Shown here piece after piece: positions 1 through 64,000 of a stretch of 64,000 bases of DNA. Numbering within the stretch: the stretch's first letter is position 1; each line of letters starts with the position of its first letter. The notes below the pieces were generated by a model. The model searched no databases and was not told the origin of the DNA. It saw only the letters and a program-made list of their open reading frames with translations. Source of the stretch: Candidatus Eiseniibacteriota bacterium (GTDB lineage Bacteria > Eisenbacteria > RBG-16-71-46); contig CAVQXP010000004.1 of the NCBI GenBank assembly GCA_963717935.1, forward strand, positions 1,248,001 to 1,312,000, in the 5' to 3' direction. Both the position numbers and the translations under genes were made by a program.

Positions 1-853
1 CCTGGATGTCACCTACATCGAGCAGGAGGCGCCGCTCGGGCTGGCGCACGCGGTCAAGATCTCCGAGGACTTCATCGGCGGCGAGCCCTTCGTGATGTAC
101 CTGGGCGACAACCTCATCAAGGACGGTGTCACGCCCTTCGTGCGCGAGTTCGAGGCCGAGAAGCCCGATGCGCAGATCCTGCTCGCCCATGTGAAGACCC
201 CGTGGGAGTTCGGCGTGGCCGAGCTGGAGGGCGACCGCGTGGTGCGGCTGGAGGAAAAGCCGGCGCAGCCGCGCTCCGACCTGGCGCTGGTGGGCGTCTA
301 CCTGTTCAGCGCCTGCGTATTCGAGGCGGTGAAGGCCATCCGTCCGAGCCGGCGCGGCGAGCTCGAGATCACCGATGCCATCCAGTACCTCATCGACTCG
401 GGCCGGCGCGTGCGCTCGCACGTCATCAAGGGGTGGTGGAAGGACACCGGCAAGGTCGAGGACATGCTCGAGGGCAACCGGATGATGCTGATCGGTCTCC
501 AGGCCGACATCCGGGGCGAAGTGGACGCGGCGTCCGAGATCGAAGGCGGTGTGGCCATCGGGCCGGGCAGCGTGATCGAGCGCTCGCGCCTGCGCGGGCC
601 GCTGGTGATCGGCGCGGGCGCGCGCATCAGCGATTCCTACGTCGGGCCCTTCACCTCGCTCGCCGACGGCGTGGTGCTGTCGCGTTGCGAGATCGAGCAC
701 TCGATCGTGCTGGAGCGCAGCCGCATCGAAGACATCCCGGGGCGGATCGAGTCGAGCCTGATCGGCAAGGACGTGGTGGTCTGCGGCAAGGAATCGCGCC
801 CGCGCGCGCACCGGCTCATGCTCGGGGACTCCAGCCGGCTGGAGCTCTCGTGA
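1..853 (+). CDS. rmlA: glucose-1-phosphate thymidylyltransferase, long form (5' truncated by window edge)
   Basis: Motifs YLGDN, LEEKP, RGELEITDA, WWKDTG and C-terminal hexapeptide-like repeats; frame open to window start; adjacent to rmlD. Confidence 0.9.
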   Translation, partial: LDVTYIEQEAPLGLAHAVKISEDFIGGEPFVMYLGDNLIKDGVTPFVREFEAEKPDAQILLAHVKTPWEFGVAELEGDRVVRLEEKPAQPRSDLALVGVYLFSACVFEAVKAIRPSRRGELEITDAIQYLIDSGRRVRSHVIKGWWKDTGKVEDMLEGNRMMLIGLQADIRGEVDAASEIEGGVAIGPGSVIERSRLRGPLVIGAGARISDSYVGPFTSLADGVVLSRCEIEHSIVLERSRIEDIPGRIESSLIGKDVVVCGKESRPRAHRLMLGDSSRLELS

Positions 854-1713
854 GGGTGCTGGTCACGGGCGCAGGCGGCATGCTGGGCCAGGCGGTCATG
901 CCGGCGCTGGCGGCGGCCGGCCACACGACGCTGGGTCTGGACCTGCCGGAACTGGACGTGACCCGCCTCGAGTCGCTGCAGTGCGCGGCGCAGGGGTTCC
1001 GCCCCGACTGGGTGTTCCATCTGGCGTCGGTGACGAAGGTGGACGAGTGCGAGACGCGGCGCGAGGAGGCCTTCCGGGTGAACGGCCTGGGCGCGCGCCA
1101 CGCGGCGCTCGCGGCCGTGGGGGTGGGGGCGACGCTGCTCGCCATCTCGACCGACTACGTCTTCGACGGCACCGCCAGGAGCCCCTACCGCGAGTCCGAC
1201 GCCGCGGGCCCGCAGTCGGTCTACGGGGCCTCGAAGTGGGCGGGGGAGCAGGCCGTGCGCGAGGTCGACCCGCGGCACGTCATCGTGCGCACTTCGTGGT
1301 TGTTCGGCCCGGGCGGGAGCAACTTCGTGGACACGATCCTGGCCCGGGCGCGCGCGGGGGAGCGGCTGCGGGTCGTGGACGACCAGCGCGGCTCGCCCAC
1401 CTTCACGCGTGACCTGGCGCAAGGGCTGCTGCGGCTCGTGGCCGCCCGACCGTCCGGGACCTATCATTGCACCAATTCGGGCGACTGCACCTGGTACGAG
1501 CTGGCGGCTCACGCGCTCGCGCTCGCGGGTCTCGACGTGCCGCTCGAGCGCACCGACACGGCATCGTTCCCACGCCCGGCGAAGCGGCCGGCGTACTCGG
1601 TGCTCGGGAACGCGTCCTTCGAACAGGTGACCGGCTGGCGCATGCCGGCGTGGCCGGATGCCGTGAAGCGGCACCTGGCGGCCGCGGCCGGCGGAACCGG
1701 GAGGAACCCGTGA
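850..1713 (+). CDS. rfbD: dTDP-4-dehydrorhamnose reductase
   Basis: GTG overlaps the rmlA stop; VLVTGAGGMLG, ISTDYVFDG, YGASK, DQRGSPT, RPAYSVL. Confidence 0.95.
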   Translation: MRVLVTGAGGMLGQAVMPALAAAGHTTLGLDLPELDVTRLESLQCAAQGFRPDWVFHLASVTKVDECETRREEAFRVNGLGARHAALAAVGVGATLLAISTDYVFDGTARSPYRESDAAGPQSVYGASKWAGEQAVREVDPRHVIVRTSWLFGPGGSNFVDTILARARAGERLRVVDDQRGSPTFTRDLAQGLLRLVAARPSGTYHCTNSGDCTWYELAAHALALAGLDVPLERTDTASFPRPAKRPAYSVLGNASFEQVTGWRMPAWPDAVKRHLAAAAGGTGRNP

Positions 1714-2357
1714 AGAAGAAGGTGGCGGCGAAACACAGGAAGCGCACACCTCGGACCGGCTGGCTGGAGCGCGACGCGCGCGCCGGGCTGCGCGCGGCGG
1801 GCCGCTCGCTCGTACGGCTGGAGCGCCACGCCACCCGCGCGGTGGCCGGGGCGGCCGAAGCGGTCGTGGCCGCGCTGGAGTCCGGTGGCACGGTCTATTT
1901 CTGCGGCAACGGCGGCAGCGCGGCGGACGCCCAGCACCTGGCAGCCGAGCTGTCGGGCCGCTACCTGGCCGAGCGGCCGGCGCTCGCGTCGGTATCGCTC
2001 ACGACGAACAACTCGGCGCTCACCGCCATCGCCAACGACTACGGCTTCGAGCGCGTGTTCGCGCGCCAGCTCGAGGGCCTGGGGGTCGCGGGGGACGTGC
2101 TGGTCGCCATCAGCACGAGCGGCAGGTCGCCGAACGTGGTGGCCGCGATCGAGGTGGCACACCAGCAGGGCATGACGGTCATCGGGATGACGGGGCTCAA
2201 GGGCCGGGACTTCGCCGCCCTGTGCGACCTCGCGCTGGTCACGCCGAGCGACTCGACCCCGCGCGTGCAGGAGGGACACATCGCCATGGGCCACGTGCTG
2301 TGCGAGTTGGTCGAGCGCGCGCTGTTCCCGGCACGAAGGAAGGCGGTCCGCCGGTGA
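1710..2357 (+). CDS. gmhA: D-sedoheptulose-7-phosphate isomerase
   Basis: CGNGGSAADAQHLAAEL, ISTSGRS, RVQEGH; GTGA overlap with rfbD. Confidence 0.95.
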   Translation: MKKKVAAKHRKRTPRTGWLERDARAGLRAAGRSLVRLERHATRAVAGAAEAVVAALESGGTVYFCGNGGSAADAQHLAAELSGRYLAERPALASVSLTTNNSALTAIANDYGFERVFARQLEGLGVAGDVLVAISTSGRSPNVVAAIEVAHQQGMTVIGMTGLKGRDFAALCDLALVTPSDSTPRVQEGHIAMGHVLCELVERALFPARRKAVRR

Positions 2358-3244
2358 TCAGGGCCCTCGTCAGTGAACTGCGGCCGCGGCAGTGGACCAA
2401 GAACCTGCTGCTGTTCGCCGGCGTGCTCTTCTCGCAGCAGGCCGGCCACCCCGAGTTGCTGCTGCGGGCCGCCGCGGGATTCGTCGCCTTCTCGCTGCTC
2501 GCAGGCTCGGTCTACCTGCTCAACGACCTGCGCGACGTCCAGCAGGACCGGCTGCACCCGAAGAAGCGCGAGCGCCCGATCGCTTCGGGCCGCCTGCCGG
2601 TCCCGGTGGCGTGGATGGCGGTGGCGGTTCTGCTGCTCACCGTCGGGGTGATCTCGGCCTGGCTCGGCCCCCTGTTCTCGATGGTGGCAGCGGCCTACCT
2701 GGTCATGAACCTCGCCTACAGCTACGGCCTGCGGGACCAGGTCCTGCTCGACGTGTTCTTCATCGCCCTGGGTTTCGTGCTGCGGGCCATCGCCGGCGTC
2801 GAGTTGCTGCGCCCGCTCGCGCCCGGGACCGCGTTGTCGCCCTGGTTGCTGGTGTGCACCTTCTTCGGGGCGCTGTTCCTGGCGCTGGCCAAGCGCCGCC
2901 GCGAGCTGACGAACTCGGGCGAGGACATCGGCCGGCGCCGGCCGGTGCTCGCGCACTACACGCCCGCGCTGCTCGACGGGCTGCTGGTGGTCTCGGCTGC
3001 CTCCAGCATCATGGGCTACGCGCTCTACACCATCTGGCCCGCCACGGTGGCCAAGTTCGGCACCGAGGCCCTGCTCTACACCGTGCCGTTCGTGACCTAC
3101 GGCATCTTCCGCTACCTGTACCTGGTGCGGGCCTCCGAGACCAGCGAGGATCCCTCGCAGGTGTTGCTCACCGACCGGCCGCTCATCGCCTGCGTGATCC
3201 TCTACCTGCTCACCGTGATCCTCGTCCTCTACACCCGGGGATGA
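2354..3244 (+). CDS. UbiA-family prenyltransferase (decaprenyl-phosphate phosphoribosyltransferase-like)
   Basis: RPRQWTKN, YLLNDLRD..DRLHPKKRERPIASG, multiple TM segments. Confidence 0.9.
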   Translation: MIRALVSELRPRQWTKNLLLFAGVLFSQQAGHPELLLRAAAGFVAFSLLAGSVYLLNDLRDVQQDRLHPKKRERPIASGRLPVPVAWMAVAVLLLTVGVISAWLGPLFSMVAAAYLVMNLAYSYGLRDQVLLDVFFIALGFVLRAIAGVELLRPLAPGTALSPWLLVCTFFGALFLALAKRRRELTNSGEDIGRRRPVLAHYTPALLDGLLVVSAASSIMGYALYTIWPATVAKFGTEALLYTVPFVTYGIFRYLYLVRASETSEDPSQVLLTDRPLIACVILYLLTVILVLYTRG

Positions 3245-4179
3245 GCCTGCCGCGCCGGGTCCGGGTCGAGGCGCGCGCCAAGCTCAACCTCGGGCTGGCG
3301 GTCGGGCCCCGGCGTCCGGACGGCTTCCACGAGCTGGCCACCATCTTCCAGTCGGTGACCCTGGCGGACACGCTCGTGGCCGAGCGGCGCACGCGCGGCT
3401 TCAGTCTCGAGGTGCGCCACGAAGAGGTGGCCGCCCGCGGCACGCTCTCGGCTCGCACGCGGGGGGCGGTGCCGGCGGGTCCCGGCAACCTCGCTCTGCG
3501 GGGCGCGCGCCTGGCCGCCCGCTACGCCGGGATCGAGGGTGGTGTTCATCTCCACTTAACCAAACGGATCCCCGCGCAAGCAGGCCTCGGTGGCGGCAGC
3601 GCCGACGCGGCTGCTGCGCTGGTCGCGGTCCTCGCGCTCTACGGGATGCGCGTCCCGCCGGCCGACCGATTGGCCCTGGGGGCGGAGCTGGGTTCGGACG
3701 TCCCTTTCGCGCTCCTCGGAGGGACGGCCCTGGGGTTGGGCCGGGGCGAGCGGCTCACCCGCCTGAGGCCGGGCCCGTCGTTCCGGGCGGTCATCGCCGT
3801 GCCGCGCTGGCGAGTGCCGACCGCGGGGGCCTTCCGGCGGATCGACAGGTTGAGATATGGCTTGACACGGTGGAATGGCAAACTAAGATTCGCCAAAGCC
3901 GTAGAGAGCATCGGGCTGTGGCCGCACCGGGCTCTGCGTCTGGGCAACTCGTTCGAGGAGGTGCTCGGGACGAGGATGCCGGATTTCGTCGACCTTTGCG
4001 CAAGGTTGCGCGAGGCGGGTGTTCGGGAGCCTCGCATGACCGGCAGCGGGTCGGCCGTGTTCGGCCTGTTCGGGCCTCGTGCTCTTGCACGATGTTTCTT
4101 GGGTCGCTTCACGGGGAGCGAGACGCTGTACGTCGTTCGCTCCGCCAGAAGTGGACTCGGGGTCAGGAGGCTGTCGTAG
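3241..4179 (+). CDS. ispE: 4-diphosphocytidyl-2-C-methyl-D-erythritol kinase
   Basis: AKLNLGL, KRIPAQAGLGGGSADAAA, LGSDVPF, MTGSGSAVF. Confidence 0.95.
   Translation: MSLPRRVRVEARAKLNLGLAVGPRRPDGFHELATIFQSVTLADTLVAERRTRGFSLEVRHEEVAARGTLSARTRGAVPAGPGNLALRGARLAARYAGIEGGVHLHLTKRIPAQAGLGGGSADAAAALVAVLALYGMRVPPADRLALGAELGSDVPFALLGGTALGLGRGERLTRLRPGPSFRAVIAVPRWRVPTAGAFRRIDRLRYGLTRWNGKLRFAKAVESIGLWPHRALRLGNSFEEVLGTRMPDFVDLCARLREAGVREPRMTGSGSAVFGLFGPRALARCFLGRFTGSETLYVVRSARSGLGVRRLS
3862..3889 (+). promoter_or_regulatory. sigma70-type promoter embedded in ispE
   Basis: TTGACA-N16-TAAGAT in an AT-rich patch of a very GC-rich gene, upstream of spoVG/tRNA/prs. Confidence 0.55.
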
Positions 4180-4296
4180 CCTGCCGCGAGGCAGGGGTGT
4201 TGCGTGGGGCTCGACAGGAGTCGAGTTCTCTAGCGGTCGGACGGTGGCACGCAGGCAGTCGGCGCTCCCCCTCAGGGAAGGGTCCGAGGCGACACG

Positions 4297-4605
4297 ATGA
4301 TCGAGATCACCGAGGTACGGGTTTCGCTGCGAGACGACGACAAGCTGAAGGCCTTCATCAGCATCACCCTGAACGATTCGTTCGTCATCCGGGGCCTGAA
4401 GGTCATCAAGGGCAACAGTGGCGTGTTCGTGGCCATGCCGAGCCGCAAGCGGCCCGATGGCCAGCACCAGGATCTGGCCCACCCGATCAATGACGTGACC
4501 CGCAAGTACCTGACCGAACGGGTGATAGCGGAGTACGAGAGCGAGTTGAAGCACCCCTCGCCGGTCCGCAAGGCCCCGATCGAGTCCGAGCCGCAGCTCT
4601 ACTGA
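4297..4605 (+). CDS. spoVG: SpoVG family nucleic-acid-binding protein
   Basis: EITEVRV, LKAFISITLNDSFVIRGLKVI, FVAMPSRK, DLAHPI. Confidence 0.95.
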   Translation: MIEITEVRVSLRDDDKLKAFISITLNDSFVIRGLKVIKGNSGVFVAMPSRKRPDGQHQDLAHPINDVTRKYLTERVIAEYESELKHPSPVRKAPIESEPQLY

Positions 4606-4673
4606 TCCCTCGAGCGGGCGCCCTCGACGCCCGCATCTCCCTCGGGGCCGCCATCCTGGCGGCCCGCTGCCGT

Positions 4674-4702
4674 TTGACTCGAGTCGCCCCCCCCGCTAGT
4701 CT
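4674..4702 (+). promoter_or_regulatory. sigma70-type promoter for tRNA-Gln/prs
   Basis: TTGACT-N17-TAGTCT about 100 bp upstream of the tRNA. Confidence 0.5.
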
Positions 4703-4804
4703 TCCTGCGCTTCTCCTCTAGCAGTGACTCTCTGGGCCAGTAGCCATCCACCCCGACTTCGCGACTGCGAGGGACGGACCGCGACGGAAATCCCGTTCTG
4801 TTGG

Positions 4805-4879
4805 TGGGGCGTGGCCAAGCGGTAAGGCACGAGACTTTGGATCTCGCATACGGAGGTTCGAATCCTCCCGCCCCAGCCA
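4805..4879 (+). tRNA. tRNA-Gln(UUG)
   Basis: TGGGGCG...CGCCCCA acceptor stem, anticodon arm CGAGA-CTTTGGA-TCTCG, GGTTCGAATCC T-arm, encoded CCA; 75 nt. Confidence 0.97.
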
Positions 4880-5139
4880 GCCGATGGCAGGGCATCTGCT
4901 GCGTTGTCTCGGCCGCCGCGTGCTCGACGTATCTTCCGACACGTCTGCGCGCGCGGCTCGGTCGGCGCCCTGCAACTGCCCCGCGCTCGGCTGGCCGTCC
5001 GGGTCGGTGCCGTGCGGCTGCCCCTGCTTCGGTCGACTTCGTGCTCCGCTCGGTTCGTTCACGTCCTGATTCCACCTGTTCTCTCCGCGGTCCGGTGAGG
5101 CCGCGGGCGCTTCGATCTCTTAGCCGGGAGTAGAGCGAC

Positions 5140-6072
5140 TTGGATCCCTGCCGGATCTTTTCGGGGAATGCCAGCCACGAACTGGCGCAGGCCATCTGCG
5201 AGAAGCTGAACGTTCCGCTCGGGGACGCGACGGTGTCGCGCTTCGAGGACGGAGAGGTGTCGGTCAAGTTCAACGAGAACATCCGTGGCGGCGACGTCTT
5301 CATCATCCAGGCCACGGCGCCGCCTGCGGACAACCTGATGGAACTGCTGGTCATGCTGGACGCGGCCAAGCGCGCCTCGGCGCGCCGGGTGACGGCGGTG
5401 CTCCCGTACTTCGGCTACGCCCGGCAGGACCGCAAGGACCAGCCCCGCGCGCCGATCTCGGCCAAGCTGGTGGCCAACCTCATCACGGTGGCCGGGGCCG
5501 ACCGGGCGCTGACCATGGATCTGCACAGCTCGCAGATCCAGGGCTTCTTCGACATCCCGTTCGACCACCTGTACGCGGCGCCGGTGCTCATCGACTACTT
5601 CCTCCAGAAGAAGATCCCGAACCCCATGGTGGTGGCGCCGGACATCGGCAGCGTGAAGATGGCGCGCGCCTACGCCAAGCGCCTCGGGGCCGAGTTGGGC
5701 CTGGTGGACAAACGCCGCCCGAAGCCGGACGCGGTCGAGGTCATGAACATCATCGGTGAGGTCGAGGGGCACAACGTGGTGCTCTTCGACGACGTGGTGA
5801 CCACCGCGCGCACGCTGTGCCAGGCGGCCGAGGCCGTCCGCCGCCACGGCGCGAAGGACGTCTACGCGGGCGTGACCCACGGCATCTTCGCTCCGGGAGC
5901 GATCGAGCGCATCGAGAAGTCACCCATCCGGGAGCTGGTCGTCACCGATACCATCTGCCATCCCCCGGACTCGGTCGGCGCCAATGTGCGCGAGCTCTCG
6001 GTGGCCGGACTGCTGGGGGAGGCGGTGGAGCGCATCCACGAGGAGCGCTCGCTCAGTTCGCTGTTCGTCTGA
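5140..6072 (+). CDS. prs: ribose-phosphate pyrophosphokinase
   Basis: PYFGYARQDRK, DLHSSQIQGFF, VAPDIG, DDVVTT. Confidence 0.97.
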   Translation: MDPCRIFSGNASHELAQAICEKLNVPLGDATVSRFEDGEVSVKFNENIRGGDVFIIQATAPPADNLMELLVMLDAAKRASARRVTAVLPYFGYARQDRKDQPRAPISAKLVANLITVAGADRALTMDLHSSQIQGFFDIPFDHLYAAPVLIDYFLQKKIPNPMVVAPDIGSVKMARAYAKRLGAELGLVDKRRPKPDAVEVMNIIGEVEGHNVVLFDDVVTTARTLCQAAEAVRRHGAKDVYAGVTHGIFAPGAIERIEKSPIRELVVTDTICHPPDSVGANVRELSVAGLLGEAVERIHEERSLSSLFV

Positions 6073-6164
6073 ACGCGCGCCCGGCTGCTGGGCGCCCGCT
6101 GCGGCGGGCCCAGGGTCGAGGCGCGATGGACGCGGGGCTCGCCCCGCTTGAAGGAGGAATCTGA

Positions 6165-6923
6165 ATGCCCGTCATCCCACTGACCGGCACGCGCCGGGAC
6201 GACATCGGCAAGGGCGGCGCCCGCAAGGCGCGGGCGGCCGGCCTGATCCCGGGCGTGCTCTACGGACACGGCGAAGAGCCGATCGCTCTGAGCGTGTCTG
6301 CGCGCGAGTTCGAGCTGGCGGTCCGCAAGCAGGGCGGCAACCCCATCATGGGTCTGGGGCTGGACGGAGGCGAGCACACCGCCCTCATCCGCGCCGTGCA
6401 GTACGACCCGATCTCCCACGAGATCATTCACCTCGACTTCCTGCGCATCTCGCTCACCGAGACGATCGAGGTCGAGGTGGCCATCCGCCTGGTCGGCACG
6501 CCGTTGGGCGTGAAGGACGGTGGCGGCATCCTCGAGCCCATCCTGCGCGAACTGAAGGTCCGCTGTCTGCCGACGGCGATCCCGCCGTTCGTGGAGGTGG
6601 ACGTCGCGGCGCTCAATATCGGCGATTCGGTGCACGTGAGCGCCATCTCGGCGGCCGGGGTGACCATCGTCACGGACGCGGACGTCACGGTGGCGACGGT
6701 GGTGCCCCCGACGGTGCAGGTCGAGGAGAAGCCGGCCGAGGAGGCGGTGGCAGCCGCGGCGGCTGCGGCAGGCGCCACGCCGGACGAGCCCGAGGTCATC
6801 GCCAAGGGCAAGAAGGAAGAGGACGAGGCCGAAGAGGGCAAGGAAGGCAAGGGCGGCAAGGAAGGCAAGGGCAGCAAGGAAGCCAAGGGTGGCAAGGAAG
6901 GCAAGGGCGGCAAGGAGAAATAG
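6165..6923 (+). CDS. rplY: 50S ribosomal protein L25/Ctc
   Basis: GKGGARKARAAGLIPGVLYG, HLDF, GVKDGGG; AAGGAGG RBS; located between prs and pth. Confidence 0.95.
   Translation: MPVIPLTGTRRDDIGKGGARKARAAGLIPGVLYGHGEEPIALSVSAREFELAVRKQGGNPIMGLGLDGGEHTALIRAVQYDPISHEIIHLDFLRISLTETIEVEVAIRLVGTPLGVKDGGGILEPILRELKVRCLPTAIPPFVEVDVAALNIGDSVHVSAISAAGVTIVTDADVTVATVVPPTVQVEEKPAEEAVAAAAAAAGATPDEPEVIAKGKKEEDEAEEGKEGKGGKEGKGSKEAKGGKEGKGGKEK
6837..6917 (+). repeat. 18-bp tandem repeat (about 4.5 copies, GGCAAGGAAGGCAAGGGC) encoding a GKEGKG tail of L25
   Basis: Repeat units read directly at 6837, 6855, 6873, 6891 and (partial) 6909. Confidence 0.9.
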
Positions 6924-6929
6924 CGGCCC

Positions 6930-7514
6930 GTGGCGCTGGTGCTCGGTCTCGGCAATCCGGGTCCGCGCTATGCGCGCACTCGGCACAACGTGGGGTGGCT
7001 CGTGCTGGAGCGGTTGGTCGGGCGCTGGGGCGCCACGCCGGCCGGGGAGCACGACACCTGGCGGGCCTGGCGCACCGAGCGGGCGGGCGGGGTCGTGGAC
7101 CTGCTCAAGCCGCTCACGTACATGAATGCGAGCGGCGCGGCCCTCGAGGCGTGGCGGGAGCGTCACGCGCTCGACCTGGCCGGGATGCTGGTCGTGGTGG
7201 ATGACGTCTACCTGCCGGTCGGCAGGCTGCGGCTGCGGGCCTCGGGCTCCAGCGGCGGACACCGCGGGCTCGAGTCGCTCGAGCGGGTCGTGGGGCCGGG
7301 TTTCGCACGGCTGCGCATCGGCGTGGGCGCCGCGGAGGACCCGGCCGGGCTGCGGGAGCACGTGCTGGACGAGTTCGACGTGGAGGAGGAGACCGTGGTG
7401 GACGAAGCGCTCGAACGCGCAGCGGACGCCGTGGAATGCTGGGTGGCCGAGGGCTCGCTCGCGGCCATGAACCGCTTCAATCGCAAGATACGCAGGGAGG
7501 AACCCGAGTCGTGA
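6930..7514 (+). CDS. pth: peptidyl-tRNA hydrolase
   Basis: GLGNPG..YARTRHNVG, KPLTYMNASG, SGGHRGL, RLRIGVG. Confidence 0.97.
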   Translation: MALVLGLGNPGPRYARTRHNVGWLVLERLVGRWGATPAGEHDTWRAWRTERAGGVVDLLKPLTYMNASGAALEAWRERHALDLAGMLVVVDDVYLPVGRLRLRASGSSGGHRGLESLERVVGPGFARLRIGVGAAEDPAGLREHVLDEFDVEEETVVDEALERAADAVECWVAEGSLAAMNRFNRKIRREEPES

Positions 7515-7867
7515 CCAAATACGAAACGACCTTCATCCTCGAGCCGGGGCTCGACGAGAACCGGGTGAACGAGGAGATCGAGCGCGTGTCGCAATGGATC
7601 CGGGACCTGGGCGGTGAGGTGCTGGAAGTCCAGCGCTGGGGCAAGCGCCGGCTGGCCTACGAGATCAACAAGAAGCGCGACGGCATCTACACGCTGATCC
7701 TCCACCAGAGCCCGGGTTCGGTGATCAAGGAGGTCGAGCGGCGCATGGGCCTCAACGAGTCGTACATGCGTGTGCTCTCGGTGCTCCACGTTCCGCCGGA
7801 GCCGGCGCGGGTACAGGTCGAGGGCGAAGCGGTGGCGGCGGCCGGCGCGGACGATCGGGACGACTAG
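7511..7867 (+). CDS. rpsF: 30S ribosomal protein S6
   Basis: KYETTFIL, WGKRRLAYEINK. Confidence 0.97.
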   Translation: MTKYETTFILEPGLDENRVNEEIERVSQWIRDLGGEVLEVQRWGKRRLAYEINKKRDGIYTLILHQSPGSVIKEVERRMGLNESYMRVLSVLHVPPEPARVQVEGEAVAAAGADDRDD

Positions 7868-7931
7868 AGCGGTGCCAGGCGAAGCGTCGGTGACGCCGGG
7901 CCTGGCGGGAGCCCCCGCGGAGGGAGGCAGC

Positions 7932-8348
7932 ATGGCCGGACTCAGACTCCCCGAGCTCAACCGGGTCATCCTGGGCGGTCGCCTGACGCGCGATCCCGAG
8001 GTCCGCTACGCGGGCGACGGGACGCCGATCACCAGCCTCGCGCTGGCGTTCCATCGCGGGTTCAAGGGACGCGACGGGCAGCAGTTGGTGGAGACGGGTT
8101 ACGTGATCGTGCGCACCTATCAGCGGCTCGCCGAGGTGTGCGGGCAGCGCCTGAAGCAGGGCAGCCCGGTGCTGGTCGAGGGTCGGCTGCAGATGCGTGA
8201 GTGGAAGGACGGGCAGGGGAGCCGCCAGACGCGGCTCGAGATCCGCGCCGAGAACGTGCATTTCATGGAGCAGGCCCCGAACGCAGCAGAGCAGCCGGGG
8301 CCGGGAGTCCCGCAACGGACCGATGAGGGCGGCAGGGCGCCGTCCTGA
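7932..8348 (+). CDS. ssb: single-stranded DNA-binding protein (no acidic C-terminal tip)
   Basis: LNRVILGGRLTRDPEVRY, GSPVLVEGRL; lies between rpsF and rpsR. Confidence 0.9.
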   Translation: MAGLRLPELNRVILGGRLTRDPEVRYAGDGTPITSLALAFHRGFKGRDGQQLVETGYVIVRTYQRLAEVCGQRLKQGSPVLVEGRLQMREWKDGQGSRQTRLEIRAENVHFMEQAPNAAEQPGPGVPQRTDEGGRAPS

Positions 8349-8372
8349 TCGACGGAGGCAAGAGAGCGACAC

Positions 8373-8615
8373 ATGGCCAAGGAACGCGAAGGCAAGAGCG
8401 TCAAGAAGAAGTACTGCAAGCTGTGCCTCGAGAAAGTGGGCATGATCGACTACAAGGACGAGAAGCGGATCGGCCGGTTCGTCACGGACCGGGGCAAGAT
8501 CGTGCCGCGACGCGTCTCGGGCGCGTGCGCCCGTCACCAGAAGCAGCTCACGATCGCGATCAAGCGGGCGCGGGTGCTGGCGCTGCTGCCGTTCACCAGT
8601 GACTTCTATCGCTGA
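8373..8615 (+). CDS. rpsR: 30S ribosomal protein S18
   Basis: [28 protein letters not shown]. Confidence 0.97.
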
Positions 8616-9630
8616 GCCGCGCCGCGAGGCAGGACCGGAGTTCCCCTCCGGTGGAGTCGCCGACAGGCGCCCGACGTGGGTGCGTGCGGTCCTGCTCGTG
8701 GCGGTCCTCGGGGCGCTGGCGCTCCAGAGCCCGGCCCCCTGGTCCTGGCTGTGGTTGGCCGTGCCCGCCGCCGTCGCGGTCGCGCTGCTCGTGTCCTGGC
8801 GCTTCGGCGTCGTGGCCGTGGGGGCAGTGGCGTTGTCTGCCGTGGCGGTCACCGTGCTGGGTTCGGCGCGGGGACTCTGGGTCTGGTGGATCCCGGCGGC
8901 GGCTCTGGCAGGGGCGTGGATGGGACTGCGCGAGGAGGGCTCCGGCCCGAGCGCCGGACAGCGCGCCTGGATGCTGGCGCCGACGCTGGCGCTGGCCGCG
9001 CTGCTGCCGTGGCTCGCTCACTACCACGAACTGGTCGCGGCGGTCGAGCGCGAGTTGATCGCGGGCGACACGCAGCTGCTCGAGCTGTTGCGGCAGCTGG
9101 GTACGGGCGGCGACCGGCTGGGGGCGATGGAGAAGACCGTGACCGAGAATGCGGCGCTGCGCCGCGCCGCGCTGCCGCTGGTCATCCCGACGGTGCTCTT
9201 CCTGTGGGTCGGCCTGCTGGTCACGGCGGGCCGCGCGCTGGCGGCACGCACGGCCCACGCGCTGCGCTGGCCGCGGTTGTCACGCGCGAGCCTGCGCGAC
9301 TGGCGCCTGCCGGACGCCGCGCTGTGGGTCTTCCTGGCCGGGCTCGCCCTGCTCGTGGCTCCCTGGCCGGCCTGGGCGCCCACCGGCTGGACGCTGCTGC
9401 TCAACGCGGGGTTCGGGTATTGTACGCAGGGGGTGGCGGTCGCGCAGTCGTACTTCCTGGCACGGGGTGTCCCGCCTCCCGTCATCATCATGACCATGTT
9501 GTTCTTCTTTATGATCGCCATGCCGATGTTCGTCCTCTCCACGGCGGCGCTGGGGCTCAGCGACGTCTGGCTGGACTATCGCCGGCTCGAGCCCGTCCCG
9601 GACGGGGATCCGAACGAGGGAGATCGCTGA
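8599..9630 (+). CDS. DUF2232/YybS-like membrane protein
   Basis: Polytopic; ends [12 protein letters not shown]; typical position between rpsR and rplI. Confidence 0.8.
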
Positions 9631-10073
9631 TGGATGTCATCCTGCTCGAAGACCTGAAGGGCGTGGGCGCGAAGGGCGCCCTGATCCACGTGAAGTCCGG
9701 CTACGCCCGCAACTACCTGCTGCCCCAGAAACTCGCCATCCCCGCCGGCGACAAGGCGGCCAACGTCTACCGGGAGCTCGAGCGCCAGAAGCAGTTCAAG
9801 GAGGACAAGCTGGTCGCACAGGCGCGGCAGCAGGCCTCGCGGCTCGAGGGCGTCGAGGTCAACATCCCCACGCAGGCCAACGAGGAGGACACGCTCTTCG
9901 GCTCGGTGACCAACGCCGATGTGGCCGAAGCGCTCGCCCGGGCGGGGCACGAAGTGGACAAGCACCAGATCGAGATCGCCGATCACATCAAGCAACTCGG
10001 CCGCTACGACGTGCCGGTTCGGTTCTTCGGCGGCGTGAGCGCGACCGTGAAGGTCTGGGTGGTGCGAGCATGA
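9630..10073 (+). CDS. rplI: 50S ribosomal protein L9
   Basis: [27 protein letters not shown]. Confidence 0.97.
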   Translation: MDVILLEDLKGVGAKGALIHVKSGYARNYLLPQKLAIPAGDKAANVYRELERQKQFKEDKLVAQARQQASRLEGVEVNIPTQANEEDTLFGSVTNADVAEALARAGHEVDKHQIEIADHIKQLGRYDVPVRFFGGVSATVKVWVVRA

Positions 10074-11377
10074 GTGCCCTGAAGAGCCCGCGTGCGGTCG
10101 CCGCCCTGGCGGCGACGCTGTTGATCGCCGGAGCCGGAACGCTGGCGGTGGCGGGTGCTGCGAAGGCGCCGAAGGCCACGAAGGGCTCGCGCGCGGTCCA
10201 GGCCCGGACCGTCGCCGCGCCCGCCGACACGTCGCAGGTGCTGGTGCGCGTCGGCGACCAGGCGCTGACGGTCGAGGACGTCCGCAGGCGGCTCGAGGAG
10301 ATCCCCGAGTCGGCCCGCGGGAACTTCGCGACGCCCGAGGGCCGCCGGCAGCTGCTCGACCGCATGGTGGAGGAGCGCATCTGGCTCGTCACCGCGCAGG
10401 AGAGCGGCGTGGCCGACCGGCCGCAGGTGATGCAGCAACTGGCGCAGCAGCGCCGCGACCTGCTCATCCGTACGTATCTCAACGAGACGATGTCGAAGGT
10501 CCCGGCGGTGCCCGACTCGGAGGCGCTGGCGTACTACAACGCGCACCTGGGCGAATACCGCACGCCGGCGGGCGTGACGCTGCAGCACATCCAGACCGGG
10601 ACCGAGGCCCGGGCCCGCCAGGCGCTGAAGCTCGCCCGGGGCGGCCGGGACTGGGCGACGCTGGTGCAGCAGTACTCCGCGGACACGCTCACGCGGGCGC
10701 GAGGCGGAGCGCTCGGGACGGTCACGCGCGAGGGGCTCTTCCCGGCGCTCGGGCGGCAGCCCGCGCTGGCCGAGTCCGCGTTCGCGCTGGGCGCCGGCGG
10801 GATCGGCGGTCCCTTCCGGTCCGACCGCGGCTGGCACGTGCTCAAGGTGGAGGAGATCCGCCCCGAGGGTGTGCGGCCGTTCGACGTGGTGCGGCCGATG
10901 ATCCTGCGCCAACTCGGCGGCCAGCGCGGTCAGGAGTTCTACCGGGAGTTGCTGAACCAGGCCCGCCACAAGCTCGGCGTGGCGCCGGACTCCGCGGCCA
11001 TCAAGAGGTTCGTCTCGCAGAAGCGGGACGCGCGCGAGATGTTCAAGGTGGCCCAGGGCCTGGGCCCGCCGTCGGAGCGCATCGCCGCCTACCGGGCCCT
11101 GCTCGACGAGTACCCCGACAGCGACGTCAGCCCGCAGGCGCAGTTCATGATCGGGTTCATCCATTCCGAGGAGTTGAAGGATTACGACGAGGCGGAGAAG
11201 GCCTTCCGCGAGCTGCTGAGGCGCTATCCCGGGTCCGAACTGGCCGACTCGGCCCAGTGGATGGTGGACCACATGCGCAGCGAGGAGGCCCCGCCGTTCG
11301 ATCTGTCGGAGGCGGATTCGAGCACGGGCGCCCCGCGGCCGCAGGGCACCGCCGAAGGCTCGGCCGGGAAGCCGTGA
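10070..11377 (+). CDS. secreted PpiC/parvulin-type peptidylprolyl isomerase with C-terminal TPR-like domain
   Basis: Signal peptide; HIQ..YSAD..GGALG..GPFRSDRGWHVLKV; YPDS..AQFMIG..YPGS repeats. Confidence 0.85.
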   Translation: MSALKSPRAVAALAATLLIAGAGTLAVAGAAKAPKATKGSRAVQARTVAAPADTSQVLVRVGDQALTVEDVRRRLEEIPESARGNFATPEGRRQLLDRMVEERIWLVTAQESGVADRPQVMQQLAQQRRDLLIRTYLNETMSKVPAVPDSEALAYYNAHLGEYRTPAGVTLQHIQTGTEARARQALKLARGGRDWATLVQQYSADTLTRARGGALGTVTREGLFPALGRQPALAESAFALGAGGIGGPFRSDRGWHVLKVEEIRPEGVRPFDVVRPMILRQLGGQRGQEFYRELLNQARHKLGVAPDSAAIKRFVSQKRDAREMFKVAQGLGPPSERIAAYRALLDEYPDSDVSPQAQFMIGFIHSEELKDYDEAEKAFRELLRRYPGSELADSAQWMVDHMRSEEAPPFDLSEADSSTGAPRPQGTAEGSAGKP

Positions 11378-11907
11378 AGGCCGTCGAAGCGCGGGTCAAC
11401 GGGCTCATCCTCGAGCACAAGACCCAGCAGAACGTCATCATCCTGAAGGAGGTCGGGGGCGAGCGCATCCTGCCCATCTGGATCGGCCCCGGCGAGGCGC
11501 ACGCGATCCGCCGGATTCTCTCCGACGAGCCCTTCCCACGCCCGCTCACGCACGACCTGCTGGTGCTCCTCGTCGAGGGATTGAAGGCCAAGGTGTCCCG
11601 GGTCGTGATCTCCGACCTGCGCGAGAGCACCTTCTACGCGACCGTGATAGTGCAGCGGGACGGCGACGTGCTCTCCATCGACGCCCGTCCATCGGACTCG
11701 ATCGCCGTGGCGCTGCGCGCGAAGGCGCCGATCTTCGTGAACGAGGAGCTCCTGCAGGAGCCCGCGCGGCGGGGTGACGAGGAGGGTGGAGGCGAGGAGC
11801 CGCCCGAGGACGCGGCGCAGGAGCCCACCGAGGAGGAGAGGGCCGAGCAGTTGCGCCGCTTCCTCGAGAAGCTCAACCCCGAGGACTTCGGCAAGTTCCA
11901 GCTCTAG
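11374..11907 (+). CDS. bifunctional nuclease family protein (DUF151)
   Basis: LPIWIGPGEA, RPLTHDL, IDARPSDSIAVAL. Confidence 0.93.
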   Translation: MKAVEARVNGLILEHKTQQNVIILKEVGGERILPIWIGPGEAHAIRRILSDEPFPRPLTHDLLVLLVEGLKAKVSRVVISDLRESTFYATVIVQRDGDVLSIDARPSDSIAVALRAKAPIFVNEELLQEPARRGDEEGGGEEPPEDAAQEPTEEERAEQLRRFLEKLNPEDFGKFQL

Positions 11908-12004
11908 CCTGGACGGCCCATGACGCGCCGCTGCGACCGCGATCCGACCGCGGTCCCGGGGTGGGCCGCATGGATCGCAGGCCGCCGTCCCCGCCCGCGG
12001 GCCG

Positions 12005-12715
12005 TCAGTCGTAGATCTTGAAGTCGAAGCGGATGATGGCGTACGCCTCGGTGACCCGGCCGGCGACGCGGTAGGGCCGGAAGCGGTACTTGCTCGCCGC
12101 CGCGATCGCCGCTTCCTCGAGTTCCCGGTCCCCCGGGCTGGACACCAGGTCCACTCGTGTGACCGCGCCGGTCGTGTCCACCACCGCCCCGAGCGCCACG
12201 AGCCCTTCGCTGTTCCGCTCGAGCGGACCCTCGGGGTACTCCGGCTTTACCATCCACTCGACGATGAAGTCCTCGGACCGCATGACGGGTCCGCTGCCGC
12301 CGTAGATGACGCGCGCCTTCGCCACGAGATCCTGGGTGGACTCGCCCGCCCCGTGGCCCGGGGGCCGCGTGTCGGGCCGGGCGTGCAGGTCGTCGGAAGG
12401 CGCGGCCTCGGAGCGGCCGCCCTTCACCGCCTGTGCCGAGTGGTAGAAGATCGTGGGACGGCCCGGCGTCGGCCCCGGCGGACCGCTGGCCTCGAGGACG
12501 ATGCGCCGCACGTACTGCTCCGGGCCCTCGAAGCCGAAGCGCCGGGGGTGCAGCGGGCTCCCCAGGACGTGCTCTTCCACCGCGTGCTGCACCGCGGGCA
12601 GGAGGAGCGCGGCCTCGAAGGACAGCGCCACGAGGCTCATGCCCGCGCAGAGCAGGGAAACGCGCCGTTCGAAGCGGGCGCGCTCGAGGAAATATTGCTG
12701 GCTGCCGTGCACCAT
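12005..12715 (-). CDS. energy transducer TonB family protein
   Basis: N-terminal TM; C-terminal PEYP..EGLV..VDTTGAV..SS..AA..YRFRP. Confidence 0.8.
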   Translation of the reverse strand: MVHGSQQYFLERARFERRVSLLCAGMSLVALSFEAALLLPAVQHAVEEHVLGSPLHPRRFGFEGPEQYVRRIVLEASGPPGPTPGRPTIFYHSAQAVKGGRSEAAPSDDLHARPDTRPPGHGAGESTQDLVAKARVIYGGSGPVMRSEDFIVEWMVKPEYPEGPLERNSEGLVALGAVVDTTGAVTRVDLVSSPGDRELEEAAIAAASKYRFRPYRVAGRVTEAYAIIRFDFKIYD

Positions 12716-12741
12716 GGTGAGGCTCCCCGGGGGGCCGCGAG

Positions 12742-15126
12742 TCAGCGGCCGAGCGCCCCGGTCAGCACCGCACCCCGCTGGGAGTCTAGCAGGATTCCGC
12801 GGGATTGGGCCCTCGAATCTTCCACCACGACCGCGATGGACCCCGGCTCGGTGCGGGCGAAGCGGATGCGGCCGGATGCGTCGGTCACGAGGACGAGCGC
12901 GCCTCCCAGCGTCACGGCCGCGTCCGGCACGGGGTGTCCCGCGGGGTCGAGCACGGTGAGCGAGTCGGCGGGCCAGACCGCCTGCGGTGCCCACTCGCGC
13001 GCCAGCGCCAGGAACAGGGCGTAGGCCTCCGCGCGCAGCGCGCCCGGCGCGAGCAATCGCGACTCGGCCGCTTCGTCGCCGAGCGATGCGGGCGAGGCGA
13101 AGAGCGCGGGGCAGGAGGTCTGCTGGATCACGTACTGCGCCTCCCCGGCCACCCCGGGTTCGGCAAGGCCGAGCGTGGCAAACGCCTGCGCGCTGCGCTC
13201 GGCCCAGGCCTTCCCGGCCGGGCTCGCGGCGTGGTGGCCGAGCCGGGGCGGTGTCGTGCGGTGGGCGATGCGCAGGAAGCGCTCGGCCTGGAACGCCTCG
13301 CTCGCCTGCACGCGCTCGACTTCCGAGAGCGCGAGGTCGCCCTCGCGCGTGAGCCGCACGTCGGCGCCCGCGGCCGCGAGGAACCCGGCGAGGATGCGCG
13401 CGCTCTCGAGGTTGAGCGACGCCGCGCGCGTGCCGCCCGGTCCCTGCCCGGCGGCGTCCTCGCCGCCACCCTCCGGATCGAGCACGATGCGCCGGCCGTG
13501 CAACGCGCCGCCGGCGACGGGGACGAAACGCGGCGGGAAGGTCGAGTCGGCGGGCCAGGCGCGGTAGCCGGGCAGCGCCGGCACCTGGACCGCGCCCGCC
13601 GAGTCGCGGGGAAGCATCGCGAAGCCGTCTCGGTTGATCCAGGGGACGCGCGGTTCTGGCTCCTGAGTGCCGAGTGCGCGGGCCAAAGGGGCGCCCTCGG
13701 GCATTCGCTGCACCCAGCCCGACCAGTCGCGCATGCGAATCGGGATCTCCGTGGGCCAGCGGATCGTGCTCAGCGCGAACTCGACGGCCTCCGGAGGCGC
13801 GCCCATCAGCGTGTCGTTGGAAGCCCGCGCTTCGAAGACCGCGTCCGGCGCGCGCTCGCCGCGGACCGCGCGGAAGTAGGCCCACGCGACGCCGTCCGCG
13901 ACCGCGAGCGTGGTCTCGGCCGGCACGATGCCGTGGCCCGCAACACGGCGGATCACGACGGAGCCAGTGTCGGCCGCGATGCGCCCCCAGGGGTCAAGCG
14001 CGCGGATCCGCACCGCCGCCACCGGGTGCTGCTCGTCCAGCCCGGGCCCGGTGACGGGCTCCACGGACAGGAAGCTCCACGGCCGGTGGACCTCGAATCT
14101 GAGGTGCCGCTCCCGGGCCGCGCCTTCACCCGAGAGGCGCACCCGCAGCAGCGCCGTGTGCGGGCCGCTCCGCCAGGGCTCCGGGGGACGCCACGAGAGC
14201 CGGGAACCGGTCCGGACCGGCTCGACCGCCCGCCCGTCCACGAGAAGCTCGACCTGGTCGAAGGCGCCGCGCACGCGGGCCCGGAGCACCGGGTCGCCCG
14301 GGAGCAGGCGGGGAACGGAGTCCGCGCGGGAGTTGCCGTCGTCGAACTCCTCGATCACCGGCACCTTGCGCGCGAAGTAGCGCGCCAGGCCGATGAGGAT
14401 CGCCTGGGCCTCCAGCTCCTGCTTCTCCGGCAGCCGCAGCCGCTCTTCGACGTCGGGGTTCGTGATGTAACTGGTCTCGGTGAGCAGCGCCGGCGCGGCG
14501 CTGCTGCGGAGCACGTAGAAGTTGCCGGGCACGACCTTGTTCGATTGGATGCCCACGTTGCGCACCAGTGCGCGGTGCACGTCCTGGGCGACGTCGAGCG
14601 AGGGGCCATCGTCGCCGAGCTTGTAGTAGGTCTGGGTCTCGTTGACGTCGTGGGCACCACGCGGGTCGGCATTGTGGTGGATCGAGATCAGCAGGTCGGG
14701 GTCAAACCCGGCGGCGAGCCGCGCACGCTCGGCCAGGTCGGTGCGCAGCGCGGAGTCGGCGGGGGTGAGGAAGTCGCGATCGCTCTCGCGCGTCATGAAA
14801 GCCTCGGCACCGTGCGTCGCGAGCAGGTCGCGCAGACGCCGTGCGACGCCCAGGTTCACCTCGGCCTCGGTGAGACCGCCGACGCCGAGTGCGCCGCGGA
14901 AGTGGCCGCCGTGCCCGGGGTCGAGCGCGATCCGGCGGCCCGCCAGGCCGCTCGCGTCCACCGCTGCGAGTTCGTCCCGCAGGCGCTCGTAGCCGGGTGC
15001 GGGGCGCGGGGGCGCGGGCGGGCGGCGCGGGAACACGGCGCAGCCGCTGCCGGCGAATGCGGCGAGTGCGAAGACCAGGGCGATGGTCGGCAGCGCACGC
15101 GTCCTTGCGCGGAGGGCGTACCTCAT
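12742..15126 (-). CDS. lipoprotein N-acetylmuramoyl-L-alanine amidase (Amidase_3) with a second degenerate amidase domain
   Basis: Lipobox GSGC; DPGHGG..E..SIHHNA..LTE in domain 1; domain 2 reads LDPEGGG. Confidence 0.85.
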   Translation of the reverse strand: MRYALRARTRALPTIALVFALAAFAGSGCAVFPRRPPAPPRPAPGYERLRDELAAVDASGLAGRRIALDPGHGGHFRGALGVGGLTEAEVNLGVARRLRDLLATHGAEAFMTRESDRDFLTPADSALRTDLAERARLAAGFDPDLLISIHHNADPRGAHDVNETQTYYKLGDDGPSLDVAQDVHRALVRNVGIQSNKVVPGNFYVLRSSAAPALLTETSYITNPDVEERLRLPEKQELEAQAILIGLARYFARKVPVIEEFDDGNSRADSVPRLLPGDPVLRARVRGAFDQVELLVDGRAVEPVRTGSRLSWRPPEPWRSGPHTALLRVRLSGEGAARERHLRFEVHRPWSFLSVEPVTGPGLDEQHPVAAVRIRALDPWGRIAADTGSVVIRRVAGHGIVPAETTLAVADGVAWAYFRAVRGERAPDAVFEARASNDTLMGAPPEAVEFALSTIRWPTEIPIRMRDWSGWVQRMPEGAPLARALGTQEPEPRVPWINRDGFAMLPRDSAGAVQVPALPGYRAWPADSTFPPRFVPVAGGALHGRRIVLDPEGGGEDAAGQGPGGTRAASLNLESARILAGFLAAAGADVRLTREGDLALSEVERVQASEAFQAERFLRIAHRTTPPRLGHHAASPAGKAWAERSAQAFATLGLAEPGVAGEAQYVIQQTSCPALFASPASLGDEAAESRLLAPGALRAEAYALFLALAREWAPQAVWPADSLTVLDPAGHPVPDAAVTLGGALVLVTDASGRIRFARTEPGSIAVVVEDSRAQSRGILLDSQRGAVLTGALGR

Positions 15127-15214
15127 GCGCGGGCACGATAGCACCGGGCTTCCGGGAGCGGCAACGAGCGCCGCGCCTCGGGCCGCTGCCCGCAGCGCCG
15201 CGTGAATGCCCCGG

Positions 15215-17719
15215 CTACGCGGCTTCCCCTGCCTCCATGCGGCCGGCGGCGACGTGGATGGCGCGTGCCACGTCCGCGAGGGTGAAGGGCTTGGCGATCA
15301 CCAGGTCGGCGCCCGCCTCGCTGGCGGCGCACCGGTCCAGGTCCTCGCCCCAGCCGGTCACGAAGACGATGGTCAGCGCGGGGTCCATCGCGCGCATCCG
15401 CCGCGCCAGCTCCCAGCCCGTCATGCCCGGCATGCCCAGGTCCGTGATCACCAACTGGAACGTGCCCGGCCGCAAGGCGCGCAGTGCCTCGTCGCCCGAG
15501 GCGCACGCGGTCACGCGCTGGCCCAGGGTGGTCGCGATGTCCTGCAGCACCTCGCGTACGGACTCCTCGTCGTCCACGATCATGACGTCGAGGGCGGGCA
15601 ACGCGTCCGGGATGACCTCGACCGGGGCCGGGACCTGGGGCGCGGCGGCCAGAGGGAAGGTGAGCTGCATGCTCGTTCCCGCGCCGGGGTGCGTGACGAC
15701 CTCGATCGCCCCGCCGTGCCGCTGCACGATGCCGTAGACGACGGACATGCCCAGGCCCGTGCCGCCGTCACCCTTCGTCGTGAAGAACGGCTCGAACAGC
15801 CGGCGCGCGGTCTCCTCGTCCATGCCGATGCCGTCGTCGGCGACCGTCGCGATCGCACGCCGCCCGTCGTCGCGGATCGCCGCGCGGATGGTGCCACCGT
15901 GCGGCAGCGCGTCCACCGCGTTCAGGATGAGGTTCGTGAAGACCTCCCTCAACTCGTTGGCGCGGCCGGCGACCCAGACCGCCGGTCGGGAGGCGAGGTG
16001 CACCTGGATGGCGATTCCGGCCGCCTGCGCCTCGTTCTCCCAGCGGGGCCGCGTGAACTCGATCGCATCCTGCAGCATGACGTGCAGGTCCACGGACTCC
16101 GTGACCGTCTCCTGGGACGCCTGCCCGAACTGGCGCAGCCGCCGGCCGGTCTCCCTGCCGTCCTCGGCGGCCCGCTCGATCACCGCGAGCGCGCACAGCA
16201 ACTCCGCGGGGGAGAGCGTGCCGGCCTCGATCTTGAACTTGAGCAGTTGCGCGCGGCCCATGATGGCGCCGAGCACGTTGTTGAAGTCGTGGGCCACGCC
16301 GGCGGCCATCTCGCCGGCGACGCGGAGCATCTCCGAATGCACCAGGTAGTCGTGGGTGCGCTGCAGCTCGTCGAAGGCGGCCTCGAGACGCCACTTCAGG
16401 TGCCAGGCGTGCAGGGCGGAGGACAGGTGGCTCGTCAGGGCGGTCACGACATCCATCTCGGAGGCCGGAAACGCCTCGGGGTCGTTTGAGACCGCGAGCA
16501 GGATGGCCGGGGGCGAGCCGGGCAGCTGGAGGTGGACGACCATCCCCGTGCGGATGCCCTGCTCGTTCATCCCCCGGCAGATGGGGCAGTCCGCGCTCGG
16601 GTCGGGCGTGAAACGCACCGCGACCGTGCCGAGGTCGTTCGCCCGGACGAGGAGATGCTCGGGCACGGGCATGCCCTGCTCCAGGCCCGCCCACGGCGCC
16701 GCCGGCTCGAAATGAGTGAACTCGGGGGCCGACTGGTCCAGGGACGGGACCGCCAGGGCCACCGCGCGCGCCCGCGTCACGCGCTTCACCTCGCGCGCCA
16801 CGATCTCGAAGATGCTGTGGGGGTCGTGGGTGGCCCGGGCCCCGCGCGCGATGGAGAGCATGGCGGTGGAAGCCACGCGGAGCGCCTCGGCCTCGGCCTC
16901 GGTCTGGCGGCGGGCCTTCTGCAGCGCGGCCGCCATGGTGTTCATCGAGCCCGCCAGGTTGCCCAGCTCGTCGTCGTCGCACACCGGCAGACGGCGATCC
17001 AGATGCCCCGCGGCGACCTCGCGGGCCAGATCGCTGGCCTCGCGCAGCGGGCGGATGATGACGCCGAAGAAGAGCGCCAGGGCGAGGTAGCCGAGGGCCG
17101 CGGTGAGCACCAGCAGCAGCAGGCCCAGGTAGGCCGCGGCCCGCACGGCCTGGTGCGCCCGCGCGGTCGAGACCACGAGCCGCACCCAGCCCAGTTGCGT
17201 GGGGGCCGGGGTGTGCGGCTCGCCGGAGAAGCCGAAGAGCTGGATCGCCTCGCCCAGCGGGTTGTCCACGTGGTGGTGGCGCGTGATCGGGGCGATCACG
17301 TCGAGCACCTCGTCGCCGTTCACACGCCGACGTGACACGACGACGGTGCCGCTCGCCGTCCCTCCGCCTGGTGCTCCCAGCTCCGTCCACAGCGCGGCGT
17401 CGAGCGCGAGTTGCGCCAGCGCCGGTCCGCGGGGGGGATAGACGGCCGCAGCCTGCATGTCGGGCTCGATGAGGGCGCGTTGCACCTGGTGAAGGAGCTC
17501 CTCGCGGTCGTTGACCACGACCGGTGTCGCCGAGCGCTCTGCCATGAGCCGGGCCAGAGAGCTCGCCCGGGACCTCAGCTCCCGGTACTCGCGGTTCCAG
17601 GTCAGCGTGGTGAAGAGCGCCTCGAACCCCACGCCGGAGGACAGCACGCCCGCCATCAGCAGGAGGGTCATGCGCGTCCAGAGGCCACGCTGCGGACGCG
17701 CGAAGAGCCGGGGCTTCAA
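15215..17719 (-). CDS. membrane hybrid sensor kinase (periplasmic domain-HAMP-GAF-HisKA-HATPase-REC)
   Basis: Two TM; DELGNLAGSMNTM (HAMP); GVAHDFNN; NLILNAVDA; DDGIGM; GTGLG; TDLGMPGMTG; TTG start overlaps upstream stop. Confidence 0.9.
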   Translation of the reverse strand: MKPRLFARPQRGLWTRMTLLLMAGVLSSGVGFEALFTTLTWNREYRELRSRASSLARLMAERSATPVVVNDREELLHQVQRALIEPDMQAAAVYPPRGPALAQLALDAALWTELGAPGGGTASGTVVVSRRRVNGDEVLDVIAPITRHHHVDNPLGEAIQLFGFSGEPHTPAPTQLGWVRLVVSTARAHQAVRAAAYLGLLLLVLTAALGYLALALFFGVIIRPLREASDLAREVAAGHLDRRLPVCDDDELGNLAGSMNTMAAALQKARRQTEAEAEALRVASTAMLSIARGARATHDPHSIFEIVAREVKRVTRARAVALAVPSLDQSAPEFTHFEPAAPWAGLEQGMPVPEHLLVRANDLGTVAVRFTPDPSADCPICRGMNEQGIRTGMVVHLQLPGSPPAILLAVSNDPEAFPASEMDVVTALTSHLSSALHAWHLKWRLEAAFDELQRTHDYLVHSEMLRVAGEMAAGVAHDFNNVLGAIMGRAQLLKFKIEAGTLSPAELLCALAVIERAAEDGRETGRRLRQFGQASQETVTESVDLHVMLQDAIEFTRPRWENEAQAAGIAIQVHLASRPAVWVAGRANELREVFTNLILNAVDALPHGGTIRAAIRDDGRRAIATVADDGIGMDEETARRLFEPFFTTKGDGGTGLGMSVVYGIVQRHGGAIEVVTHPGAGTSMQLTFPLAAAPQVPAPVEVIPDALPALDVMIVDDEESVREVLQDIATTLGQRVTACASGDEALRALRPGTFQLVITDLGMPGMTGWELARRMRAMDPALTIVFVTGWGEDLDRCAASEAGADLVIAKPFTLADVARAIHVAAGRMEAGEAA

Positions 17720-18645
17720 TCCAGCACCTCGATCTCGCCGGCCGCCGAGGACGGCACCGGGCAGCCCAGCGCGCGGGCGGTCGCGGCGTTGAGCACCACG
17801 TGGGTACGCCGCAGCGGCAGCACGCCGATGTCGCCGGCCCGCTCGCCGCTCCGGATACGGCGCACGATCCCGGCGGCCTGTGCGCCCATCCAGGTGTAAT
17901 CGGGGGAGGCCGCCACGAGCGCGCCGGAGCGCACCAGCGACTCCGAGAAGACGAGCAGGGGCTTGTGGTGCGCCAGCGACAGCTCGAGCAGGGTTTGGAA
18001 GACCTCGGGCGTGGCGACGGTCGGGTCGGCCGGGAGCCACAGGGCGTCCACCCTGCCGGCGAGGTCGTGGAGGACCCGCTGGAGGTCCGACAGATCCGTG
18101 ACCGGCGCCTCGACGAGCGTGATGCCAGCGGCGTCCGCGGCGGCGCTTGCGCGGCGCGCCAGAGCGGCGCCGGTCGCACGGCCGAAGAGCAGACCCACGC
18201 GCTTCACGCCGGGCAGCGCGCTCCGCAGCGCGGCGAGATCGCGCTCGGGAGGCACGTCCGCCGACACGCCGGTGATCGAGCTGCCCGCGAGGTCGAAACG
18301 CTCGTAGTTGGGGACCACGCAGAAGACCAGCGGGACGCGGGGCAGGTGATTGCGGGCGAAGAGGGCAGCCTTGAGCCCTACCGCCACGACCACGGCGGGA
18401 CGCGTGGCCCGGATGCGGCTCAGCAGGCCGCCCGGGTCCGACTCGTCCAGCAGGAAGGCGCTCACCGGGTCCGGGTAAGCGGACGAGAAGGCCGCTGCCG
18501 CCTGCTCATAGGGCGCCAGCGTTCCGCTCTTGATGAGCGCGACCGTCGCGGCGAAGCCGGTGGCGGGCGCGCCGAGGCCCAGCGCGATGACCAGCGCCAG
18601 GACGGGACCCGCGCGGGGCGGATGCGCCGCGGGACAGCCCCTCAT
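17716..18645 (-). CDS. ABC-type substrate-binding protein (ABC_sub_bind-like)
   Basis: Signal peptide; VVAVG, ITGVS, LPGVKRVGLL, DALWLPAD, LNAATARALG. Confidence 0.85.
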   Translation of the reverse strand: MRGCPAAHPPRAGPVLALVIALGLGAPATGFAATVALIKSGTLAPYEQAAAAFSSAYPDPVSAFLLDESDPGGLLSRIRATRPAVVVAVGLKAALFARNHLPRVPLVFCVVPNYERFDLAGSSITGVSADVPPERDLAALRSALPGVKRVGLLFGRATGAALARRASAAADAAGITLVEAPVTDLSDLQRVLHDLAGRVDALWLPADPTVATPEVFQTLLELSLAHHKPLLVFSESLVRSGALVAASPDYTWMGAQAAGIVRRIRSGERAGDIGVLPLRRTHVVLNAATARALGCPVPSSAAGEIEVLD

Positions 18646-20642
18646 CTGAGCTCGAACGGGAGGCAGGAAAGGGTGACGAAGAAGGCCCGCGAGTCCTGCA
18701 CGATCTGGTCCTGCACGTGCTCCGTGGAGCCCGGGTCGCCGTAGCGCGCGTCGAAGAGGTTGCGGACCTCGAACCCCGCCGTGAGCCCGGCGACCAGGCG
18801 CCGGCTCACTCGCGCGTCGCAGACCATGGCCGCGGCCGTGCGCTGGCCCGCGAGCGTCAGGCGCGACGACAGGTAGCGCGCGCCCGCGCCCACCGTCGTC
18901 CGCTCGCCGGGCAGGACGTGATAGGCCAGCACGTGCGCGTTCCAGCGCGGAGAGTTCGTGAGCTCCGCCCCGGTGTCGCCGTCCTTGCTGTGCTGCCACG
19001 CCAGCGCCACGCGCGCGTGCGTGGTGGCGTCGGGCGTGAAGCGCAGTCCGCCCTCGAGGCCCTGTGCGCGCGCCCGGGCGCGATTCTCGTAGTGCGTGTT
19101 CCCCAGCTCGTCCACCTCGGCCAGATCGATGAGGTCGCGCACCTGGCTGTCGTAGGCGGTGAGCGAGGCCGTGAAGGGGCCCGCCCCGCGCTCGAGCGTG
19201 CACTCGACCGTCGTCACGCGCTCCGGACTCAACCGCGTGGCCTCCGGCGAGGGGGCCTCCGTCAGCGTCTGGTTCTCGAACGGCGACGGGGCGCGGAAGG
19301 CCGAGCCGCCGAGGAGCTTCAGACGCGTGCCCGGGCGGAGCGTCCAGACCAGGTCGGCCCGGGGACTGACGACCGCGTCGTAGCGCGAGTCGTGGTCGAT
19401 CCGGGCGCCCGCCGTGACGATCAGCCGCCGGCCGAGACGGAACTCGTCCTGCACGTAGGCTCCGACGAGGCTCCCGGTGACGTTGGTGCTGTAGAAGCTG
19501 GCGTAGGGATCGACATAGTAGCTCTCGAGGCTCCCGCGCAGCGCCCGCTGGGCCTCCAGCCCGAGCGTGAGCGCCTGCCGCGCGGTGACCCCCCAGTTGG
19601 CGCGGCATTCCGCGCCGAGCACGTCGCTGTCGCCGCGATCCTCGTTCACGACCCTGGCGGGGTCCGGGTCCAGGACGTAGATGTACTGGCCGTGGTAGCG
19701 CGATCCGTCCCAGTAGGTGCGGCCGGTGAGCTCGAGGCTGTGGCTCACCCGCCGGTTGGCCGAGAGCTCGACGTAGTCGTGTCCGTCCCAGGTGCGGTTC
19801 TGATCGTCGCCGAAGCTCGTGCCGTAGGAGGCGGTGGGGATGGTCTTCTCGCGGTCGTTCAGCTTGACCGCGAGCTTCGCGGGCCCCCATGCGGCCGTGC
19901 CGAAGAAGGACAGGGCGCGTTCGCCATCCAGCCGGACGGCCCGCCCGGAGCAGGTCAGCGGGTCATCGAACTCGGCGAAGTAGAGGTCCGGGCCGCGGGT
20001 CTGGAGCCACGAGACGCCGGCCTGCCACTCGGGCCAGCCAGGGTGGGCCGTGGCGACCGAAGCGCGGCCGCGCCACTCGCCGGCGCCGCCGGCCCGCAGG
20101 TCGAGGCTCGCACCCGGTTCGCTGCGCGGGCGGCGGGTCACGACGTTCACGACCGCCAGCGCGGCGTAACTGCCGTAGAGGGCGGAGCCCGGGCCCCGGA
20201 CGACCTCGATGCGTTCCACCTCCTCGAGGTCGAGTCCCAGCTCCGGGCCGAAGAGCGCGTCGCCGAACACGCTTCCGTTCATCGTGTGTCCGTCGAGCGT
20301 GAGCAGGATCTTGTTGTTGTAGTCGCCGGGGCGCTGCAGTCCGCGCACGCCCACGTAGGTGTAGTTACGGTCATAGGTGACGAACACGCCACCCACCCAG
20401 CGCAGGGCGTCTCCGAGGGTCTGGTAACCCATGGCGTGGATCTCGGCGGCGGAGATGACCGTGACCGAGGATGGGGTCTCCGAGAGCGGCAGGGGACGCT
20501 TGCTGACTCCCGTGACGATCTGCTCCTGCATGAGGGAGAAGGCGTCGTCGGCCGCTTCTAGGGCCCGGGCGGAGTCTCGGGGCGCCGCCGAGAGGAACAC
20601 GCCGGTGAGGAGCGCGCCGATGAGGGCTCGTCTGCAGGACAT
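18642..20642 (-). CDS. TonB-dependent outer-membrane receptor
   Basis: SKRP..ETPSSVTVIS plug, RIEVVRGPGSALYG, VRNLFDARY near the C-terminus; GGAGG RBS. Confidence 0.93.
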   Translation of the reverse strand: MSCRRALIGALLTGVFLSAAPRDSARALEAADDAFSLMQEQIVTGVSKRPLPLSETPSSVTVISAAEIHAMGYQTLGDALRWVGGVFVTYDRNYTYVGVRGLQRPGDYNNKILLTLDGHTMNGSVFGDALFGPELGLDLEEVERIEVVRGPGSALYGSYAALAVVNVVTRRPRSEPGASLDLRAGGAGEWRGRASVATAHPGWPEWQAGVSWLQTRGPDLYFAEFDDPLTCSGRAVRLDGERALSFFGTAAWGPAKLAVKLNDREKTIPTASYGTSFGDDQNRTWDGHDYVELSANRRVSHSLELTGRTYWDGSRYHGQYIYVLDPDPARVVNEDRGDSDVLGAECRANWGVTARQALTLGLEAQRALRGSLESYYVDPYASFYSTNVTGSLVGAYVQDEFRLGRRLIVTAGARIDHDSRYDAVVSPRADLVWTLRPGTRLKLLGGSAFRAPSPFENQTLTEAPSPEATRLSPERVTTVECTLERGAGPFTASLTAYDSQVRDLIDLAEVDELGNTHYENRARARAQGLEGGLRFTPDATTHARVALAWQHSKDGDTGAELTNSPRWNAHVLAYHVLPGERTTVGAGARYLSSRLTLAGQRTAAAMVCDARVSRRLVAGLTAGFEVRNLFDARYGDPGSTEHVQDQIVQDSRAFFVTLSCLPFELR

Positions 20643-20717
20643 GATTTGACCTCCGTGTCCGGTCGTCGAGGCGGCTACTCTCCGACGCTGGAAGATGCTT
20701 CCTGATGGGCTGGAGAG

Positions 20718-20745
20718 TTTTCGGCATTTCTGACACGAAGCGTGA
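20718..20745 (-). promoter_or_regulatory. sigma28 (FliA/WhiG)-like promoter
   Basis: Minus strand TCAC-N16-GCCGAAAA about 75 bp upstream of the TBDR ATG. Confidence 0.45.
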
Positions 20746-21070
20746 GCGCTGAATCCGGGCTCCGTCTCGCCGTCGTCGTTCGTTGCGGGCGGACCGCCGC
20801 GGAGCGGCCTCGCCGGGGCGATCGAGAGGTCCGGTCGCCACGGGCTGCCACGTCTCCGGCTGGACGTTTCTGGGCGAAATGCCCCGGGGACGGGGTTCCG
20901 CCAGGGCGGACTCCGCGGCATCTCTCGACCCGTCGAGCCGGGGCTGGACGTCGCCATCGCGCTCCGGCGGATGGTGGTGGAGGGCCGGACCGCGAGCCTG
21001 GCGCCGAGGACCACGCACCGGGGACCCGGCACTGGCCGTCCCCCTCCCTGCGGTCTAGACTGCCGGGGTC

Positions 21071-22474
<1,404 letters not shown>

Positions 22475-22532
22475 GCGGTGGAGCGGGCCGCGCGTCCGCC
22501 GGGGGCGCCCCCGATTCGCTGTCGGGATTTGA

Positions 22533-22561
22533 TTGACCCCCGCGCGGCGCGCCCGTAATCT
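22533..22561 (+). promoter_or_regulatory. sigma70-type promoter for smc-ftsY
   Basis: TTGACC-N17-TAATCT. Confidence 0.55.
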
Positions 22562-22705
22562 CCGTTGCTGCGGGCCACCGGCTCTGCCCGGCGCCCCCTG
22601 AGACAGCGCTCACGCAGCCTGCTTCCCACCGAAGTCTCGGACACGATCGCACTCGGATACACCCCGGCCGCCTTCCGGCTGGCGCCGAGCGAGAGGGGAA
22701 CAAGG

Positions 22706-25700
22706 ATGTTTCTGCACCGGCTCGAACTCCAGGGTTTCAAGTCATTCGTCGACAAGACCGAGCTGCTGTTCGGCGAGGGCATGACCGGCGTCATCGGGCC
22801 CAACGGCTGCGGCAAGACCAACGTCTCCGACGCCATCCGCTGGGTGATGGGCGAGCAGAGCGCCAAGCAGCTGCGCGGCGACTCGATGGAGGACGTGATC
22901 TTCAACGGCTGCCCCACCCGCAAGCCGTTCGGCATGGCCGAGGTCCACCTCACCTTCAAGAACGACCGGGGCATCCTCCCGACCGAGTTCTCCGAGGTCA
23001 CGGTCTCGCGGCGCGTGTTCCGCTCGGGCGTGAGCGAGTACTCCCTCAACCAGACCCCGTGCCGGCTCAAGGACATCCGCGACCTCTTCTTCGACACGGG
23101 CATGGGCAGCCACGCCTACTCGGTGATCGAGCGCGCCATGGTGGACCACGTGCTCTCGGACAACTCGGGGCACCGCCGCTTCCTGTTCGAGGAGGCCTCC
23201 GGCATCACCAAGTACAAGGCGCGCAAGAAGGAGGCGCTCAACAAGCTCGACGCCACCGAGACCGACCTGGTCCGGCTCAACGACATCGTCTTCGAGCTGG
23301 AGCGCGAGCTGCGCTCGCTCGCCCGCCAGGTGGGGAAGGCCCGCCGCTACCAGCGCTGGCGCGACGAGATCCGCGATCTGGACCTGGTGCTCACCGCCAG
23401 CCACGTCGAGGCCCTGAAGCACAAGGAGGCCGAGGCGAAGGAGCAGTGGGAAGAGGAGTCCGTGAGGCGCGTGGGCGTCACCGCCGCGCTCGACGGGCTC
23501 GAGGCCACGCTCAACGACCGCAAGCTCGCCCTGCTCGAACTGGAGCGCGAACTGTCGACCGCGCAGGGGGGACTGCGCGACCGCGAGGAGGCGCGCACCC
23601 AGGCCGAGCACCAGGTGGTGCTGCTGCGCGAGCGCGCGGCGGGCCTGCTGCGCCGGGCCGACGAGGCGGTGGCCGAGGCGCGCGGCCTGCGCGAGCGGCT
23701 CGCCGAGGTGGCGGCCCGCGAGACCGAGGCCGGCGCGCGGCTGGCGGTGCTGCGCACCGAGCGCGAGGCGGCCCAGGCCGAGGTCGAGTCGCTCGGTCAG
23801 GCGCTGGGGGCGATCGAGACCGAACTACGCGCGCGCCGCGAGGTGGCAAGCCAGCGCAAGCAGCTGTCGCTCGACCTGTTCTCGACCGAGGCCGACAAGC
23901 GCGGCACCCTCGAGAACCTGCGGGCGCGGCGCCTGTCGCTCACCGAGCGGCGGGACGCGGCGGCGGTGCGGCGCGACGAGCTCGAGGCGCGGGTGGCCGA
24001 GTTGGTCCGGATCGCGGCCGACCGGAGCGCCACGCGCACCGGGCTCGAGACCGCGCTCGAGGCGGCGCGTGTGGCGCTGGCCACCGTGGACGAGCAGATC
24101 CGCGCGTTCGCGATCAGCCTCGAGGAGACCGGCACCCTGCTTGCGGGCCTGCGGCAGCGGTCCGCCGCGGCCGAGTCGCGGCTCGAGACCCTGCTGGACC
24201 TGAAGCGCAACTTCGACGGCGTCTCGGAGGGCGTGAAGGCCCTGCTGGCCGGGGACCATCGCGCCCCTGGCACGCTGGGCATGGTCTCCGACGTGCTCGA
24301 GGTGCCGGCGCGCTACCTCGACGCGCTCGAGGCCTCGCTGGGCGAGGCGGCTGCGTTCGTGCTGGTGGCGGACCGCGCGGCGCTCGACGCGGCGCTCGAG
24401 CACCTGCGCGGGCTGGAGAGCGGGCGGGCCACGCTGGTGGACCTGGCGGGCCTCACCACGGGGACGCTGCACGAGGTGCCGCAGGGCGCAGGCCTGGTGG
24501 GCCGCGCCTCGGACCTGGTGCGCTGCGAGGAGCGCTACCGCATCCTGGTCGAGCGCCTGCTCGGCACGGTCGTGGTGGTCGAGGACCGCGCGACCGCCGC
24601 GCGGCTGGCCGCCCACTCCGAGGCGGGACTGCGCTTCGTGAGCCTGGACGGCGAGGTCTGGGAGCGCGGGCGCGTGCGCGCCGGCTCGGCGCGGAACCTG
24701 AGCGGGCTGCTGCACCGCGAGAACGAGATCCGCGAGCTGACGGGCGAGCTGGCCGAGCGCCGGCTCGCGATCGAGGCGCTGGAGCGCGAGCGCGAGGGCC
24801 TGGAGGCGGGGCGCCAGGAGGCGCTGGCGCTGCGCGAGGGCGCGGCCGCCGGACTCGAGCAGGCCCGCATGGCGATCGAGGCGCTGGAGCGCGAGCTCGA
24901 GGCCGGCGCGCGGGAGAGCCGCTGGGCCGATGGCGAGGCCGGCGCGCGCCGCCGCGAGATCGAGCTGTACGAGGCCGAGCGGGAGACGCTCGAGCGGGCC
25001 CTGGCCGAGGCCGAGGCCGACCTGGCCGACTACCAGCAGCAGGTCGAGAGCGCCCGCGCGCAACTCGCCGACCTGGACGGCGCGCTGCGCGGGCTCGAGG
25101 GCCGGCGTGACGAGGCGGCGGCCGCTGCCCGCGCCGCCGGCGAGCAGTTGCTGCAGATGGCCCGCGACCAGGGCGAGTGGGAGAGCCAGTGGGCGCGCGC
25201 CGAGCAGACGCGCCGCGAGCTGGAGGCCGGCATCGAGGCGCGCGATCGCGAGGACCACGAAGCGCGCTCGAAGGTGGCCGAGATCGAGGCCGAGGTCTCC
25301 GGGCTGTCGGCCGGGCTCACCGGACTGCTCGAATCCGAGTCCACGCAGCGCGAGCGCGTGGTCGAACTGCAGAAGCGCTTCCTGGCCCGCAAGCAGGAGG
25401 TGCAGGGCGGGGAGGAGGAGGCGCGCCAGTTGCGTTTCCAGCAGACCGAGCTGAGCGAGCTGATGCACCAGATCGAGCTGGACCGCGTGCAGACCCACTC
25501 CGAGCTGGAGCGCACGTTCGAGCGTCTGCACACCGAGTACGAGCTGGATGTGGCCAACTGGGAGCCGGCGCCGCCCGCCGAGGGCTTCGACGCCGACGAG
25601 GCCCGCAAGCGGCTCGAGGAGATGCGCACGCGCTACCGCGCGCTCGGCCCGGTCAACCTGCTGGCGGTGGACGAGTACGCGAAGAAGAAGGAGCGCTGGC

Positions 25701-26293
25701 AGTTCCTCACCCGGCAGCGCACCGACCTCACCAGCGCCAAGGCGCAATTGCTCGAAGCCATCGAGAAGATCAACGTCACGGCGAGCGAGATGTTCCGCGA
25801 GACGTTCGCGAAGGTGCAGGTCCACTTCCGTGACGTCTTCAGCACGCTGTTCGAGGGCGGCGACTCGGAGCTGCGCATGGTGGGTGACGATCCGCTCGAA
25901 TGCGAGATCGAGATCGTCGCCAAGCCTCGCGGCAAGCACCTGCAGAGCATCAGCCTGATGTCCGGGGGCGAGCGGGCGCTCACCGCCATCGCCCTGTTGT
26001 TCGCCCTGTACCTGGTGAAGCCCTCGCCCTTCTGTCTGCTGGACGAGGTGGACGCGCCGCTCGACGATGCCAACGTGGACCGCTTCATCCGCATGCTCAA
26101 GCGCTTCAGCGACAAGACGCAGTTCGTGGTCATCACCCACAACAAGCGGACCATGGAGGCCTCACGCTGCCTCTACGGCGTGACCATGGAGGAGCTGGGC
26201 GTGTCGAAGCTCGTTTCCGTGCGCTTCGACGGCCAGCCCAGGAGCGGGGAGCTGAACAGCCACGAGCTGGCGGGCGCGGCTGCCGGCCGGTGA
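22706..26293 (+). CDS. smc: chromosome segregation protein SMC
   Basis: GFKSF, GPNGCGKTN Walker A, long coiled coils with hinge, MSGGE, LLDEVDAPLD. Confidence 0.97.
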   Translation: MFLHRLELQGFKSFVDKTELLFGEGMTGVIGPNGCGKTNVSDAIRWVMGEQSAKQLRGDSMEDVIFNGCPTRKPFGMAEVHLTFKNDRGILPTEFSEVTVSRRVFRSGVSEYSLNQTPCRLKDIRDLFFDTGMGSHAYSVIERAMVDHVLSDNSGHRRFLFEEASGITKYKARKKEALNKLDATETDLVRLNDIVFELERELRSLARQVGKARRYQRWRDEIRDLDLVLTASHVEALKHKEAEAKEQWEEESVRRVGVTAALDGLEATLNDRKLALLELERELSTAQGGLRDREEARTQAEHQVVLLRERAAGLLRRADEAVAEARGLRERLAEVAARETEAGARLAVLRTEREAAQAEVESLGQALGAIETELRARREVASQRKQLSLDLFSTEADKRGTLENLRARRLSLTERRDAAAVRRDELEARVAELVRIAADRSATRTGLETALEAARVALATVDEQIRAFAISLEETGTLLAGLRQRSAAAESRLETLLDLKRNFDGVSEGVKALLAGDHRAPGTLGMVSDVLEVPARYLDALEASLGEAAAFVLVADRAALDAALEHLRGLESGRATLVDLAGLTTGTLHEVPQGAGLVGRASDLVRCEERYRILVERLLGTVVVVEDRATAARLAAHSEAGLRFVSLDGEVWERGRVRAGSARNLSGLLHRENEIRELTGELAERRLAIEALEREREGLEAGRQEALALREGAAAGLEQARMAIEALERELEAGARESRWADGEAGARRREIELYEAERETLERALAEAEADLADYQQQVESARAQLADLDGALRGLEGRRDEAAAAARAAGEQLLQMARDQGEWESQWARAEQTRRELEAGIEARDREDHEARSKVAEIEAEVSGLSAGLTGLLESESTQRERVVELQKRFLARKQEVQGGEEEARQLRFQQTELSELMHQIELDRVQTHSELERTFERLHTEYELDVANWEPAPPAEGFDADEARKRLEEMRTRYRALGPVNLLAVDEYAKKKERWQFLTRQRTDLTSAKAQLLEAIEKINVTASEMFRETFAKVQVHFRDVFSTLFEGGDSELRMVGDDPLECEIEIVAKPRGKHLQSISLMSGGERALTAIALLFALYLVKPSPFCLLDEVDAPLDDANVDRFIRMLKRFSDKTQFVVITHNKRTMEASRCLYGVTMEELGVSKLVSVRFDGQPRSGELNSHELAGAAAGR

Positions 26294-26330
26294 GGGTGCG
26301 CACGGAGTCCGACGTCCGGTTCCGCACCCC

Positions 26331-27248
26331 GTGAGCCTGTTCTCCAGCTTCCGCGCCGGGCTCGCGCGGACACGCGAGCGCCTGGTCGAGCAGGTCGGCG
26401 GGCTGCTCCAGCGTCGTGGCGCCGTGGACGCGGCCACCCTGGAGAGCCTCGAGGAGGCGCTGCTCGCGGCCGATGTCGGCCCGGCCACCACCGAGCGGCT
26501 GCTCGAGCGGGCCCAGGAGCTGCTTCAGCGCTCGCCCGAACTCGAGTTGCACGGCGCCCTCGAGCAGGCCGCCGCCGCGCTGCTCGGGGTCGGTTCCGGC
26601 TTGGCCCCGGGCGCGCGCTTCGAGCCCGCGGGCCAGAAGCCCTGGGTGGCGCTGCTCGTCGGCGTGAACGGGGTGGGCAAGACCACGCTCGCGGGCAAGC
26701 TCGCGGCGCGCTTCGCGCGCGAGCCGCGCAGGACGCTGCTCGTGGCGGCCGACACGTTCCGGGCCGCGGCCACCGAGCAGCTCGAGATCTGGGCGGAGCG
26801 GGCGGGTGTGGAGCTGATGCGGGCCCGCTCCGGTTCGGACCCGGCGGCGGTGGTGCACGACGCCCTCAGCGCGGCCCTCGCGCGTGGCACCGAGGTGGTG
26901 CTGGTGGACACGGCGGGGCGGCTGCACACGAAGCACAACCTGATGGGTGAGCTGGAGAAGATCGGGCGCGTCTGCGGGCGCGTCGTCCCCGGCGCACCGC
27001 ACCATGTCCTGCTGGTGCTCGACGCCACGCTGGGCCAGAACGGCCTGCAGCAGGCCCGCGAGTTCCAGCGGGCGCTGCCGATCACCAGTCTGGCGCTCAC
27101 GAAACTGGACGGGACCGCGCGGGGTGGCGCGGTGCTCTCCATCGCGGAGGCGCTCGGCCTGCCCATCAGCGTGGTCGGGATCGGCGAAGGGTTGGACGAC
27201 TGGGAGCCGTTCGACGCCGAGGCCTTCGCCCGGGGGCTGTTCGAGTAG
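26331..27248 (+). CDS. ftsY: signal recognition particle receptor FtsY
   Basis: GVNGVGKTT, DTFRAAA, DTAGR, TKLDGTARGG. Confidence 0.97.
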   Translation: MSLFSSFRAGLARTRERLVEQVGGLLQRRGAVDAATLESLEEALLAADVGPATTERLLERAQELLQRSPELELHGALEQAAAALLGVGSGLAPGARFEPAGQKPWVALLVGVNGVGKTTLAGKLAARFAREPRRTLLVAADTFRAAATEQLEIWAERAGVELMRARSGSDPAAVVHDALSAALARGTEVVLVDTAGRLHTKHNLMGELEKIGRVCGRVVPGAPHHVLLVLDATLGQNGLQQAREFQRALPITSLALTKLDGTARGGAVLSIAEALGLPISVVGIGEGLDDWEPFDAEAFARGLFE

Positions 27249-27371
27249 CGTCGCGGCTTCTTCCCCCGCTCAGCGGACGCGGGCGCCACGGGACTCGATG
27301 GCCGCGCTCCTCACGCTGGCCCCACTGCCCGGCCCCGCGCACCGGGGCGCAGGACCGGGCCGGGACGACTC

Positions 27372-28280
27372 TCAGGAGGTGCGAGGCTGGGGCTTCGCCG
27401 CGGGGGCCTTCGGCTTGCGCGCCGGAGCGGCGCGCTGCTCGGCCAGGGAGCGGCGGAACTCCACGGGCACGAGCCTCGGCTCCAGACCCTCGGTCCCGTA
27501 CGCCTCGAGCTCCAGCACCCCTTTCGAGCGGTCCATGATCCTCATGGGGCCCGACTCCTGGGAGCGGCCGGTGAGCCAGGCGCGGCGTGAGATCGAATAG
27601 TCGATTTCCTCGCGCGCGCGGCCCGTGACCGGTATCTGCGGCGTCAGGTAGGTCACGCGCACGTCGCGAACCTCGGTGTACTGGGAGCTGTCGGCGCTCT
27701 GGGCGGTGGAGCTGAGGCCCTGCTCGGTGCGCACCTTGATACAGACGAATTCTCCCAGATCGGTCTTCAGTGTGTCCGTGCCCAGCGTATCCACCAGCGT
27801 GGTGAGGCCCGGGTTGGGCAGCGTGCGGCTCTTCATCGCGGCCGCGCCGCGCCGCATGGTCTGCTGGCGGGGCTGGTTGTTCTCGTCGAGTTCCGAGACC
27901 CGCTTGCGCTGGTAGAGCAGGACGTGGCGTGCGGCCAGAGTGTCATCGAAGATGGCGGAGGACATCAGGGTGGCTGCCGTCTCCAGCGGCCCCTGCGGCC
28001 GCTGGGTCGAGGTCTCGACCCAGAAGCACTCCTCGCCCCACCACTCCTCCTCGCCTGCGATCTGCACGGTCACGGTGTAATCGTCGGTGACACCCATCTC
28101 GCTCTTGCCGGTCATGTGGTATCTGACCCACGATCCCACCTTGACGACCGACCGGCCGTGGGCGTAGTCCAACGTGCCGATGGCGTCGAGGAGTGCGACC
28201 CCCTGCGCGGGCGCGGATCGTGCGGCGAGCACGAAGGACAGTATGGCGAGCAGGGCGACCAGAACGCGGGAACGACTCAT
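27372..28280 (-). CDS. secreted hypothetical protein
   Basis: Signal peptide (..APAQG); host-like codon usage; beta-rich sequence. Confidence 0.75.
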   Translation of the reverse strand: MSRSRVLVALLAILSFVLAARSAPAQGVALLDAIGTLDYAHGRSVVKVGSWVRYHMTGKSEMGVTDDYTVTVQIAGEEEWWGEECFWVETSTQRPQGPLETAATLMSSAIFDDTLAARHVLLYQRKRVSELDENNQPRQQTMRRGAAAMKSRTLPNPGLTTLVDTLGTDTLKTDLGEFVCIKVRTEQGLSSTAQSADSSQYTEVRDVRVTYLTPQIPVTGRAREEIDYSISRRAWLTGRSQESGPMRIMDRSKGVLELEAYGTEGLEPRLVPVEFRRSLAEQRAAPARKPKAPAAKPQPRTS

Positions 28281-28413
28281 GCAAGCGATCTCCGGTGTCG
28301 GGTGATCCGGCGCCCGCGGCTCGGCCGGACTTCACCGGGCTCCCCCCGCAGGCAGGACGACCCCCATTATCCACGACCCGGCCCGGCATCCCAAGCGGGC
28401 CTCCCGGAGACCG

Positions 28414-29118
28414 ATGCCCGCGAGCGATCCCGCCCCGCGCGCCACCCGCGACGGCGGCACGCCTGCGCCGCCCGTACGCAGCCTGCGGCCGCGGGAGAAG
28501 TTGCGCGCCCGCGGTCCGTCCGCGCTGGCCGACGCCGAGTTGCTGGCGCTGGTGCTGGGATCGGGTACGGCCGGGCGCAGCGCGCTGCGCATCGGGCGGC
28601 ATCTGGCGCGTCGCAGCCCGGACGAGTTGGGCGCCTGGTCGAGCGCCCGCTGGCTGCTCGTGCCCGGTGTGGGGCCGGCGCACGCGGCGGCGCTCGTGGC
28701 TGCCTTCGAGCTGGGACGGAGGGCGGCCGAGGGGGCGCCCGGCGGCGCCGCCATCCGCGGCCCCGAGGACGTGCTCGCCCAAGTGCGCGACCTGGCGCGG
28801 GCGCGCAAGGAGCACTTCGTCGTGCTGCTGCTCAACGCGCGGCACGAGATGCAGTGCCGCGAGGTGGTCTCGATCGGCAGCCTCAACGCGTCCATCGTAC
28901 ACCCGCGCGAGGTGTTCCAGCCGGCCATCATGCACTCGGCCGCGGCCGTGGTCCTGGTGCACAACCACCCCAGTGGCGACCCGGAGCCCAGCGAGGAGGA
29001 CCTGAGCATCACGCGGCGGCTCGTGCAGGTGGGGGAGGTGGTCGGGATCGCGGTGCTCGACCACGTCATCGTGGCGATGCGCGGGCTCGTGAGCCTGCGC
29101 GCCCGGCAGTTGCTGTGA
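28414..29118 (+). CDS. radC: RadC/JAB-domain DNA repair family protein
   Basis: RPREKL, LADAELLAL, VHPREVF, HNHPSGDPEPSEED, LDHVIV. Confidence 0.95.
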   Translation: MPASDPAPRATRDGGTPAPPVRSLRPREKLRARGPSALADAELLALVLGSGTAGRSALRIGRHLARRSPDELGAWSSARWLLVPGVGPAHAAALVAAFELGRRAAEGAPGGAAIRGPEDVLAQVRDLARARKEHFVVLLLNARHEMQCREVVSIGSLNASIVHPREVFQPAIMHSAAAVVLVHNHPSGDPEPSEEDLSITRRLVQVGEVVGIAVLDHVIVAMRGLVSLRARQLL

Positions 29119-29182
29119 GGCCGGGGGGGGGGCGCCCCGCAGGGTGCTTGCCGGGCCGCCCGCCGGGGGCCATGCTCCGGCC

Positions 29183-29602
29183 GTGGAGGAAGGTCACAGC
29201 ACGTTCGACCACACCGGCGACCTCGGCCTCGAGGTCTGGGCCCCGCGTGCCGCGCGGCTCTACGCGCTGGCTGCCGAGGTCCTGATGGCGCTGGTCGCGG
29301 ATGCGCGCGGGGCCGCGCCCGAGCTGGAGCGGGTGGTGCGGATCACGGGGGATGACCCCGCCGATCTGCTGGTGCACTGGCTGAACACGGTGCTGCTGGA
29401 GTCCGAGCTGGCGAAGGCCGTGTGGACGCGCGCGGAGGTGCACGTCCTGACGCCGACCGCGCTCGAGGCGACGCTGCGGGGCTCGCGACTGGATCCCGCG
29501 CGCCAGACCTTCCTGCGTGAGATCAAGGCTGTTTCCCACCACGCGCTCGTGCTGGAGCTGAACGAGCCGGCCTGCCGCTGCCGGCTCGTGCTCGACCTCT
29601 GA
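29183..29602 (+). CDS. archease
   Basis: FDHTGDLGL, LLVHWLN, EIKAVSHH, LVLDL; start codon uncertain (29144 or 29183). Confidence 0.9.
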   Translation: MEEGHSTFDHTGDLGLEVWAPRAARLYALAAEVLMALVADARGAAPELERVVRITGDDPADLLVHWLNTVLLESELAKAVWTRAEVHVLTPTALEATLRGSRLDPARQTFLREIKAVSHHALVLELNEPACRCRLVLDL

Positions 29603-29640
29603 ACGGCGCTGCTGCCGGTCGCGCTACTGGCCGCTCGTGA

Positions 29641-30861
29641 TGACGTCGTCCCAGGATTTCGCGGCAGGTCAGAAGTAGAGCATGCTGCCCTCCGGAGGCC
29701 TACCCGGAGGGGGAGCGATGAAGCGGTCGCGGTACACGGAAGAGCAGGTGGCCTACGCGCTGCGCCAGGCTGAAGCGGGCACCCCGGTGGGGGACGTCTG
29801 CCGGCAGCTGGGCATCGCGGAGGCCACGTTCTATGTCTGGAAGAAGAAGTTCGCAGGCCTGGGGGTCGGTGAGCTGCGTAAGGTGCGGCAGCTCGAGGAG
29901 GAGAACGGCCGGCTGAAGCGGGTGGTGGCGGATCTGACGCTGGACAAGCACATCCTGCAGGAGGCGCTCCGAAAAAAGGCCTGAAGCCGACGCGACGCAA
30001 GGCGCTGGCGCACTGGATCCACGAGCGGTTCCAGGTGAACGTCCGGCGGTCGTGTCGGCTGGCGCTGATCCAGCGGGCGAGTTGGTACTACAAGTCGCAG
30101 GCGCAGGACCAGTCGGGGCTCAGGCTGCGGATCCGGGAGATTGCCCAGGCCCGCCCGCGGTTCGGTTACGAGCGGATCCACACGCTGCTGCGTCGGGAGG
30201 GCTGGCAGGTCAACCGGAAGCGGATTCACCGGCTGTACTGCCTGGAGGGGCTGCAGGTGCGGATGCGGGTGCGGCGGCGGAAGCAGATGAGCCTGCACCG
30301 GGGCCCGGTGCCTCGTCCGACGGCAGCGAACGTCCACTGGAGCATGGATTTCGTGCACGACCAACTGGCCGACGGGCGGCCATTTCGGGTGCTGACGGTG
30401 ATCGATCAATGGAGTCGTGAGAGTGTGTTGCTGGAGGCGGGTTCTTCGCTGACTGGGAAGGCGGTCGCGGAAGCGCTGGATCGGGCGTCCTGGAGGCGTC
30501 CCTTGCCCAAGGCGATCACCGTCGATCACGGCACCGAGTTCACCTCCAAGGCGCTGGACCAATGGGCCTGGCAGCGCGGGATCGAGTTGGATTTCATCCG
30601 CCCCGGTAAGCCAATCGAGAACGCGCTGATCGAGTCCTTCAACGGGCGGCTGCGGGACGAATGCCTGAACGTGAACGAGTTCGTTTCGATGGAGGATGTG
30701 CGGCACCGAATCGAGGCCTGGCGGCTCGACTACAATCACCGCCGGCCGCATGGCTCGCTCGGGAACCTGACCCCCAGCGAGTTTGCCGAACAGAGTCAGG
30801 AACGTGCCTCAGGAGGGGCGGCAGTCTAGTTCAGATCTGTCCGAAAACGGGGCCGACCTCA
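29641..30861 (+). mobile_element. IS3-family element (IS407-like), 1221 bp
   Basis: Imperfect IRs TGACGTCGTCCC...GAAGTAGA / TCTAGTTC...GGGGCCGACCTCA; 4-bp target duplication GTGA (29637-29640 and 30862-30865). Confidence 0.95.
29718..30829 (+). CDS. IS3 transposase OrfA (29718-29984) and OrfB, joined by a -1 frameshift
   Basis: MKRSRYTEEQ HTH; WSMDF, DHGTEF, ESFNGRLRDECLN DDE core; A6G slippery site at 29972-29978. Confidence 0.93.
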
Positions 30862-30922
30862 GTGAGCGGCGGAGTCCAGTTATCCTTTGTCTACTTGACG
30901 GGGAAGCTTACGGAGGCATCAC

Positions 30923-31567
30923 GTGTCGGTCATGCTGAGGACCTCGTTGCCGTGGGTGCTCGTGGGCGCGCTGGCGTGCGCGGGCGCGTGTTCGTCCGGG
31001 GACGGCGCGGCGCCCGCACCGACCAGGAGCTTTTCGGAGGTCTTCTTGAGCGTCGACGCATGGAGCGAAGCGCGCGTCATGACGCTGGTCATCGATGGAG
31101 CCGGCCGTCGGACCGGATGGAATAAGGGGGAACAGTTCCGGGAAATCGTGGGATGTGGACTGGGCTTCGGGACCGAAGAGGGCATTCCGAACCCCGAGGG
31201 GGAGCCGGACGACACGTCTGCGACCACCCCGCCGGAGCCTCTTCCAGGAGATGCAGCCGTCGACACCGTGTCCGGTGAGCGGGAACCGACGCCAAGGTAC
31301 TACTACTTCCACATCTCTAACGATGCGGTTACCCCGGTTGGTCTCATCGACCAAGGTGGATGCGAGCTGCGGTTGGATCCCACAGCGGCTGGCAAGGTGC
31401 AGCTTGGGCTCAGCGCGAAGAAGGGGGTATTCATTCTGTGCGAGGACACGACATCGGTCTGGGTAAGGCCCGGGGTGCCGTTGCGCTGGCGGCTGAGCTG
31501 GAAGGCTCAGAGAGACAGATGCGTTGTGAGGATCTCCAAGCTGCCGGCAAGATCTCCCAAGCGCTGA
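30923..31567 (+). CDS. putative lipoprotein A, paralog of 36389-37003
   Basis: GGAGG RBS; lipobox-like ALAC/AGAC; shares IDxxGRRTGWN, EPTPxYYY, GGCELRL, CxDTTS, WxLSW with the paralog. Confidence 0.75.
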   Translation: MSVMLRTSLPWVLVGALACAGACSSGDGAAPAPTRSFSEVFLSVDAWSEARVMTLVIDGAGRRTGWNKGEQFREIVGCGLGFGTEEGIPNPEGEPDDTSATTPPEPLPGDAAVDTVSGEREPTPRYYYFHISNDAVTPVGLIDQGGCELRLDPTAAGKVQLGLSAKKGVFILCEDTTSVWVRPGVPLRWRLSWKAQRDRCVVRISKLPARSPKR

Positions 31568-31663
31568 GCGGCACGCAGTCGCCCCCGTTGATCTCGTTTG
31601 GAGGCAAGCGCCGCGATTGACATTGGTCGGAGGTCCAGCACCGATTCCAATTCTCCATCCGTA

Positions 31664-32140
31664 TCAGCCTCCAATCGTCGTGAACCGCCTCCCCTCGTAC
31701 GCGCGGTGCTGCAACGCCTCGGCCAACGCGCGCACGCTGACGCACTCCTCGCTGGTGAGATCCGCGATCGTGCGCGCCACGCGCATCGCGCGGTGAACCG
31801 CGCGTGCGGACATCCCGCCGCGATCCACCGCATCGGCGACGAGCCGGCGCCCGGCCTGATCGAGCGCGCAGCACTCGTCGAGCCGCGCAGGGGGCAGGAG
31901 TGCGTTCAGGCATCCGCGCTCGCGCTGGCGCGCCCGCGCCGCGAGCACGCGCGCCCTCACGACCGCGCTCGACTCGCCCAAGGATGCCGCCTGCAGCTCG
32001 CGCGACATCAGCGCCGGCACCTCGACCTGGAGATCGATCCGGTCCAGCACCGGTCCGCTCACCCGCGCGTGGTGCTGCGCGAGATCGGTCGGCGTGCACT
32101 TGCAGCCCCGGCGTGGATGTCCGAGCCAGCCGCACTTGCA
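31664..32140 (-). pseudogene. comM: displaced 3' third of comM (YifB), starting at CKCGWLG, without start codon
   Basis: Collinear with 37063-37536; 16 differences in about 147 aligned aa; homology stops abruptly at 32140. Confidence 0.92.
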
Positions 32141-32148
32141 CCGTTGCG

Positions 32149-32580
32149 TTGCCTTTCTGCAATCTCCGCCTTGTTGGCCGCCGACCTCGTGTGTTCCCAA
32201 GGGGTTACCCGCAGGCGCCCCGGTCGCTCGGGGAGCGCATACGCCAGCGACGGATGGACCTGGGGCTGACGCAACGAACCCTTGCCGAGCGGCAGGGCTG
32301 CTGGCCGGAGACGGTCGCGGCGTGGGAAAGGGGCGAGAGCGAGCCACTGGCCCGGCGGTGGCCAGCGATCGAGGCGGTCCTCGGAACGGGGCTCGTCCTG
32401 GAATGGGGCGGCCTCCCGGGGCGGGTCCGGGCCGCCCGGCTCCGGCTGGGACTCACGCAGGAGCAGGTCGCTGCCCGTACCGGGCTCGATCCTCGGACGG
32501 TTCGGAACGTCGAGACCGGGCGGCATGGGCCGAGCCGGAGGACTGCCGAGCGGTTGGCGGCGGTCCTCGGCACACTGTGA
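32149..32580 (+). CDS. tandem XRE/HTH_3 transcriptional regulator
   Basis: Two XRE repeats: SLGERIRQRRMDLGLTQ..WERGESEP and RVRAARLRLGLTQEQVA..VETGRHGP; start uncertain (TTG 32149 or GTG 32191). Confidence 0.8.
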   Translation: MPFCNLRLVGRRPRVFPRGYPQAPRSLGERIRQRRMDLGLTQRTLAERQGCWPETVAAWERGESEPLARRWPAIEAVLGTGLVLEWGGLPGRVRAARLRLGLTQEQVAARTGLDPRTVRNVETGRHGPSRRTAERLAAVLGTL

Positions 32581-35006
32581 GCCCCAGCCCGCCAATGAGG
32601 GCGGGACGAGCGTTGCGGCTCGGCTTCGCCGCCCGGAAACTTCCCTTGCCCGCCGTCTGCCATGGGGGTGTACTGTGCAACGGACGCACGCCCCGCCGCG
32701 GAAACAAGGACTGCTGACCACCGGACCTCATCTCCGACTCTCTGGCACGGCGGGATCGTGGGGGCCGCCGGCGGGACTCGACTCGCTAATCGAAATGAGT
32801 GCGCAAGCGCCCGCTGGCTTGTTGGCGTGCGGAATCACACGTGTTCTGACGATGGGAGGCCCACCCATGACAATCAGACTGGCTGTCTTGGTGCTGGTGT
32901 TCGCCGCGTTCCATCCCTTGCCCGTGGTGGCGCGAACTCCGACCAACGATGCGGCCGCCTTCCGCACCTTTGATCTTTACTCGGACCGCGCCGGGGCGGT
33001 AGGGACTCTGGATCACCTCAACTTCTCCTCCTCCTACCCTTCCTACCTGATCAGTCCCGCCTACATGGTGATCCACACGGTCGGAGGCGTTCCCGATACG
33101 GTTGCGCTCCTTCACCTGCAGCCGAACGATGCCACGGGGATGGAGGTGAACGGGAGTACCCCGACGTCCTACGCCGAGTACGCGGTGGTACCGCCAATAC
33201 TCGCCACCTCCATCAGCGTCAGCGTCAACGCCGATGTCGTCTTCGCGGGGCTCGGTCAGTACTACGACTTCCTGAAGCCCCTGGCCACGATCACGGTCAC
33301 CTACGAAGACGCTTCGACGTGGATGGACACGTTGCGCGTGGGCCAACACATCAGGACCTGGCTGAGCGGGAGCATCACCTGTTTGGGGGATCTCTGGTAC
33401 ACCTACAACACGCCGCCGTTCGACCAGTACGCGGTCCCTCTGTATGCCAGCGGGGGCGTGTTCATGGACATGCAAGAGGTCCGGCTCCCGCACGTGCCCA
33501 AGAAGATAGCCCTGATCCGAGTGCAAGCCATCGCGCTCGACCACTTCTGCAGCATCTACAATCCGCACCTCTACGCTGGCTACCATCTCCACGCTGTCTC
33601 GATCTGGCCGACGTTCAACGTCGCAAACGCCTCGTCGCAGCCTGTCGTGTGGCAGTCCCAGTTCACGAACGTGGACCACGGCGGCTACATGTTCGGCGGC
33701 ATCCCCGTCGGCACCCGACGACTGATGAACCAGACCGCGTGTCAGGTCGCATCCCAGGCGATGTGCTACACGTACAGTGGCTTCAATTGCACGCCGACAG
33801 CTCTCAACACGTATCTTCAGCAGAATAGAGGCTACGTGCCAGATCAAGTGGCCATCGTGACGTCCGTCGCACCGGGCGGAGCCTCGATTCGCTATACGGC
33901 TACAGGAAAGACAACTCTGAAGGTCGGCGACAGATTCCTCGTTGAGCACGGCACCTACACGAACCCGCTCGCAACGTACCAGGTGACGGTCGCGGGTCGC
34001 CTTGGCCAAGCATCTCGCGTCGCAACCCACAACGCGGCTGTTCCCTCGGGCGACGATCCCGGTCGTGTGTACTGGAAGATGAAGCCTCGGGTTGCCGACG
34101 GGTTCACCAGCAGCCCACAGCTTCGCTCGATTGACCTCTACGACTCGCCGCAGCTTGCTGCTCAGGTCGAGAGCCTGCTCGTGCGGGACATCGCGGTGCA
34201 ACTGAACGTGCCCGACCACTTCGTCGTCGCGTCGGGCTGGACCTCGTCGTTCCGCCCGGATGGCAGCGCACGAGGGACCTACGCGATCAAGGACCCCTTC
34301 GACGACAGGGACTACACCAAGCTCATCGAAGGGAAGTACGCCAACAAGTTCGCGATGGCCCGCTACGTTGTCCCGACTGGCGCGCTGGAGGTGGCGGGCA
34401 GTGTCGCGGCGCTGAGTGACCCCCCGGGGCTTGGCATCCTCGCCAGTGGCGCTCGCCGCGTCGAGGTCATCGACCCGCTCGGCCGACACATGCTGCGCGA
34501 CGCCAGTACGGGGGAAGGCATCTACGAGATTCCGGACGCCTGCATCGAGGACGTCTCCTCAGAGCACGACAACGGCGGGGACGTGGACGACCCGCTGACC
34601 GGCTACGACATTGAGATTCCGACGACGGTCGATGGGCACTACACGGTGACCGCGTACTCAGACGACGGCCTCTCGCTGAGCGCGAACGGCTACACGTCGT
34701 CGGGCATCTTCGCTTCGGACGGCGCCGTGGACACGACTGCGGCGCCCGTGGGCAATATCTACGACGTGCTCTACTCGGGGTCGGGGCAATCGGTCTCGGT
34801 AAGCCACACCGCCACGCTTGGCGTGAACATCACGTCGCCCCTGTTCGGCCCGAGCCGTCTGCGGGTGCGCCAGAGCCCTGCTACGGGTCCCGTGGAGTTC
34901 GTCATCATTGCCGCGGAGATGACCGCAGACGTCATCGACGTGTTCGACGTTAGTGGTCGCCGTGTGGACGCGGTGCAGGTGGACGGCGGCACAGGCACGC
35001 GGACGA

Positions 35007-36278
35007 TGCTTTGACCCCCAGTTCAGCGAGACACCTCCGCAGGGTACCATTGAGGTCCTGGGAGGGCAGTCATGGAGAACGTGGCCAAGGGTTCCGATGG
35101 GCGCCGACTGTTCACCGCCGAGTTCAAGCGCACGCAGATCGATCGGATCTTGAAGGGGGAGATCACCGCCGCGGAGCTGAGTCGTGAGCTCGGCGTGGCG
35201 CGCACGCTGATCCAGCGCTGGAAGTACTTGGTTACCAAGGGGGCGGAGGCCGCGGTGGGCTCGAACGGCGAGGTCGTCGCCGTGGCCGAGCTGCGGGCGG
35301 CGCAGGGGCGGATCAAGGAACTCGAGCGGCTGGTGGGTAAACAGGCCATGGAGTTGGAGATCCTGCGCGTGGCGCGCGACGAGGTAAAAAAAAGACCGCG
35401 CTACTACGGCGTGTCCGCGAAGCGACCGGAGGGTCGGTCGCGATGATCTGCCGCACGCTGCACATCGGCCGCGCGACGGCCTACCGCAAGGATCGCCCGC
35501 GACCTCGGCGCTATCGCCGGCAGGAGGACGAAGTGGTGCTGGCCCAACTGCGGCAGATGCTACGCGAGCGCGCCAGCTACGGCTATCGCCGCGCCCGCCG
35601 GATCGTCAATCGCCAGTTCGGCACCACCTACAACCGCAAGCGGATCCAGCGGGTGATGCGCCTCTATGGCCTGGCACTGCCGGTCCGGGGTCGCCGTCGC
35701 CGCGGGCGCCGGCACGAGGGCCAGGTCGAGTGCGTGATCTCGAACCAGCGGTGGTGCTCGGACGTGCTGGAGATCGCGTGCTGGAACGGCGAGGTCGTGC
35801 ACCTGGCGTTCGCGCTCGACTGCTGCGACCGCGAGGTCCCGGCCCACGTCGCGACGCCGTACCCGACGTCGGGGATCGAGATCCGCCGGCTGATCCGCAA
35901 GACCGTCTTCGCGCGCTACGGGAACGAGAAGCCCGCGGTGCCGATCGAGTGGCTCACCGACAATGAGGGGATCTACACCGCACTCGAGACGGTGATCGAG
36001 GCCGAGCGGCACCACCTGGCGCCGATCACGACGCCGGTGGCGAGCCCGGAATCCAACGGCATGGCCGAGGCGTTCGTGAACACCTTCAAGCGCGACTACG
36101 TGGCAGGTGGCGACTTGGCCTCGGCGGCACGCGTGCTGGAGCAGATCCCTGGCTGGATCGAAGACTACAACACCTTCGCGCCGCACTCCTCGCTCGGGAT
36201 GCTGTCCCCGGCCGAGTTCCGACTCGAACAGCAGACAGTTGCAGACACCGGGTGTCTCACGAAATAGGGGTCAAAGCA
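35007..36278 (+). mobile_element. IS3-family element (IS2-like), 1272 bp
   Basis: IRs TGCTTTGACCCC..GAGACACC at both ends; target duplication ACGA (35003-35006 and 36279-36282); precise excision restores the host reading frame. Confidence 0.95.
35072..36267 (+). CDS. IS transposase OrfA (35072-35446) and OrfB (35443-36267), probable -1 frameshift
   Basis: RRLFTAEFK HTH; SNQRWCSD, WLTDN, ESNGMAEAFVNTFKRDY; A8G at 35386-35394. Confidence 0.93.
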
Positions 36279-36388
36279 ACGATCACATGGGACTGGCGCA
36301 CAATCGGCACCCGCTCTGGCGTCTACCTCGCCCGGCTGCGCTCTCGGGCCAACGAGACGGCTCGGTTCGTCATCCTCCGTTGACGAAC

Positions 36389-37003
36389 ATGAAGCGAGCG
36401 TTCTACGGGGTAGTGGCCTGCGTGGTCCTGGGCGTGGGAGCATGCGCGTTGCGCTCCAGCGCGCCCTCCAGCACTTCCGGGAAGTTCTTGCAGGTGCTCG
36501 TGAGCATCTACGCCTTCGGTGATGCGCGTGTGGGTGCTGTGCTCATCGACCGCGAGGGCCGCCGAACGGGCTGGAACGTTGATCGACCGATCCGGCAGAT
36601 ACCGGGAGTGTTGAACGGGTACGGCTCCGACGTGGGCATTACTGACGAGAGCACGCCGGCGGATACGACGGAACCACCCCCCGCTGACACGGTACCCGGA
36701 CATCCCGAGCCGACGCCCATTTACTACTACCTCTCGATTCAGGATTCAGCAGGAACACCCGGCCTGCTCCGGGAGGGCGGGTGTGAGCTCCGCCTCGTCC
36801 CCGTTGCGGGAGGTCGCGTCAGCCTCGCGATTACCGGGACGGGGGCCGGATTCAGCCCGTGCCAAGACACGACCTCGTTCACGGTCACACCTGGCGTCCC
36901 CACGCGATGGTGGCTGAGTTGGAGCAAGAGTGGGAACAAGTGCGTCGTGGACCTCTCCAGAATGAACCGGAGCAGGCCGCGACCTCAGTCGCGCGTCAGG
37001 TAG
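36389..37003 (+). CDS. putative lipoprotein B, co-transcribed with the C39-like gene
   Basis: Starts 5 bp after the restored stop of the C39-like gene; MKR..VGAC lipobox-like; paralog of 30923-31567. Confidence 0.8.
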   Translation: MKRAFYGVVACVVLGVGACALRSSAPSSTSGKFLQVLVSIYAFGDARVGAVLIDREGRRTGWNVDRPIRQIPGVLNGYGSDVGITDESTPADTTEPPPADTVPGHPEPTPIYYYLSIQDSAGTPGLLREGGCELRLVPVAGGRVSLAITGTGAGFSPCQDTTSFTVTPGVPTRWWLSWSKSGNKCVVDLSRMNRSRPRPQSRVR

Positions 37004-37062
37004 CATCTTTGGGCTTGCGCTTCGCGCAGGCAATGAACGAAAGCCGTGTGTTGCGGGGCTGA

Positions 37063-38577
37063 TTACCGGGCTGCGGCATGCCACCTTACTTCGGTTGCCC
37101 GGTACTGCAACGCCTCCGCCAACGCGCGCACGCTGATGCGCTCCTCGCCTGCCAAGTCCGCGATCGTGCGCGCCACGCGCGTCGCGCGGTGCACGGCCCG
37201 GGCGCTCATCCCGCCGCGGTCCACGGCGTCGGCGACGAGCCGGCGCCCGACCTGATCCAGCGCGCAGCACTCCTCGAGCCGAGCGGGCGGCAGGAGCGCG
37301 TTCAGGCAACCGCGCTCACGCTGATGCGCCCGCGCCGCAAGCACGCGCGCGCGTACCACTGCGCTCGACTCGCCCGGCATCGCCGCCTGCAGCTCGCGTG
37401 ACGTGAGCGCCGGCACCTCAATCTGAATATCAATCCGATCCAACACTGGCCCACTAACTCGCGCGTGATGTTGTGCTATATCAGTCGGAGTGCAGCGGCA
37501 GCCGCGTCGCGGATGCCCGAGCCAGCCGCACTTGCAGGGATTCATCGCCGCCACGAGCAGTGCGCGGGCGGGGAACTCGCTGGCGCCGCTGGCGCGGACG
37601 ATGGTGACCGTGCCGTTCTCGAGCGGCTGGCGCAGGGCGTCGAGCAGGCCGCGCGCGAACTCCGACAACTCGTCGAGGAAGAGCACGCCGTGGTGGGCGA
37701 GCGAGATCTCGCCGGGGCGCGGCGGGGAGCCGCCGCCCACCAGGCCCGCGGGCGAGACCGTGTGGTGCGGTGCGCGGTAGGGGCGGCGCGTCATGAGTCC
37801 CCGCCCGGGGCGGCGCAGCCCGGCGGCGGAGTGCAGGCGCGTGACCACCAGCGCCTCGTCGGGCTCGAGCGGCGGGAGGATGCCGGGCAGGCGCCTGGCG
37901 AGCATGGACTTGCCCGCGCCGGGCGGGCCGATGTAGAGCAGGTGGTGCCCGCCGGCAGCGGCGATCTCGAGCGCCCGGCGCGCCACGGCCTGCCCGCGCA
38001 CCTCGCCGAGGTCCTCGCTCGTGGCGGGCTCCGGGTCCGGCGGCGCCGGGGCCTGGCGGGGCGACTCCGCGCCGCGCAGCCACTCGACCGCCTCGTGCAG
38101 GGTGCCCACGGCGTGCACGACGAGGCCCTCGACGAGCGCGGCCTCCGGGGCGCAGGCGGAGGCGCACAGCAGGCTCGTTACGCCCGCGCGCCACAGCGCC
38201 TCGGCCAGGGGCAGGGTGCCCCGCACGCCGCGCAGGCGGCCGTCGAGCGCGATCTCGCCCAGCGCGGCCGCGTCTTCGAGACGCTCGCGCGGGGCCTGGC
38301 CGGTGGCGACCAGCACGCCGAGGGCGACGGCGAGGTCGGCCGAGGCGCCTTCCTTGCGGCGCTCGGCGGGCGCGAGGTTCACGGTGACCTTGCGGTCGGG
38401 GAGCTGGAAGCCCGCGTTGCGCAGCGCGGGCCAGACCCGGTCGCGCGCCTCGCGGCCGGTGGCGTCGGGGAGCCCGACGAGGACGAAGCCGGGCAGGCCG
38501 GGCCCGACATCCACCTCGCACTCGACCGGGAGCGCCTCCAGGCCCCAGAGGGCGGCCGTCCGCACGCGGCTCAGCAT
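37063..38577 (-). CDS. comM: ComM/YifB Mg-chelatase-like AAA+ ATPase (intact)
   Basis: VGLPD, VNLAPA, GPPGAGKSMLARRL, RAPHHT, GVLFLDEL, AMNPCKCG, SGPVLDRID. Confidence 0.95.
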   Translation of the reverse strand: MLSRVRTAALWGLEALPVECEVDVGPGLPGFVLVGLPDATGREARDRVWPALRNAGFQLPDRKVTVNLAPAERRKEGASADLAVALGVLVATGQAPRERLEDAAALGEIALDGRLRGVRGTLPLAEALWRAGVTSLLCASACAPEAALVEGLVVHAVGTLHEAVEWLRGAESPRQAPAPPDPEPATSEDLGEVRGQAVARRALEIAAAGGHHLLYIGPPGAGKSMLARRLPGILPPLEPDEALVVTRLHSAAGLRRPGRGLMTRRPYRAPHHTVSPAGLVGGGSPPRPGEISLAHHGVLFLDELSEFARGLLDALRQPLENGTVTIVRASGASEFPARALLVAAMNPCKCGWLGHPRRGCRCTPTDIAQHHARVSGPVLDRIDIQIEVPALTSRELQAAMPGESSAVVRARVLAARAHQRERGCLNALLPPARLEECCALDQVGRRLVADAVDRGGMSARAVHRATRVARTIADLAGEERISVRALAEALQYRATEVRWHAAAR

Positions 38578-38640
38578 GGGCCTGCTCCCGGGGAGGCGGG
38601 TCGCGGGGGTGACGCCCGGAGCAACGCAAGCACCGCGCCA
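38440..38640. repeat. 201-bp direct repeat, copy 1 (comM codons 1-46 plus 63 bp upstream)
   Basis: Matches 42811-43011 except one base (38632 A vs 43003 G). Confidence 0.95.
38625..38640 (-). promoter_or_regulatory. sigma54-type -24/-12 promoter of comM
   Basis: Minus strand TGGCGC-GGTGC-TTGCG with exact GG-N10-GC spacing, about 50 bp upstream of the ATG; also present in copy 2 (42996-43011). Confidence 0.6.
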
Positions 38641-38868
38641 ACCCCAGGAACGCAACGGGCTCTCAATCCCGCGCGCCGGTTCGACCCTCCAGCGTGAGCT
38701 ACAGCACGCTCCGGGGCCACGCAGACCCTCGCGGCCAGGACCAGCCTCTCGATAAGCCACGCCCCCAAAAATACCCAATGGTCGACCTCTTCTTCGGATT
38801 GCCCCGAGGACAATCACGCAGTGCTTGCGGTAGCAGGGCTCGGCCGGGCACGTGCGTATATCTTTCCC

Positions 38869-38896
38869 TTGACACTGACCTGGCGAGGAATATCTT
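38869..38896 (+). promoter_or_regulatory. sigma70-type promoter for the S8 protease gene
   Basis: TTGACA-N16-TATCTT. Confidence 0.5.
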
Positions 38897-39183
38897 CCGC
38901 ACAGGTTCTCAGGGGAACCCAAAGCAAGGGTTCACGTGACCTTGCCTAGGAGGGTTGTGATTGGTGCAACGCCTCTCTCGATTCGTGAGGCAACCGAATC
39001 GCTCCATAGTTCCAGACTACATTCTAACTGAGCGGCAGAACGCACCTCGTGACACGCGACTCACCCGTCTCCTGTCCATTCATCGTCCAATGGAGGAAGG
39101 ATGAGGAAGTAGCATGGGCCGCATCATGACCACACTACCCGGAAGTTTTCTGCGTCTCAGCAAGCCGCCCTGTGGAGGGTTCT

Positions 39184-41943
39184 ATGCGCTGGTACACAGT
39201 AGTGCTTCTCCTGGGATGTTGTGGCGTGGCATACGCAGGAGACAACCAAACGGGCCAAGCATGTCTGAGTTGGTCCGCAGAAGGCGTGGTCACAAGGGAC
39301 GACGCTGCTCCTCAAGCGCTATTCCCGGTCTTCGTACACGTTGACGGCGCTCCAAGCATCAGCGGTCTCTCTGTATGTCTCCGCTGGAACCCAAGCTCGT
39401 ACGTGTTGGTGAATCCACCGGCGGATTGGAAGGCTGATGTCGGATACAACGTTAATGTGGCTCCGCACGCCACGTTCGCAGACGACGCCGCATTTGACGC
39501 GACAATTGTCTTTCCAGCCCCTCCTGGCGATCACGCAGTCGTAGCCTATTGGTTCCGATATGCGGCCACGGGGGCACCGCCCCCTGCCACGTTCTGCCTC
39601 GCTCAAGTCAAGGCAATGGATGGCGCTGGCGCAATCGATGATCTCGCGCTGCTTGATGGATTGAGTCTGGGCGGCCGCGCCGTGACTGACGGGTGTCCGC
39701 CGACTCCTTCGCACATTGCCAGGGGAAAGCTGCTCGTGCTGATGCGTGCGGAGGCTCTCAGCTCAGGGAGTGACCAGGAGCTAGCGTCCCCTGAGCAACT
39801 GTTGGCTTCTCGCGGAGCAGCAGACTCCCTTGCCGCCGCCGGGGTGCTTGCCATGGTGCGGATCTCCCCGGTGGGCCTGAGCGGCGGCACGTGTTCGCGC
39901 AATCTGATCGGTGAACCGATTGTGCTGCCTGACCCCGGCGCGGTCTACGTGGCCCATCTGCGTCCTGACGTTCTGGCGAAACGTGCCGCATTCGCGCTCT
40001 CGGACGTTAGCGCCGTCAGATCCGCACGACCAATTCCCCTCGTGCAACTCTACCACACGCCACAGGATCCTATGTTCAGCCGGCAATGGGCGCTCAGCAA
40101 CACGTCCCAGACCTATGGCTGTACGCTTCCTGCCTTCAATGCGAACACAGATATTCATCTGCCTGCTGCACTGGACATGACGGTCGCTCGTGGAGCTGGG
40201 GTGCGCGTCGGGGTATTGGACTCAGGGGTTCAAAGTGACCACCCGGAGCTTATAGGTCGCGTTGAGGCAGGTCACAACGCCATAGCACACTCATATGGGT
40301 TGGACTGGGCGACTGAAGACAGCACGTCGCACGGCACGGCGGTGGCCGGCATCATCGCGGCTGCAAGTGACAACGGCATTGGTATAGCTGGCATCGCGGA
40401 TGCCGCGACGATCGTGCCAATCCGCCTTAACTCCGGATACTACTTTCCGCTGGAGGTTGGGACCAGTTGCATGTCTGACTTCCCCAGCTTCCCGCTAGAT
40501 GCTGCGCTAGACGGGTTATGGTGGGCGACTGATTCTACGTCGACGATACCGATTCTCAACATGTCGTGGGGCACCGTAGCTCCGGAGGAGTACACTCCCT
40601 ATCTTGCGACGGCCTGCCTTGCGGGACTGTTGAAGGGGCAGTTTCTGGTTGCGGCATCTGGAAACGACAACTGGGGCCATCCCGACTGGGTTCCGGCACC
40701 AGCCAGGTACGCGAAGCGGGTGTTTTCGGTCGGGGCGGTCTTCGGTAATGGTCTGCGATGGGATGACCGAGTGCTCCCCCAGCCGCTAGGTGGCTGGGGA
40801 ATGTTCAGCGCGTTGTCAAGCTGGGTGTTGGGCTACCCGGTCCCCATCGGCTCGAACTGGGGCCCTCACCTAACTGCCGTGGCCCCTGGCGGACACATGA
40901 TCGCTGCGCTGCGTATGTACACCTTGGTCGACTCGCTCTATCGCTGGAAATACATTTTCGACTGCGCCCACAAGTATTTCGAAGTTGACTCGTGTGGCGT
41001 GAGTTATGCAGACATGGACTCCGTGGAATTCGGTGGGACATCTGCGGCGGCGCCAACCGTTGCGGGTGTGGCCGCTCTGATACTCGGAGAGCATCTAGGG
41101 GCCTTGGTGGGCGAGGACATAACCCAAACACTTATCCGGACGGCGGTGGATCCGATCACTGGCGCTCCAAGCAGTGGGAGAAGCGACACGTTAGGGGCAG
41201 GGATGATCCGTGCCGACCGGGCACTGGCCTTTCTCGCTTCCCCGAAAATCATCGATCATCCCCGTGCCACCAGCCTCGCTGTTGCGGACGTAGACACGGT
41301 ACAGGTCAGCTTCACAGGAGGCACGCCCGGGATTCCTGATGGCCAGTACGATGCTGTTAGGTATCGCCTGGCCGGTCGCGCAGCGTTCTCTCAAGCGTTG
41401 TACGCAGATACTGGGTCGACATGGGTGCGGGCATCAGGAACTCAAGGCATGCTGGATGTCTCTACGTACAACTACTTGGCGGATGTGCCGTTTGGGCGAA
41501 TCACGTCCATAGACACATTGGGCGTTGACGTGGAGACCTTTGTCTACCAGGTCTTGAGTGGTGGCAACGTGCTCGCGTGGTATCCGTGCGACACCGCGTC
41601 AGCCGCGGTGGCAACGACTGCTGTCGGGTATCCCCCCGCCGTAGCGGGAGTGGGTGTAGAGCCTGCGCTTCGCTTTGGAATCACGGTTTCCCCTACCCCA
41701 ACCCGAGGACGGGCAGTGCTGAGCCTCCTCTGCCCGGGGCCGGCAATTGTCGAGGCAGGTATCTACGACGTGCAGGGGCGGGTTGTGCGTCACCTTGGTC
41801 GTCGGTCAGTGGCAGGAGGAACTGTGCAGTATGTCTGGGACGGTCGGCGAGATGACGGTGGATATGCAGCGGACGGCGTGTACTATGCGCGCGGGATCGC
41901 CAATGCTCAGTCGAAGGTCGTAAGGGTTGTCTTACTCAGATGA
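39184..41943 (+). CDS. secreted S8 (subtilisin-like) serine protease with C-terminal FlgD-Ig/CTD-like domain
   Basis: Signal peptide; triad VLDSG, SHGTAVAG, GGTSAAAP; oxyanion ASGN; tail IYDVQGRVVR..WDGR..GVYY..VVLLR. Confidence 0.92.
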   Translation: MRWYTVVLLLGCCGVAYAGDNQTGQACLSWSAEGVVTRDDAAPQALFPVFVHVDGAPSISGLSVCLRWNPSSYVLVNPPADWKADVGYNVNVAPHATFADDAAFDATIVFPAPPGDHAVVAYWFRYAATGAPPPATFCLAQVKAMDGAGAIDDLALLDGLSLGGRAVTDGCPPTPSHIARGKLLVLMRAEALSSGSDQELASPEQLLASRGAADSLAAAGVLAMVRISPVGLSGGTCSRNLIGEPIVLPDPGAVYVAHLRPDVLAKRAAFALSDVSAVRSARPIPLVQLYHTPQDPMFSRQWALSNTSQTYGCTLPAFNANTDIHLPAALDMTVARGAGVRVGVLDSGVQSDHPELIGRVEAGHNAIAHSYGLDWATEDSTSHGTAVAGIIAAASDNGIGIAGIADAATIVPIRLNSGYYFPLEVGTSCMSDFPSFPLDAALDGLWWATDSTSTIPILNMSWGTVAPEEYTPYLATACLAGLLKGQFLVAASGNDNWGHPDWVPAPARYAKRVFSVGAVFGNGLRWDDRVLPQPLGGWGMFSALSSWVLGYPVPIGSNWGPHLTAVAPGGHMIAALRMYTLVDSLYRWKYIFDCAHKYFEVDSCGVSYADMDSVEFGGTSAAAPTVAGVAALILGEHLGALVGEDITQTLIRTAVDPITGAPSSGRSDTLGAGMIRADRALAFLASPKIIDHPRATSLAVADVDTVQVSFTGGTPGIPDGQYDAVRYRLAGRAAFSQALYADTGSTWVRASGTQGMLDVSTYNYLADVPFGRITSIDTLGVDVETFVYQVLSGGNVLAWYPCDTASAAVATTAVGYPPAVAGVGVEPALRFGITVSPTPTRGRAVLSLLCPGPAIVEAGIYDVQGRVVRHLGRRSVAGGTVQYVWDGRRDDGGYAADGVYYARGIANAQSKVVRVVLLR

Positions 41944-42144
41944 TAGCCGAGCTATCACATGCCCGATCGATGGCGTCGGACGGTTGAGGACTCACCCACG
42001 GCCACCCGGACGAGGGACGTGCTCGGGGCGTTTCGTCTATTGACGCGATGGGATCTTTGGCGCATGCTTGTTGTGGCCGGGACAGGGGCAACCTGTCGTC
42101 ACTTGCCTCTGAAATCGGTCGGAGGCAATTGTTCGGGAGGAACC

Positions 42145-42744
42145 GTGAAGACGCTCATCGCCATTCTTGTCCTCGCGATGGTGGGTTTAGTGCCCCCGAT
42201 CGCCCGAGCGACGGCCGCTGACAGCTGCGGATATGCATATGCGGACGACTTCACCACGAACGCCGTAGAGGTCGACAGCTACTCGCATACAAAGATTGAG
42301 GAGAGCTTCTGCTTTACGTGTGGAAGTGGATGGCTCATGTTTGCCACCGATTCGACCGGGAACCGCGGCCTTGGCTTCTATCCTGGCCTGCTATACGGCT
42401 CGCAGAACGCCTATGTGACGTACCGATTTCCGCAGGACGGCATCGCAGGAGGGATGGTCGGCAGTCTGGCATTCGACGCTCTGTGCTATGTCGGTCTTAC
42501 TGGGGATGGTGGGTTTGCTTGGGCCGATGTAGTCGTCCTCTATGACGACGTGTACGCAGCAACGGCGCACATCTCAGAACCTGGCCACTACAGGTTCGAA
42601 CTAGCACCGCCCCTGACGGCGTCGAAGGTGTACCTCCACATCACTGGTCAGCTGTTCCGGTTGGACAATCTGTCCGTATGCTTGGACGTCTCGACGCCAA
42701 CCCGCACCACGACGTGGGGAAGGCTCAAAGCGTTCTACCGTTGA
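42145..42744 (+). CDS. secreted protein with C-terminal PTRTTTWGRLKAFYR motif
   Basis: GGGAGG RBS before GTG; signal peptide; characteristic terminal motif. Confidence 0.8.
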   Translation: MKTLIAILVLAMVGLVPPIARATAADSCGYAYADDFTTNAVEVDSYSHTKIEESFCFTCGSGWLMFATDSTGNRGLGFYPGLLYGSQNAYVTYRFPQDGIAGGMVGSLAFDALCYVGLTGDGGFAWADVVVLYDDVYAATAHISEPGHYRFELAPPLTASKVYLHITGQLFRLDNLSVCLDVSTPTRTTTWGRLKAFYR

Positions 42745-42810
42745 CGGTAATCAGCCAACACTCTTGCGGGCCGGTCCTCTTGGATTGGTCCGCATCGTCT
42801 TGTATCCTAA

Positions 42811-42948
42811 GTCGCGCGCCTCGCGGCCGGTGGCGTCGGGGAGCCCGACGAGGACGAAGCCGGGCAGGCCGGGCCCGACATCCACCTCGCACTCGACCGG
42901 GAGCGCCTCCAGGCCCCAGAGGGCGGCCGTCCGCACGCGGCTCAGCAT
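42811..42948 (-). pseudogene. comM: truncated comM 5' fragment (46 codons, MLSRV..REARD) running into cassette sequence and stopping at 42751
   Basis: Identical to the first 138 bp of intact comM. Confidence 0.92.
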
Positions 42949-43011
42949 GGGCCTGCTCCCGGGGAGGCGGGTCGCGGGGGTGACGCCCGGAGCAACGCAA
43001 GCGCCGCGCCA
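42811..43011. repeat. 201-bp direct repeat, copy 2
   Basis: See 38440-38640. Confidence 0.95.
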
Positions 43012-43143
43012 GCTTGCGGTCAGGCCGGCGGGGGCGGGGCGGCCGCTGAGCTCCGGAGCCTCTGCAGGCCCGGGCGCCGCGGCCATCTGCCACTGCCCGG
43101 GCCGATGCCCGCCGGGGACGCTGCGGCAGCACTCGATTTGCGC

Positions 43144-43170
43144 TCAACCTCCTGGGCTGCTGGTCGATAA
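43144..43170 (+). promoter_or_regulatory. sigma28 (FliA/WhiG)-like promoter
   Basis: TCAA-N15-GTCGATAA, 27 bp before the kinase ORF. Confidence 0.6.
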
Positions 43171-43197
43171 CCCACTCCTGGACGCCCACCACCGGGA

Positions 43198-45534
43198 GTG
43201 ACGCCATTGCGGCAAGGACGCTCGGAACCCACTCATCATCCAGAGCACGATCTCGCACGAACGCTGGTGGGTGAACTCACCGCGGCGTTCTCGCCACGCG
43301 AGGCCGCGGCCGAGGTCCGGCTTCTCCTGAAGTCGCTGCGGATCGCGCTGCCCGGTGCGGGTCAGCGTCGATTGCGTGTCGTCCTCACGCGTGCGGCCCG
43401 CCGCTGGCGTCGGCGGGGCCTGGGTGACGACGCCGTGGCGCGGATGGTGCTGGAGTTGGCCGCGCCGGGGGTCCTCCGCACCATCCCGCGCGCCCTCCCG
43501 GGGTCCGGCTGCGCGCTGAGGGCCGTGTTGGACTCGGTGCCCATCCCCATGATCACCGGGGACCGGGATCTGCGGGTCACCGTGTGCAATGCCGCCTTCG
43601 AGGAACTCGTCCACGAGTCGAACGCCGCGCTCGAGGGCAGGCCGCTGTCGGAGCTGCTGGGGCCCGAATGCCGTGAGGACCTGCCCCGGCAGCTCGAAGC
43701 GATGAACTCCGGCGCCGGTGCGATGCAGATCGGCCGCATGACCCTGGTCAGCGTGCCCGGGGCGGAGTTCCTCGGGGCATGGATCCCGCTCCGGCAGCCT
43801 GACGGAGTGGGGACCTGGCTGCTGCGGTTGGCCTCGGGCTCCGCCGCGTCGCTCGAGACCCTGGGCGAGCAGTTGCGCCAGGAGGAATCGCAGAAGGAAA
43901 AACTCACCGCGCTGCTCACCGTGAGCAACGCGGTGGTGACCTCGCTCGAGCTGGACCAGATCCTCGACACCATCGCGCGTGAGGTCCGCAAGGTCATCCA
44001 GGTGGACGAGTGCATCGTATTCCTGCTCGACGAGGCGCAGAAGGTGCTCGTGCCGGCGGCCTGCGACGTGCAGGAGTTCCGCGACGAGGTCATGGCCATC
44101 CGCCTGCCGGTGGGCCAGGGCGTGACGGGCAGCGTGGTGCTGACCGGAAGGGGCGAGATCGTCAACGGTGCCCTGGATGACCCGCGGGCCGTCCAGGTGC
44201 CGGGCACGCCGGTCGAGCAGTCGGCGCTGCTCTGCGTCCCCCTGCTGGTGCGCGAGGAGGTGGCCGGGGCCATCACGCTCACGCGGGCCGGAGGCCGCGT
44301 CTTCCAGAACGAGGACCTGGAGCTGGCGACGCTGTTCGCCGGCCAGTGCAGTGCGGCCATCTCGAATGCGCGCCTCTACGAGGAGATCCGGCGCGCCTAC
44401 CACGAGCTGCGCGAGGCCCAGTCTCAGCTGGTGCAGTCGGCCAAGCTCAACGCCCTCGGCGAGATGGCGGGTGGCGTGGCCCACGACTTCAACAACATCC
44501 TGGCCGCGATCCTGGGGCGCGCGCAGTTGCTGCTGCAGGGTGTTTCGGACGAGGGGCAGCGCCGCCAGCTCGAGATCATCGAGCGGGCCGCCCTCGACGG
44601 TGCGCAGGCGGTGCGCCGGGTGCAGGAATTCACGCGCCTGCGGCAGGACGAGCACTTCGAGGCACTGGACGTAAAGGAGGTGCTGCAGGGCGTGCTCGAT
44701 CTGACGCGCTCGGCCTGGGAGGCGGAGTCCAAGCGGCGCGGCATCGCGCTGGCGGCCGTCCTCGACCTGCGCGCCGGGCAGCTCGTCGCGGGCAATGCCT
44801 CGGAGCTGCGCGAGGTCTTCACGAACCTGGTCCTGAACGCGCTCGACGCCATGCCGTGGGGTGGCACGCTCACGCTCTCGAGCGCCGACGCGGATGGCGA
44901 GGTCTGCATCCGCGTGAGCGACACCGGCGTGGGGATGGACGCCGAGACGCGCGGGCACATCTTCGACCCCTTCTTCACCACCAAGCTGGTCAAGGGCACC
45001 GGGCTCGGCCTCTCGGTGGCCTACGGCATCATCACGCGCCACCACGGCCGCATCGAGGTCGAGTCCGAGCCGGATTGCGGCAGCGTCTTCAGCGTCTGGC
45101 TGCCTGCGGCGCTGGCGCGCCAGGCGGAGCCCGAGGTGCCATCGGACGCGCCGTTGCCGCGCCTGCGCGTGCTGGCGGTGGACGACGAGGAGCCGGTGGT
45201 GCAGGTGCTCGGCGACCTGCTCGCCGCGCTGGGCCAGGAGGTGGAGATCGCCCTGGGCGGCGCGGCGGGGCTCGAGCGCTACTCACCCGAGCGTTTCGAC
45301 GTGGTGTTCACCGACCTCGGCATGCCCGGGGTGAACGGCTGGGACGTGGTGCAGACGGTCAAGTCGCGCTCACCGGACACGCCGGTCGTGATCGTCACCG
45401 GCTGGGGGGCGCAGATCGAGGGTGGGGCCTTGCGCGCGCGGGGCGCGGACTACGTGATCCCCAAGCCCTTCTCGCTCGAAGATGTCCGGGAGGTGCTGCG
45501 GCAGCTGAGCGTGGGCCCCGCACGTGCCGCCTGA
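43198..45534 (+). CDS. cytoplasmic hybrid sensor kinase (PAS-GAF-HisKA-HATPase-REC)
   Basis: CNAAFEEL PAS; GQGVTG..LCVPL GAF; GVAHDFNN; DTGVGM; GTGLGL; TDLGMPG; start uncertain. Confidence 0.9.
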   Translation: MTPLRQGRSEPTHHPEHDLARTLVGELTAAFSPREAAAEVRLLLKSLRIALPGAGQRRLRVVLTRAARRWRRRGLGDDAVARMVLELAAPGVLRTIPRALPGSGCALRAVLDSVPIPMITGDRDLRVTVCNAAFEELVHESNAALEGRPLSELLGPECREDLPRQLEAMNSGAGAMQIGRMTLVSVPGAEFLGAWIPLRQPDGVGTWLLRLASGSAASLETLGEQLRQEESQKEKLTALLTVSNAVVTSLELDQILDTIAREVRKVIQVDECIVFLLDEAQKVLVPAACDVQEFRDEVMAIRLPVGQGVTGSVVLTGRGEIVNGALDDPRAVQVPGTPVEQSALLCVPLLVREEVAGAITLTRAGGRVFQNEDLELATLFAGQCSAAISNARLYEEIRRAYHELREAQSQLVQSAKLNALGEMAGGVAHDFNNILAAILGRAQLLLQGVSDEGQRRQLEIIERAALDGAQAVRRVQEFTRLRQDEHFEALDVKEVLQGVLDLTRSAWEAESKRRGIALAAVLDLRAGQLVAGNASELREVFTNLVLNALDAMPWGGTLTLSSADADGEVCIRVSDTGVGMDAETRGHIFDPFFTTKLVKGTGLGLSVAYGIITRHHGRIEVESEPDCGSVFSVWLPAALARQAEPEVPSDAPLPRLRVLAVDDEEPVVQVLGDLLAALGQEVEIALGGAAGLERYSPERFDVVFTDLGMPGVNGWDVVQTVKSRSPDTPVVIVTGWGAQIEGGALRARGADYVIPKPFSLEDVREVLRQLSVGPARAA

Positions 45535-45556
45535 GGCGTCCGGTCTCCTCCGTGTG

Positions 45557-45602
45557 AACGAGTGTGCGCCCGCCCCGGGTGGGGGGCGGGCGCACACTCG
45601 TT
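45557..45602. terminator. perfect 20-bp inverted repeat between convergent genes
   Basis: AACGAGTGTGCGCCCGCCCC-GGGTGG-GGGGCGGGCGCACACTCGTT. Confidence 0.75.
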
Positions 45603-45621
45603 GGGCGCGTGTTCCCGGCGG

Positions 45622-46227
45622 TCAGCGCGTGCTGCCGGGCAGGGTCGCGCCGGGTGCCGCGAGGACCAGGGCGGTCGAGACCAGCCGCGCGTAGCCGCCC
45701 TCGGGCACGCCCGTGCGGTCGAAGCCGCGGACGCGGCCCGAGCGGTCCACCACGAACCACGCGGGCGCGGCGTGACGCGTCGCGGGGTCGAGCGCGCTGA
45801 ACTGCGTGGCGATGATGTTCCGCGAGTCGGGGATGAGCGTGAAGTGCAGGCCGAGCCGGCGGGCCAGACTCGCGACCCCTGTCGCGCTCCGGTCCAACAC
45901 GGCAGCCGGCACCACGCGCAGGTCGAGCAGGCGGTCCCGGTCGCGCTCGAGCGCCAGCAATTGCGCTTCGGTCGGCGAGAACACGAGCAGCACGTGGCCC
46001 TGCGCCCTCAGGTCGCGCAGCCGCTGTGGACGCGAGCCCGGGCCGTCCCAGGCCACGTCGGGCGCCGAGTCGCCGGTCGTCACGACCAGGACGGGTGGCT
46101 CGACCCCGGTCGATGCGAGCGTGACAGGCACGTGCGACGTCTCGACGTTGGTGGGGATGTGGACCTGCGGGGTCGAGGCGACCAGAACGAAACAGGTCGC
46201 GGCGACGACGGCGGGGGAGAGTCTCAA
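45622..46227 (-). CDS. secreted redoxin/AhpC-fold protein lacking catalytic Cys
   Basis: GDSAPDV..RLRDLR..VLLVFS; FTLIPD; PAWFVVDRSGRVR. Confidence 0.7.
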   Translation of the reverse strand: MRLSPAVVAATCFVLVASTPQVHIPTNVETSHVPVTLASTGVEPPVLVVTTGDSAPDVAWDGPGSRPQRLRDLRAQGHVLLVFSPTEAQLLALERDRDRLLDLRVVPAAVLDRSATGVASLARRLGLHFTLIPDSRNIIATQFSALDPATRHAAPAWFVVDRSGRVRGFDRTGVPEGGYARLVSTALVLAAPGATLPGSTR

Positions 46228-46275
46228 GTGGGCCTCCGGGCGTGCGTGGTGGCAGGAACGACGAACCGCCCAGAG

Positions 46276-46303
46276 TCATCGGCAGGGAGACGGACGGACT
46301 TGA
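46276..46303 (-). promoter_or_regulatory. sigma28 (FliA/WhiG)-like promoter
   Basis: Minus strand TCAA-N16-GCCGATGA about 50 bp upstream of the redoxin-like ORF. Confidence 0.6.
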
Positions 46304-46380
46304 GCCCGCCCGCCTCCCTGCCGCCTGCAAACGCACGGACGCGCGCCCGCCTTCGAGGGAGGCGCCGCCTCGCCCGGGCC

Positions 46381-46965
46381 TCAGGATCCGGTGACGGAGC
46401 TCTTCACCAGTGCCAGCATCTCGTCGAGGGCGATCTGCTGGCCGAGCAGGGCCATGCGCACCACACCCTGGCGGTCGATCAGCACGAAGCCCGGCCGCAC
46501 CAGCCGCATCTTGGTGTCGTAGAGCCCGTAGAGCTGACTGATCTCGCCGGTGACATCGGAGAGCAGGATGACGGGCAGTTGCTCCCGCTCGGCGTGGGAC
46601 TTCAGGACGTGCGCCTTGTCGGCGCAGATGCCGTAGGGCTTCACTCCCAGCCGGCGCAGGTCGGGTTCGATCTCCTTCAGGGGTGCCAGGTCCTTGCGGC
46701 GGTCGGCAAAGACCAGCAGGATCCGGTAGCCCTTGAGGTGCGCGAGCCGCACCGGCCGGCCCTGCGAGCCGTCGAGCTCGAAGTCGGGCGCCTGCTCCCC
46801 GACGTAGACCTGGCTCAGGATACGGCTCCCCTGCGGGGCGGGCGAGATCGGGCTCTCCTTGGTGGTCGGAGATGTCACGGGCGCCTTCGACTTGCTCGCC
46901 TCGTCGGCGCGGGTGGCACCCGCCAGCGCCAGCAGCATCACGATCGTGAAGAGTGAACGTCTCAT
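46381..46965 (-). CDS. secreted redoxin/AhpC-TSA-fold protein lacking the peroxidatic loop
   Basis: VGEQAPDFELDGSQGRPVRL, LLSD..YG, FVLIDRQGVVR; GGGAGG RBS. Confidence 0.8.
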   Translation of the reverse strand: MRRSLFTIVMLLALAGATRADEASKSKAPVTSPTTKESPISPAPQGSRILSQVYVGEQAPDFELDGSQGRPVRLAHLKGYRILLVFADRRKDLAPLKEIEPDLRRLGVKPYGICADKAHVLKSHAEREQLPVILLSDVTGEISQLYGLYDTKMRLVRPGFVLIDRQGVVRMALLGQQIALDEMLALVKSSVTGS

Positions 46966-47005
46966 GGCCCCACCTCCCGGTTCGGGTACGAGCTTCAGCG
47001 CACGA

Positions 47006-48019
47006 TCATCTCTCCAATGACGTCGGCAGCCGCGTGGACGCCACCGCGTCCCGCACGGCGTGCAGGTTCTCCGCCGGAGTGCCCGGTGGGATCGAGCAAC
47101 CGGGTGCGGCGAGCCAGCGGCGTCCCGCAGTCTCGGCCAGCGCGGCGCCGTACTCCGCCAGCGCGGCCCCGGGACCGGCCGCCTGCAGCGCACCGTCCTG
47201 GGAGATCCCGCCCATCACCGCGGCCCCGAGGCGCTCGAGCGCCTCGCGCAGCGTGGGATTCGTCGGGTCGGTCGTGGCCCACGAGAAGGCCGCGACCGGG
47301 TAGTCCCCGAACTCGAACAGCAGGTTCCTGCGCTTGCAGACGTGCAGGACGTTGAAGGGAGCGCCCGCCGCCGCGGCCAGCACGCGCAGGTCGAAGGGGC
47401 GCGCCCAGGCGCGGTACTGCGCGGGCGTGAGCAGGTCCGCCGAGGCCCAGTCCACGGTGGCGAAGTAGATGCCGTCGGCCCCGGCGCGCAGCACCTCGCG
47501 CACGAAGGGCTCGTAGGTGGCCGTCACCGCCTCGAGCGCTCCGCGCACGAGGCCGGGATGCGAGTCGAGTTGAGCGCGCAGCTCCCCGGGGGTCTCGACC
47601 ATCTCGCCCAGCACGGCGAGCGGCGTGAAGATCGTCTCGATGAGCGGCACTTCGGCCGGCAGTGCCCGGCGCAGCAGGCGCACCGCCTCGATCTGCTCGC
47701 CCAGCGCCCCCGCGGTGGGCGGCCGCGGCGTGACGTGCGCCCAGTCCGTGGGGGCGTGCACGGGCCACGACTCGAGCCCGGGCTTCACGTCCGGCACGCC
47801 CGGGTAGCGGTAGCGCACGCCCCAGGGCTCGACGTGGCAGTGCTTCCGCGGGTTGAGCTTCACCCAGTCCCAGCGGTACTCGCGCCAGAACTCGAGCGTG
47901 GCCTCGACCAGCTCGGCCGCGCTGCTCTCGCGATGATAGAAGTGGCCCCAGAAGGACACCGGGGGCCGATCCACGGCACGGCCCTCGAGGGCAGCCCAGA
48001 CCCGTTCGCGAGACGTCAT
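47006..48019 (-). CDS. uroporphyrinogen decarboxylase (URO-D/MtaA-CmuA) family protein
   Basis: MTSRERV..DRPPV, FTPL, AGADGIYF, LHVC, VMGGI, APGCSIP. Confidence 0.85.
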   Translation of the reverse strand: MTSRERVWAALEGRAVDRPPVSFWGHFYHRESSAAELVEATLEFWREYRWDWVKLNPRKHCHVEPWGVRYRYPGVPDVKPGLESWPVHAPTDWAHVTPRPPTAGALGEQIEAVRLLRRALPAEVPLIETIFTPLAVLGEMVETPGELRAQLDSHPGLVRGALEAVTATYEPFVREVLRAGADGIYFATVDWASADLLTPAQYRAWARPFDLRVLAAAAGAPFNVLHVCKRRNLLFEFGDYPVAAFSWATTDPTNPTLREALERLGAAVMGGISQDGALQAAGPGAALAEYGAALAETAGRRWLAAPGCSIPPGTPAENLHAVRDAVASTRLPTSLER

Positions 48020-48202
48020 GCTGCCTCCCAGGGGTGCCCCGTGGCGGAGGCGCGGCCAATCGGCCCCGCCCGGCGGGGGCCGGTGGAACGGCCCGGGACG
48101 CAACCCGGCGCCACTCCTCTGCGATCACTCTAGACCCCGGGGTGGTTCGCGACAAGAGCCGGGCACTTTGCGCCGCGGGCGCTCTGCCCCTAGCGTTACG
48201 GC

Positions 48203-48820
48203 ATGCGGAAGGACCCGGGGTTGGGCTTCGGAGCGGGGGTGACCCGGGTGTGCCTTCCGCTCGCGCTCCTGCTCGCGGCCGGGTGCTCCCGGACCCCGTC
48301 GCCTGCGGCCTCGCGGCCGCCGGCTCCGCCCGTCTCCGTCCCGCTCGCCGTGCACGTCTACGCTGACACCGGCCGCGGTGGCCGCCTCGAAGTGCGTCCG
48401 CCCGCCGCCCGCGTCTGGCTCGCGAGGGTCTCCCCGACGCGCGCGCTCCCGACCGTGCCGGCTCTACCCGAGGCGCTCCCCGACAGCCTGCCGCCGCTCG
48501 AGGAGACTCCGCCCGGGCTCGAGGTGGACCCGGGGCTCAAGCCGCCCATCCTGCGCGCGCCCGGGACGCTGACGCTGCCGCCCGGCTGGGATGGCCCGCG
48601 GACGAGCGTGGATCTGGACGTGCGCGTGGACGAATCGGGCCGGGTGAGCGACGCGCTCCCGGCCCTGGTGGATGGCGACGCGGCGGCGATCGAGGCGGAG
48701 CTGGTCGAGGCGGCGCGCCGCTGCGCCTTCGGGATGCGCTTCTACCCGGCGCTCCAGGGCGGGCGAGCCGTGCCGGTGTGGTGCCGGCAACGCTTCGACT
48801 TCGGTGGGGCGCGGCGATGA
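48203..48820 (+). CDS. putative lipoprotein with TonB C-terminal-like domain
   Basis: LAAGC lipobox; VRVDESGRV..RFYPA..GRAVPVW..F; start uncertain. Confidence 0.65.
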   Translation: MRKDPGLGFGAGVTRVCLPLALLLAAGCSRTPSPAASRPPAPPVSVPLAVHVYADTGRGGRLEVRPPAARVWLARVSPTRALPTVPALPEALPDSLPPLEETPPGLEVDPGLKPPILRAPGTLTLPPGWDGPRTSVDLDVRVDESGRVSDALPALVDGDAAAIEAELVEAARRCAFGMRFYPALQGGRAVPVWCRQRFDFGGARR

Positions 48821-50676
48821 GCCGCCGCCGCGCGAGCGCGGCCTGGGTGGGCCCGGCGCTGGCCCTGAGCCTGGTGGCGGCACTGGTCGCGATCGTCCTC
48901 TCGCTCTCGGGGGGGGGCTGCGACCTGCTCGATCCTTCGCGGCGCCTGGTGCGCGAGCGCATCCGCGAGCAACTCACCGCCCGCCAGGCCGCGCGGCGCT
49001 GGTTCCGGCGCTCGCGTGAGCGCGCGCTGGTGGGTAACTACGACGTCGCGCCCCTGGTGGTGCGCTTCTACGAGCGCCGCGGGTTCAACGCCGCCTGGAG
49101 CACGGCGCGGGGGCCGCGCGACGAGGCGCTCCAGCTGGCCGATGCGCTGGAGGCCGCGCCGCGCGAGGGCCTCGAGCCCGGGGACGCCCAGGCCGATCAG
49201 GTGCGCGTGCGGCTCGAGGCGCTGGCCGTGGCCCGCGAGCCGATCGGTCGCAGGCTCGAGCCGCGCGCGCTGGCCGAGACGGACGTGCTGCTGACGCGCT
49301 CGTTCCTCAAGCACGCCGCGCATCTGCACTCGGGACTCATCGACCCGGCGCGGCTGCCCTCGGACTGGCACCTGAACCCGCGGCGGGCGGATCTGGTGAA
49401 GGTGCTCGAGCAGGCGCTCGCCACGCACGACGTGGCCGCGGCGCTCGAGGGTCTCGAGCCGGCGCACCCGGGCTACGCGGCGCTGCGGGAGATGCTCGAA
49501 CGCTACCGGGAGATCGCCCGCGCGGGCGGGTGGCGCGGGGTGCCGCCGGGACGGGCGCTGCGGCGCGGGAGCGCGGGCGAGCGCGTGCGGCTGCTGCGCG
49601 AGCGGCTGGCCGCCGAGGGCGACCTCGACCGCTCGCTCGCGGGGAGGGGTATCTTCGACGCCGCGCTGGTCGCGGCGGTCAGGCGTTTCCAGGCGCGCCA
49701 CGGACTCGATACCACGGGGGTCGTGGGCGAGCACGAACTCAGGGAGCTCGGCGTGCCGGTGAAGGCGCGCATCCGGCAGATCGCGCTCAACCTGGAACGC
49801 TGGCGCTGGCTGCCCGCGACCCTGGGCGAGCGTCACCTGCTCGTGAACATCCCGGGCTTCACGCTCGAGGCGCGCGAGCAGGACCGCGCCGTGCTGGCCA
49901 TGCGCGTCGTGGTGGGCAAGGAGCTGAGCCGCACGCCCATGTTCAGCGACTCGATCACCTACCTCGTCTTCAACCCCATCTGGGAGCTGCCGGCCGAGAT
50001 CGCGAAGAACGAGGTGCTGCCCTCCATCCAGAATGACCCGGAGTACCTGGCGAAGAACCATCTGCGCCTCTACCGGGGTCACGGCCGCGCGGCGCGCGAG
50101 GTGGACCCCGCGAAGGTGGACTGGAAGCAGGTCACGCCGGAGGAGTTCGGCTTCGCGGTCAAGCAGGATCCCGGGCCCGAGAACTCGATCGGCCACGTGA
50201 AGTTCATGTGCCCGAACCAGTTCGCGGTCTACCTGCACGACACGCCGGCCGGGCACCTGTTCGGCGCGACCCGGCGCGACTACAGTCATGGCTGCGTGCG
50301 CGTCGAGCGCCCGCTCGAACTGGCGCTGTACCTGCTGCGCGGCAAGGCCGACTGGGACTCCGCGCGCATCGCGGCGGCCTTCGACACGCTGAGGAACAAG
50401 GTGGTCCAGCTGCCCGAGCCCGTGCCGGTCCACATCCTGTACTGGACGACCTGGGTGGATGACCGGGGGACGGCGCAGTTTCGGCGCGACGTCTACGCCG
50501 TGGACAGCCTGCTCACGGACGCGCTCAGTCGCGCCCGCAGGCTGCCCGCGCCCGCGCTCGAGTGGGCCCGTGTCCGCCCGGTCGATTCGACGAGCGCGGT
50601 GGTGCCGCCTCGCGCCGGAGCGGCGCCGGGCCCGGAGGCCGCGGGAGCGGCTCCCGGCGCGCCCACGCGCCGTTGA
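48817..50676 (+). CDS. L,D-transpeptidase, YcbB/LdtD type
   Basis: PG-binding domain AVRRFQARHGL; NLERWRW, VNIP, YLHDTP, SHGCVRV. Confidence 0.93.
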   Translation: MSRRRASAAWVGPALALSLVAALVAIVLSLSGGGCDLLDPSRRLVRERIREQLTARQAARRWFRRSRERALVGNYDVAPLVVRFYERRGFNAAWSTARGPRDEALQLADALEAAPREGLEPGDAQADQVRVRLEALAVAREPIGRRLEPRALAETDVLLTRSFLKHAAHLHSGLIDPARLPSDWHLNPRRADLVKVLEQALATHDVAAALEGLEPAHPGYAALREMLERYREIARAGGWRGVPPGRALRRGSAGERVRLLRERLAAEGDLDRSLAGRGIFDAALVAAVRRFQARHGLDTTGVVGEHELRELGVPVKARIRQIALNLERWRWLPATLGERHLLVNIPGFTLEAREQDRAVLAMRVVVGKELSRTPMFSDSITYLVFNPIWELPAEIAKNEVLPSIQNDPEYLAKNHLRLYRGHGRAAREVDPAKVDWKQVTPEEFGFAVKQDPGPENSIGHVKFMCPNQFAVYLHDTPAGHLFGATRRDYSHGCVRVERPLELALYLLRGKADWDSARIAAAFDTLRNKVVQLPEPVPVHILYWTTWVDDRGTAQFRRDVYAVDSLLTDALSRARRLPAPALEWARVRPVDSTSAVVPPRAGAAPGPEAAGAAPGAPTRR

Positions 50677-50711
50677 CCACCCTGCGGCACCGGTGTAGCG
50701 TCCGGCGCCAT

Positions 50712-51713
50712 ATGCGCACGCCCTCTTTCGACCTCGCGGCCCTCGAGGCCCTCGTCGCGCGCTTTGCCGGGCGCCGGGTCGCGGTGCTGGGCGACTGCAT
50801 GATGGACCGCTACCTGTGGGGCCGGGTCGAACGCATCTCGCCCGAGGCCCCCGTGCCGGTGGTCGAGGTCGAACGCGAGAGCAGCACGCTGGGCGGGGCG
50901 GGCAACGTGGCCGCCAACCTGCGCGCGCTCGGCGCGGAGCCCCTGCTGCTCGGCGTGGTGGGCGAGGACGATGACGGCCGGCGGTTGCGGGAGTCCTTCG
51001 CCGCGCGCGGGCTCGACCTCGGTGGCGTGGTGACGGATGCCGCGCGGCCCACCACGGTCAAGACCCGCATCGTCGCCCACGCCCAGCAGGTCGTGCGCGC
51101 CGACCGCGAGTCGCGCGCCGACCTCTCGGGCGCCGCGCTCGCGCGCCTGCTCGAGATCGTCGAGCGCGAGCTGCCCCGCTGCGAGGGCCTGGTGGTGAGC
51201 GACTACGGCAAGGGCGTGATCCACCCCGGCACCCTCGAGCCCGCCCTGGGCGCCGCGCGGCGCGCGGGCTGCGCGGTGAGCGTGGACCCCAAGGAGAGCC
51301 ACGTCGATGCCTACCATGGCGTGAGCATCCTCACGCCCAACCAGCACGAGGCCGGCTGGGTGCAGGGCAGGCGCATCACCGACGAGGCGAGCCTGATGGA
51401 GGTGGGCTGGGGGCTTCAGCAGCGGCTCGACGCCGCGGCCGTGCTGGTGACGCGGGGTGCCGGCGGCATGAGCCTGTTCGAGCGCGGCGGCCGCTACACC
51501 CATCTACCCACCGTGGCGCGCGAGGTCTACGACGTGACCGGCGCGGGCGACACCGTGGTGAGCGTGGTGGCGCTGGCGCTGGCGGCCGGGGCCGACTTCC
51601 CCGCGGCCTGCCTGCTCGCGAACCATGCCGCCGGCATCGTCATCCGCGAGGTCGGCACGGCGACGTGCACGCGCGAGCAACTGCTCGCCTCGCTCGCGGG
51701 CGCCAGGCCGTGA
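50712..51713 (+). CDS. rfaE1: D-glycero-beta-D-manno-heptose-7-phosphate kinase
   Basis: RISPEAPVPVV, GGAGNVA, SDYGKG, DVTGAGDT. Confidence 0.95.
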   Translation: MRTPSFDLAALEALVARFAGRRVAVLGDCMMDRYLWGRVERISPEAPVPVVEVERESSTLGGAGNVAANLRALGAEPLLLGVVGEDDDGRRLRESFAARGLDLGGVVTDAARPTTVKTRIVAHAQQVVRADRESRADLSGAALARLLEIVERELPRCEGLVVSDYGKGVIHPGTLEPALGAARRAGCAVSVDPKESHVDAYHGVSILTPNQHEAGWVQGRRITDEASLMEVGWGLQQRLDAAAVLVTRGAGGMSLFERGGRYTHLPTVAREVYDVTGAGDTVVSVVALALAAGADFPAACLLANHAAGIVIREVGTATCTREQLLASLAGARP

Positions 51714-52210
51714 ACGCGGGCTCGCCCTCCGTCCCGCTGCCCGAAGAGGCGCGGCACGCCCTGGCCGCCTGGCGCGCGGCGGGGGAGAAGATCGTCTTCA
51801 CGAACGGTGTCTTCGACCTGCTCCACCGCGGCCACGCCGAGTACCTGGCCCAGGCCCGCGCGCTGGGCGGGCGGCTCGTGGTCGGGGTCAATTCCGACGC
51901 CTCGGTGCGGCGCCTGAAGGGCCCCGAGCGCCCCATCGTGGCGGCCGCGGATCGCGCCGCGCTGCTCGAAGCGCTCGCCTGCGTGGACCTGGCCGTGATC
52001 TTCGAGGACGACACGCCCGCCCGGCTCATCGAGGCCGTGCGCCCCGACGTGCTGGTGAAGGGGGGCGACTGGGCGGTGGGACAGATCGTCGGCCGCGAGT
52101 TCGTCGAGTCGTGCGGTGGCCGCGTGCTCAGCATCCCGCTGCGCGAGGGCTGCGGCACCTCCGTTCTGGTCGAGCGCATCCGGGCCGGCCGGAGCGCGCT
52201 GGAGCCGTGA
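51710..52210 (+). CDS. rfaE2: heptose-1-phosphate adenylyltransferase
   Basis: FTNGVFDLLHRGH, NSDASVRRLKGPERP, LVKGGDW. Confidence 0.95.
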   Translation: MNAGSPSVPLPEEARHALAAWRAAGEKIVFTNGVFDLLHRGHAEYLAQARALGGRLVVGVNSDASVRRLKGPERPIVAAADRAALLEALACVDLAVIFEDDTPARLIEAVRPDVLVKGGDWAVGQIVGREFVESCGGRVLSIPLREGCGTSVLVERIRAGRSALEP

Positions 52211-52259
52211 GCGCCGCGGTCCGCGGCGACGCGCCGGCGGACCTGCCCTCCCCCGGAGC

Positions 52260-53015
52260 GTGCCCGTGACCCTGAAGCCCACCGCCGGGCCGCCTGCGAA
52301 ACGCGCCGTCGTGATCGGCGCCTCGTCGGGCATCGGCCGGGCGCTCGCGCTGCGGCTCGCCCGCGAAGGCTACGCCGTCGGCCTCACCGCGCGACGCCTG
52401 CCCCTGTTGCTCGAGTTGCAGGCGGAGATCGGACAGCGCGCGTTCGTCCGGCAGATGGACGTCACGGACACCGCTCGCGCGATGGCGCTGCTGGAGGAGT
52501 TGATCGAGGAACTGGGGGGTGCCGACCTGATCGTGGTCAACGCCGGGACGGGGCACATCAATCCCGGCCTCGCCTGGGAGCCCGAGGAGGAGACCATCGG
52601 CGTGAACGTGCGGGGCTTCACGGCGATGGCGAACGTCGCCTACCGCCATTTCCTTCGCCGCGGCGCCGGGCACCTGGTCAGCATCTCCTCGATCGCGGCC
52701 CTGCGCGGTGGCGGTGGCGCGCCGGCCTACAACGCGTCGAAGGCGTTCGTGTCCAACTACATGGACGGTCTGCGGCACAAGCTGGCCCGGCTCGGCTCGG
52801 CGGTCGCGGTCACCGACATCCAGCCGGGCTTCGTGCGCACCGCGATGGCACAGGGGCCGCACGTCTTCTGGGCGGCCTCGCCCGAGAAAGCGGCGGAGCA
52901 GATCTGGCAGGCCATCCGCCGCCGCCGGAAGCGGGCGATCATCACCCGGCGCTGGCGGCCGATCGCCTGGCTGATGAGGATGGTGCCTGACGGCGTGTAC
53001 CATCGGATCGGATGA
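52260..53015 (+). CDS. short-chain dehydrogenase/reductase
   Basis: GASSGIG, NAG, YNASK, PGFVRT. Confidence 0.92.
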   Translation: MPVTLKPTAGPPAKRAVVIGASSGIGRALALRLAREGYAVGLTARRLPLLLELQAEIGQRAFVRQMDVTDTARAMALLEELIEELGGADLIVVNAGTGHINPGLAWEPEEETIGVNVRGFTAMANVAYRHFLRRGAGHLVSISSIAALRGGGGAPAYNASKAFVSNYMDGLRHKLARLGSAVAVTDIQPGFVRTAMAQGPHVFWAASPEKAAEQIWQAIRRRRKRAIITRRWRPIAWLMRMVPDGVYHRIG

Positions 53016-53329
53016 GGGTGGGCAGCCCGGTGTCGAGCGCTCCGCTGCCGGGGATCCCTGCGTGAAGAACGGCCTGGTGACGGCCTGGCGCGTCCGGGAG
53101 TGGACGACGGTCATCGGGCCGGGGGCTGCGGTGACGTCGCCGGCCACGGGCCCGCAGGTCTCCGGTCGCCCGGTCCGACGGGTCGCCGTCCAGCGCTTCC
53201 CGCTTGCTTTGCACTCCCCACCCGGTTAGCGTATCCCGTCCTTTTCCCGGGTGCTCCCCACGGAGTGCTCCTCCTTCCCCGCTTCGGGTCCGCCGGAGCG
53301 GGGCCCTCGGCCGGCACGGGATTCAGGCC

Positions 53330-54814
<1,485 letters not shown>

Positions 54815-54880
54815 ACGGAGCGTCGAGCAGGTCGCGGACAGCGGTCCGGGACCGTCAACACCGGGCACACGGGGGCCGAG

Positions 54881-56041
54881 ATGAATCTCCACGAATATCA
54901 GGCCAAGGAGTTGTTCGCGCGCTACGGGCTGCCGGTGCTGCCGGGGCAGGTGGCGGTCACGCCCGAGGAGGCCGGCGACATCGCGGCCGCGCTGGGTGGC
55001 ACGGTGGTGATCAAGGCGCAGGTGCTGGTGGGCGGGCGCGGCAAGGCGGGCGGCGTGAAGCTGGCGCACACGCCCGAGGAGGCGACCGAGAAGGCCCGCG
55101 ACATCCTGGCGCTCACCATCAAGGGCCTGCCGGTGCGCAAGGTCCTGGTGACCCGGGCCGCCGACATCGCGCGCGAGCTGTACCTCTCGATCCTGCTCGA
55201 CCGCAGCCGCAAGCTGCCGCTGGTCATGCTCTCGGCCGAGGGCGGCGTGGACATCGAGGAGGTCGCGCGCACGGCGCCCGAGAAGATCATCAAGTGGCCG
55301 ATCCCGCTCGAGGGTCCGCGGCCCTACCAGGCGCGCGCCCTGTTCAAGCCGCTGCTCGGGGACGGCAAGCAGGTCCAGCAGGCGGCGGACATCCTGATGA
55401 AGCTGTGGCGGGTCTGGTCCGAGGGCGATTGCCAGCTGGCCGAGATCAACCCGCTCGCGGTCACGCCCGAGGGCAGGGTCCTGGCGCTCGACGCCAAGGT
55501 GTCGCTCGACGACAACGCCGACATCCGCCACCGCGACTGGGAGAACTGGCGCGACCCGGCCGACGAGACGCCGGGGCAGCGGCTGGCGCGCGAGAAGGGG
55601 CTCTCGTACGTCAAGCTCGACGGCGACATCGGCTGCGTCGTGAACGGCGCGGGGCTGGCCATGGCGACGATGGACCTGATCAAGCACTACGGCGGCGAGC
55701 CGGCCAACTTCCTCGACATCGGCGGCTCCTCGAGCCCCGAGAAGGTGACCGCGGCGCTGCGGATCATCACCGGCGAGCCGCCCGGCGGCGCGGCGGCGGC
55801 GGCGTGCGGGCCGATCCTCTTCAACATCTTCGGTGGCATCACCCGCTGCGACGACGTGGCGAACGGCATCGTGCGCTCGCTCGAGGAGTCGCCGCTCGCC
55901 GTGCCGCTCGTGATCCGGCTCACCGGCACGAACGAGGAGGCGGCGCGCAGGATCCTGGCGGACCACGGTCTGTCGGCCACCACCAGCATGGACGAGGGCG
56001 TGCGCACCGTGATCGCCCGGGCGCAGGAGGTGACGGCGTGA
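54881..56041 (+). CDS. sucC: succinate--CoA ligase beta subunit
   Basis: [42 protein letters not shown]. Confidence 0.97.
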
Positions 56042-57151
56042 GCATCCTGATCGACAAGAGCACCCGTCTGGTCGTGCAGGGCATCACCGGGCGCGACGGC
56101 GCGTTCCACACCCGGCAGATGCTGGACTACGGGACCAAGGTGGTGGCGGGCAGCGACCCCGGGCAAGGGGGGCGAGGTGCGTGCACGGCGTGCCGGTCTT
56201 CGACAGCGTGGCCGAGGCGGTCGCCGCCACGAAGGCCAACGCCTCGGTGATCTACGTGCCCTCGGCCTTCGCGGCGGACGCCATCCACGAGGCCGCCGAC
56301 GCCGGGCATCGGGCTCATCGTCTGCATCACCGAGGGCCTGCCGGTGCGCGACGCGCTGGAGGCCTGGCACCACGTGGCGCAGATGCGCGAGCGGGGTACC
56401 CAGCCGAAGGCCGGGTCGGGGAACGGCAGGCCCCGCCTGCTGGGGCCCAACTGCCCCGGGCTGATCAGCCCCGGGCAGTGCAAGGTCGGCATCCTGCCCG
56501 GCCGCATCACGAAGCCGGGGCCGGTCGGCGTGGTCTCGCGCAGCGGGACGCTGACCTACGAGGTCGTCCAGCAGCTCACCCACGCCGGGCTCGGCCAGAC
56601 CACCTGCCTCGGGATCGGCGGTGACCCGGTCATCGGCACCAACTTCATCGACGCCCTGACCCTGTTCGAGGCCGACCCGAAGACCGAGGCCATCGTTCTG
56701 ATCGGCGAGATCGGCGGCACCGACGAGGAGGAGGCGGCCCTGTTCATCAAGCGCCGCGTGAAGAAGCCGGTGGTGGCCTTCATCGCCGGGCCAGACCGCG
56801 CCCCCGGGCAAGCGCATGGGGCACGCCGGCGCGATCATCGCGGGCGGCACGGGCACGGCGGCCGAGAAGATGGCGGCCTTCGAGGCGGTGGGCGTGCCGG
56901 TGGCGCGGATCCCCTCGGAGATCCCCGGCCTGATCGCCGGGGCTCTGGGGCGCAGGCGCTCGCACGGGACCCGCGTGACGCCGGGCCGGGCGAAGAAGAA
57001 GGCGGCGGGCCCGGCAAAGAGACGGCGCGCAAGGCGCGGCCCGCGGGCGGGCACGGCAAGGCCGCAGCACGTCCCGCGCGCAAGCCCGGCAAGTCCGCGC
57101 CGAAGGAAGCCGGCCAGCCGCAGGGTGCCGCGGAGCCGTCGGCCGCGCTGA
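56038..57151 (+). CDS. sucD: succinate--CoA ligase alpha subunit (several apparent frameshifts; basic low-complexity tail)
   Basis: [32 protein letters not shown] spread over three frames; 3' end uncertain. Confidence 0.88.
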
Positions 57152-57209
57152 ATCACCGACCACGATCCCGGGCGCCGCACGAAGGCCCGGGTCTACCGAG
57201 GAGCAACCA

Positions 57210-57633
57210 TTGGCGCTCGAACGCACCCTCTTCATCGTCAAGCCGGACGCGGTCCGGCGGAACCTCATCGGCCGGATCCTCGCGCACGTCGAGGCGCAGG
57301 ACTTCCGCGTCGTCGAGGCCCGGCTGGCCCGGCTCACGCGCGAGGAGGCCCAGACCTTCTACGCCGAGCACGTGGGCAAGCCGTTCTTCGACGACCTGGT
57401 GGATTACATGACCTCCGGTCCGGTGTTGCTGGTCTGCCTGGAGCGGGAAGGGCGCCGTGGCCGAACTGCGCCAGGTCGTGGGTGCGACCGACCCGGCCCA
57501 GGCCGCCCCCGGCACGGTCCGGAAGCTCTACGGGGAGAGCAAGCAGCTCAACTCGGTCCACGCCTCGGACAGCCCGGCCAGCTCCGAGCGCGAGGTGAGG
57601 TTCTTCTTCGGCACGGCGGCCCTCGTCCGGTGA
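57210..57633 (+). CDS. ndk: nucleoside diphosphate kinase (frameshift near 57450)
   Basis: [22 protein letters not shown], then [13 protein letters not shown] in another frame. Confidence 0.92.
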
Positions 57634-57799
57634 CGGGCTGGCCGTTGGACCCGGCCGGGTGCCCCGGTGCCCGGTCGGGTGCTCCGCAAACGACCGGCTG
57701 GCAGCATCCTGTCCGGGTTCGAAAGCCGGGTGGACGCGGCTCTCGGGCCTGTGCTAACTTCCCGGTGCTTCGCAGCCCGCTCAGGCGGGTTTATCTTGT

Positions 57800-58273
57800 A
57801 TGTCCAGATTTGCCATAGATCTCGGCTCGTTGCGCCAGGGCAGAACCCCTGTCGAGCTCGAGGCCGCGGCCCAGGATCTTGACTTGCCGCCCGACGGTTG
57901 GGTGGGTCCGGTCCGGGGCGTATTCGATGTCGAAAAGACGGGTGAGAAGGTGACGGTCCGCGGCTCGGTGGCCGCGACTGCACGACTCGAGTGTGTGCGC
58001 TGCCTGACGGAGTTCGACCTGCCGGTCGAGGCGCCGCTGGAGGTGTTCGCCGAGCGTGCCGGCAGCGGCCGGCAGCGCGACGAAGAGGCGCTCGAGCGCG
58101 ACGACTACATGAAGTTCCACGACGGGCGGCTGCTCGATCTGCGCGCCGACGCGCGTGAGTTGCTGCTGCTGGAGCTCCCGATGGGCCCTCATTGCCGAGA
58201 GGACTGCCGGGGGCTGTGTCCGAGGTGCGGCGCGGACTTGAACGCGGGGCCCTGCGGGTGCCCGCGCGCGTGA
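57800..58273 (+). CDS. yceD: YceD/DUF177 family protein
   Basis: ECVRCL, CREDCRGLCPRCGADLN; precedes rpmF. Confidence 0.92.
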   Translation: MSRFAIDLGSLRQGRTPVELEAAAQDLDLPPDGWVGPVRGVFDVEKTGEKVTVRGSVAATARLECVRCLTEFDLPVEAPLEVFAERAGSGRQRDEEALERDDYMKFHDGRLLDLRADARELLLLELPMGPHCREDCRGLCPRCGADLNAGPCGCPRA

Positions 58274-58312
58274 GCCGGCCCCGGGCGGTTTGAGCGAGGA
58301 GGAAGGACAGCC

Positions 58313-58495
58313 ATGGCGGTACCCAAGCGGAGACATTCCAGCACTCGCGGCAAGAAGCGCCGCACGCACTGGAAGCTCAAGCAGCCGGGGCTCAACACCT
58401 GCGGCCACTGCAGTTCTCCCAAGCAGCCGCACCGGATCTGTCCGAACTGCGGCTACTACGACGGCGAAGAGATCGTCCCGCCGCGCGAGGACTAG
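58313..58495 (+). CDS. rpmF: 50S ribosomal protein L32
   Basis: [23 protein letters not shown]. Confidence 0.97.
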
Positions 58496-58513
58496 GGGCC
58501 TTCCGGGACCCGC

Positions 58514-59548
58514 ATGATGGCGGACTCGGTTCCCCACATCGGTATCGACGCCATGGGCGGTGACCACGGTTCCCAGGCCGTGGTGAATGGCGTCGTGCTC
58601 GCCCAGCACGAGATGCCGGGCCGCTTCCGCGTCACCCTGGTGGGTGACGAGCCCGAGATCCGTGCCGCGCTCCGCCATGCCCGGGCGGAGTCGAGCCTGC
58701 CCCTCGAGGTGGTGCACGCGGCCGAGCGCATCGAGATGTCCGAGAAGGCCGCGAACGCGGCCCGGCGCAAGAGCGGCTCCTCGCTCGGCGTGCTGGCCCA
58801 ACTGCACAAGGACGGCAAGGTGGACGCGTTCTTCAGCGCCGGGAACACGGGTGCGATGGTGGCCACCTCGCTGCTCGGCCTGGGCCGGCTCGAGTCGGTC
58901 TCGCGCCCGGCTCTGGCGGCGGTCATGCCCAGCCCGGCCGGAGGCACGGTGCTGCTCGACGTGGGGGCCAACTCGGACTGCAAGCCCTCGTGGCTCGTCC
59001 AGTTCGCCCACATGGGCGCGGTCTACGCGCGCTACCTCATGGGCCGCGAGGAGCCACGGGTCGGGCTGCTCTCGATCGGCGAGGAGGACACCAAGGGCAA
59101 TTCCCTGGTCCTGGAGACGCTGCCGCTGTTGCGGCGCGCCCGGCACCTGAATTTCGTCGGCAACGTCGAGGGTCGCGACATCCTCAAGGGCACCTGCGAC
59201 GTCATCGTGACGGACGGTTTCACCGGCAACGTGGTGCTGAAGACCGCCGAGGGCGTGGCGACCATGCTGGGGCACAAGGTGAAGCAGGAGCTCAAGCACG
59301 ATCTGCTCGCCCGCCTCGGGGCCCTGTTCCTGCTGCCCGCGCTCCGGCGTGTCAAGGCCGAGGTGGACTGGGAGGAGTACGGCGCCGCGCCCCTGCTCGG
59401 GGTGAACGGGGTCTGCTTCGTGGGGCACGGCTCGAGCGGACCGAGGGCCGTCTGCAGCGCGATCCGCACCCTGAGCCGCTTCGTGGAGCTGCGAGTGAAC
59501 GAACGCATCCGTGAGGAAATCGAGGCGGACCATGACCCGGCGGCCTGA
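58514..59548 (+). CDS. plsX: phosphate acyltransferase PlsX
   Basis: IDAMGGD, SAGNTGA, LDVGAN, DGFTGNVVLK, GHGSS. Confidence 0.97.
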   Translation: MMADSVPHIGIDAMGGDHGSQAVVNGVVLAQHEMPGRFRVTLVGDEPEIRAALRHARAESSLPLEVVHAAERIEMSEKAANAARRKSGSSLGVLAQLHKDGKVDAFFSAGNTGAMVATSLLGLGRLESVSRPALAAVMPSPAGGTVLLDVGANSDCKPSWLVQFAHMGAVYARYLMGREEPRVGLLSIGEEDTKGNSLVLETLPLLRRARHLNFVGNVEGRDILKGTCDVIVTDGFTGNVVLKTAEGVATMLGHKVKQELKHDLLARLGALFLLPALRRVKAEVDWEEYGAAPLLGVNGVCFVGHGSSGPRAVCSAIRTLSRFVELRVNERIREEIEADHDPAA

Positions 59549-59596
59549 CGCGGTGTGTGGCGCGGCACCAGTGACCGTGGCCAGCGGGATGGCCTC

Positions 59597-60556
59597 ATGA
59601 GGCTGGCGTTCCTCTTCCCGGGCCAGGGGGCCCAGGCGGTCGGCATGGGCAAGGCCCTGGCCGAGGCCTTCCCCGTGGCCCGCGAGGTCTTCGCCGAGGC
59701 CGACGAGGCGCTGGGCTTCCGGCTTTCCGAGATCTGCTGGGAGGGCCCGGCCGAGCGGCTCCGGGAGACGCGCTACACCCAGCCGGCGCTGCTCACGCAC
59801 AGCGTGGCGGCCTGGCGCCTGGCGGAGCAGGCGGGCCTGCGGCCCGACTGGACCGCGGGGCACAGCTTGGGCGAGTACTCGGCCTGCGTGGCCGCGGGGG
59901 CGACTCGAGTTCCGCGATGCCGTGCGGCTCGTGCACCTGCGCGGCACGCTGATGTTCGAGGCCGGGCGAGCAGCGGCCGGGCACCATGGCCGCGATGCTG
60001 GGCGTGGACCGCGAGGGGGCGGAGCGCATCTGCAGAGCGGCGGCTCAGAAGGGGATCGTGGTGCCGGCGAACCTCAATGCCCCGGGACAGGTCGTGATCT
60101 CGGGGGAGCGGCCTGCGGTCGAGGAGGCCGCGCGGATCGGCGCCGAGCATCGGCGCGAAGCGCGTCGTGATGCTCGAGGTGAGCGGCGCGTTCCACTCGC
60201 CGCTGATGGAGTCGGCGGCCCGTGGGTTGGCCGAGGCGCTCGACAGGACGACGTTCCGCGAGCCCCGCTGCCCGGTGATCGCCAACGTCTCGGCCGCCCC
60301 GCTGTCGCGGGCGGACGAGATCCGCGATGCCCTGAAGCGCCAGGTGCTGGGGACGGTGCGCTGGGAGGAGTCCATGCGCGCCCTGCTCGGACTGGGCGCC
60401 GAGGGCTTCGTGGAGATCGGCACGGGCCGTGTGCTGCGCGGCCTGCTGCGGAGCATCGAGAAGGCCGCCACATCCTGGAACATCGAGGACCCCGCGACGC
60501 TCGAAGCCGACGTGGGCGAGTTGGGCGTGCAGCGCGTGGTCCCGGAGGGCACCTGA
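59597..60556 (+). CDS. fabD: malonyl-CoA:ACP transacylase (frameshifted)
   Basis: FPGQGAQ, TQPAL, GHSLGEY, ANLN..QVVISG, VSGAFHS across frames. Confidence 0.9.
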
Positions 60557-61340
60557 TGGAACAGAGCGTGGATCGGACCGTGTCCGGTGTGGGCCGGGAA
60601 CTGACGGGCCAGGTCGCCTTCGTCACGGGCGGGGCGGCGGGGATCGGGCTGGCGATCGCGAGGAAGCTGGGGACGCGCGGTGCGCGCCTGACGCTCTTCG
60701 ACCGCGACTCGGCCGCCGTGGCGACGGCCGCCGAGGAGTTGCGCTCGCAAGGGGTCGAGGCGCGCGCGCAGGCGGTGGACGTGGCTGACGCTGCCTCGGT
60801 GGAGGCCTCGTTCCAGGAGGCGGTCGAGGCCTGCGGGCGCGTGGACATCCTGGTGAACAACGCCGGGATCACGCGCGACGGGCTGCTCATCCGGATGACG
60901 CGACGAGCAGTGGGACCAGGTGCTTGGCGGTGAACCTCAAGGGTGCCTTCAACGGGTGCCGCGCGGTCGCGCGGCCCATGATGAAGGCGCGCTGTGGCCG
61001 CATCGTGAACATCTCGTCCGTGGTGGGACTGATGGGCAACAGCGGACAGACCAACTACTCGGCTTCCAAGGCCGGGCTGCTGGGCCTGACCCGCTCGCTG
61101 GCCCGCGAGTTGGCGTCGCGGGGCATCACGGTGAACGCCGTCTGTCCGGGGTTCATCGAGACGCGCATGACCGCGAACCTGCCCGAGACGGCGCGCACGG
61201 AGTTGATGGCCCGCATCCCGCTCGGGCGGCTGGGCCAGCCGGAGGACGTGGCGGAGGTCGTGGCGTTCCTGGCCTCGCCCCGCGCCGGCTACGTGACCGG
61301 TCAGACCTGGACGGTGGATGGCGGGATGGTGATGGAGTAG
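60556..61340 (+). CDS. fabG: 3-oxoacyl-ACP reductase (frameshifted near 60900-60925)
   Basis: [32 protein letters not shown]. Confidence 0.92.
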
Positions 61341-61403
61341 CCGCCGGGCGCGGACGCGCCCGGGCGGCCAGGTGACGGACAACCCAATCAGGAGGTGTGG
61401 ACC

Positions 61404-61646
61404 GTGGCAGCATTTTCGGAAGACCGCGTGAAGGAGATCATCGCCAAGGAGCTGGAAGTCGGAGTGCAGCAGCTGACCCCCGAGGCGAAGTTCATCGAGG
61501 ACCTGGGCGCCGACTCGCTCGACATCGTCGAGCTGGTGATGGCGCTGGAGGAGGAGTTCGGACTCGAGATCCCGGACGAGGACGCCGAGAAGATGAAGAC
61601 CGTCGGCGACGCGATGAACTACCTGAAGTCCCACGCGACCACGTAA
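61404..61646 (+). CDS. acpP: acyl carrier protein
   Basis: [28 protein letters not shown]. Confidence 0.97.
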
Positions 61647-61738
61647 CGGATGTTGGACAGCCGGGCGCTGGCAGGCGCGGCCACACCCCCCGGGGGGAGG
61701 CGCGGGCCGGTGTGCCGGGAACGGGAGAAGGACGCGAC

Positions 61739-62988
61739 ATGGCAGATCCTGAGTTCGCCGCGTGATGGTCACGGGCGTCGGCGTGGTGTCGCCGCTCGGC
61801 AAGGACATCGAGACGCTCTGGTCGAACCTCGTCGCGGGGGTTTCGGGCGCAGGCCCCATCACCCGCTTCGACGCATCGGCCATGGACAGCCGCATCGCCT
61901 GTGAGGTGAAGGACTTCTCGACCGAGGGCGTGCTGGACCGCAAGGACGCCAAGCGGATGGACCGCTTCGTGCAGTTCGCGGTCGTGGCCGCCCACGGGGC
62001 CATGCAGTGGGCGCGGCTGGACCCGGACGCGGTGGACCGCGACCGGGTCGGCGTCGTGATCGGCTCCGGCATCGGCGGGATGGAGACGTTCGAGTCCCAG
62101 CACCGGATCCTGCTCGAGAAGGGGCCCGGCCGGGTCAGTCCCGTACTTCATCCCGATGATGATCCGGACATGGCGGCCGGACAGGTCTCGATCCAGTTCG
62201 GCCTCCGCGGGCCGAACTTCGGCACGGTCTCGGCGTGCGCCTCGGGGGCGCACGCGATCGGCGAGGCCCTCCGGCTCCTGCGAGCCGGTGACGCGGACGT
62301 GATGATCTGTGGTGGCGCGGAGTCCACCATCACACCCATGGCGATCGCCGGCTTCTGCTCGGCGCGCGCCCTCTCCACTCGAAACGACGACCCACAGCGG
62401 GCCAGCCGTCCCTTCGATCGCGATCGGGACGGTTTCGTGATCGGCGAAGGCGCCGGCGTGCTCGTGCTCGAGACCGAGGAGCACGCCCGGCGCCGCGGAG
62501 CGCCGATCCTGTGCGAGCTCGCCGGCTACGGAGCCTCGGCGGACGCCTACCATCTGACCGCACCATCGGAGGATGGGAACGGCGCCGCGCGCGCCATGCG
62601 GCGCGCGCTCCAGGACGCGGGCCTCGCTCCCGAGGACGTGGACTACATCAATTCCCACGGGACCTCGACACTCGCCGGTGACCCGGTCGAGGTGCAGGCC
62701 GTGAAGTCCGTCTTCGGCGAGCATGCCCACCACCTGATGATGAACTCGACCAAGTCCATGACTGGCCACCTGCTGGGTGCGGCCGGGGGACTCGAGGCGG
62801 CGATCACCGCGTCTGGTGCTGGCGCGCGGGGTCGTCCCACCTACGATCAACCTGGAACATGCGGATCCTCGATGCGACCTCGATTTCGTTCCCAATCAGG
62901 CTCGGACGCAAGCGTCCGGGCAGCCGTCTCGAACTCGTTCGGGTTCGGGGGGCACAACGCGACCCTGGTGCTGAAGGTGGCGAAGTAG
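61739..62988 (+). CDS. fabF: beta-ketoacyl-ACP synthase II (frameshifted)
   Basis: [44 protein letters not shown]. Confidence 0.92.
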
Positions 62989-63058
62989 GGCCCCGCTCGC
63001 GCCGCGGCCGCGGCCGTCGTCGTCGTCCCCGGCCGTCCCAGCCGCCGCTCCGCCGCTC

Positions 63059-63925
63059 GTGGTGGAGCTGGCTCAGCGGCCTGTTCGTCCGGCCCCGTAC
63101 GGCCGGCGGGCGCGCCATCCGTCGCGGCGCGGCAGCGAGTCGTTCGACCAGCAGGAGGCCCGCGCCATCGCGGAGTTCTCCCGCCACTTCCAGATCACCT
63201 TCCACGATCCGGAACTGCTCCGGCTGGCGCTCACGCACCGCTCGTACCTGAGCGTGACCGGCATGGGCCCGCGCGAGTCCAACGAGCGGCTGGAGTTCCT
63301 GGGCGACTCCGTGCTCGGCCTGGTGACCAGCGAGTACCTCTACCGGCAGCTCCCCGACGAGCACGAGGGCCAGCTCACGAAGACCAAGTCGCTCCTGGTC
63401 TCGAAGGCCATCCTGTTCGCGCAGGGCGCTGCTCGATGGGGCTTGGCCGCTTCGTCCTCATGAGCCACTCCGAGGTCGAATCGGGCGGCCGGCAGCGGCT
63501 CTCGATCCTGGCCGACGCCTTCGAGTCGGTGCTGGGCGCCATCTACCTCGACCAGGGCTTCGAGGAGGCGCGGCGAGTTCATCGAGTACTGGCTGCTGCG
63601 CGGCTCGCGCGAGATCGTGGCGGACAAGCGCCACCGCAACTACAAGAGCCAGCTGCAGGAGTACGTGCAGAGCACGTTCCGCACGCACCCCGTGTACCGC
63701 ATCCGCAGCCAGATGGGCCCGGACCACTCGAAGCTCTTCCTGGTGGAGGTGATGGTCGGGCGGCGGGCGTTGGGTGAGGGGCGTGGCACCGAACAAGAAG
63801 GAGGCCGAGCAGGCCGCGGCGCGCGACGCCCTGGAGCGGGTCGAGCGGCCCGGCGCAGCGCCGCGGCGAGGAGCGCGGAGCCGCGCGAGGCGCGAGCGGA
63901 CCGCGAGCCGCGGGAGGCGACGTGA
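63059..63925 (+). CDS. rnc: ribonuclease III (frameshifted; both ends uncertain)
   Basis: ALTHRS, NERLEFLGDSVL, ADAFESVLGAIYLDQG, dsRBD NYKSQLQE..GPDH..KKEAEQAAA across frames. Confidence 0.9.
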
Positions 63926-64000
63926 GCCGCGGGAGGGACGCGAGCCGAGGGAGGGACGTGAATCCCGCGAGGAGCCCCGCGAGTCCGGCGAGCCGCGCGA
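63870..64000 (+). repeat. degenerate tandem repeat (CGCGAGCCGCGGGAG-like units, REPRE-coding)
   Basis: Repeated GAGCCGCG(C/G)GAG units running to the window end. Confidence 0.6.

Follow-up and report, generated by a model that had tools for sequence, protein, structure and literature searches.

A probable remnant island of a large serine recombinase family beside an intact comM gene, and a second insertion site near the start of the gene

How can foreign DNA enter the same gene twice, leave no recombinase behind and still not break the gene? This question is raised by the comM locus of an uncultured sediment bacterium (genome G000, a MAG of five contigs), which lies in the 64,000-nucleotide stretch of DNA that we analysed and call the window. 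As the original prediction stated, one intact comM is accompanied here by two orphan pieces of the gene, all three in the same orientation:

37063-38577, minus strand: intact comM, a YifB-family AAA ATPase of 504 aa with Mg_chelatase, ChlI and Mg_chelatase_C domains
37063-37536, minus strand: island-borne (foreign) 3' third of intact comM, with a drop in GC and identity relative to the 5' part
31664-32140, minus strand: orphan comM 3' third, equivalent to residues 348-504 (Mg_chelatase_C, E 1.2e-26); a displaced native piece, the B' side of attR
38440-38640, minus strand: repeat copy A, joined to the intact gene; codons 1-46 (REARD) and the 63 nt that precede them
42811-43011, minus strand: repeat copy B, consisting of native upstream DNA and the orphan 5' piece of comM, whose codons 1-46 lie at 42811-42948

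Both insertions have kept comM at full length, again as predicted: the intact gene scores 511.8 bits against TIGR00368 (cut-off 362.4), with residues 7-493 covered. The absence of any tyrosine or serine recombinase from the two cassettes is borne out as well, and it extends to the whole window. Domain scans of the cassette ORFs gave only IS3-type transposases (rve, HTH_Tnp_1). A six-frame HMM search of the whole G000 genome found just two matches for PF00589, both on contig C1, and one for PF00239 (C4:1829517). By these same scans and searches cassette 1 has no recombinase or transfer genes of its own. By GC the cassette DNA looks foreign: the genome is at about 71%, but 38641-42810 has 57-65% and 33000-34000 about 60-62%.

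Cassette 1 (32141-37536) appears as a 5.4-kb remnant island beside intact comM. Its parts and its immediate neighbours are the following:

30923-31567, plus strand: lipoA, a small putative lipoprotein gene, native downstream neighbour of the displaced comM 3' third; N-terminus signal/lipobox-like by eye; no family match in Pfam or NCBIfam
32139-32153, minus strand: attR core, comprising attP half-site GGCAACGCAAC, GG, and TG (positions 1 and 2 of the Cys348 codon)
about 32149-32580, plus strand: gene for an XRE-type regulator with two HTH_3 domains (E 1.3e-22), adjoining the orphan third; start codon uncertain
32867-35006, plus strand (rest of the frame at 36279-36383): cargo gene for a 714-aa putative secreted protein, its sorting-type tail cut by IS#2
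35007-36278, plus strand: IS#2, IS3-family, with orfA 35072-35446 and orfB 35443-36267 (HTH_Tnp_1, rve, rve_3)
36389-37003, plus strand: lipoB, a small putative lipoprotein gene, paralogue of lipoA, carried in with the foreign comM 3' third
37522-37556 (approximate extent), minus strand: regenerated attB (B arm, TG, B' arm) inside intact comM, at AMNP/CKCGW

The two copies of the 3' third (31701-32140 and 37097-37536) are 85% identical (373/437) over 440 nt, and the homology of the orphan ends exactly at a 20-nt identical block that codes for CKCGWLG. The break between NP and CKCG is the predicted attB of a family of large serine recombinases (LSRs), with the TG that opens the Cys348 codon as crossover dinucleotide. 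The 13-mer directly before this TG in the attR core is found also in the relatives G004, G021, G010 (twice), G106 and G005. In all of them, and in G000, GGCAACGCAACGG adjoins TG (again twice in G010), and variants of it occur in G022 and G005:C72. The attL junctions of relatives, seen in seven genomes, read TG-nn-GTTGCGTTGCC, where GTTGCGTTGCC is an inverted copy of the attR arm. The reconstructed attP is an 11-nt perfect inverted repeat with a 6-nt spacer and TG at its centre; an intact, unintegrated attP, such as GGCAACGCAAC CTCATA CCTGCGTTGCC, was present in 4 of 79 loci scanned. The G000 genome has no attP-like site anywhere. What it has, at the junction in the window, is the attP-type half-site that marks an LSR-integrated element. 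The regenerated attB in intact comM bears no attP-type arm on either side, and its junction sequence equals that of uninterrupted comM genes in relatives. Of 41 related genomes, 8 have orphan 3' fragments that begin at residues 341-348, and independent genomes share the target nucleotide.

Next to the att site the window holds no recombinase gene (Resolvase plus Recombinase, plus zinc ribbon); such a gene is found at the same comM site in eleven other genomes (G005, G022, G027, G041, G054, G055, G057, G083, G106, G140 and G179). Orthologues of the G022 and G027 LSRs occur in 16 of the 206 genomes of the class, and in all ten relatives' contexts examined the LSR gene adjoins comM at residues 344-350. 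The family is 50-66% identical across many phyla. Among the best 80 loci of a cross-phylum comparison, the LSR adjoins comM in 37, while 10 have less than 200 nt of visible flank; the other 33 have 4 kb of flank, yet no comM match, meaning that either the family is not exclusive to comM or many copies are unintegrated. Two LSR types that are mutually only 27% identical use the same comM site. The best NCBIfam matches of these LSRs are CcrB/CcrC, far below cut-off. G000 is without a cognate LSR, and its sole serine recombinase is 27% identical to either type.

Full elements at this site, which split comM, look ICE/IME-like. Their recombinase gene and their XRE regulator occupy opposite ends, and they also carry a coupling-protein-like gene and defence genes. 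Judged by sequence and position, the XRE gene is the conserved right-end gene of this element family; its homologues (68-82% aa identity) are in the equivalent position in G010, G106 and G005. The original prediction had named remnants of ordinary integrase-bearing islands as its own counter-case, and cassette 1 largely answers to that description, as integrase-bearing islands of relatives share its right end (XRE gene and attP arm). Islands of the same type without an LSR are present in G004, G021, G010 and G005. A tandem of both kinds is seen in G106, in the order comM 5' part, XRE gene, LSR gene, comM 3' third (a), cargo, XRE gene, comM 3' third (b), and a complex form of it in G005. Breakpoints recur at the same nucleotide with variable cargo, as anticipated, and the cargo of relatives commonly consists of predicted secreted hydrolases with type IX-type tails, which had also been anticipated. 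The cassettes of the window were expected to encode proteases and to look foreign. The latter holds by GC; a protease can be demonstrated solely in the S8 subtilase of cassette 2, and the 714-aa protein (32867-35014), whose signal peptide and C-terminal tail were judged by eye, has no Pfam or NCBIfam match. It has a 25%-identical homologue in the equivalent island of G005.

The duplication in cassette 1 reaches past comM to the two small lipoprotein genes, which share 42% aa identity. Both this extension and the XRE gene next to the orphan third had escaped the original prediction. That the island moves from lineage to lineage is seen in comparison with G028: in DNA, lipoB is 76% identical to a comM-adjacent gene there and the 3' end of the cargo gene 74% identical, whereas the comM core reaches 67%. 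Within intact comM, GC goes from 0.77-0.80 in the 5' part to 0.69 in the 3' third, and identity to G004 from 89.7% to 83.1%; identity to G006 and G007 is equal in both parts, with no drop. Identity by itself does not settle which copy is to be called foreign, because any two relatives share about 80-85% identity in their 3' thirds. The 100 nt just 5' of the comM junction are 99% identical to G005. A close relative from public run X4 (99% identical) is without cassette 1, and its uninterrupted comM has a 3' third of the orphan type (5 differences in 120 nt).

Cassette 2 sits at a second, independent site at codons 46-48 and brought its own copy of the comM start:

38641-42810, plus strand (38440-42810 including copy A): cassette 2, consisting of 530 nt of non-coding DNA, the S8 subtilase gene, the gene for a 261-aa protein and a 66-nt end
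39172-41943, plus strand: S8 subtilase (Peptidase_S8, E 4.6e-29; FlgD_ig, E 1.3e-7)
41959-42744, plus strand: 261-aa protein with no assigned family, also cargo of cassette 2

The C-terminus of the subtilase scores 31.9 bits on FlgD_ig (cut-off 27), making it a candidate cargo tail of type IX secretion. Copy A is probably the island-borne copy. Its homology to the upstream DNA of relatives ends at 38629-38631; that of copy B to G005 continues past 43011 to 43045, in the native region before a histidine kinase gene. In G006 and G007 comM and the kinase gene are adjacent. No DNA match to cassette 2 was found in any fetched locus of relatives. Among 102 genomes of the order, three (G000, G151 and G031, from two families) have an orphan 5' piece that ends at codon 46-48 and then passes into unrelated DNA, so the second of the two sites originally proposed recurs in two further genomes. 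Three more such orphans were rejected as contig ends or contig overlaps.

What history would produce this arrangement? The one that we favour, and hold to be fairly probable, is that cassette 1 is a recombinase-less island of the LSR family left behind when a tandem LSR element excised, with cassette 2 at an independent second site. Under this proposal comM would hold the chromosomal attB of a widespread LSR family, with crossover at the TG of the Cys348 codon. On its right, cassette 1 would end in a true attR, which comprises the XRE gene, attP half-site GGCAACGCAAC-GG, TG and the native 3' third that was displaced. On its left there would be, rather than attL, a foreign comM 3' third joined at the same TG, and because of this joint both comM and attB would be rebuilt. 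The island would have arrived as part of a composite, in tandem with a recombinase-bearing element; attL would then have recombined with the inner attR, so that this element excised by itself. Its excision would leave a comM that is whole, an attB that can be used again, and the island. As the G000 genome is without the cognate recombinase, the island would now be stranded, any further move requiring a new element to arrive and take it along in cis. None of these steps was observed in G000 itself, where no circular form, attL or LSR is present; neither is cassette 1 in tandem with a recombinase-bearing element in the window, a state known from G106 and, in complex form, from G005. Cassette 1 also lies outside the classical definition of a cis-mobilisable element (CIME), because in place of an attL/attR pair it has a true attR on the right and on the left an attB-like junction (B-TG-B') without an attP arm. 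It would gain attL only once a new element integrates beside it. The origin of the comM 3' third and lipoprotein gene of the first island is left unaccounted for by this best explanation.

Several other histories can be suggested. If an LSR acted directly in trans, a circularised island could enter by recombination of its attR-like site (P arm, TG, comM 3' third) with attB. Such a reaction would reproduce attB and attR, and the cassettes would be autonomous plug-ins needing nothing but the trans-acting recombinase. The expected products, attB-like on the left and attR on the right, do match those of G000, G004 and G021, and several genomes have islands without LSR. However, in serine integrases synapsis is limited to attP with attB, and attL and attR dimers are auto-inhibited unless a directionality factor is present. 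This mode of entry conflicts with those rules, no circular island junction was found, and the tandem state of G106 offers a canonical route to the same product; we regard it as quite unlikely. An ancestral LSR element might instead have decayed in place, its LSR side being replaced by homologous or illegitimate recombination with the comM and lipoB of a relative, possibly through natural transformation, so that comM was repaired and the XRE end remained as a scar. The lipoprotein gene in the duplication is what copied-in chromosome of a relative would be expected to contain, and the right end is the same in kind as in full elements. Yet the switch from native to foreign sequence falls at the att site, with 99% identity to G005 and the X4 relative reaching to within about 28 nt of TG, whereas the whole 1.1-kb 5' part would be open to a homologous crossover. 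G004, G021, G010, G005 and G106 have the same precise architecture with other cargo, which also speaks against repair in place; we consider such a repair unlikely. ComM-assisted transformation, raised in the original prediction, finds no support for cassette 1, where the conserved attP half-site and the position of the junction, at the central dinucleotide, speak for site-specific recombination.

Cassette 2 poses a different choice. Circular DNA with about 200 nt of comM 5' sequence could have entered by a Campbell-type single crossover, with no site-specific recombinase involved, and we give this a real, if lesser, chance. Copies A and B are 200/201 identical (192 exact positions, one A/G mismatch, 8 more), which is the classic signature of insertion-duplication and fits homologous recombination equally as well as site-specific integration; no recombinase gene or conserved end motif lies beside any of the three orphans at this site. 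Against such an entry, three genomes from two families all have their break within codons 46-48, their copies reach just 25-63 nt upstream of the start codon, and the two copies in G031 and G151, being only about 90% and 78% alike, were brought in and not duplicated. Chimeric joining of strain variants during assembly would concern both cassettes. The genome is a five-contig MAG, and strain variants are visible in public runs (loose ends at 32409 and 37193, presence or absence of IS#2). Short, low-depth contigs of public runs X1-X3 are identical to the window over both cassettes, one of them bridging 38543-38821, although they are not independent proof, since the runs may be the source samples. 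With the same architecture in independent genomes, including the single-contig genome G004, and a functional-looking att half-site at the junctions, an artefact is very improbable. A broader reading would make comM a self-renewing, two-site landing pad for stackable, lineage-swapped cassettes of type IX hydrolases. As each cassette carries a spare comM end (the 3' third at Cys348 or the 5' start at codon 46), each insertion would rebuild the gene and its docking site; the cassettes would be an evolved hitch-hiking form, possibly using an LSR in trans by a non-canonical exchange of attR with attB, and the codon-46 site would be served by an undescribed recombinase or mechanism. This reading we think improbable. 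The excision of a tandem LSR element remains our preferred account of cassette 1.

Known systems offer parallels to that account. SCCmec, pseudo-SCC and composite islands at rlmH of staphylococci use a serine recombinase site in a conserved gene that is kept intact; SCC elements stack in tandem, and their recombinase-less cassettes can be moved only with a helper. The comM islands, as we read them, share these features. Because the SCC site is so close to the end of the gene (its last few codons), no coding sequence has to be replaced there; between the comM site and the stop codon, in contrast, there are 470 nt, and a third of the gene has to come with the island. AbaR-type and other comM islands use Tn7-like transposition or other integrases. 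According to the relevant part of a review (PMC12378983), they inactivate comM in Gram-negative bacteria, where the gene is a recurrent target of mobile elements; the target is shared with our locus, but here comM stays whole. Fifteen islands at ssrA of Dehalococcoides are described without an integration module, in a setting of tandem islands downstream of a single-copy gene and a CcrB-like serine recombinase, and in the sections concerned the authors proposed cis-mobilisable elements spread by accretion (PMC3146451). Our elements are alike in recombinase, tandem arrangement and the lack of an integration module in some islands. They differ from that description, with its tmRNA target, 20-bp direct repeat and dehalogenase cargo, in having a protein-coding target, a diverged duplicated coding segment of 440-470 nt and secreted-hydrolase cargo.

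Closest in target are two reports on LSRs. According to the target-gene passages of Durrant et al. 2022 (PMC10083194), 12.4% of predicted site-specific LSRs, and several diverse LSR clusters, target the "magnesium chelatase/ATP-dependent protease" gene; target genes are treated there as disrupted upon insertion. Target gene and recombinase class are shared with that account; here, gene and attB are restored by a comM 3' third that recombinase-less islands bring as a replacement. The description of the Wolbachia prophage WO variant sr1WO in PMC9203015 has the magnesium chelatase gene as the integration target of an LSR, with HTH_XRE regulators at the opposite end of the element. We liken our elements to it by target and layout (LSR at one end, XRE at the other); as described there, the gene is left split by sr1WO, a tailed prophage, whereas ours look ICE/IME-like and the island in the window is beside an intact gene. 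The original prediction took CKCG for an undescribed system. Instead, the ten contexts above point to the attB of an LSR family, and LSR targeting of comM is already published (PMC10083194, PMC9203015); next to what these passages report, the unusual part is the state of cassette 1, with no LSR, no attL and a foreign 3' third.

An apparently integrase-free puzzle is thereby turned into a concrete system in which attB and attP are defined (inverted arms of 11 nt, TG at the centre), and a state is documented in which the target gene of a serine recombinase is repaired by cargo-bearing islands and not left broken. This is relevant to the debate on why mobile elements often occupy comM, as selection seems to keep comM whole here, and to the spread of accessory secreted hydrolases among uncultured sediment bacteria. 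The att pair may serve as a broad-host integration tool, and the codon 46-48 site is a lead to a further integration system.

Both insertion sequences in the window had been credited with target duplications of their own. IS#1 is outside the comM islands proper:

29641-30912, plus strand: IS#1, IS3-family, with orfA 29682-29984 and orfB 30035-30829 (rve, rve_3, HTH_21)

No target duplication was seen at the ends of IS#1. A second copy, 98% identical, is at C4:1736054-1737321, and a contig of the relative in run X4 is without IS#1 and has its joint at 29640. For IS#2 the claim stands: it shows every feature of the IS3 family, with two overlapping ORFs (HTH, then DDE rve), inverted repeats at its ends and a clear 4-nt target duplication, ACGA. 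In contigs of runs X1 and X2 position 35002 is followed directly by 36279, the IS#2-empty site in the population.

The window lies in a genome of 3.0 Mb in 5 contigs with 71% GC (G000). It had been predicted to hold three pieces of comM and two cassettes that lack a tyrosine or serine recombinase. Six-frame family searches of the whole G000 genome, together with alignments, confirm this with corrections; no recombinase of either kind is found in the window. The features are as follows.

37063-38577, minus strand: intact comM, 504 aa
31664-32140, minus strand: orphan 3' third of comM (31701-32140 is 85% identical to 37097-37536)
42811-43011, minus strand: orphan 5' piece of comM, inside a 201-nt repeat (copy B; identical to copy A, 38440-38640, at 200 of 201 positions)
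32141-37536: cassette 1, with an XRE regulator gene, a 714-aa protein without known family, an IS3 element and a small lipoprotein gene
38440-42810: cassette 2, counted with repeat copy A, encoding an S8 subtilase with a FlgD_ig-type C-terminal domain and a 261-aa protein without known family

Orphan comM fragments starting at residues 341-348 are present in 8 of 41 related genomes, and several contigs end at residues 347-350. At the window's orphan third, GGCAACGCAACGG stands immediately before the TG that opens the Cys348 codon. This 13-mer is identically placed in G004, G021, G010 (two loci), G106 and G005, with variants in G022 and at a further G005 locus (C72), and in every case an XRE gene with HTH_3 domains adjoins the motif. 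In two relatives (G022 and G027) the 5' two-thirds of comM runs directly into the C-terminal end of a gene for a large serine recombinase (LSR) with Resolvase and Recombinase domains. Orthologues of this LSR (58-69% identity) occur in 16 of the 206 genomes of the class, a search that returned none from G000, and all ten contexts examined among these 16 abut comM at residues 344-350. G000 has no cognate recombinase; it has two tyrosine recombinases and one unrelated serine recombinase. Both tyrosine recombinase matches are on C1, a 246-kb contig of lower GC, where 11 kb separates them (C1:66205-78352), and the only serine recombinase lies beside IS-like repeats (C4:1824951-1831013). Either could be a mark of other mobile elements.

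The comM-proximal junctions of the LSR elements read TG-nn-GTTGCGTTGCC, an inverted copy of the motif beside the orphan thirds, which allows attP to be reconstructed as GGCAACGCAAC and GTTGCGTTGCC on either side of a 6-nt spacer, the central dinucleotide being TG. No attP-like site is found in G000. An uninterrupted site of this form directly follows the recombinase gene in 4 of 79 loci from other phyla. The element is integrated in both orientations, with either its XRE end or its recombinase end beside the 5' part of comM (G106:C20/G106:C3, G083 and G179 in contrast to G022, G027, G041, G054, G055, G057 and G140). The two orientations fit perfectly symmetric attP arms with a flipped central dinucleotide, and we infer that this dinucleotide alone sets the orientation. 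G005 has a second LSR type, 27% identical, that targets the same place, with a crossover apparently a few bases upstream. The crossover points of different LSRs seem to overlap without coinciding. At two loci of G005, a genome of the same genus (C171, L087 3950-4450; C231, L086 at about 7116), the XRE-arm-TG junction of an island is joined to the arm of another element and a further serine recombinase gene, and the 5' part of comM breaks 5 nt before the TG.

When an alignment of 15 recombinases was searched against a one-genome-per-species collection, at least 555 relatives of the LSR were found, the best 80 of which are 50-66% identical (loci L093-L172). The relatives span Acidobacteriota, Bacteroidota, Verrucomicrobiota, Alphaproteobacteria, Patescibacteria and MAGs labelled archaeal (Thermoplasmatales, Thermococci). 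Such high conservation across distant phyla suggests either that the element has a very broad host range or that some MAGs are contaminated. In 37 of the best 80 loci comM lies directly against the recombinase gene, in 33 as residues 1 to about 350 in convergent orientation and in four as residues 344 onward, co-directional; ten more of the 80 leave less than 200 nt of room, and 33 have room without a comM match.

What kind of insertion is cassette 1? Its right junction is a true attR, and its left junction has no attP arm. At the same TG, the 5' part of comM is joined there to a different 3' third, which leaves the gene complete and gives the site the sequence of an attB. GC falls at this junction from 0.77-0.80 to 0.69 in the 3' third, and identity to comM of G004 from 89.7% to 83.1%; the last 100 nt ahead of the junction are 99% identical to G005. 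A relative represented in sequencing run X4 has an uninterrupted comM and lacks cassette 1. Its 5' part is 99% identical to that of the window, its 3' third matches the window's orphan at 96% over the first 120 nt, and DNA from beyond the IS3 element at 29641-30912 follows. Taken together, the drops in GC and identity and the X4 relative show, if not entirely cleanly, that the 3' third of the intact gene is the incomer and the orphan third the native one. Against this it counts that comM 3' thirds are all about 80-85% alike and that G006 and G007 show no drop in identity. The incoming piece carries a lipoprotein gene, a paralogue of the gene beside the orphan third. Together with the 3' end of the cargo gene, it is 74-76% identical to comM-adjacent DNA of G028, a genome of another family, while the comM core is only 67% identical, from which it follows that the island has passed from one lineage to another.

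G004, G021, G010 and G005 have islands built in the same way, from a comM 3' third, cargo, an XRE gene, an attP arm and an orphan third, without a recombinase. The expectation of recurrent, gene-preserving cassettes without a recombinase is borne out. In G106 the island stands in tandem with a full element, in the order comM5'|XRE...LSR|comM3'(a)-cargo-XRE|comM3'(b). The full element resembles an integrative conjugative or mobilisable element, given its genes for a coupling-protein-like product, a ThsB-type TIR protein, DUF932, RadC, nucleases and a methylase.

A mechanism can be suggested. A composite of element and island would excise through attL x outer attR and integrate into a new comM. 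If the element were then to leave alone, through attL x inner attR, comM would be restored with the island's 3' third and attB would be regenerated. This mechanism is supported by the att half-site, the common breakpoint, the presence of the recombinase at this site in relatives, the occurrence of the tandem state, the precision of the junction and the fact that G000 lacks a cognate recombinase. Other explanations can be set beside these observations. Homologous recombination might have patched the gene in situ, which is unlikely, and direct mobilisation of the island in trans, through attR x attB, is decidedly unlikely. That the arrangement is a product of misassembly we consider highly improbable. 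With departure of the element from a composite as the preferred explanation, the window shows a derived, stranded island and not new integration machinery. The original prediction spoke of an undescribed system; at the main site we find a known kind instead, an LSR attachment site in comM.

The published LSR work of Durrant et al. (PMC10083194) is in agreement with the pairing of LSR and comM, and the LSR of phage WO, sr1WO, integrates into the magnesium chelatase gene of Wolbachia, with HTH_XRE regulators at the far end (PMC9203015). The pairing of recombinase and target is therefore already known. A 2025 review describes inactivation of comM by various elements in many Gram-negative species (PMC12378983). 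A literature search, incomplete and hence no proof of absence, found no published LSR islands that restore comM. What is new here is the gene-repairing form of the island, its tandem dynamics and a second site for which no recombinase was found.

Pseudo-SCC elements follow the same logic of accretion and mobilisation as proposed here. It has also been proposed for the integrase-less ssrA islands of Dehalococcoides and for cis-mobilisable elements (PMC3146451). Unlike in all of these, the comM site lies 470 nt inside the gene, and the island must therefore carry a third of the coding sequence; also, the left border of the lone island is attB, not attL.

Several observations concern rearrangements of comM and its surroundings. 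G010 has further comM 3' fragments away from comM (G010:C146, L034 at about 9758-10208; G010:C2, L035 at about 10445-10955), one of them with an attP arm and lying between duplicated pieces of FIST and thiolase genes, as though islands, or the ends of islands, had been relocated or rearranged at other places in the genome. In G021:C1 (L032 7844-9628), a single 651-aa frame has comM residues 1-109 and then 97-477, which suggests that an insertion or duplication took place inside the gene near residue 100. In the window, 32409 and 37193 are loose ends: contigs of sequencing runs X1-X3 match it beyond these points and differ before them, which indicates that strain variants co-occur whose sequence is different on the XRE/attR side and at the 3' end of comM.

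The second site, at codon 46-48 of comM, is a different matter. In G006 and G007 comM and the kinase gene are adjacent and cassette 2 is absent; none of the fetched loci has a DNA match to it. Past copy B of the repeat the sequence runs on as native upstream DNA, and the homology of copy A to relatives ends at 38629-38631; the incoming copy is therefore probably the one joined to the gene. Of 102 genomes of the order, three (G000, G151 and G031) have orphan 5' pieces ending at codon 46-48 with unrelated DNA after them; this count and the 8 of 41 at Cys348 took in one genome flagged as unpublished (G026), on which no specific claim depends. In all three the duplicated stretch extends only 25-63 nt upstream of the comM start codon. 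The two 5' copies are about 90% alike in G031 and about 78% in G151. Because the repeats of G000 are nearly identical, Campbell-type homologous insertion of cassette 2 is a live explanation for that genome, possible if rather doubtful.

A second order has no such orphan pieces (0 of 35 genomes). In a third, 3 of 41 genomes have contigs that end at codon 46-51; these were rejected as orphans, since G203 has a 141-nt contig overlap, G185 an overlap of strain variants at 97% and G170 a plain contig end, and they offer no more than a hint of graph branching in that order. No recombinase for the site was found: in G151 and G031, secreted-protein genes are all that the short contigs beside the orphan 5' pieces encode, and by eye the element-side sequences share no motif. 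comM upstream regions diverge too fast among relatives for alignment to place the boundary of cassette 2. X4 has neither a contig bridging 38640 to 43012 nor depth over cassette 2, and missing contig cover proves nothing. An exact 10-mer of the attP arm, AACGCAACGG, is present at 38649-38658 on the plus strand, 9 nt inside the left end of the non-repeat part of cassette 2; a similar GGAGCAACGCAAGC is found in the native comM upstream region, where its 'cgcaag' core is conserved in the genus. The 10-mer could be a relic half-site, or a promoter-like element or coincidence.

Beside the second site are a GH16/CBM6 enzyme with a sorting tail (G151) and a FlgD_ig-tailed protein (G031). By Pfam, a FlgD_ig-type or Por_Secre_tail-type domain is present in five of the nine island cargo ORFs examined.

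Tailed cargo proteins (Pfam)
G000: S8 protein
G021: GH43-like protein
G010: GH32-like protein
G151: GH16 protein
G031: 729-aa protein

Since the whole 3.0-Mb G000 genome has just 37 FlgD_ig matches, the cargo looks enriched for such proteins, in a count made after the fact and on related genomes. By eye, the 714-aa protein of cassette 1 has a tail of this type as well, split by the IS3 element at 35007-36278. This insertion is polymorphic in the population: contigs of X1 and X2 that are otherwise identical to the window join 35002 to 36279 (35003-36282 in the window), and the joint restores the C-terminal sorting tail of the protein.

Follow-up and report, generated by a model that had tools for sequence, protein, structure and literature searches.

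Large serine recombinases target comM more often than any other gene, and insertions into it are usually read as gene disruption. In the staphylococcal SCC system, Ccr large serine recombinases insert cassettes at the 3′ end of rlmH with the reading frame preserved; insertion recreates a usable site, which leads to tandem stacking, and units without a recombinase lie beside units that carry one. At icd of E. coli, e14 and phage 21 carry a substitute 3′ end, so that icd remains functional and an orphan end is left; these are single elements, not stacks, with a tyrosine integrase in cis.

The islands at ssrA of Dehalococcoides are associated with a CcrB-like serine recombinase and lie in tandem 3′ of a single-copy gene; according to McMurdie et al. 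(2011, PMC3146451), each island is bounded by a direct repeat of the gene 3′ end with a short conserved motif on the island side, and some islands have no integration module and are proposed to be cis-mobilisable. CIMEs are described by the Guedon group (PMC5704250) as recombinase-less units with att-type flanks that sit at the 3′ end of a target gene and form tandem arrays; there they are known for ICE/IME families with tyrosine integrases, and arise by decay. Large-serine-recombinase elements that target comM or other Mg-chelatase genes are known from work on such recombinases (PMC10083194) and on sr1WO of phage WO (PMC9203015), the former stating that 12.4% of predicted site-specific large serine recombinases target Mg-chelatase/ComM homologues (Durrant et al. 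2022, PMC10083194).

Here, we analyze a cassette in comM of a Candidatus Eiseniibacteriota bacterium, located in a stretch of 64,000 nucleotides (the window, to which all positions refer).

Results

The comM repeat and its junctions

Two copies of the comM 3′ end lie in the window at 31701-32140 and 37097-37536, at a spacing of 5396 in a repeat search, and align with 83.9% identity over 441 columns (blastn, E 3e-133); such a match far exceeds what chance would give, and the repeat is real. The MAFFT alignment of the 441-nt repeat contains no indels, and from the Cys codon onward the copies differ at 16 of 147 residues and 74 of 441 bases. This is in agreement with the original prediction of collinear copies of about 440 bp that lack indels and differ at 16 of about 147 amino acids. 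The predicted end of homology at the NP/CKCG codon boundary is likewise confirmed, the edge being Cys348 of the 504-aa ComM. The proposed 20-bp core at this junction, CCGAGCCAGCCGCACTTGCA, is indeed an exact 20-mer with two sites in the window (32121 and 37517) and none elsewhere on either strand; its length is, however, unremarkable, and because exact runs of 19, 21 and 24 nt exist within the repeat too, its position at the homology edge is its sole peculiarity. Both copies had also been described as open with different final residues. The ends do differ (..HRAYEGRRFTTIGG and ..YRATEVRWHAAAR, each followed by the stop), but the orphan copy is open only in the sense of being stop-free, the comM start and the first 347 codons being absent.

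The cassette (cassette 1, 32141-37536, 5396 bp) has two flanks. At the junction between the resident comM 5′ part and the cassette 3′ end (37517..37536), comparison with relatives reveals a sequence that resembles an intact attB, consisting of the B arm, TG and the comM arm, and that matches the uninterrupted comM of L003, L004 and L006 (junction table). The other flank is an arm-plus-comM junction at 32121-32161. Its element-side arm (the P arm, 32141..32161) is conserved at the orphan junctions of relatives, reads TGCAGAAAGGCAACGCAACGG and then TG along the comM strand, and has, in its 16-nt form, one site in the whole 3.0-Mb genome. Both flanking junctions are of the site-specific-recombination type, as expected of cis-mobilisable or pseudo-SCC units, and the attL/attR-like geometry proposed for the locus is borne out by the same Cys348 junction in relatives and by the conserved element-side arm that abuts the orphan. 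Judging from the attP dyad of relatives, the crossover dinucleotide would be the TG at 37535-37536 on the minus strand.

A chimeric ComM and a decaying orphan

The working comM gene (37063..38577, minus strand, 504 aa) matches Pfam ChlI, Mg_chelatase and Mg_chelatase_C at full length, and is 92% identical to the gene of the same-genus relative G004. Codons 1-347 are resident and codons 348-504 are supplied by the cassette, which thus brings its own replacement C-terminus, as had been claimed; this cassette-borne 3′ end (copy B) runs from the Cys348 codon to the stop (37063..37536, minus strand). ComM here is a chimera, and its last third is foreign, with GC3 values of 0.97 for the comM 5′ part, 0.80 for copy B and 0.89 for the orphan. 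The substitute end restores comM in frame and leaves an orphan end, as in e14 and phage 21. The orphan (31664..32140, minus strand; Pfam Mg_chelatase_C) extends from codon 348 to the stop and was displaced by the cassette.

Between the two 3′ copies, dS is 0.64 and dN/dS is 0.12, not near 1, and both ends share a history of purifying selection. Of the 73 columns without variation among 10 working comM genes, 5 are substituted in the orphan and 0 in the working copy; the orphan is under relaxed constraint and is a decaying leftover, and these changes indicate that it is not maintained as a usable allele. Trees of the 3′ and 5′ parts had been suggested as a means of telling the native copy. The 5′ tree places the window as sister to G004 (support 99/97), but in the 3′ tree neither window copy groups with G004; both fall within one genus-level clade (99/99) with no finer resolution, and neither this tree nor tables of pairwise identity tell which copy is native. 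Ungapped comM identities to distant genomes are unreliable where indels are present.

Contents of cassette 1 and its surroundings

Cassette 1 comprises an XRE gene, a secreted-protein gene, an IS3-family element, a lipoprotein gene and the comM end; it is lower in GC, and, in keeping with cis-mobilisable or pseudo-SCC units, it has no integration or transfer genes. The XRE-family protein (32149..32580, plus strand) has two HTH domains according to NCBIfam matches, with Pfam HTH_3/HTH_31 detected in homologues. The gene is divergent, and its start lies within the element-side arm. It is the only copy of its kind in the genome, has homologues of 63-80% identity in the loci of four relatives, and is the one gene common to all cassettes of this kind.

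The cargo consists of a secreted protein of 718 aa (32858..35014, plus strand; signal-peptide-like N-terminus), for which Pfam and NCBIfam gave no match at E 0.01 and nothing beyond noise when the threshold was E 5, and of lipoprotein B (36389..37003, plus strand; signal peptide and lipobox). Homologues of the secreted protein elsewhere are 61-63% identical, and in three metagenome contigs (L136-L138) they are directly followed by homologues of lipoprotein B (52-55% identity); a fourth such locus (L135) is interrupted by the contig end. From this gene order, lipoprotein B is the predicted partner of the secreted protein, and because the pair is found away from comM too, it is cargo and not comM flank. 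The 3′ end of the secreted-protein gene is truncated by IS B, an IS3-family element (35003..36278, plus strand; Pfam HTH_Tnp_1, rve and rve_3; inverted repeats) with orfA at 35072-35446 and orfB at 35443-36267, both on the plus strand; the IS-less allele would encode 749 aa. IS B is bounded by the 5-bp repeat ACGAT and is polymorphic, contigs of two public runs connecting 35002 directly to 36279. It is a recent, later insertion into the cargo.

Beside the orphan lies lipoprotein A (30932..31567, plus strand), which is 41% identical to lipoprotein B (tblastx, tblastn). A second IS3-family element, IS A (29682..30829, plus strand, assigned by Pfam; orfA 29682-29984 and orfB 30035-30829, both plus strand), separates lipoprotein A from an archease flank that is syntenic with G004. 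The orfB products of IS A and IS B are only 25% identical. The IS3 transposases were rejected as movers of the cassette, the two elements being unrelated and IS B having the usual inverted repeats with a target repeat of 5 bp; an IS3-family composite transposon was rejected on the same identity, on the location of IS B inside and IS A outside the cassette, and on the lack of IS B in some contigs. In a different family, G028 has cargo homologues (67% and 71% identity) adjoining comM. Transfer of the whole cassette to G028 was rejected, since identity between its comM 3′ end and copy B is only 43% and an XRE gene is absent; cargo alone is common to G028 and the window.

Recurrence in relatives and complete elements

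Integration takes place at one specific site in the conserved gene comM. A separate comM piece beginning at residues 341-346 is present in at least 8 of 41 genomes (G000, G004, G005, G010, G021, G022, G027 and G040), and nine comM fragments from eight fetched loci start at 344-348 (tblastn). The orphan junctions of G000, G004, G021, G010 (two loci), G022 and G027 share ..GGCAACGC-N5-TG together with a divergent two-HTH XRE gene, and the spacing CA-N5-GCGTT(G/C)CC is fitted by 13 of 15 junctions, identical in architecture and broken at the Cys348 codon, including loci from Verrucomicrobia, Elusimicrobia and Sediminibacterium. This putative footprint of serine-recombinase integration recurs in many related bacteria.

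These observations bear on a simple tandem duplication, old enough for the comM 3′ copies to have diverged since, to which the direct repeats 5396 bp apart and the homologous lipoprotein genes by each copy could be ascribed. The original prediction had named a dN/dS near 1 and a junction absent from relatives as its signs; the ratio is 0.12, and the duplication is already refuted by the junction, which is found again in at least 8 of 41 relatives. The same break point and the conserved foreign arm are found in other phyla, the cassette is lower in GC, and divergence is uneven (comM ends 84% identical in nucleotides, lipoproteins 41% and IS elements, which are of different kinds, 25% in amino acids). 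We consider a duplication of this type scarcely credible.

In G022 and G027, the XRE arm is one end of a complete element that splits comM. The XRE arm adjoins the comM 3′ part, and at the other end a large serine recombinase of the Ccr-like type (572 aa, with 68% identity for the copy in G027) borders on the 5′ part of comM at the same codon. Its top scores are to CcrB, CcrC and XisF, all under the curated cut-offs. The rebuilt attP is GGCAACGC-N5-TG-N5-GCGTTGCC in G022 and ends in ..CCGTTGCC in G027, and thus forms an imperfect dyad, GGCAACGC-N5-TG-N5-(G/C)CGTTGCC, with its arms around the central dinucleotide TG. In the window, this arm with its spacing is present on the orphan side alone, the other arm being comM-like.

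In 6 of 7 other loci, stacked comM copies share 74-93% identity, which is too little for homologous recombination. The copies in L052, L060 and L081 are 23-26% diverged, and the cassette of L081 is the XRE gene alone. The repeat measures 583-750 nt in L071 and 1255 nt, including a whole downstream gene, in L072, the locus of the cultured carrier Sediminibacterium goheungense DSM 28323; this Sediminibacterium repeat (1255 bp) is 97.3% identical, and the 203-aa gene beside the copies 98%. In G004 the orphan is interrupted by an IS, and in G010 and L071 orphans are stacked several deep. The XRE cassette of G005 adjoins the start of a resolvase-domain gene. In L055, L062 and L069, the XRE arm is next to comM-B-arm-like sequence and the orphan is absent there; inversion and wrong-orientation products were rejected for these loci, since no such product fits the serine-recombinase overhang rule.

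Search for a recombinase

None of the 14 ORFs scanned between 27372 and 42744 contains the large serine recombinase domains (Resolvase, Recombinase, zinc ribbon), and no recombinase was found inside cassette 1 by Pfam scan, nor a cognate one for it in the genome. The single serine recombinase of the genome is ~540 kb away and has ~27% identity to the comM-associated enzymes. Tyrosine recombinases (PF00589) occur at two places only, both on contig C1, with none on contig C4, which holds the window, and hence no tyrosine integrase adjoins the att site as in e14 and phage 21. In a tblastn search with three diverse recombinase queries, a serine recombinase turned up within ~10 kb at only 1 of 33 XRE loci. 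No recombinase of the G022 type was found in the cassette-bearing G000, G004, G010 and G021, which makes a helper hypothetical for these four, and none of the loci examined was seen to hold an element that combines a recombinase with a comM 3′ end. Public data bearing on excision amounted to 14 runs, all as contigs, with a best share of 0.34; the contigs of 4 public runs, where cover is thin and patchy, contain neither a joint that skips 32141-37536 nor a circle junction.

The original prediction went on to propose a regulated switch, in which excision and reintegration of the cassette would reversibly exchange two ComM C-termini. The two junctions form a compatible pair, from which an exact excision would put the orphan back in frame, and both 3′ ends read open. 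This part of the prediction is nevertheless not supported, because neither a cis nor a cognate recombinase was found in the genome, an IS is present in the cargo, and constraint on the orphan is relaxed (5 of 73 columns invariant in working genes). Furthermore, the orphans of relatives, cut by an IS in G004 or multiply stacked in G010 and L071, point to accumulation rather than switching, and we regard the switch as highly improbable.

It also appears unlikely that cassette 1 is a complete serine-recombinase element with its own comM 3′ end that decayed in place, its recombinase module having been deleted later, perhaps with the aid of an IS. Decay is the standard route to recombinase-less, cis-mobilisable remnants according to PMC5704250, two IS3-family elements are present in the region, and the resolvase-domain gene start beside the XRE cassette of G005 would suit such a course. 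However, an element with both recombinase and comM 3′ end was not seen, the complete elements of G022 and G027 split comM and have a second arm of the element type, and IS B deleted nothing, since it is recent, polymorphic and has an intact empty-site allele. Moreover, the 32 of 33 XRE loci that lack a recombinase in the sequence covered (tblastn) come from several phyla and include the XRE-only L081, and repeated independent loss is unlikely.

Discussion

We hold with moderate confidence that cassette 1 is a recombinase-less cassette that entered comM by recombination of the large-serine-recombinase type and was mobilised in trans. The entry point would be the TG of the Cys348 codon, within a serine-recombinase attB in comM. 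The attachment site of the cassette would be a hybrid, with an element-type arm (GGCAACGC-N5-TG) by the XRE gene and a comM-like arm that runs into the full replacement 3′ end. Insertion of such a unit would keep comM in frame and working, would regenerate an attB-like site at the new junction with room for further cassettes, and would move the earlier 3′ end downstream, where, fused to the element arm, it would slowly decay; regeneration of attB by the replacement end would account for the stacked comM copies elsewhere. The recombinase would have been supplied in trans; the G022 and G027 elements, which share the XRE arm, carry a Ccr-like one at their other end. The secreted-protein/lipoprotein pair would have been hit afterwards by the IS3-family element, and cassette 1 is probably stranded in this genome.

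Several observations stand against this model. A recombinase and a comM 3′ end were not found together in one element, 32 of 33 XRE loci have no serine recombinase within ~10 kb (tblastn), and the arrangement in L055, L062 and L069 is unaccounted for. To our knowledge, attP and attB are the only pair of sites on which canonical large serine recombinases act, and we know of no described reaction between a hybrid attR-like site (element arm plus comM arm) and attB. In addition, genes beside the replacement end resemble genes beside the orphan (lipoproteins A and B, 41%; the Sediminibacterium 203-aa gene, 98%), which looks like capture of chromosomal flank and in Sediminibacterium fits a homologous route.

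The last point leads to an origin resembling specialised transduction, in which an element running from recombinase to XRE first resided in a donor comM, aberrant excision produced a circle with the XRE gene, the arm and the comM 3′ flank, and this circle entered by a single homologous crossover of the Campbell type; the Cys348 edge would then be inherited from the donor and not made here. Such an origin would explain the homologous genes beside both copies, a repeat that is fixed at one end (Cys348) but varies at the other (441 nt long here, 583-750 nt for L071 and 1255 nt for L072), and the absent recombinase without a non-canonical reaction. Yet the divergence of 16% here and 23-26% in L052, L060 and L081, with identical tracts of at most 24 nt here, is far beyond a RecA-type crossover, and the dN/dS of 0.12 speaks against divergence after duplication. 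Random aberrant excision would not yield cassettes in which XRE is always the sole element gene kept, and the occurrence of the secreted-protein/lipoprotein pair away from comM marks it as cargo, not flank. We therefore judge this origin improbable for cassette 1.

Returning to mobilisation in trans, we tentatively raise the possibility that the arm, the two-HTH XRE gene, cargo and a full comM 3′ end make up a class of recombinase-less cassettes, not yet described and spread across phyla, which would parasitise serine recombinases specific for comM. Acceptance by the recombinase of an otherwise forbidden site pair may depend on the XRE protein, the product of the only conserved gene, which is present even in L081. 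With a hybrid site, insertion and excision would be one type of reaction that regenerates attB each time, and cargo could stack behind comM in an integron-like manner.

Taken alone, the window carries a modest message: ComM is chimeric, and the second copy, a leftover in decay, is no switch. More broadly, insertion at comM may have an alternative outcome: an imported end mends the gene, the landing site forms anew, and cargo accumulates behind it without a recombinase of its own. At the window locus, this cargo codes for secreted and surface proteins, the carriers being uncultivated Eisenbacteria-like bacteria. Should the hybrid site prove to be a true substrate, large serine recombinases would have wider capabilities than thought, and the cultured carrier (L072) renders the question testable.

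Comparison with known systems

Like SCC, the comM cassettes are situated at the end of a conserved housekeeping gene, keep the frame, recreate the site and stack, and the recombinase of the complete relatives (G022/G027) scores best against CcrB/CcrC, under the cut-off. Unlike SCC, where the last few codons are replaced, 157 codons (~470 nt) are replaced here; the target is comM and not rlmH, a conserved two-HTH XRE gene is located at the arm, and a recombinase is neither in this cassette nor found elsewhere in the genome. Cassette 1 shares the substitute 3′ end and the orphan with e14 and phage 21, but has no tyrosine integrase in cis, and cassettes form stacks in relatives.

The ssrA islands, as described in PMC3146451, are similar in their tandem units, 3′-end repeats, island-side motif and recombinase-less members, and in the CcrB-like recombinase, found here in relatives; whereas their repeat is 20 bp of an RNA gene and most islands keep a six-gene integration module, the comM repeat is a 441-nt coding end that diverged under purifying selection, and XRE alone is conserved. 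The comM-targeting prophages and elements described elsewhere (PMC10083194, PMC9203015) have the same target family, and the complete relatives here have an attP dyad around the dinucleotide; they split the gene, as do the G022 and G027 elements, whereas the window cassette restores comM and has no recombinase. Finally, cassette 1 resembles the CIMEs (PMC5704250) in being recombinase-less, in its att-type junctions, in its location at a target-gene 3′ end and in the arrays of relatives, but the arm, XRE gene and replacement end appear here to form a defined cross-phylum unit with sites of the serine-recombinase type.

Structure of cassette 1 and its cargo

The competence gene comM (37063–38577, minus strand) encodes a 504-aa protein with ChlI, Mg_chelatase and Mg_chelatase_C domains, and a second copy of its last third, the orphan, lies at 31664–32140 on the minus strand and also carries Mg_chelatase_C. 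The segments 31701–32140 and 37097–37536 are 83.9% identical over 441 columns (blastn, E 3e-133), and alignment of the two 3′ copies bears out the original prediction that they are collinear over about 440 bp without an indel and differ at 16 of 147 residues (74 of 441 bases). Homology starts, as proposed, between NP and CKCG, at base 1 of the Cys348 codon (AAMNP/CKCGWLG), and the first 20 bases of the repeat form an exact core that is present in the window at these two places only. Other exact runs inside the repeat measure 19, 21 and 24 nt, and the core is noteworthy by its position, not its length. The duplicated comM 3′ end is thereby confirmed.

Starting at the orphan junction and read along the plus strand, the 5396-bp cassette 1 (32141–37536) comprises genes for a two-HTH, XRE-family protein of 143 aa (32149–32580, plus) and a 718-aa signal-peptide protein without family match (32858–35014, plus), an IS3-family element, IS B (35003–36278, plus), a lipoprotein gene (36389–37003, plus) and, convergent with the latter, the replacement comM end (37063–37536, minus). 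A domain scan of the ORFs in this interval revealed no recombinase except the IS transposase. The G + C content, 72% across the window, dips to 0.60–0.68 at 30–37 kb and 39–43 kb. IS B is bordered by ACGAT and leaves the secreted protein with 718 aa instead of 749; contigs from two public runs connect 35002 to 36279, omitting 1276 bp (the better contig with zero mismatches), and IS B is therefore a recent, polymorphic insertion into the cargo. To the left of the orphan are a lipoprotein gene homologous to that of the cassette (41% identity) and a different IS3-family element, IS A (25% identity to IS B), followed by an archease gene, where the flank common with the same-genus genome G004 begins (82.6–86.9% nucleotide identity).

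In three metagenome contigs (L136–L138), homologues of the secreted protein (61–63% identity) directly precede homologues of the lipoprotein (52–55%), and in a fourth (L135) the pair is interrupted by the contig end; the fetched DNA of these four contigs contains neither comM nor XRE. The pair also adjoins comM in G028, a genome of a different family, where the comM end is only 43% identical. Since the pair occurs both away from comM and beside this divergent comM end, it is a movable two-gene module. The cargo of other cassettes again consists of secreted proteins, with FlgD_ig or Por_Secre_tail ends.

A second cassette is present at the other end of comM (38641–42810, 4.2 kb, about 60% GC), bracketed by a 201-bp direct repeat with one mismatch (38440–38640 and 42811–43011) that corresponds to 63 nt of upstream sequence and comM codons 1–46. 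It encodes a subtilase with a FlgD_ig end (39172–41943) and a 261-aa protein without family match, and leaves an orphan comM 5′ fragment at 42811–42948. The XRE arm of cassette 1 has as its core the 10-mer CCGTTGCGTT, which recurs at 38649–38658, 9 nt outside the 201-bp repeat and facing comM; it has only 6 copies in the window's genome, vs 4 for the reversed control, and may connect both cassettes to a single system. In G004, the stretch from comM to the AhpC-like gene has no equivalent of about 3.3 kb (43011–46375) that lies upstream of the 5′ fragment in the window and contains a 788-aa ORF (43171–45534), both flanks being syntenic at 85–87%.

Divergence of the two comM 3′ ends

A plain old duplication of the comM 3′ region, for which dN/dS near 1 in the orphan had been expected, is disfavoured: the aligned ends give dN/dS 0.12 at dS 0.64. 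The two ends accumulated their differences while functional, each in a lineage of its own, and not after a local duplication. The resident 5′ part has a GC3 of 0.97, compared with 0.89 for the orphan and 0.80 for the replacement. Trees of the two parts had been suggested as a means of finding the native copy; the 5′ part is placed as sister to G004 (99/97, 91% nucleotide identity), but neither 3′ copy is identifiable as native, both falling unresolved in a clade (99/99) of same-genus sequences and orphans of another genus, with the replacement pairing weakly with an orphan of G010 (83/86). The differing placements indicate repeated exchange of the comM 3′ end within this group. Among 73 columns that do not vary in 10 working genes, five changes are present in the orphan and none in the replacement; the orphan is drifting.

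Recurrence of the junction

comM was found in 39 of 41 genomes, i.e., the window's own and 40 relatives; none of the conclusions depends on G026, which is unpublished. A simple duplication had also been tied to the absence of relatives with the same junction, but at least 8 of the 41 (G000, G004, G005, G010, G021, G022, G027, G040) carry separate comM pieces that begin at residues 341–346, and several contigs end at residue 347–350 or so. In the fetched loci, nine comM fragments in eight loci start at 344–348 (tblastn). On the side facing away from comM, the orphan junctions of G000, G004, G021, G010 (two loci), G022 and G027 have one arm in common, ..AAAGGCAACGC-N5-TG, and in all six genomes a divergent two-HTH XRE gene starts within it.

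A scan with the XRE alignment, one genome per species, yielded 64 loci, the upper 33 of which (L051–L083) were examined; the match spans most of the XRE protein in most of them. A GCGTTGCC-like motif occurs at the XRE start in 25 of the 33 (loose pattern), and 14 abut a comM 3′ fragment starting at residues 330–348, seven of these with another comM piece within the fetched DNA. A serine recombinase is nearby in one of the 33 (tblastn, three queries). Taking the window and the 14 abutting loci together, 13 of 15 junctions have the strict architecture (reverse complement of Cys-x-Cys, N5, GCGTT(G/C)CC), and the remaining two a close variant. The record titles assign the closest loci to Candidatus Eisenbacteria MAGs and others to Verrucomicrobia, Elusimicrobia and Spartobacteria; a further locus belongs to a cultured strain, Sediminibacterium goheungense DSM 28323. 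Two or three comM ends are stacked in G010, L060 and L071, and a Verrucomicrobiaceae MAG (L081, 9444–11957) has a minimal cassette in which XRE is the sole gene between an orphan comM end and full comM, the ends being 74% identical.

Several variant arrangements were observed. In L055 (8090–8127), L062 (1–35) and L069 (9960–10001) the arm is preceded not by an orphan but by near-identical comM 5′-side-arm sequence (..GCGGCAATGAATCCTCA), for which none of the simple recombination products considered accounts; a short piece of that arm is also retained in the comM fragment that belongs to the cassette in L055 and L069, and the fetched DNA of L062 has no comM piece. Two XRE to comM-3′ cassettes of G010 lie away from comM (L038, C146, 12–8838; L037, C2, 644–8565), one flanked by a complete FIST gene and by a second FIST_C fragment that leads into a thiolase start, the other flanked by a complete thiolase gene and an AbiEii gene. 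The G004 orphan end (L031, 7659–9346) is split by an IS3-family element, of which a second, inverted copy (1236 bp, 99.8% identical) is inside the G004 cassette. The comM of G021 (L032, C1, 5844–7628) matches residues 1–109 and then 97–477, with about 316 nt between, which points to a small insertion or duplication around codon 100. In S. goheungense (L072), a 1255-bp repeat (8717–9971 and 13071–14325, 97.3%) contains a 203-aa gene downstream of comM (98% aa identity between copies, weak Y1_Tnp match) and has extra short tandem repeats at its far end.

Attachment sites and mode of insertion

In G022 and G027 comM is truly split, with its parts on separate contigs. A large serine recombinase (572 aa in G022, Resolvase and Recombinase domains; 68% identical in G027) is convergent with the comM 5′ part, the two adjoining at the Cys348 codon; on the second contig the XRE arm is joined to the 3′ part, beyond which G022 has ordinary chromosomal genes. 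Joining the non-comM halves of each element rebuilds an attP in which a central TG, the T-G of the Cys348 codon, is separated by five bases from an 8-bp inverted repeat on either side (GGCAACGC-N5-TG-N5-GCGTTGCC in G022; the G027 site ends ..CCGTTGCC). This layout is that of a serine-recombinase site. The enzyme scores best against CcrB, CcrC and XisF, all below curated cut-offs. In published work, 12.4% of predicted site-specific large serine recombinases target Mg-chelatase/ComM homologues (PMC10083194), and the Wolbachia Mg-chelatase gene is the integration site of phage WO sr1WO (PMC9203015), which fits the serine-recombinase link.

The attL/attR-like geometry first proposed for cassette 1 holds: its orphan side is the element arm at the right spacing, and its other arm is comM sequence that continues 157 codons to the stop. 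For this reason the sequence where it joins the resident 5′ part cannot be told apart from an uninterrupted attB. With every insertion the landing site is restored and the older comM end displaced downstream, which explains the stacking. The best reading is that cassette 1 was inserted at TG by a serine-recombinase-type reaction, mobilised in trans. The proposed regulated C-terminal switch is disfavoured.

The window's genome has one XRE arm and two tyrosine recombinases, both of the latter on another contig; its single serine recombinase is encoded about 540 kb away and shares about 27% identity with the comM-associated enzymes. An enzyme of the G022 type, at 61% identity or more, is encoded by 3 of the 41 genomes (G022, G027, G014); it did not turn up in G000, G004, G010 or G021, which carry cassettes and some of whose assemblies are incomplete. 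In-place decay is a rival to mobilisation in trans. The weak point of the trans-mobilised reading is that the cassette site is attR-like; canonical large serine recombinases are not known to pair such a site with attB. A specialised-transduction-like origin, with capture of chromosomal flank, is a further rival, in line with which the genes beside the two comM copies are homologous in the window and nearly identical in Sediminibacterium (the 1255-bp repeat at 97.3%); however, stacked copies are 74–93% identical in six of seven other loci, a divergence that rules out homologous crossover for most.

Comparison with known systems

Among described systems, those closest to the comM cassettes are SCC and pseudo-SCC at rlmH, the Dehalococcoides ssrA islands and cis-mobilisable elements (PMC5704250). 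The ssrA islands have a CcrB-like recombinase and a conserved island-side motif, lie in tandem bounded by a repeat of the gene end, and in some cases are without an integration module (PMC3146451). What sets the comM cassettes apart is the length of the coding end that they replace, a backbone that consists of XRE only and their distribution over several phyla.
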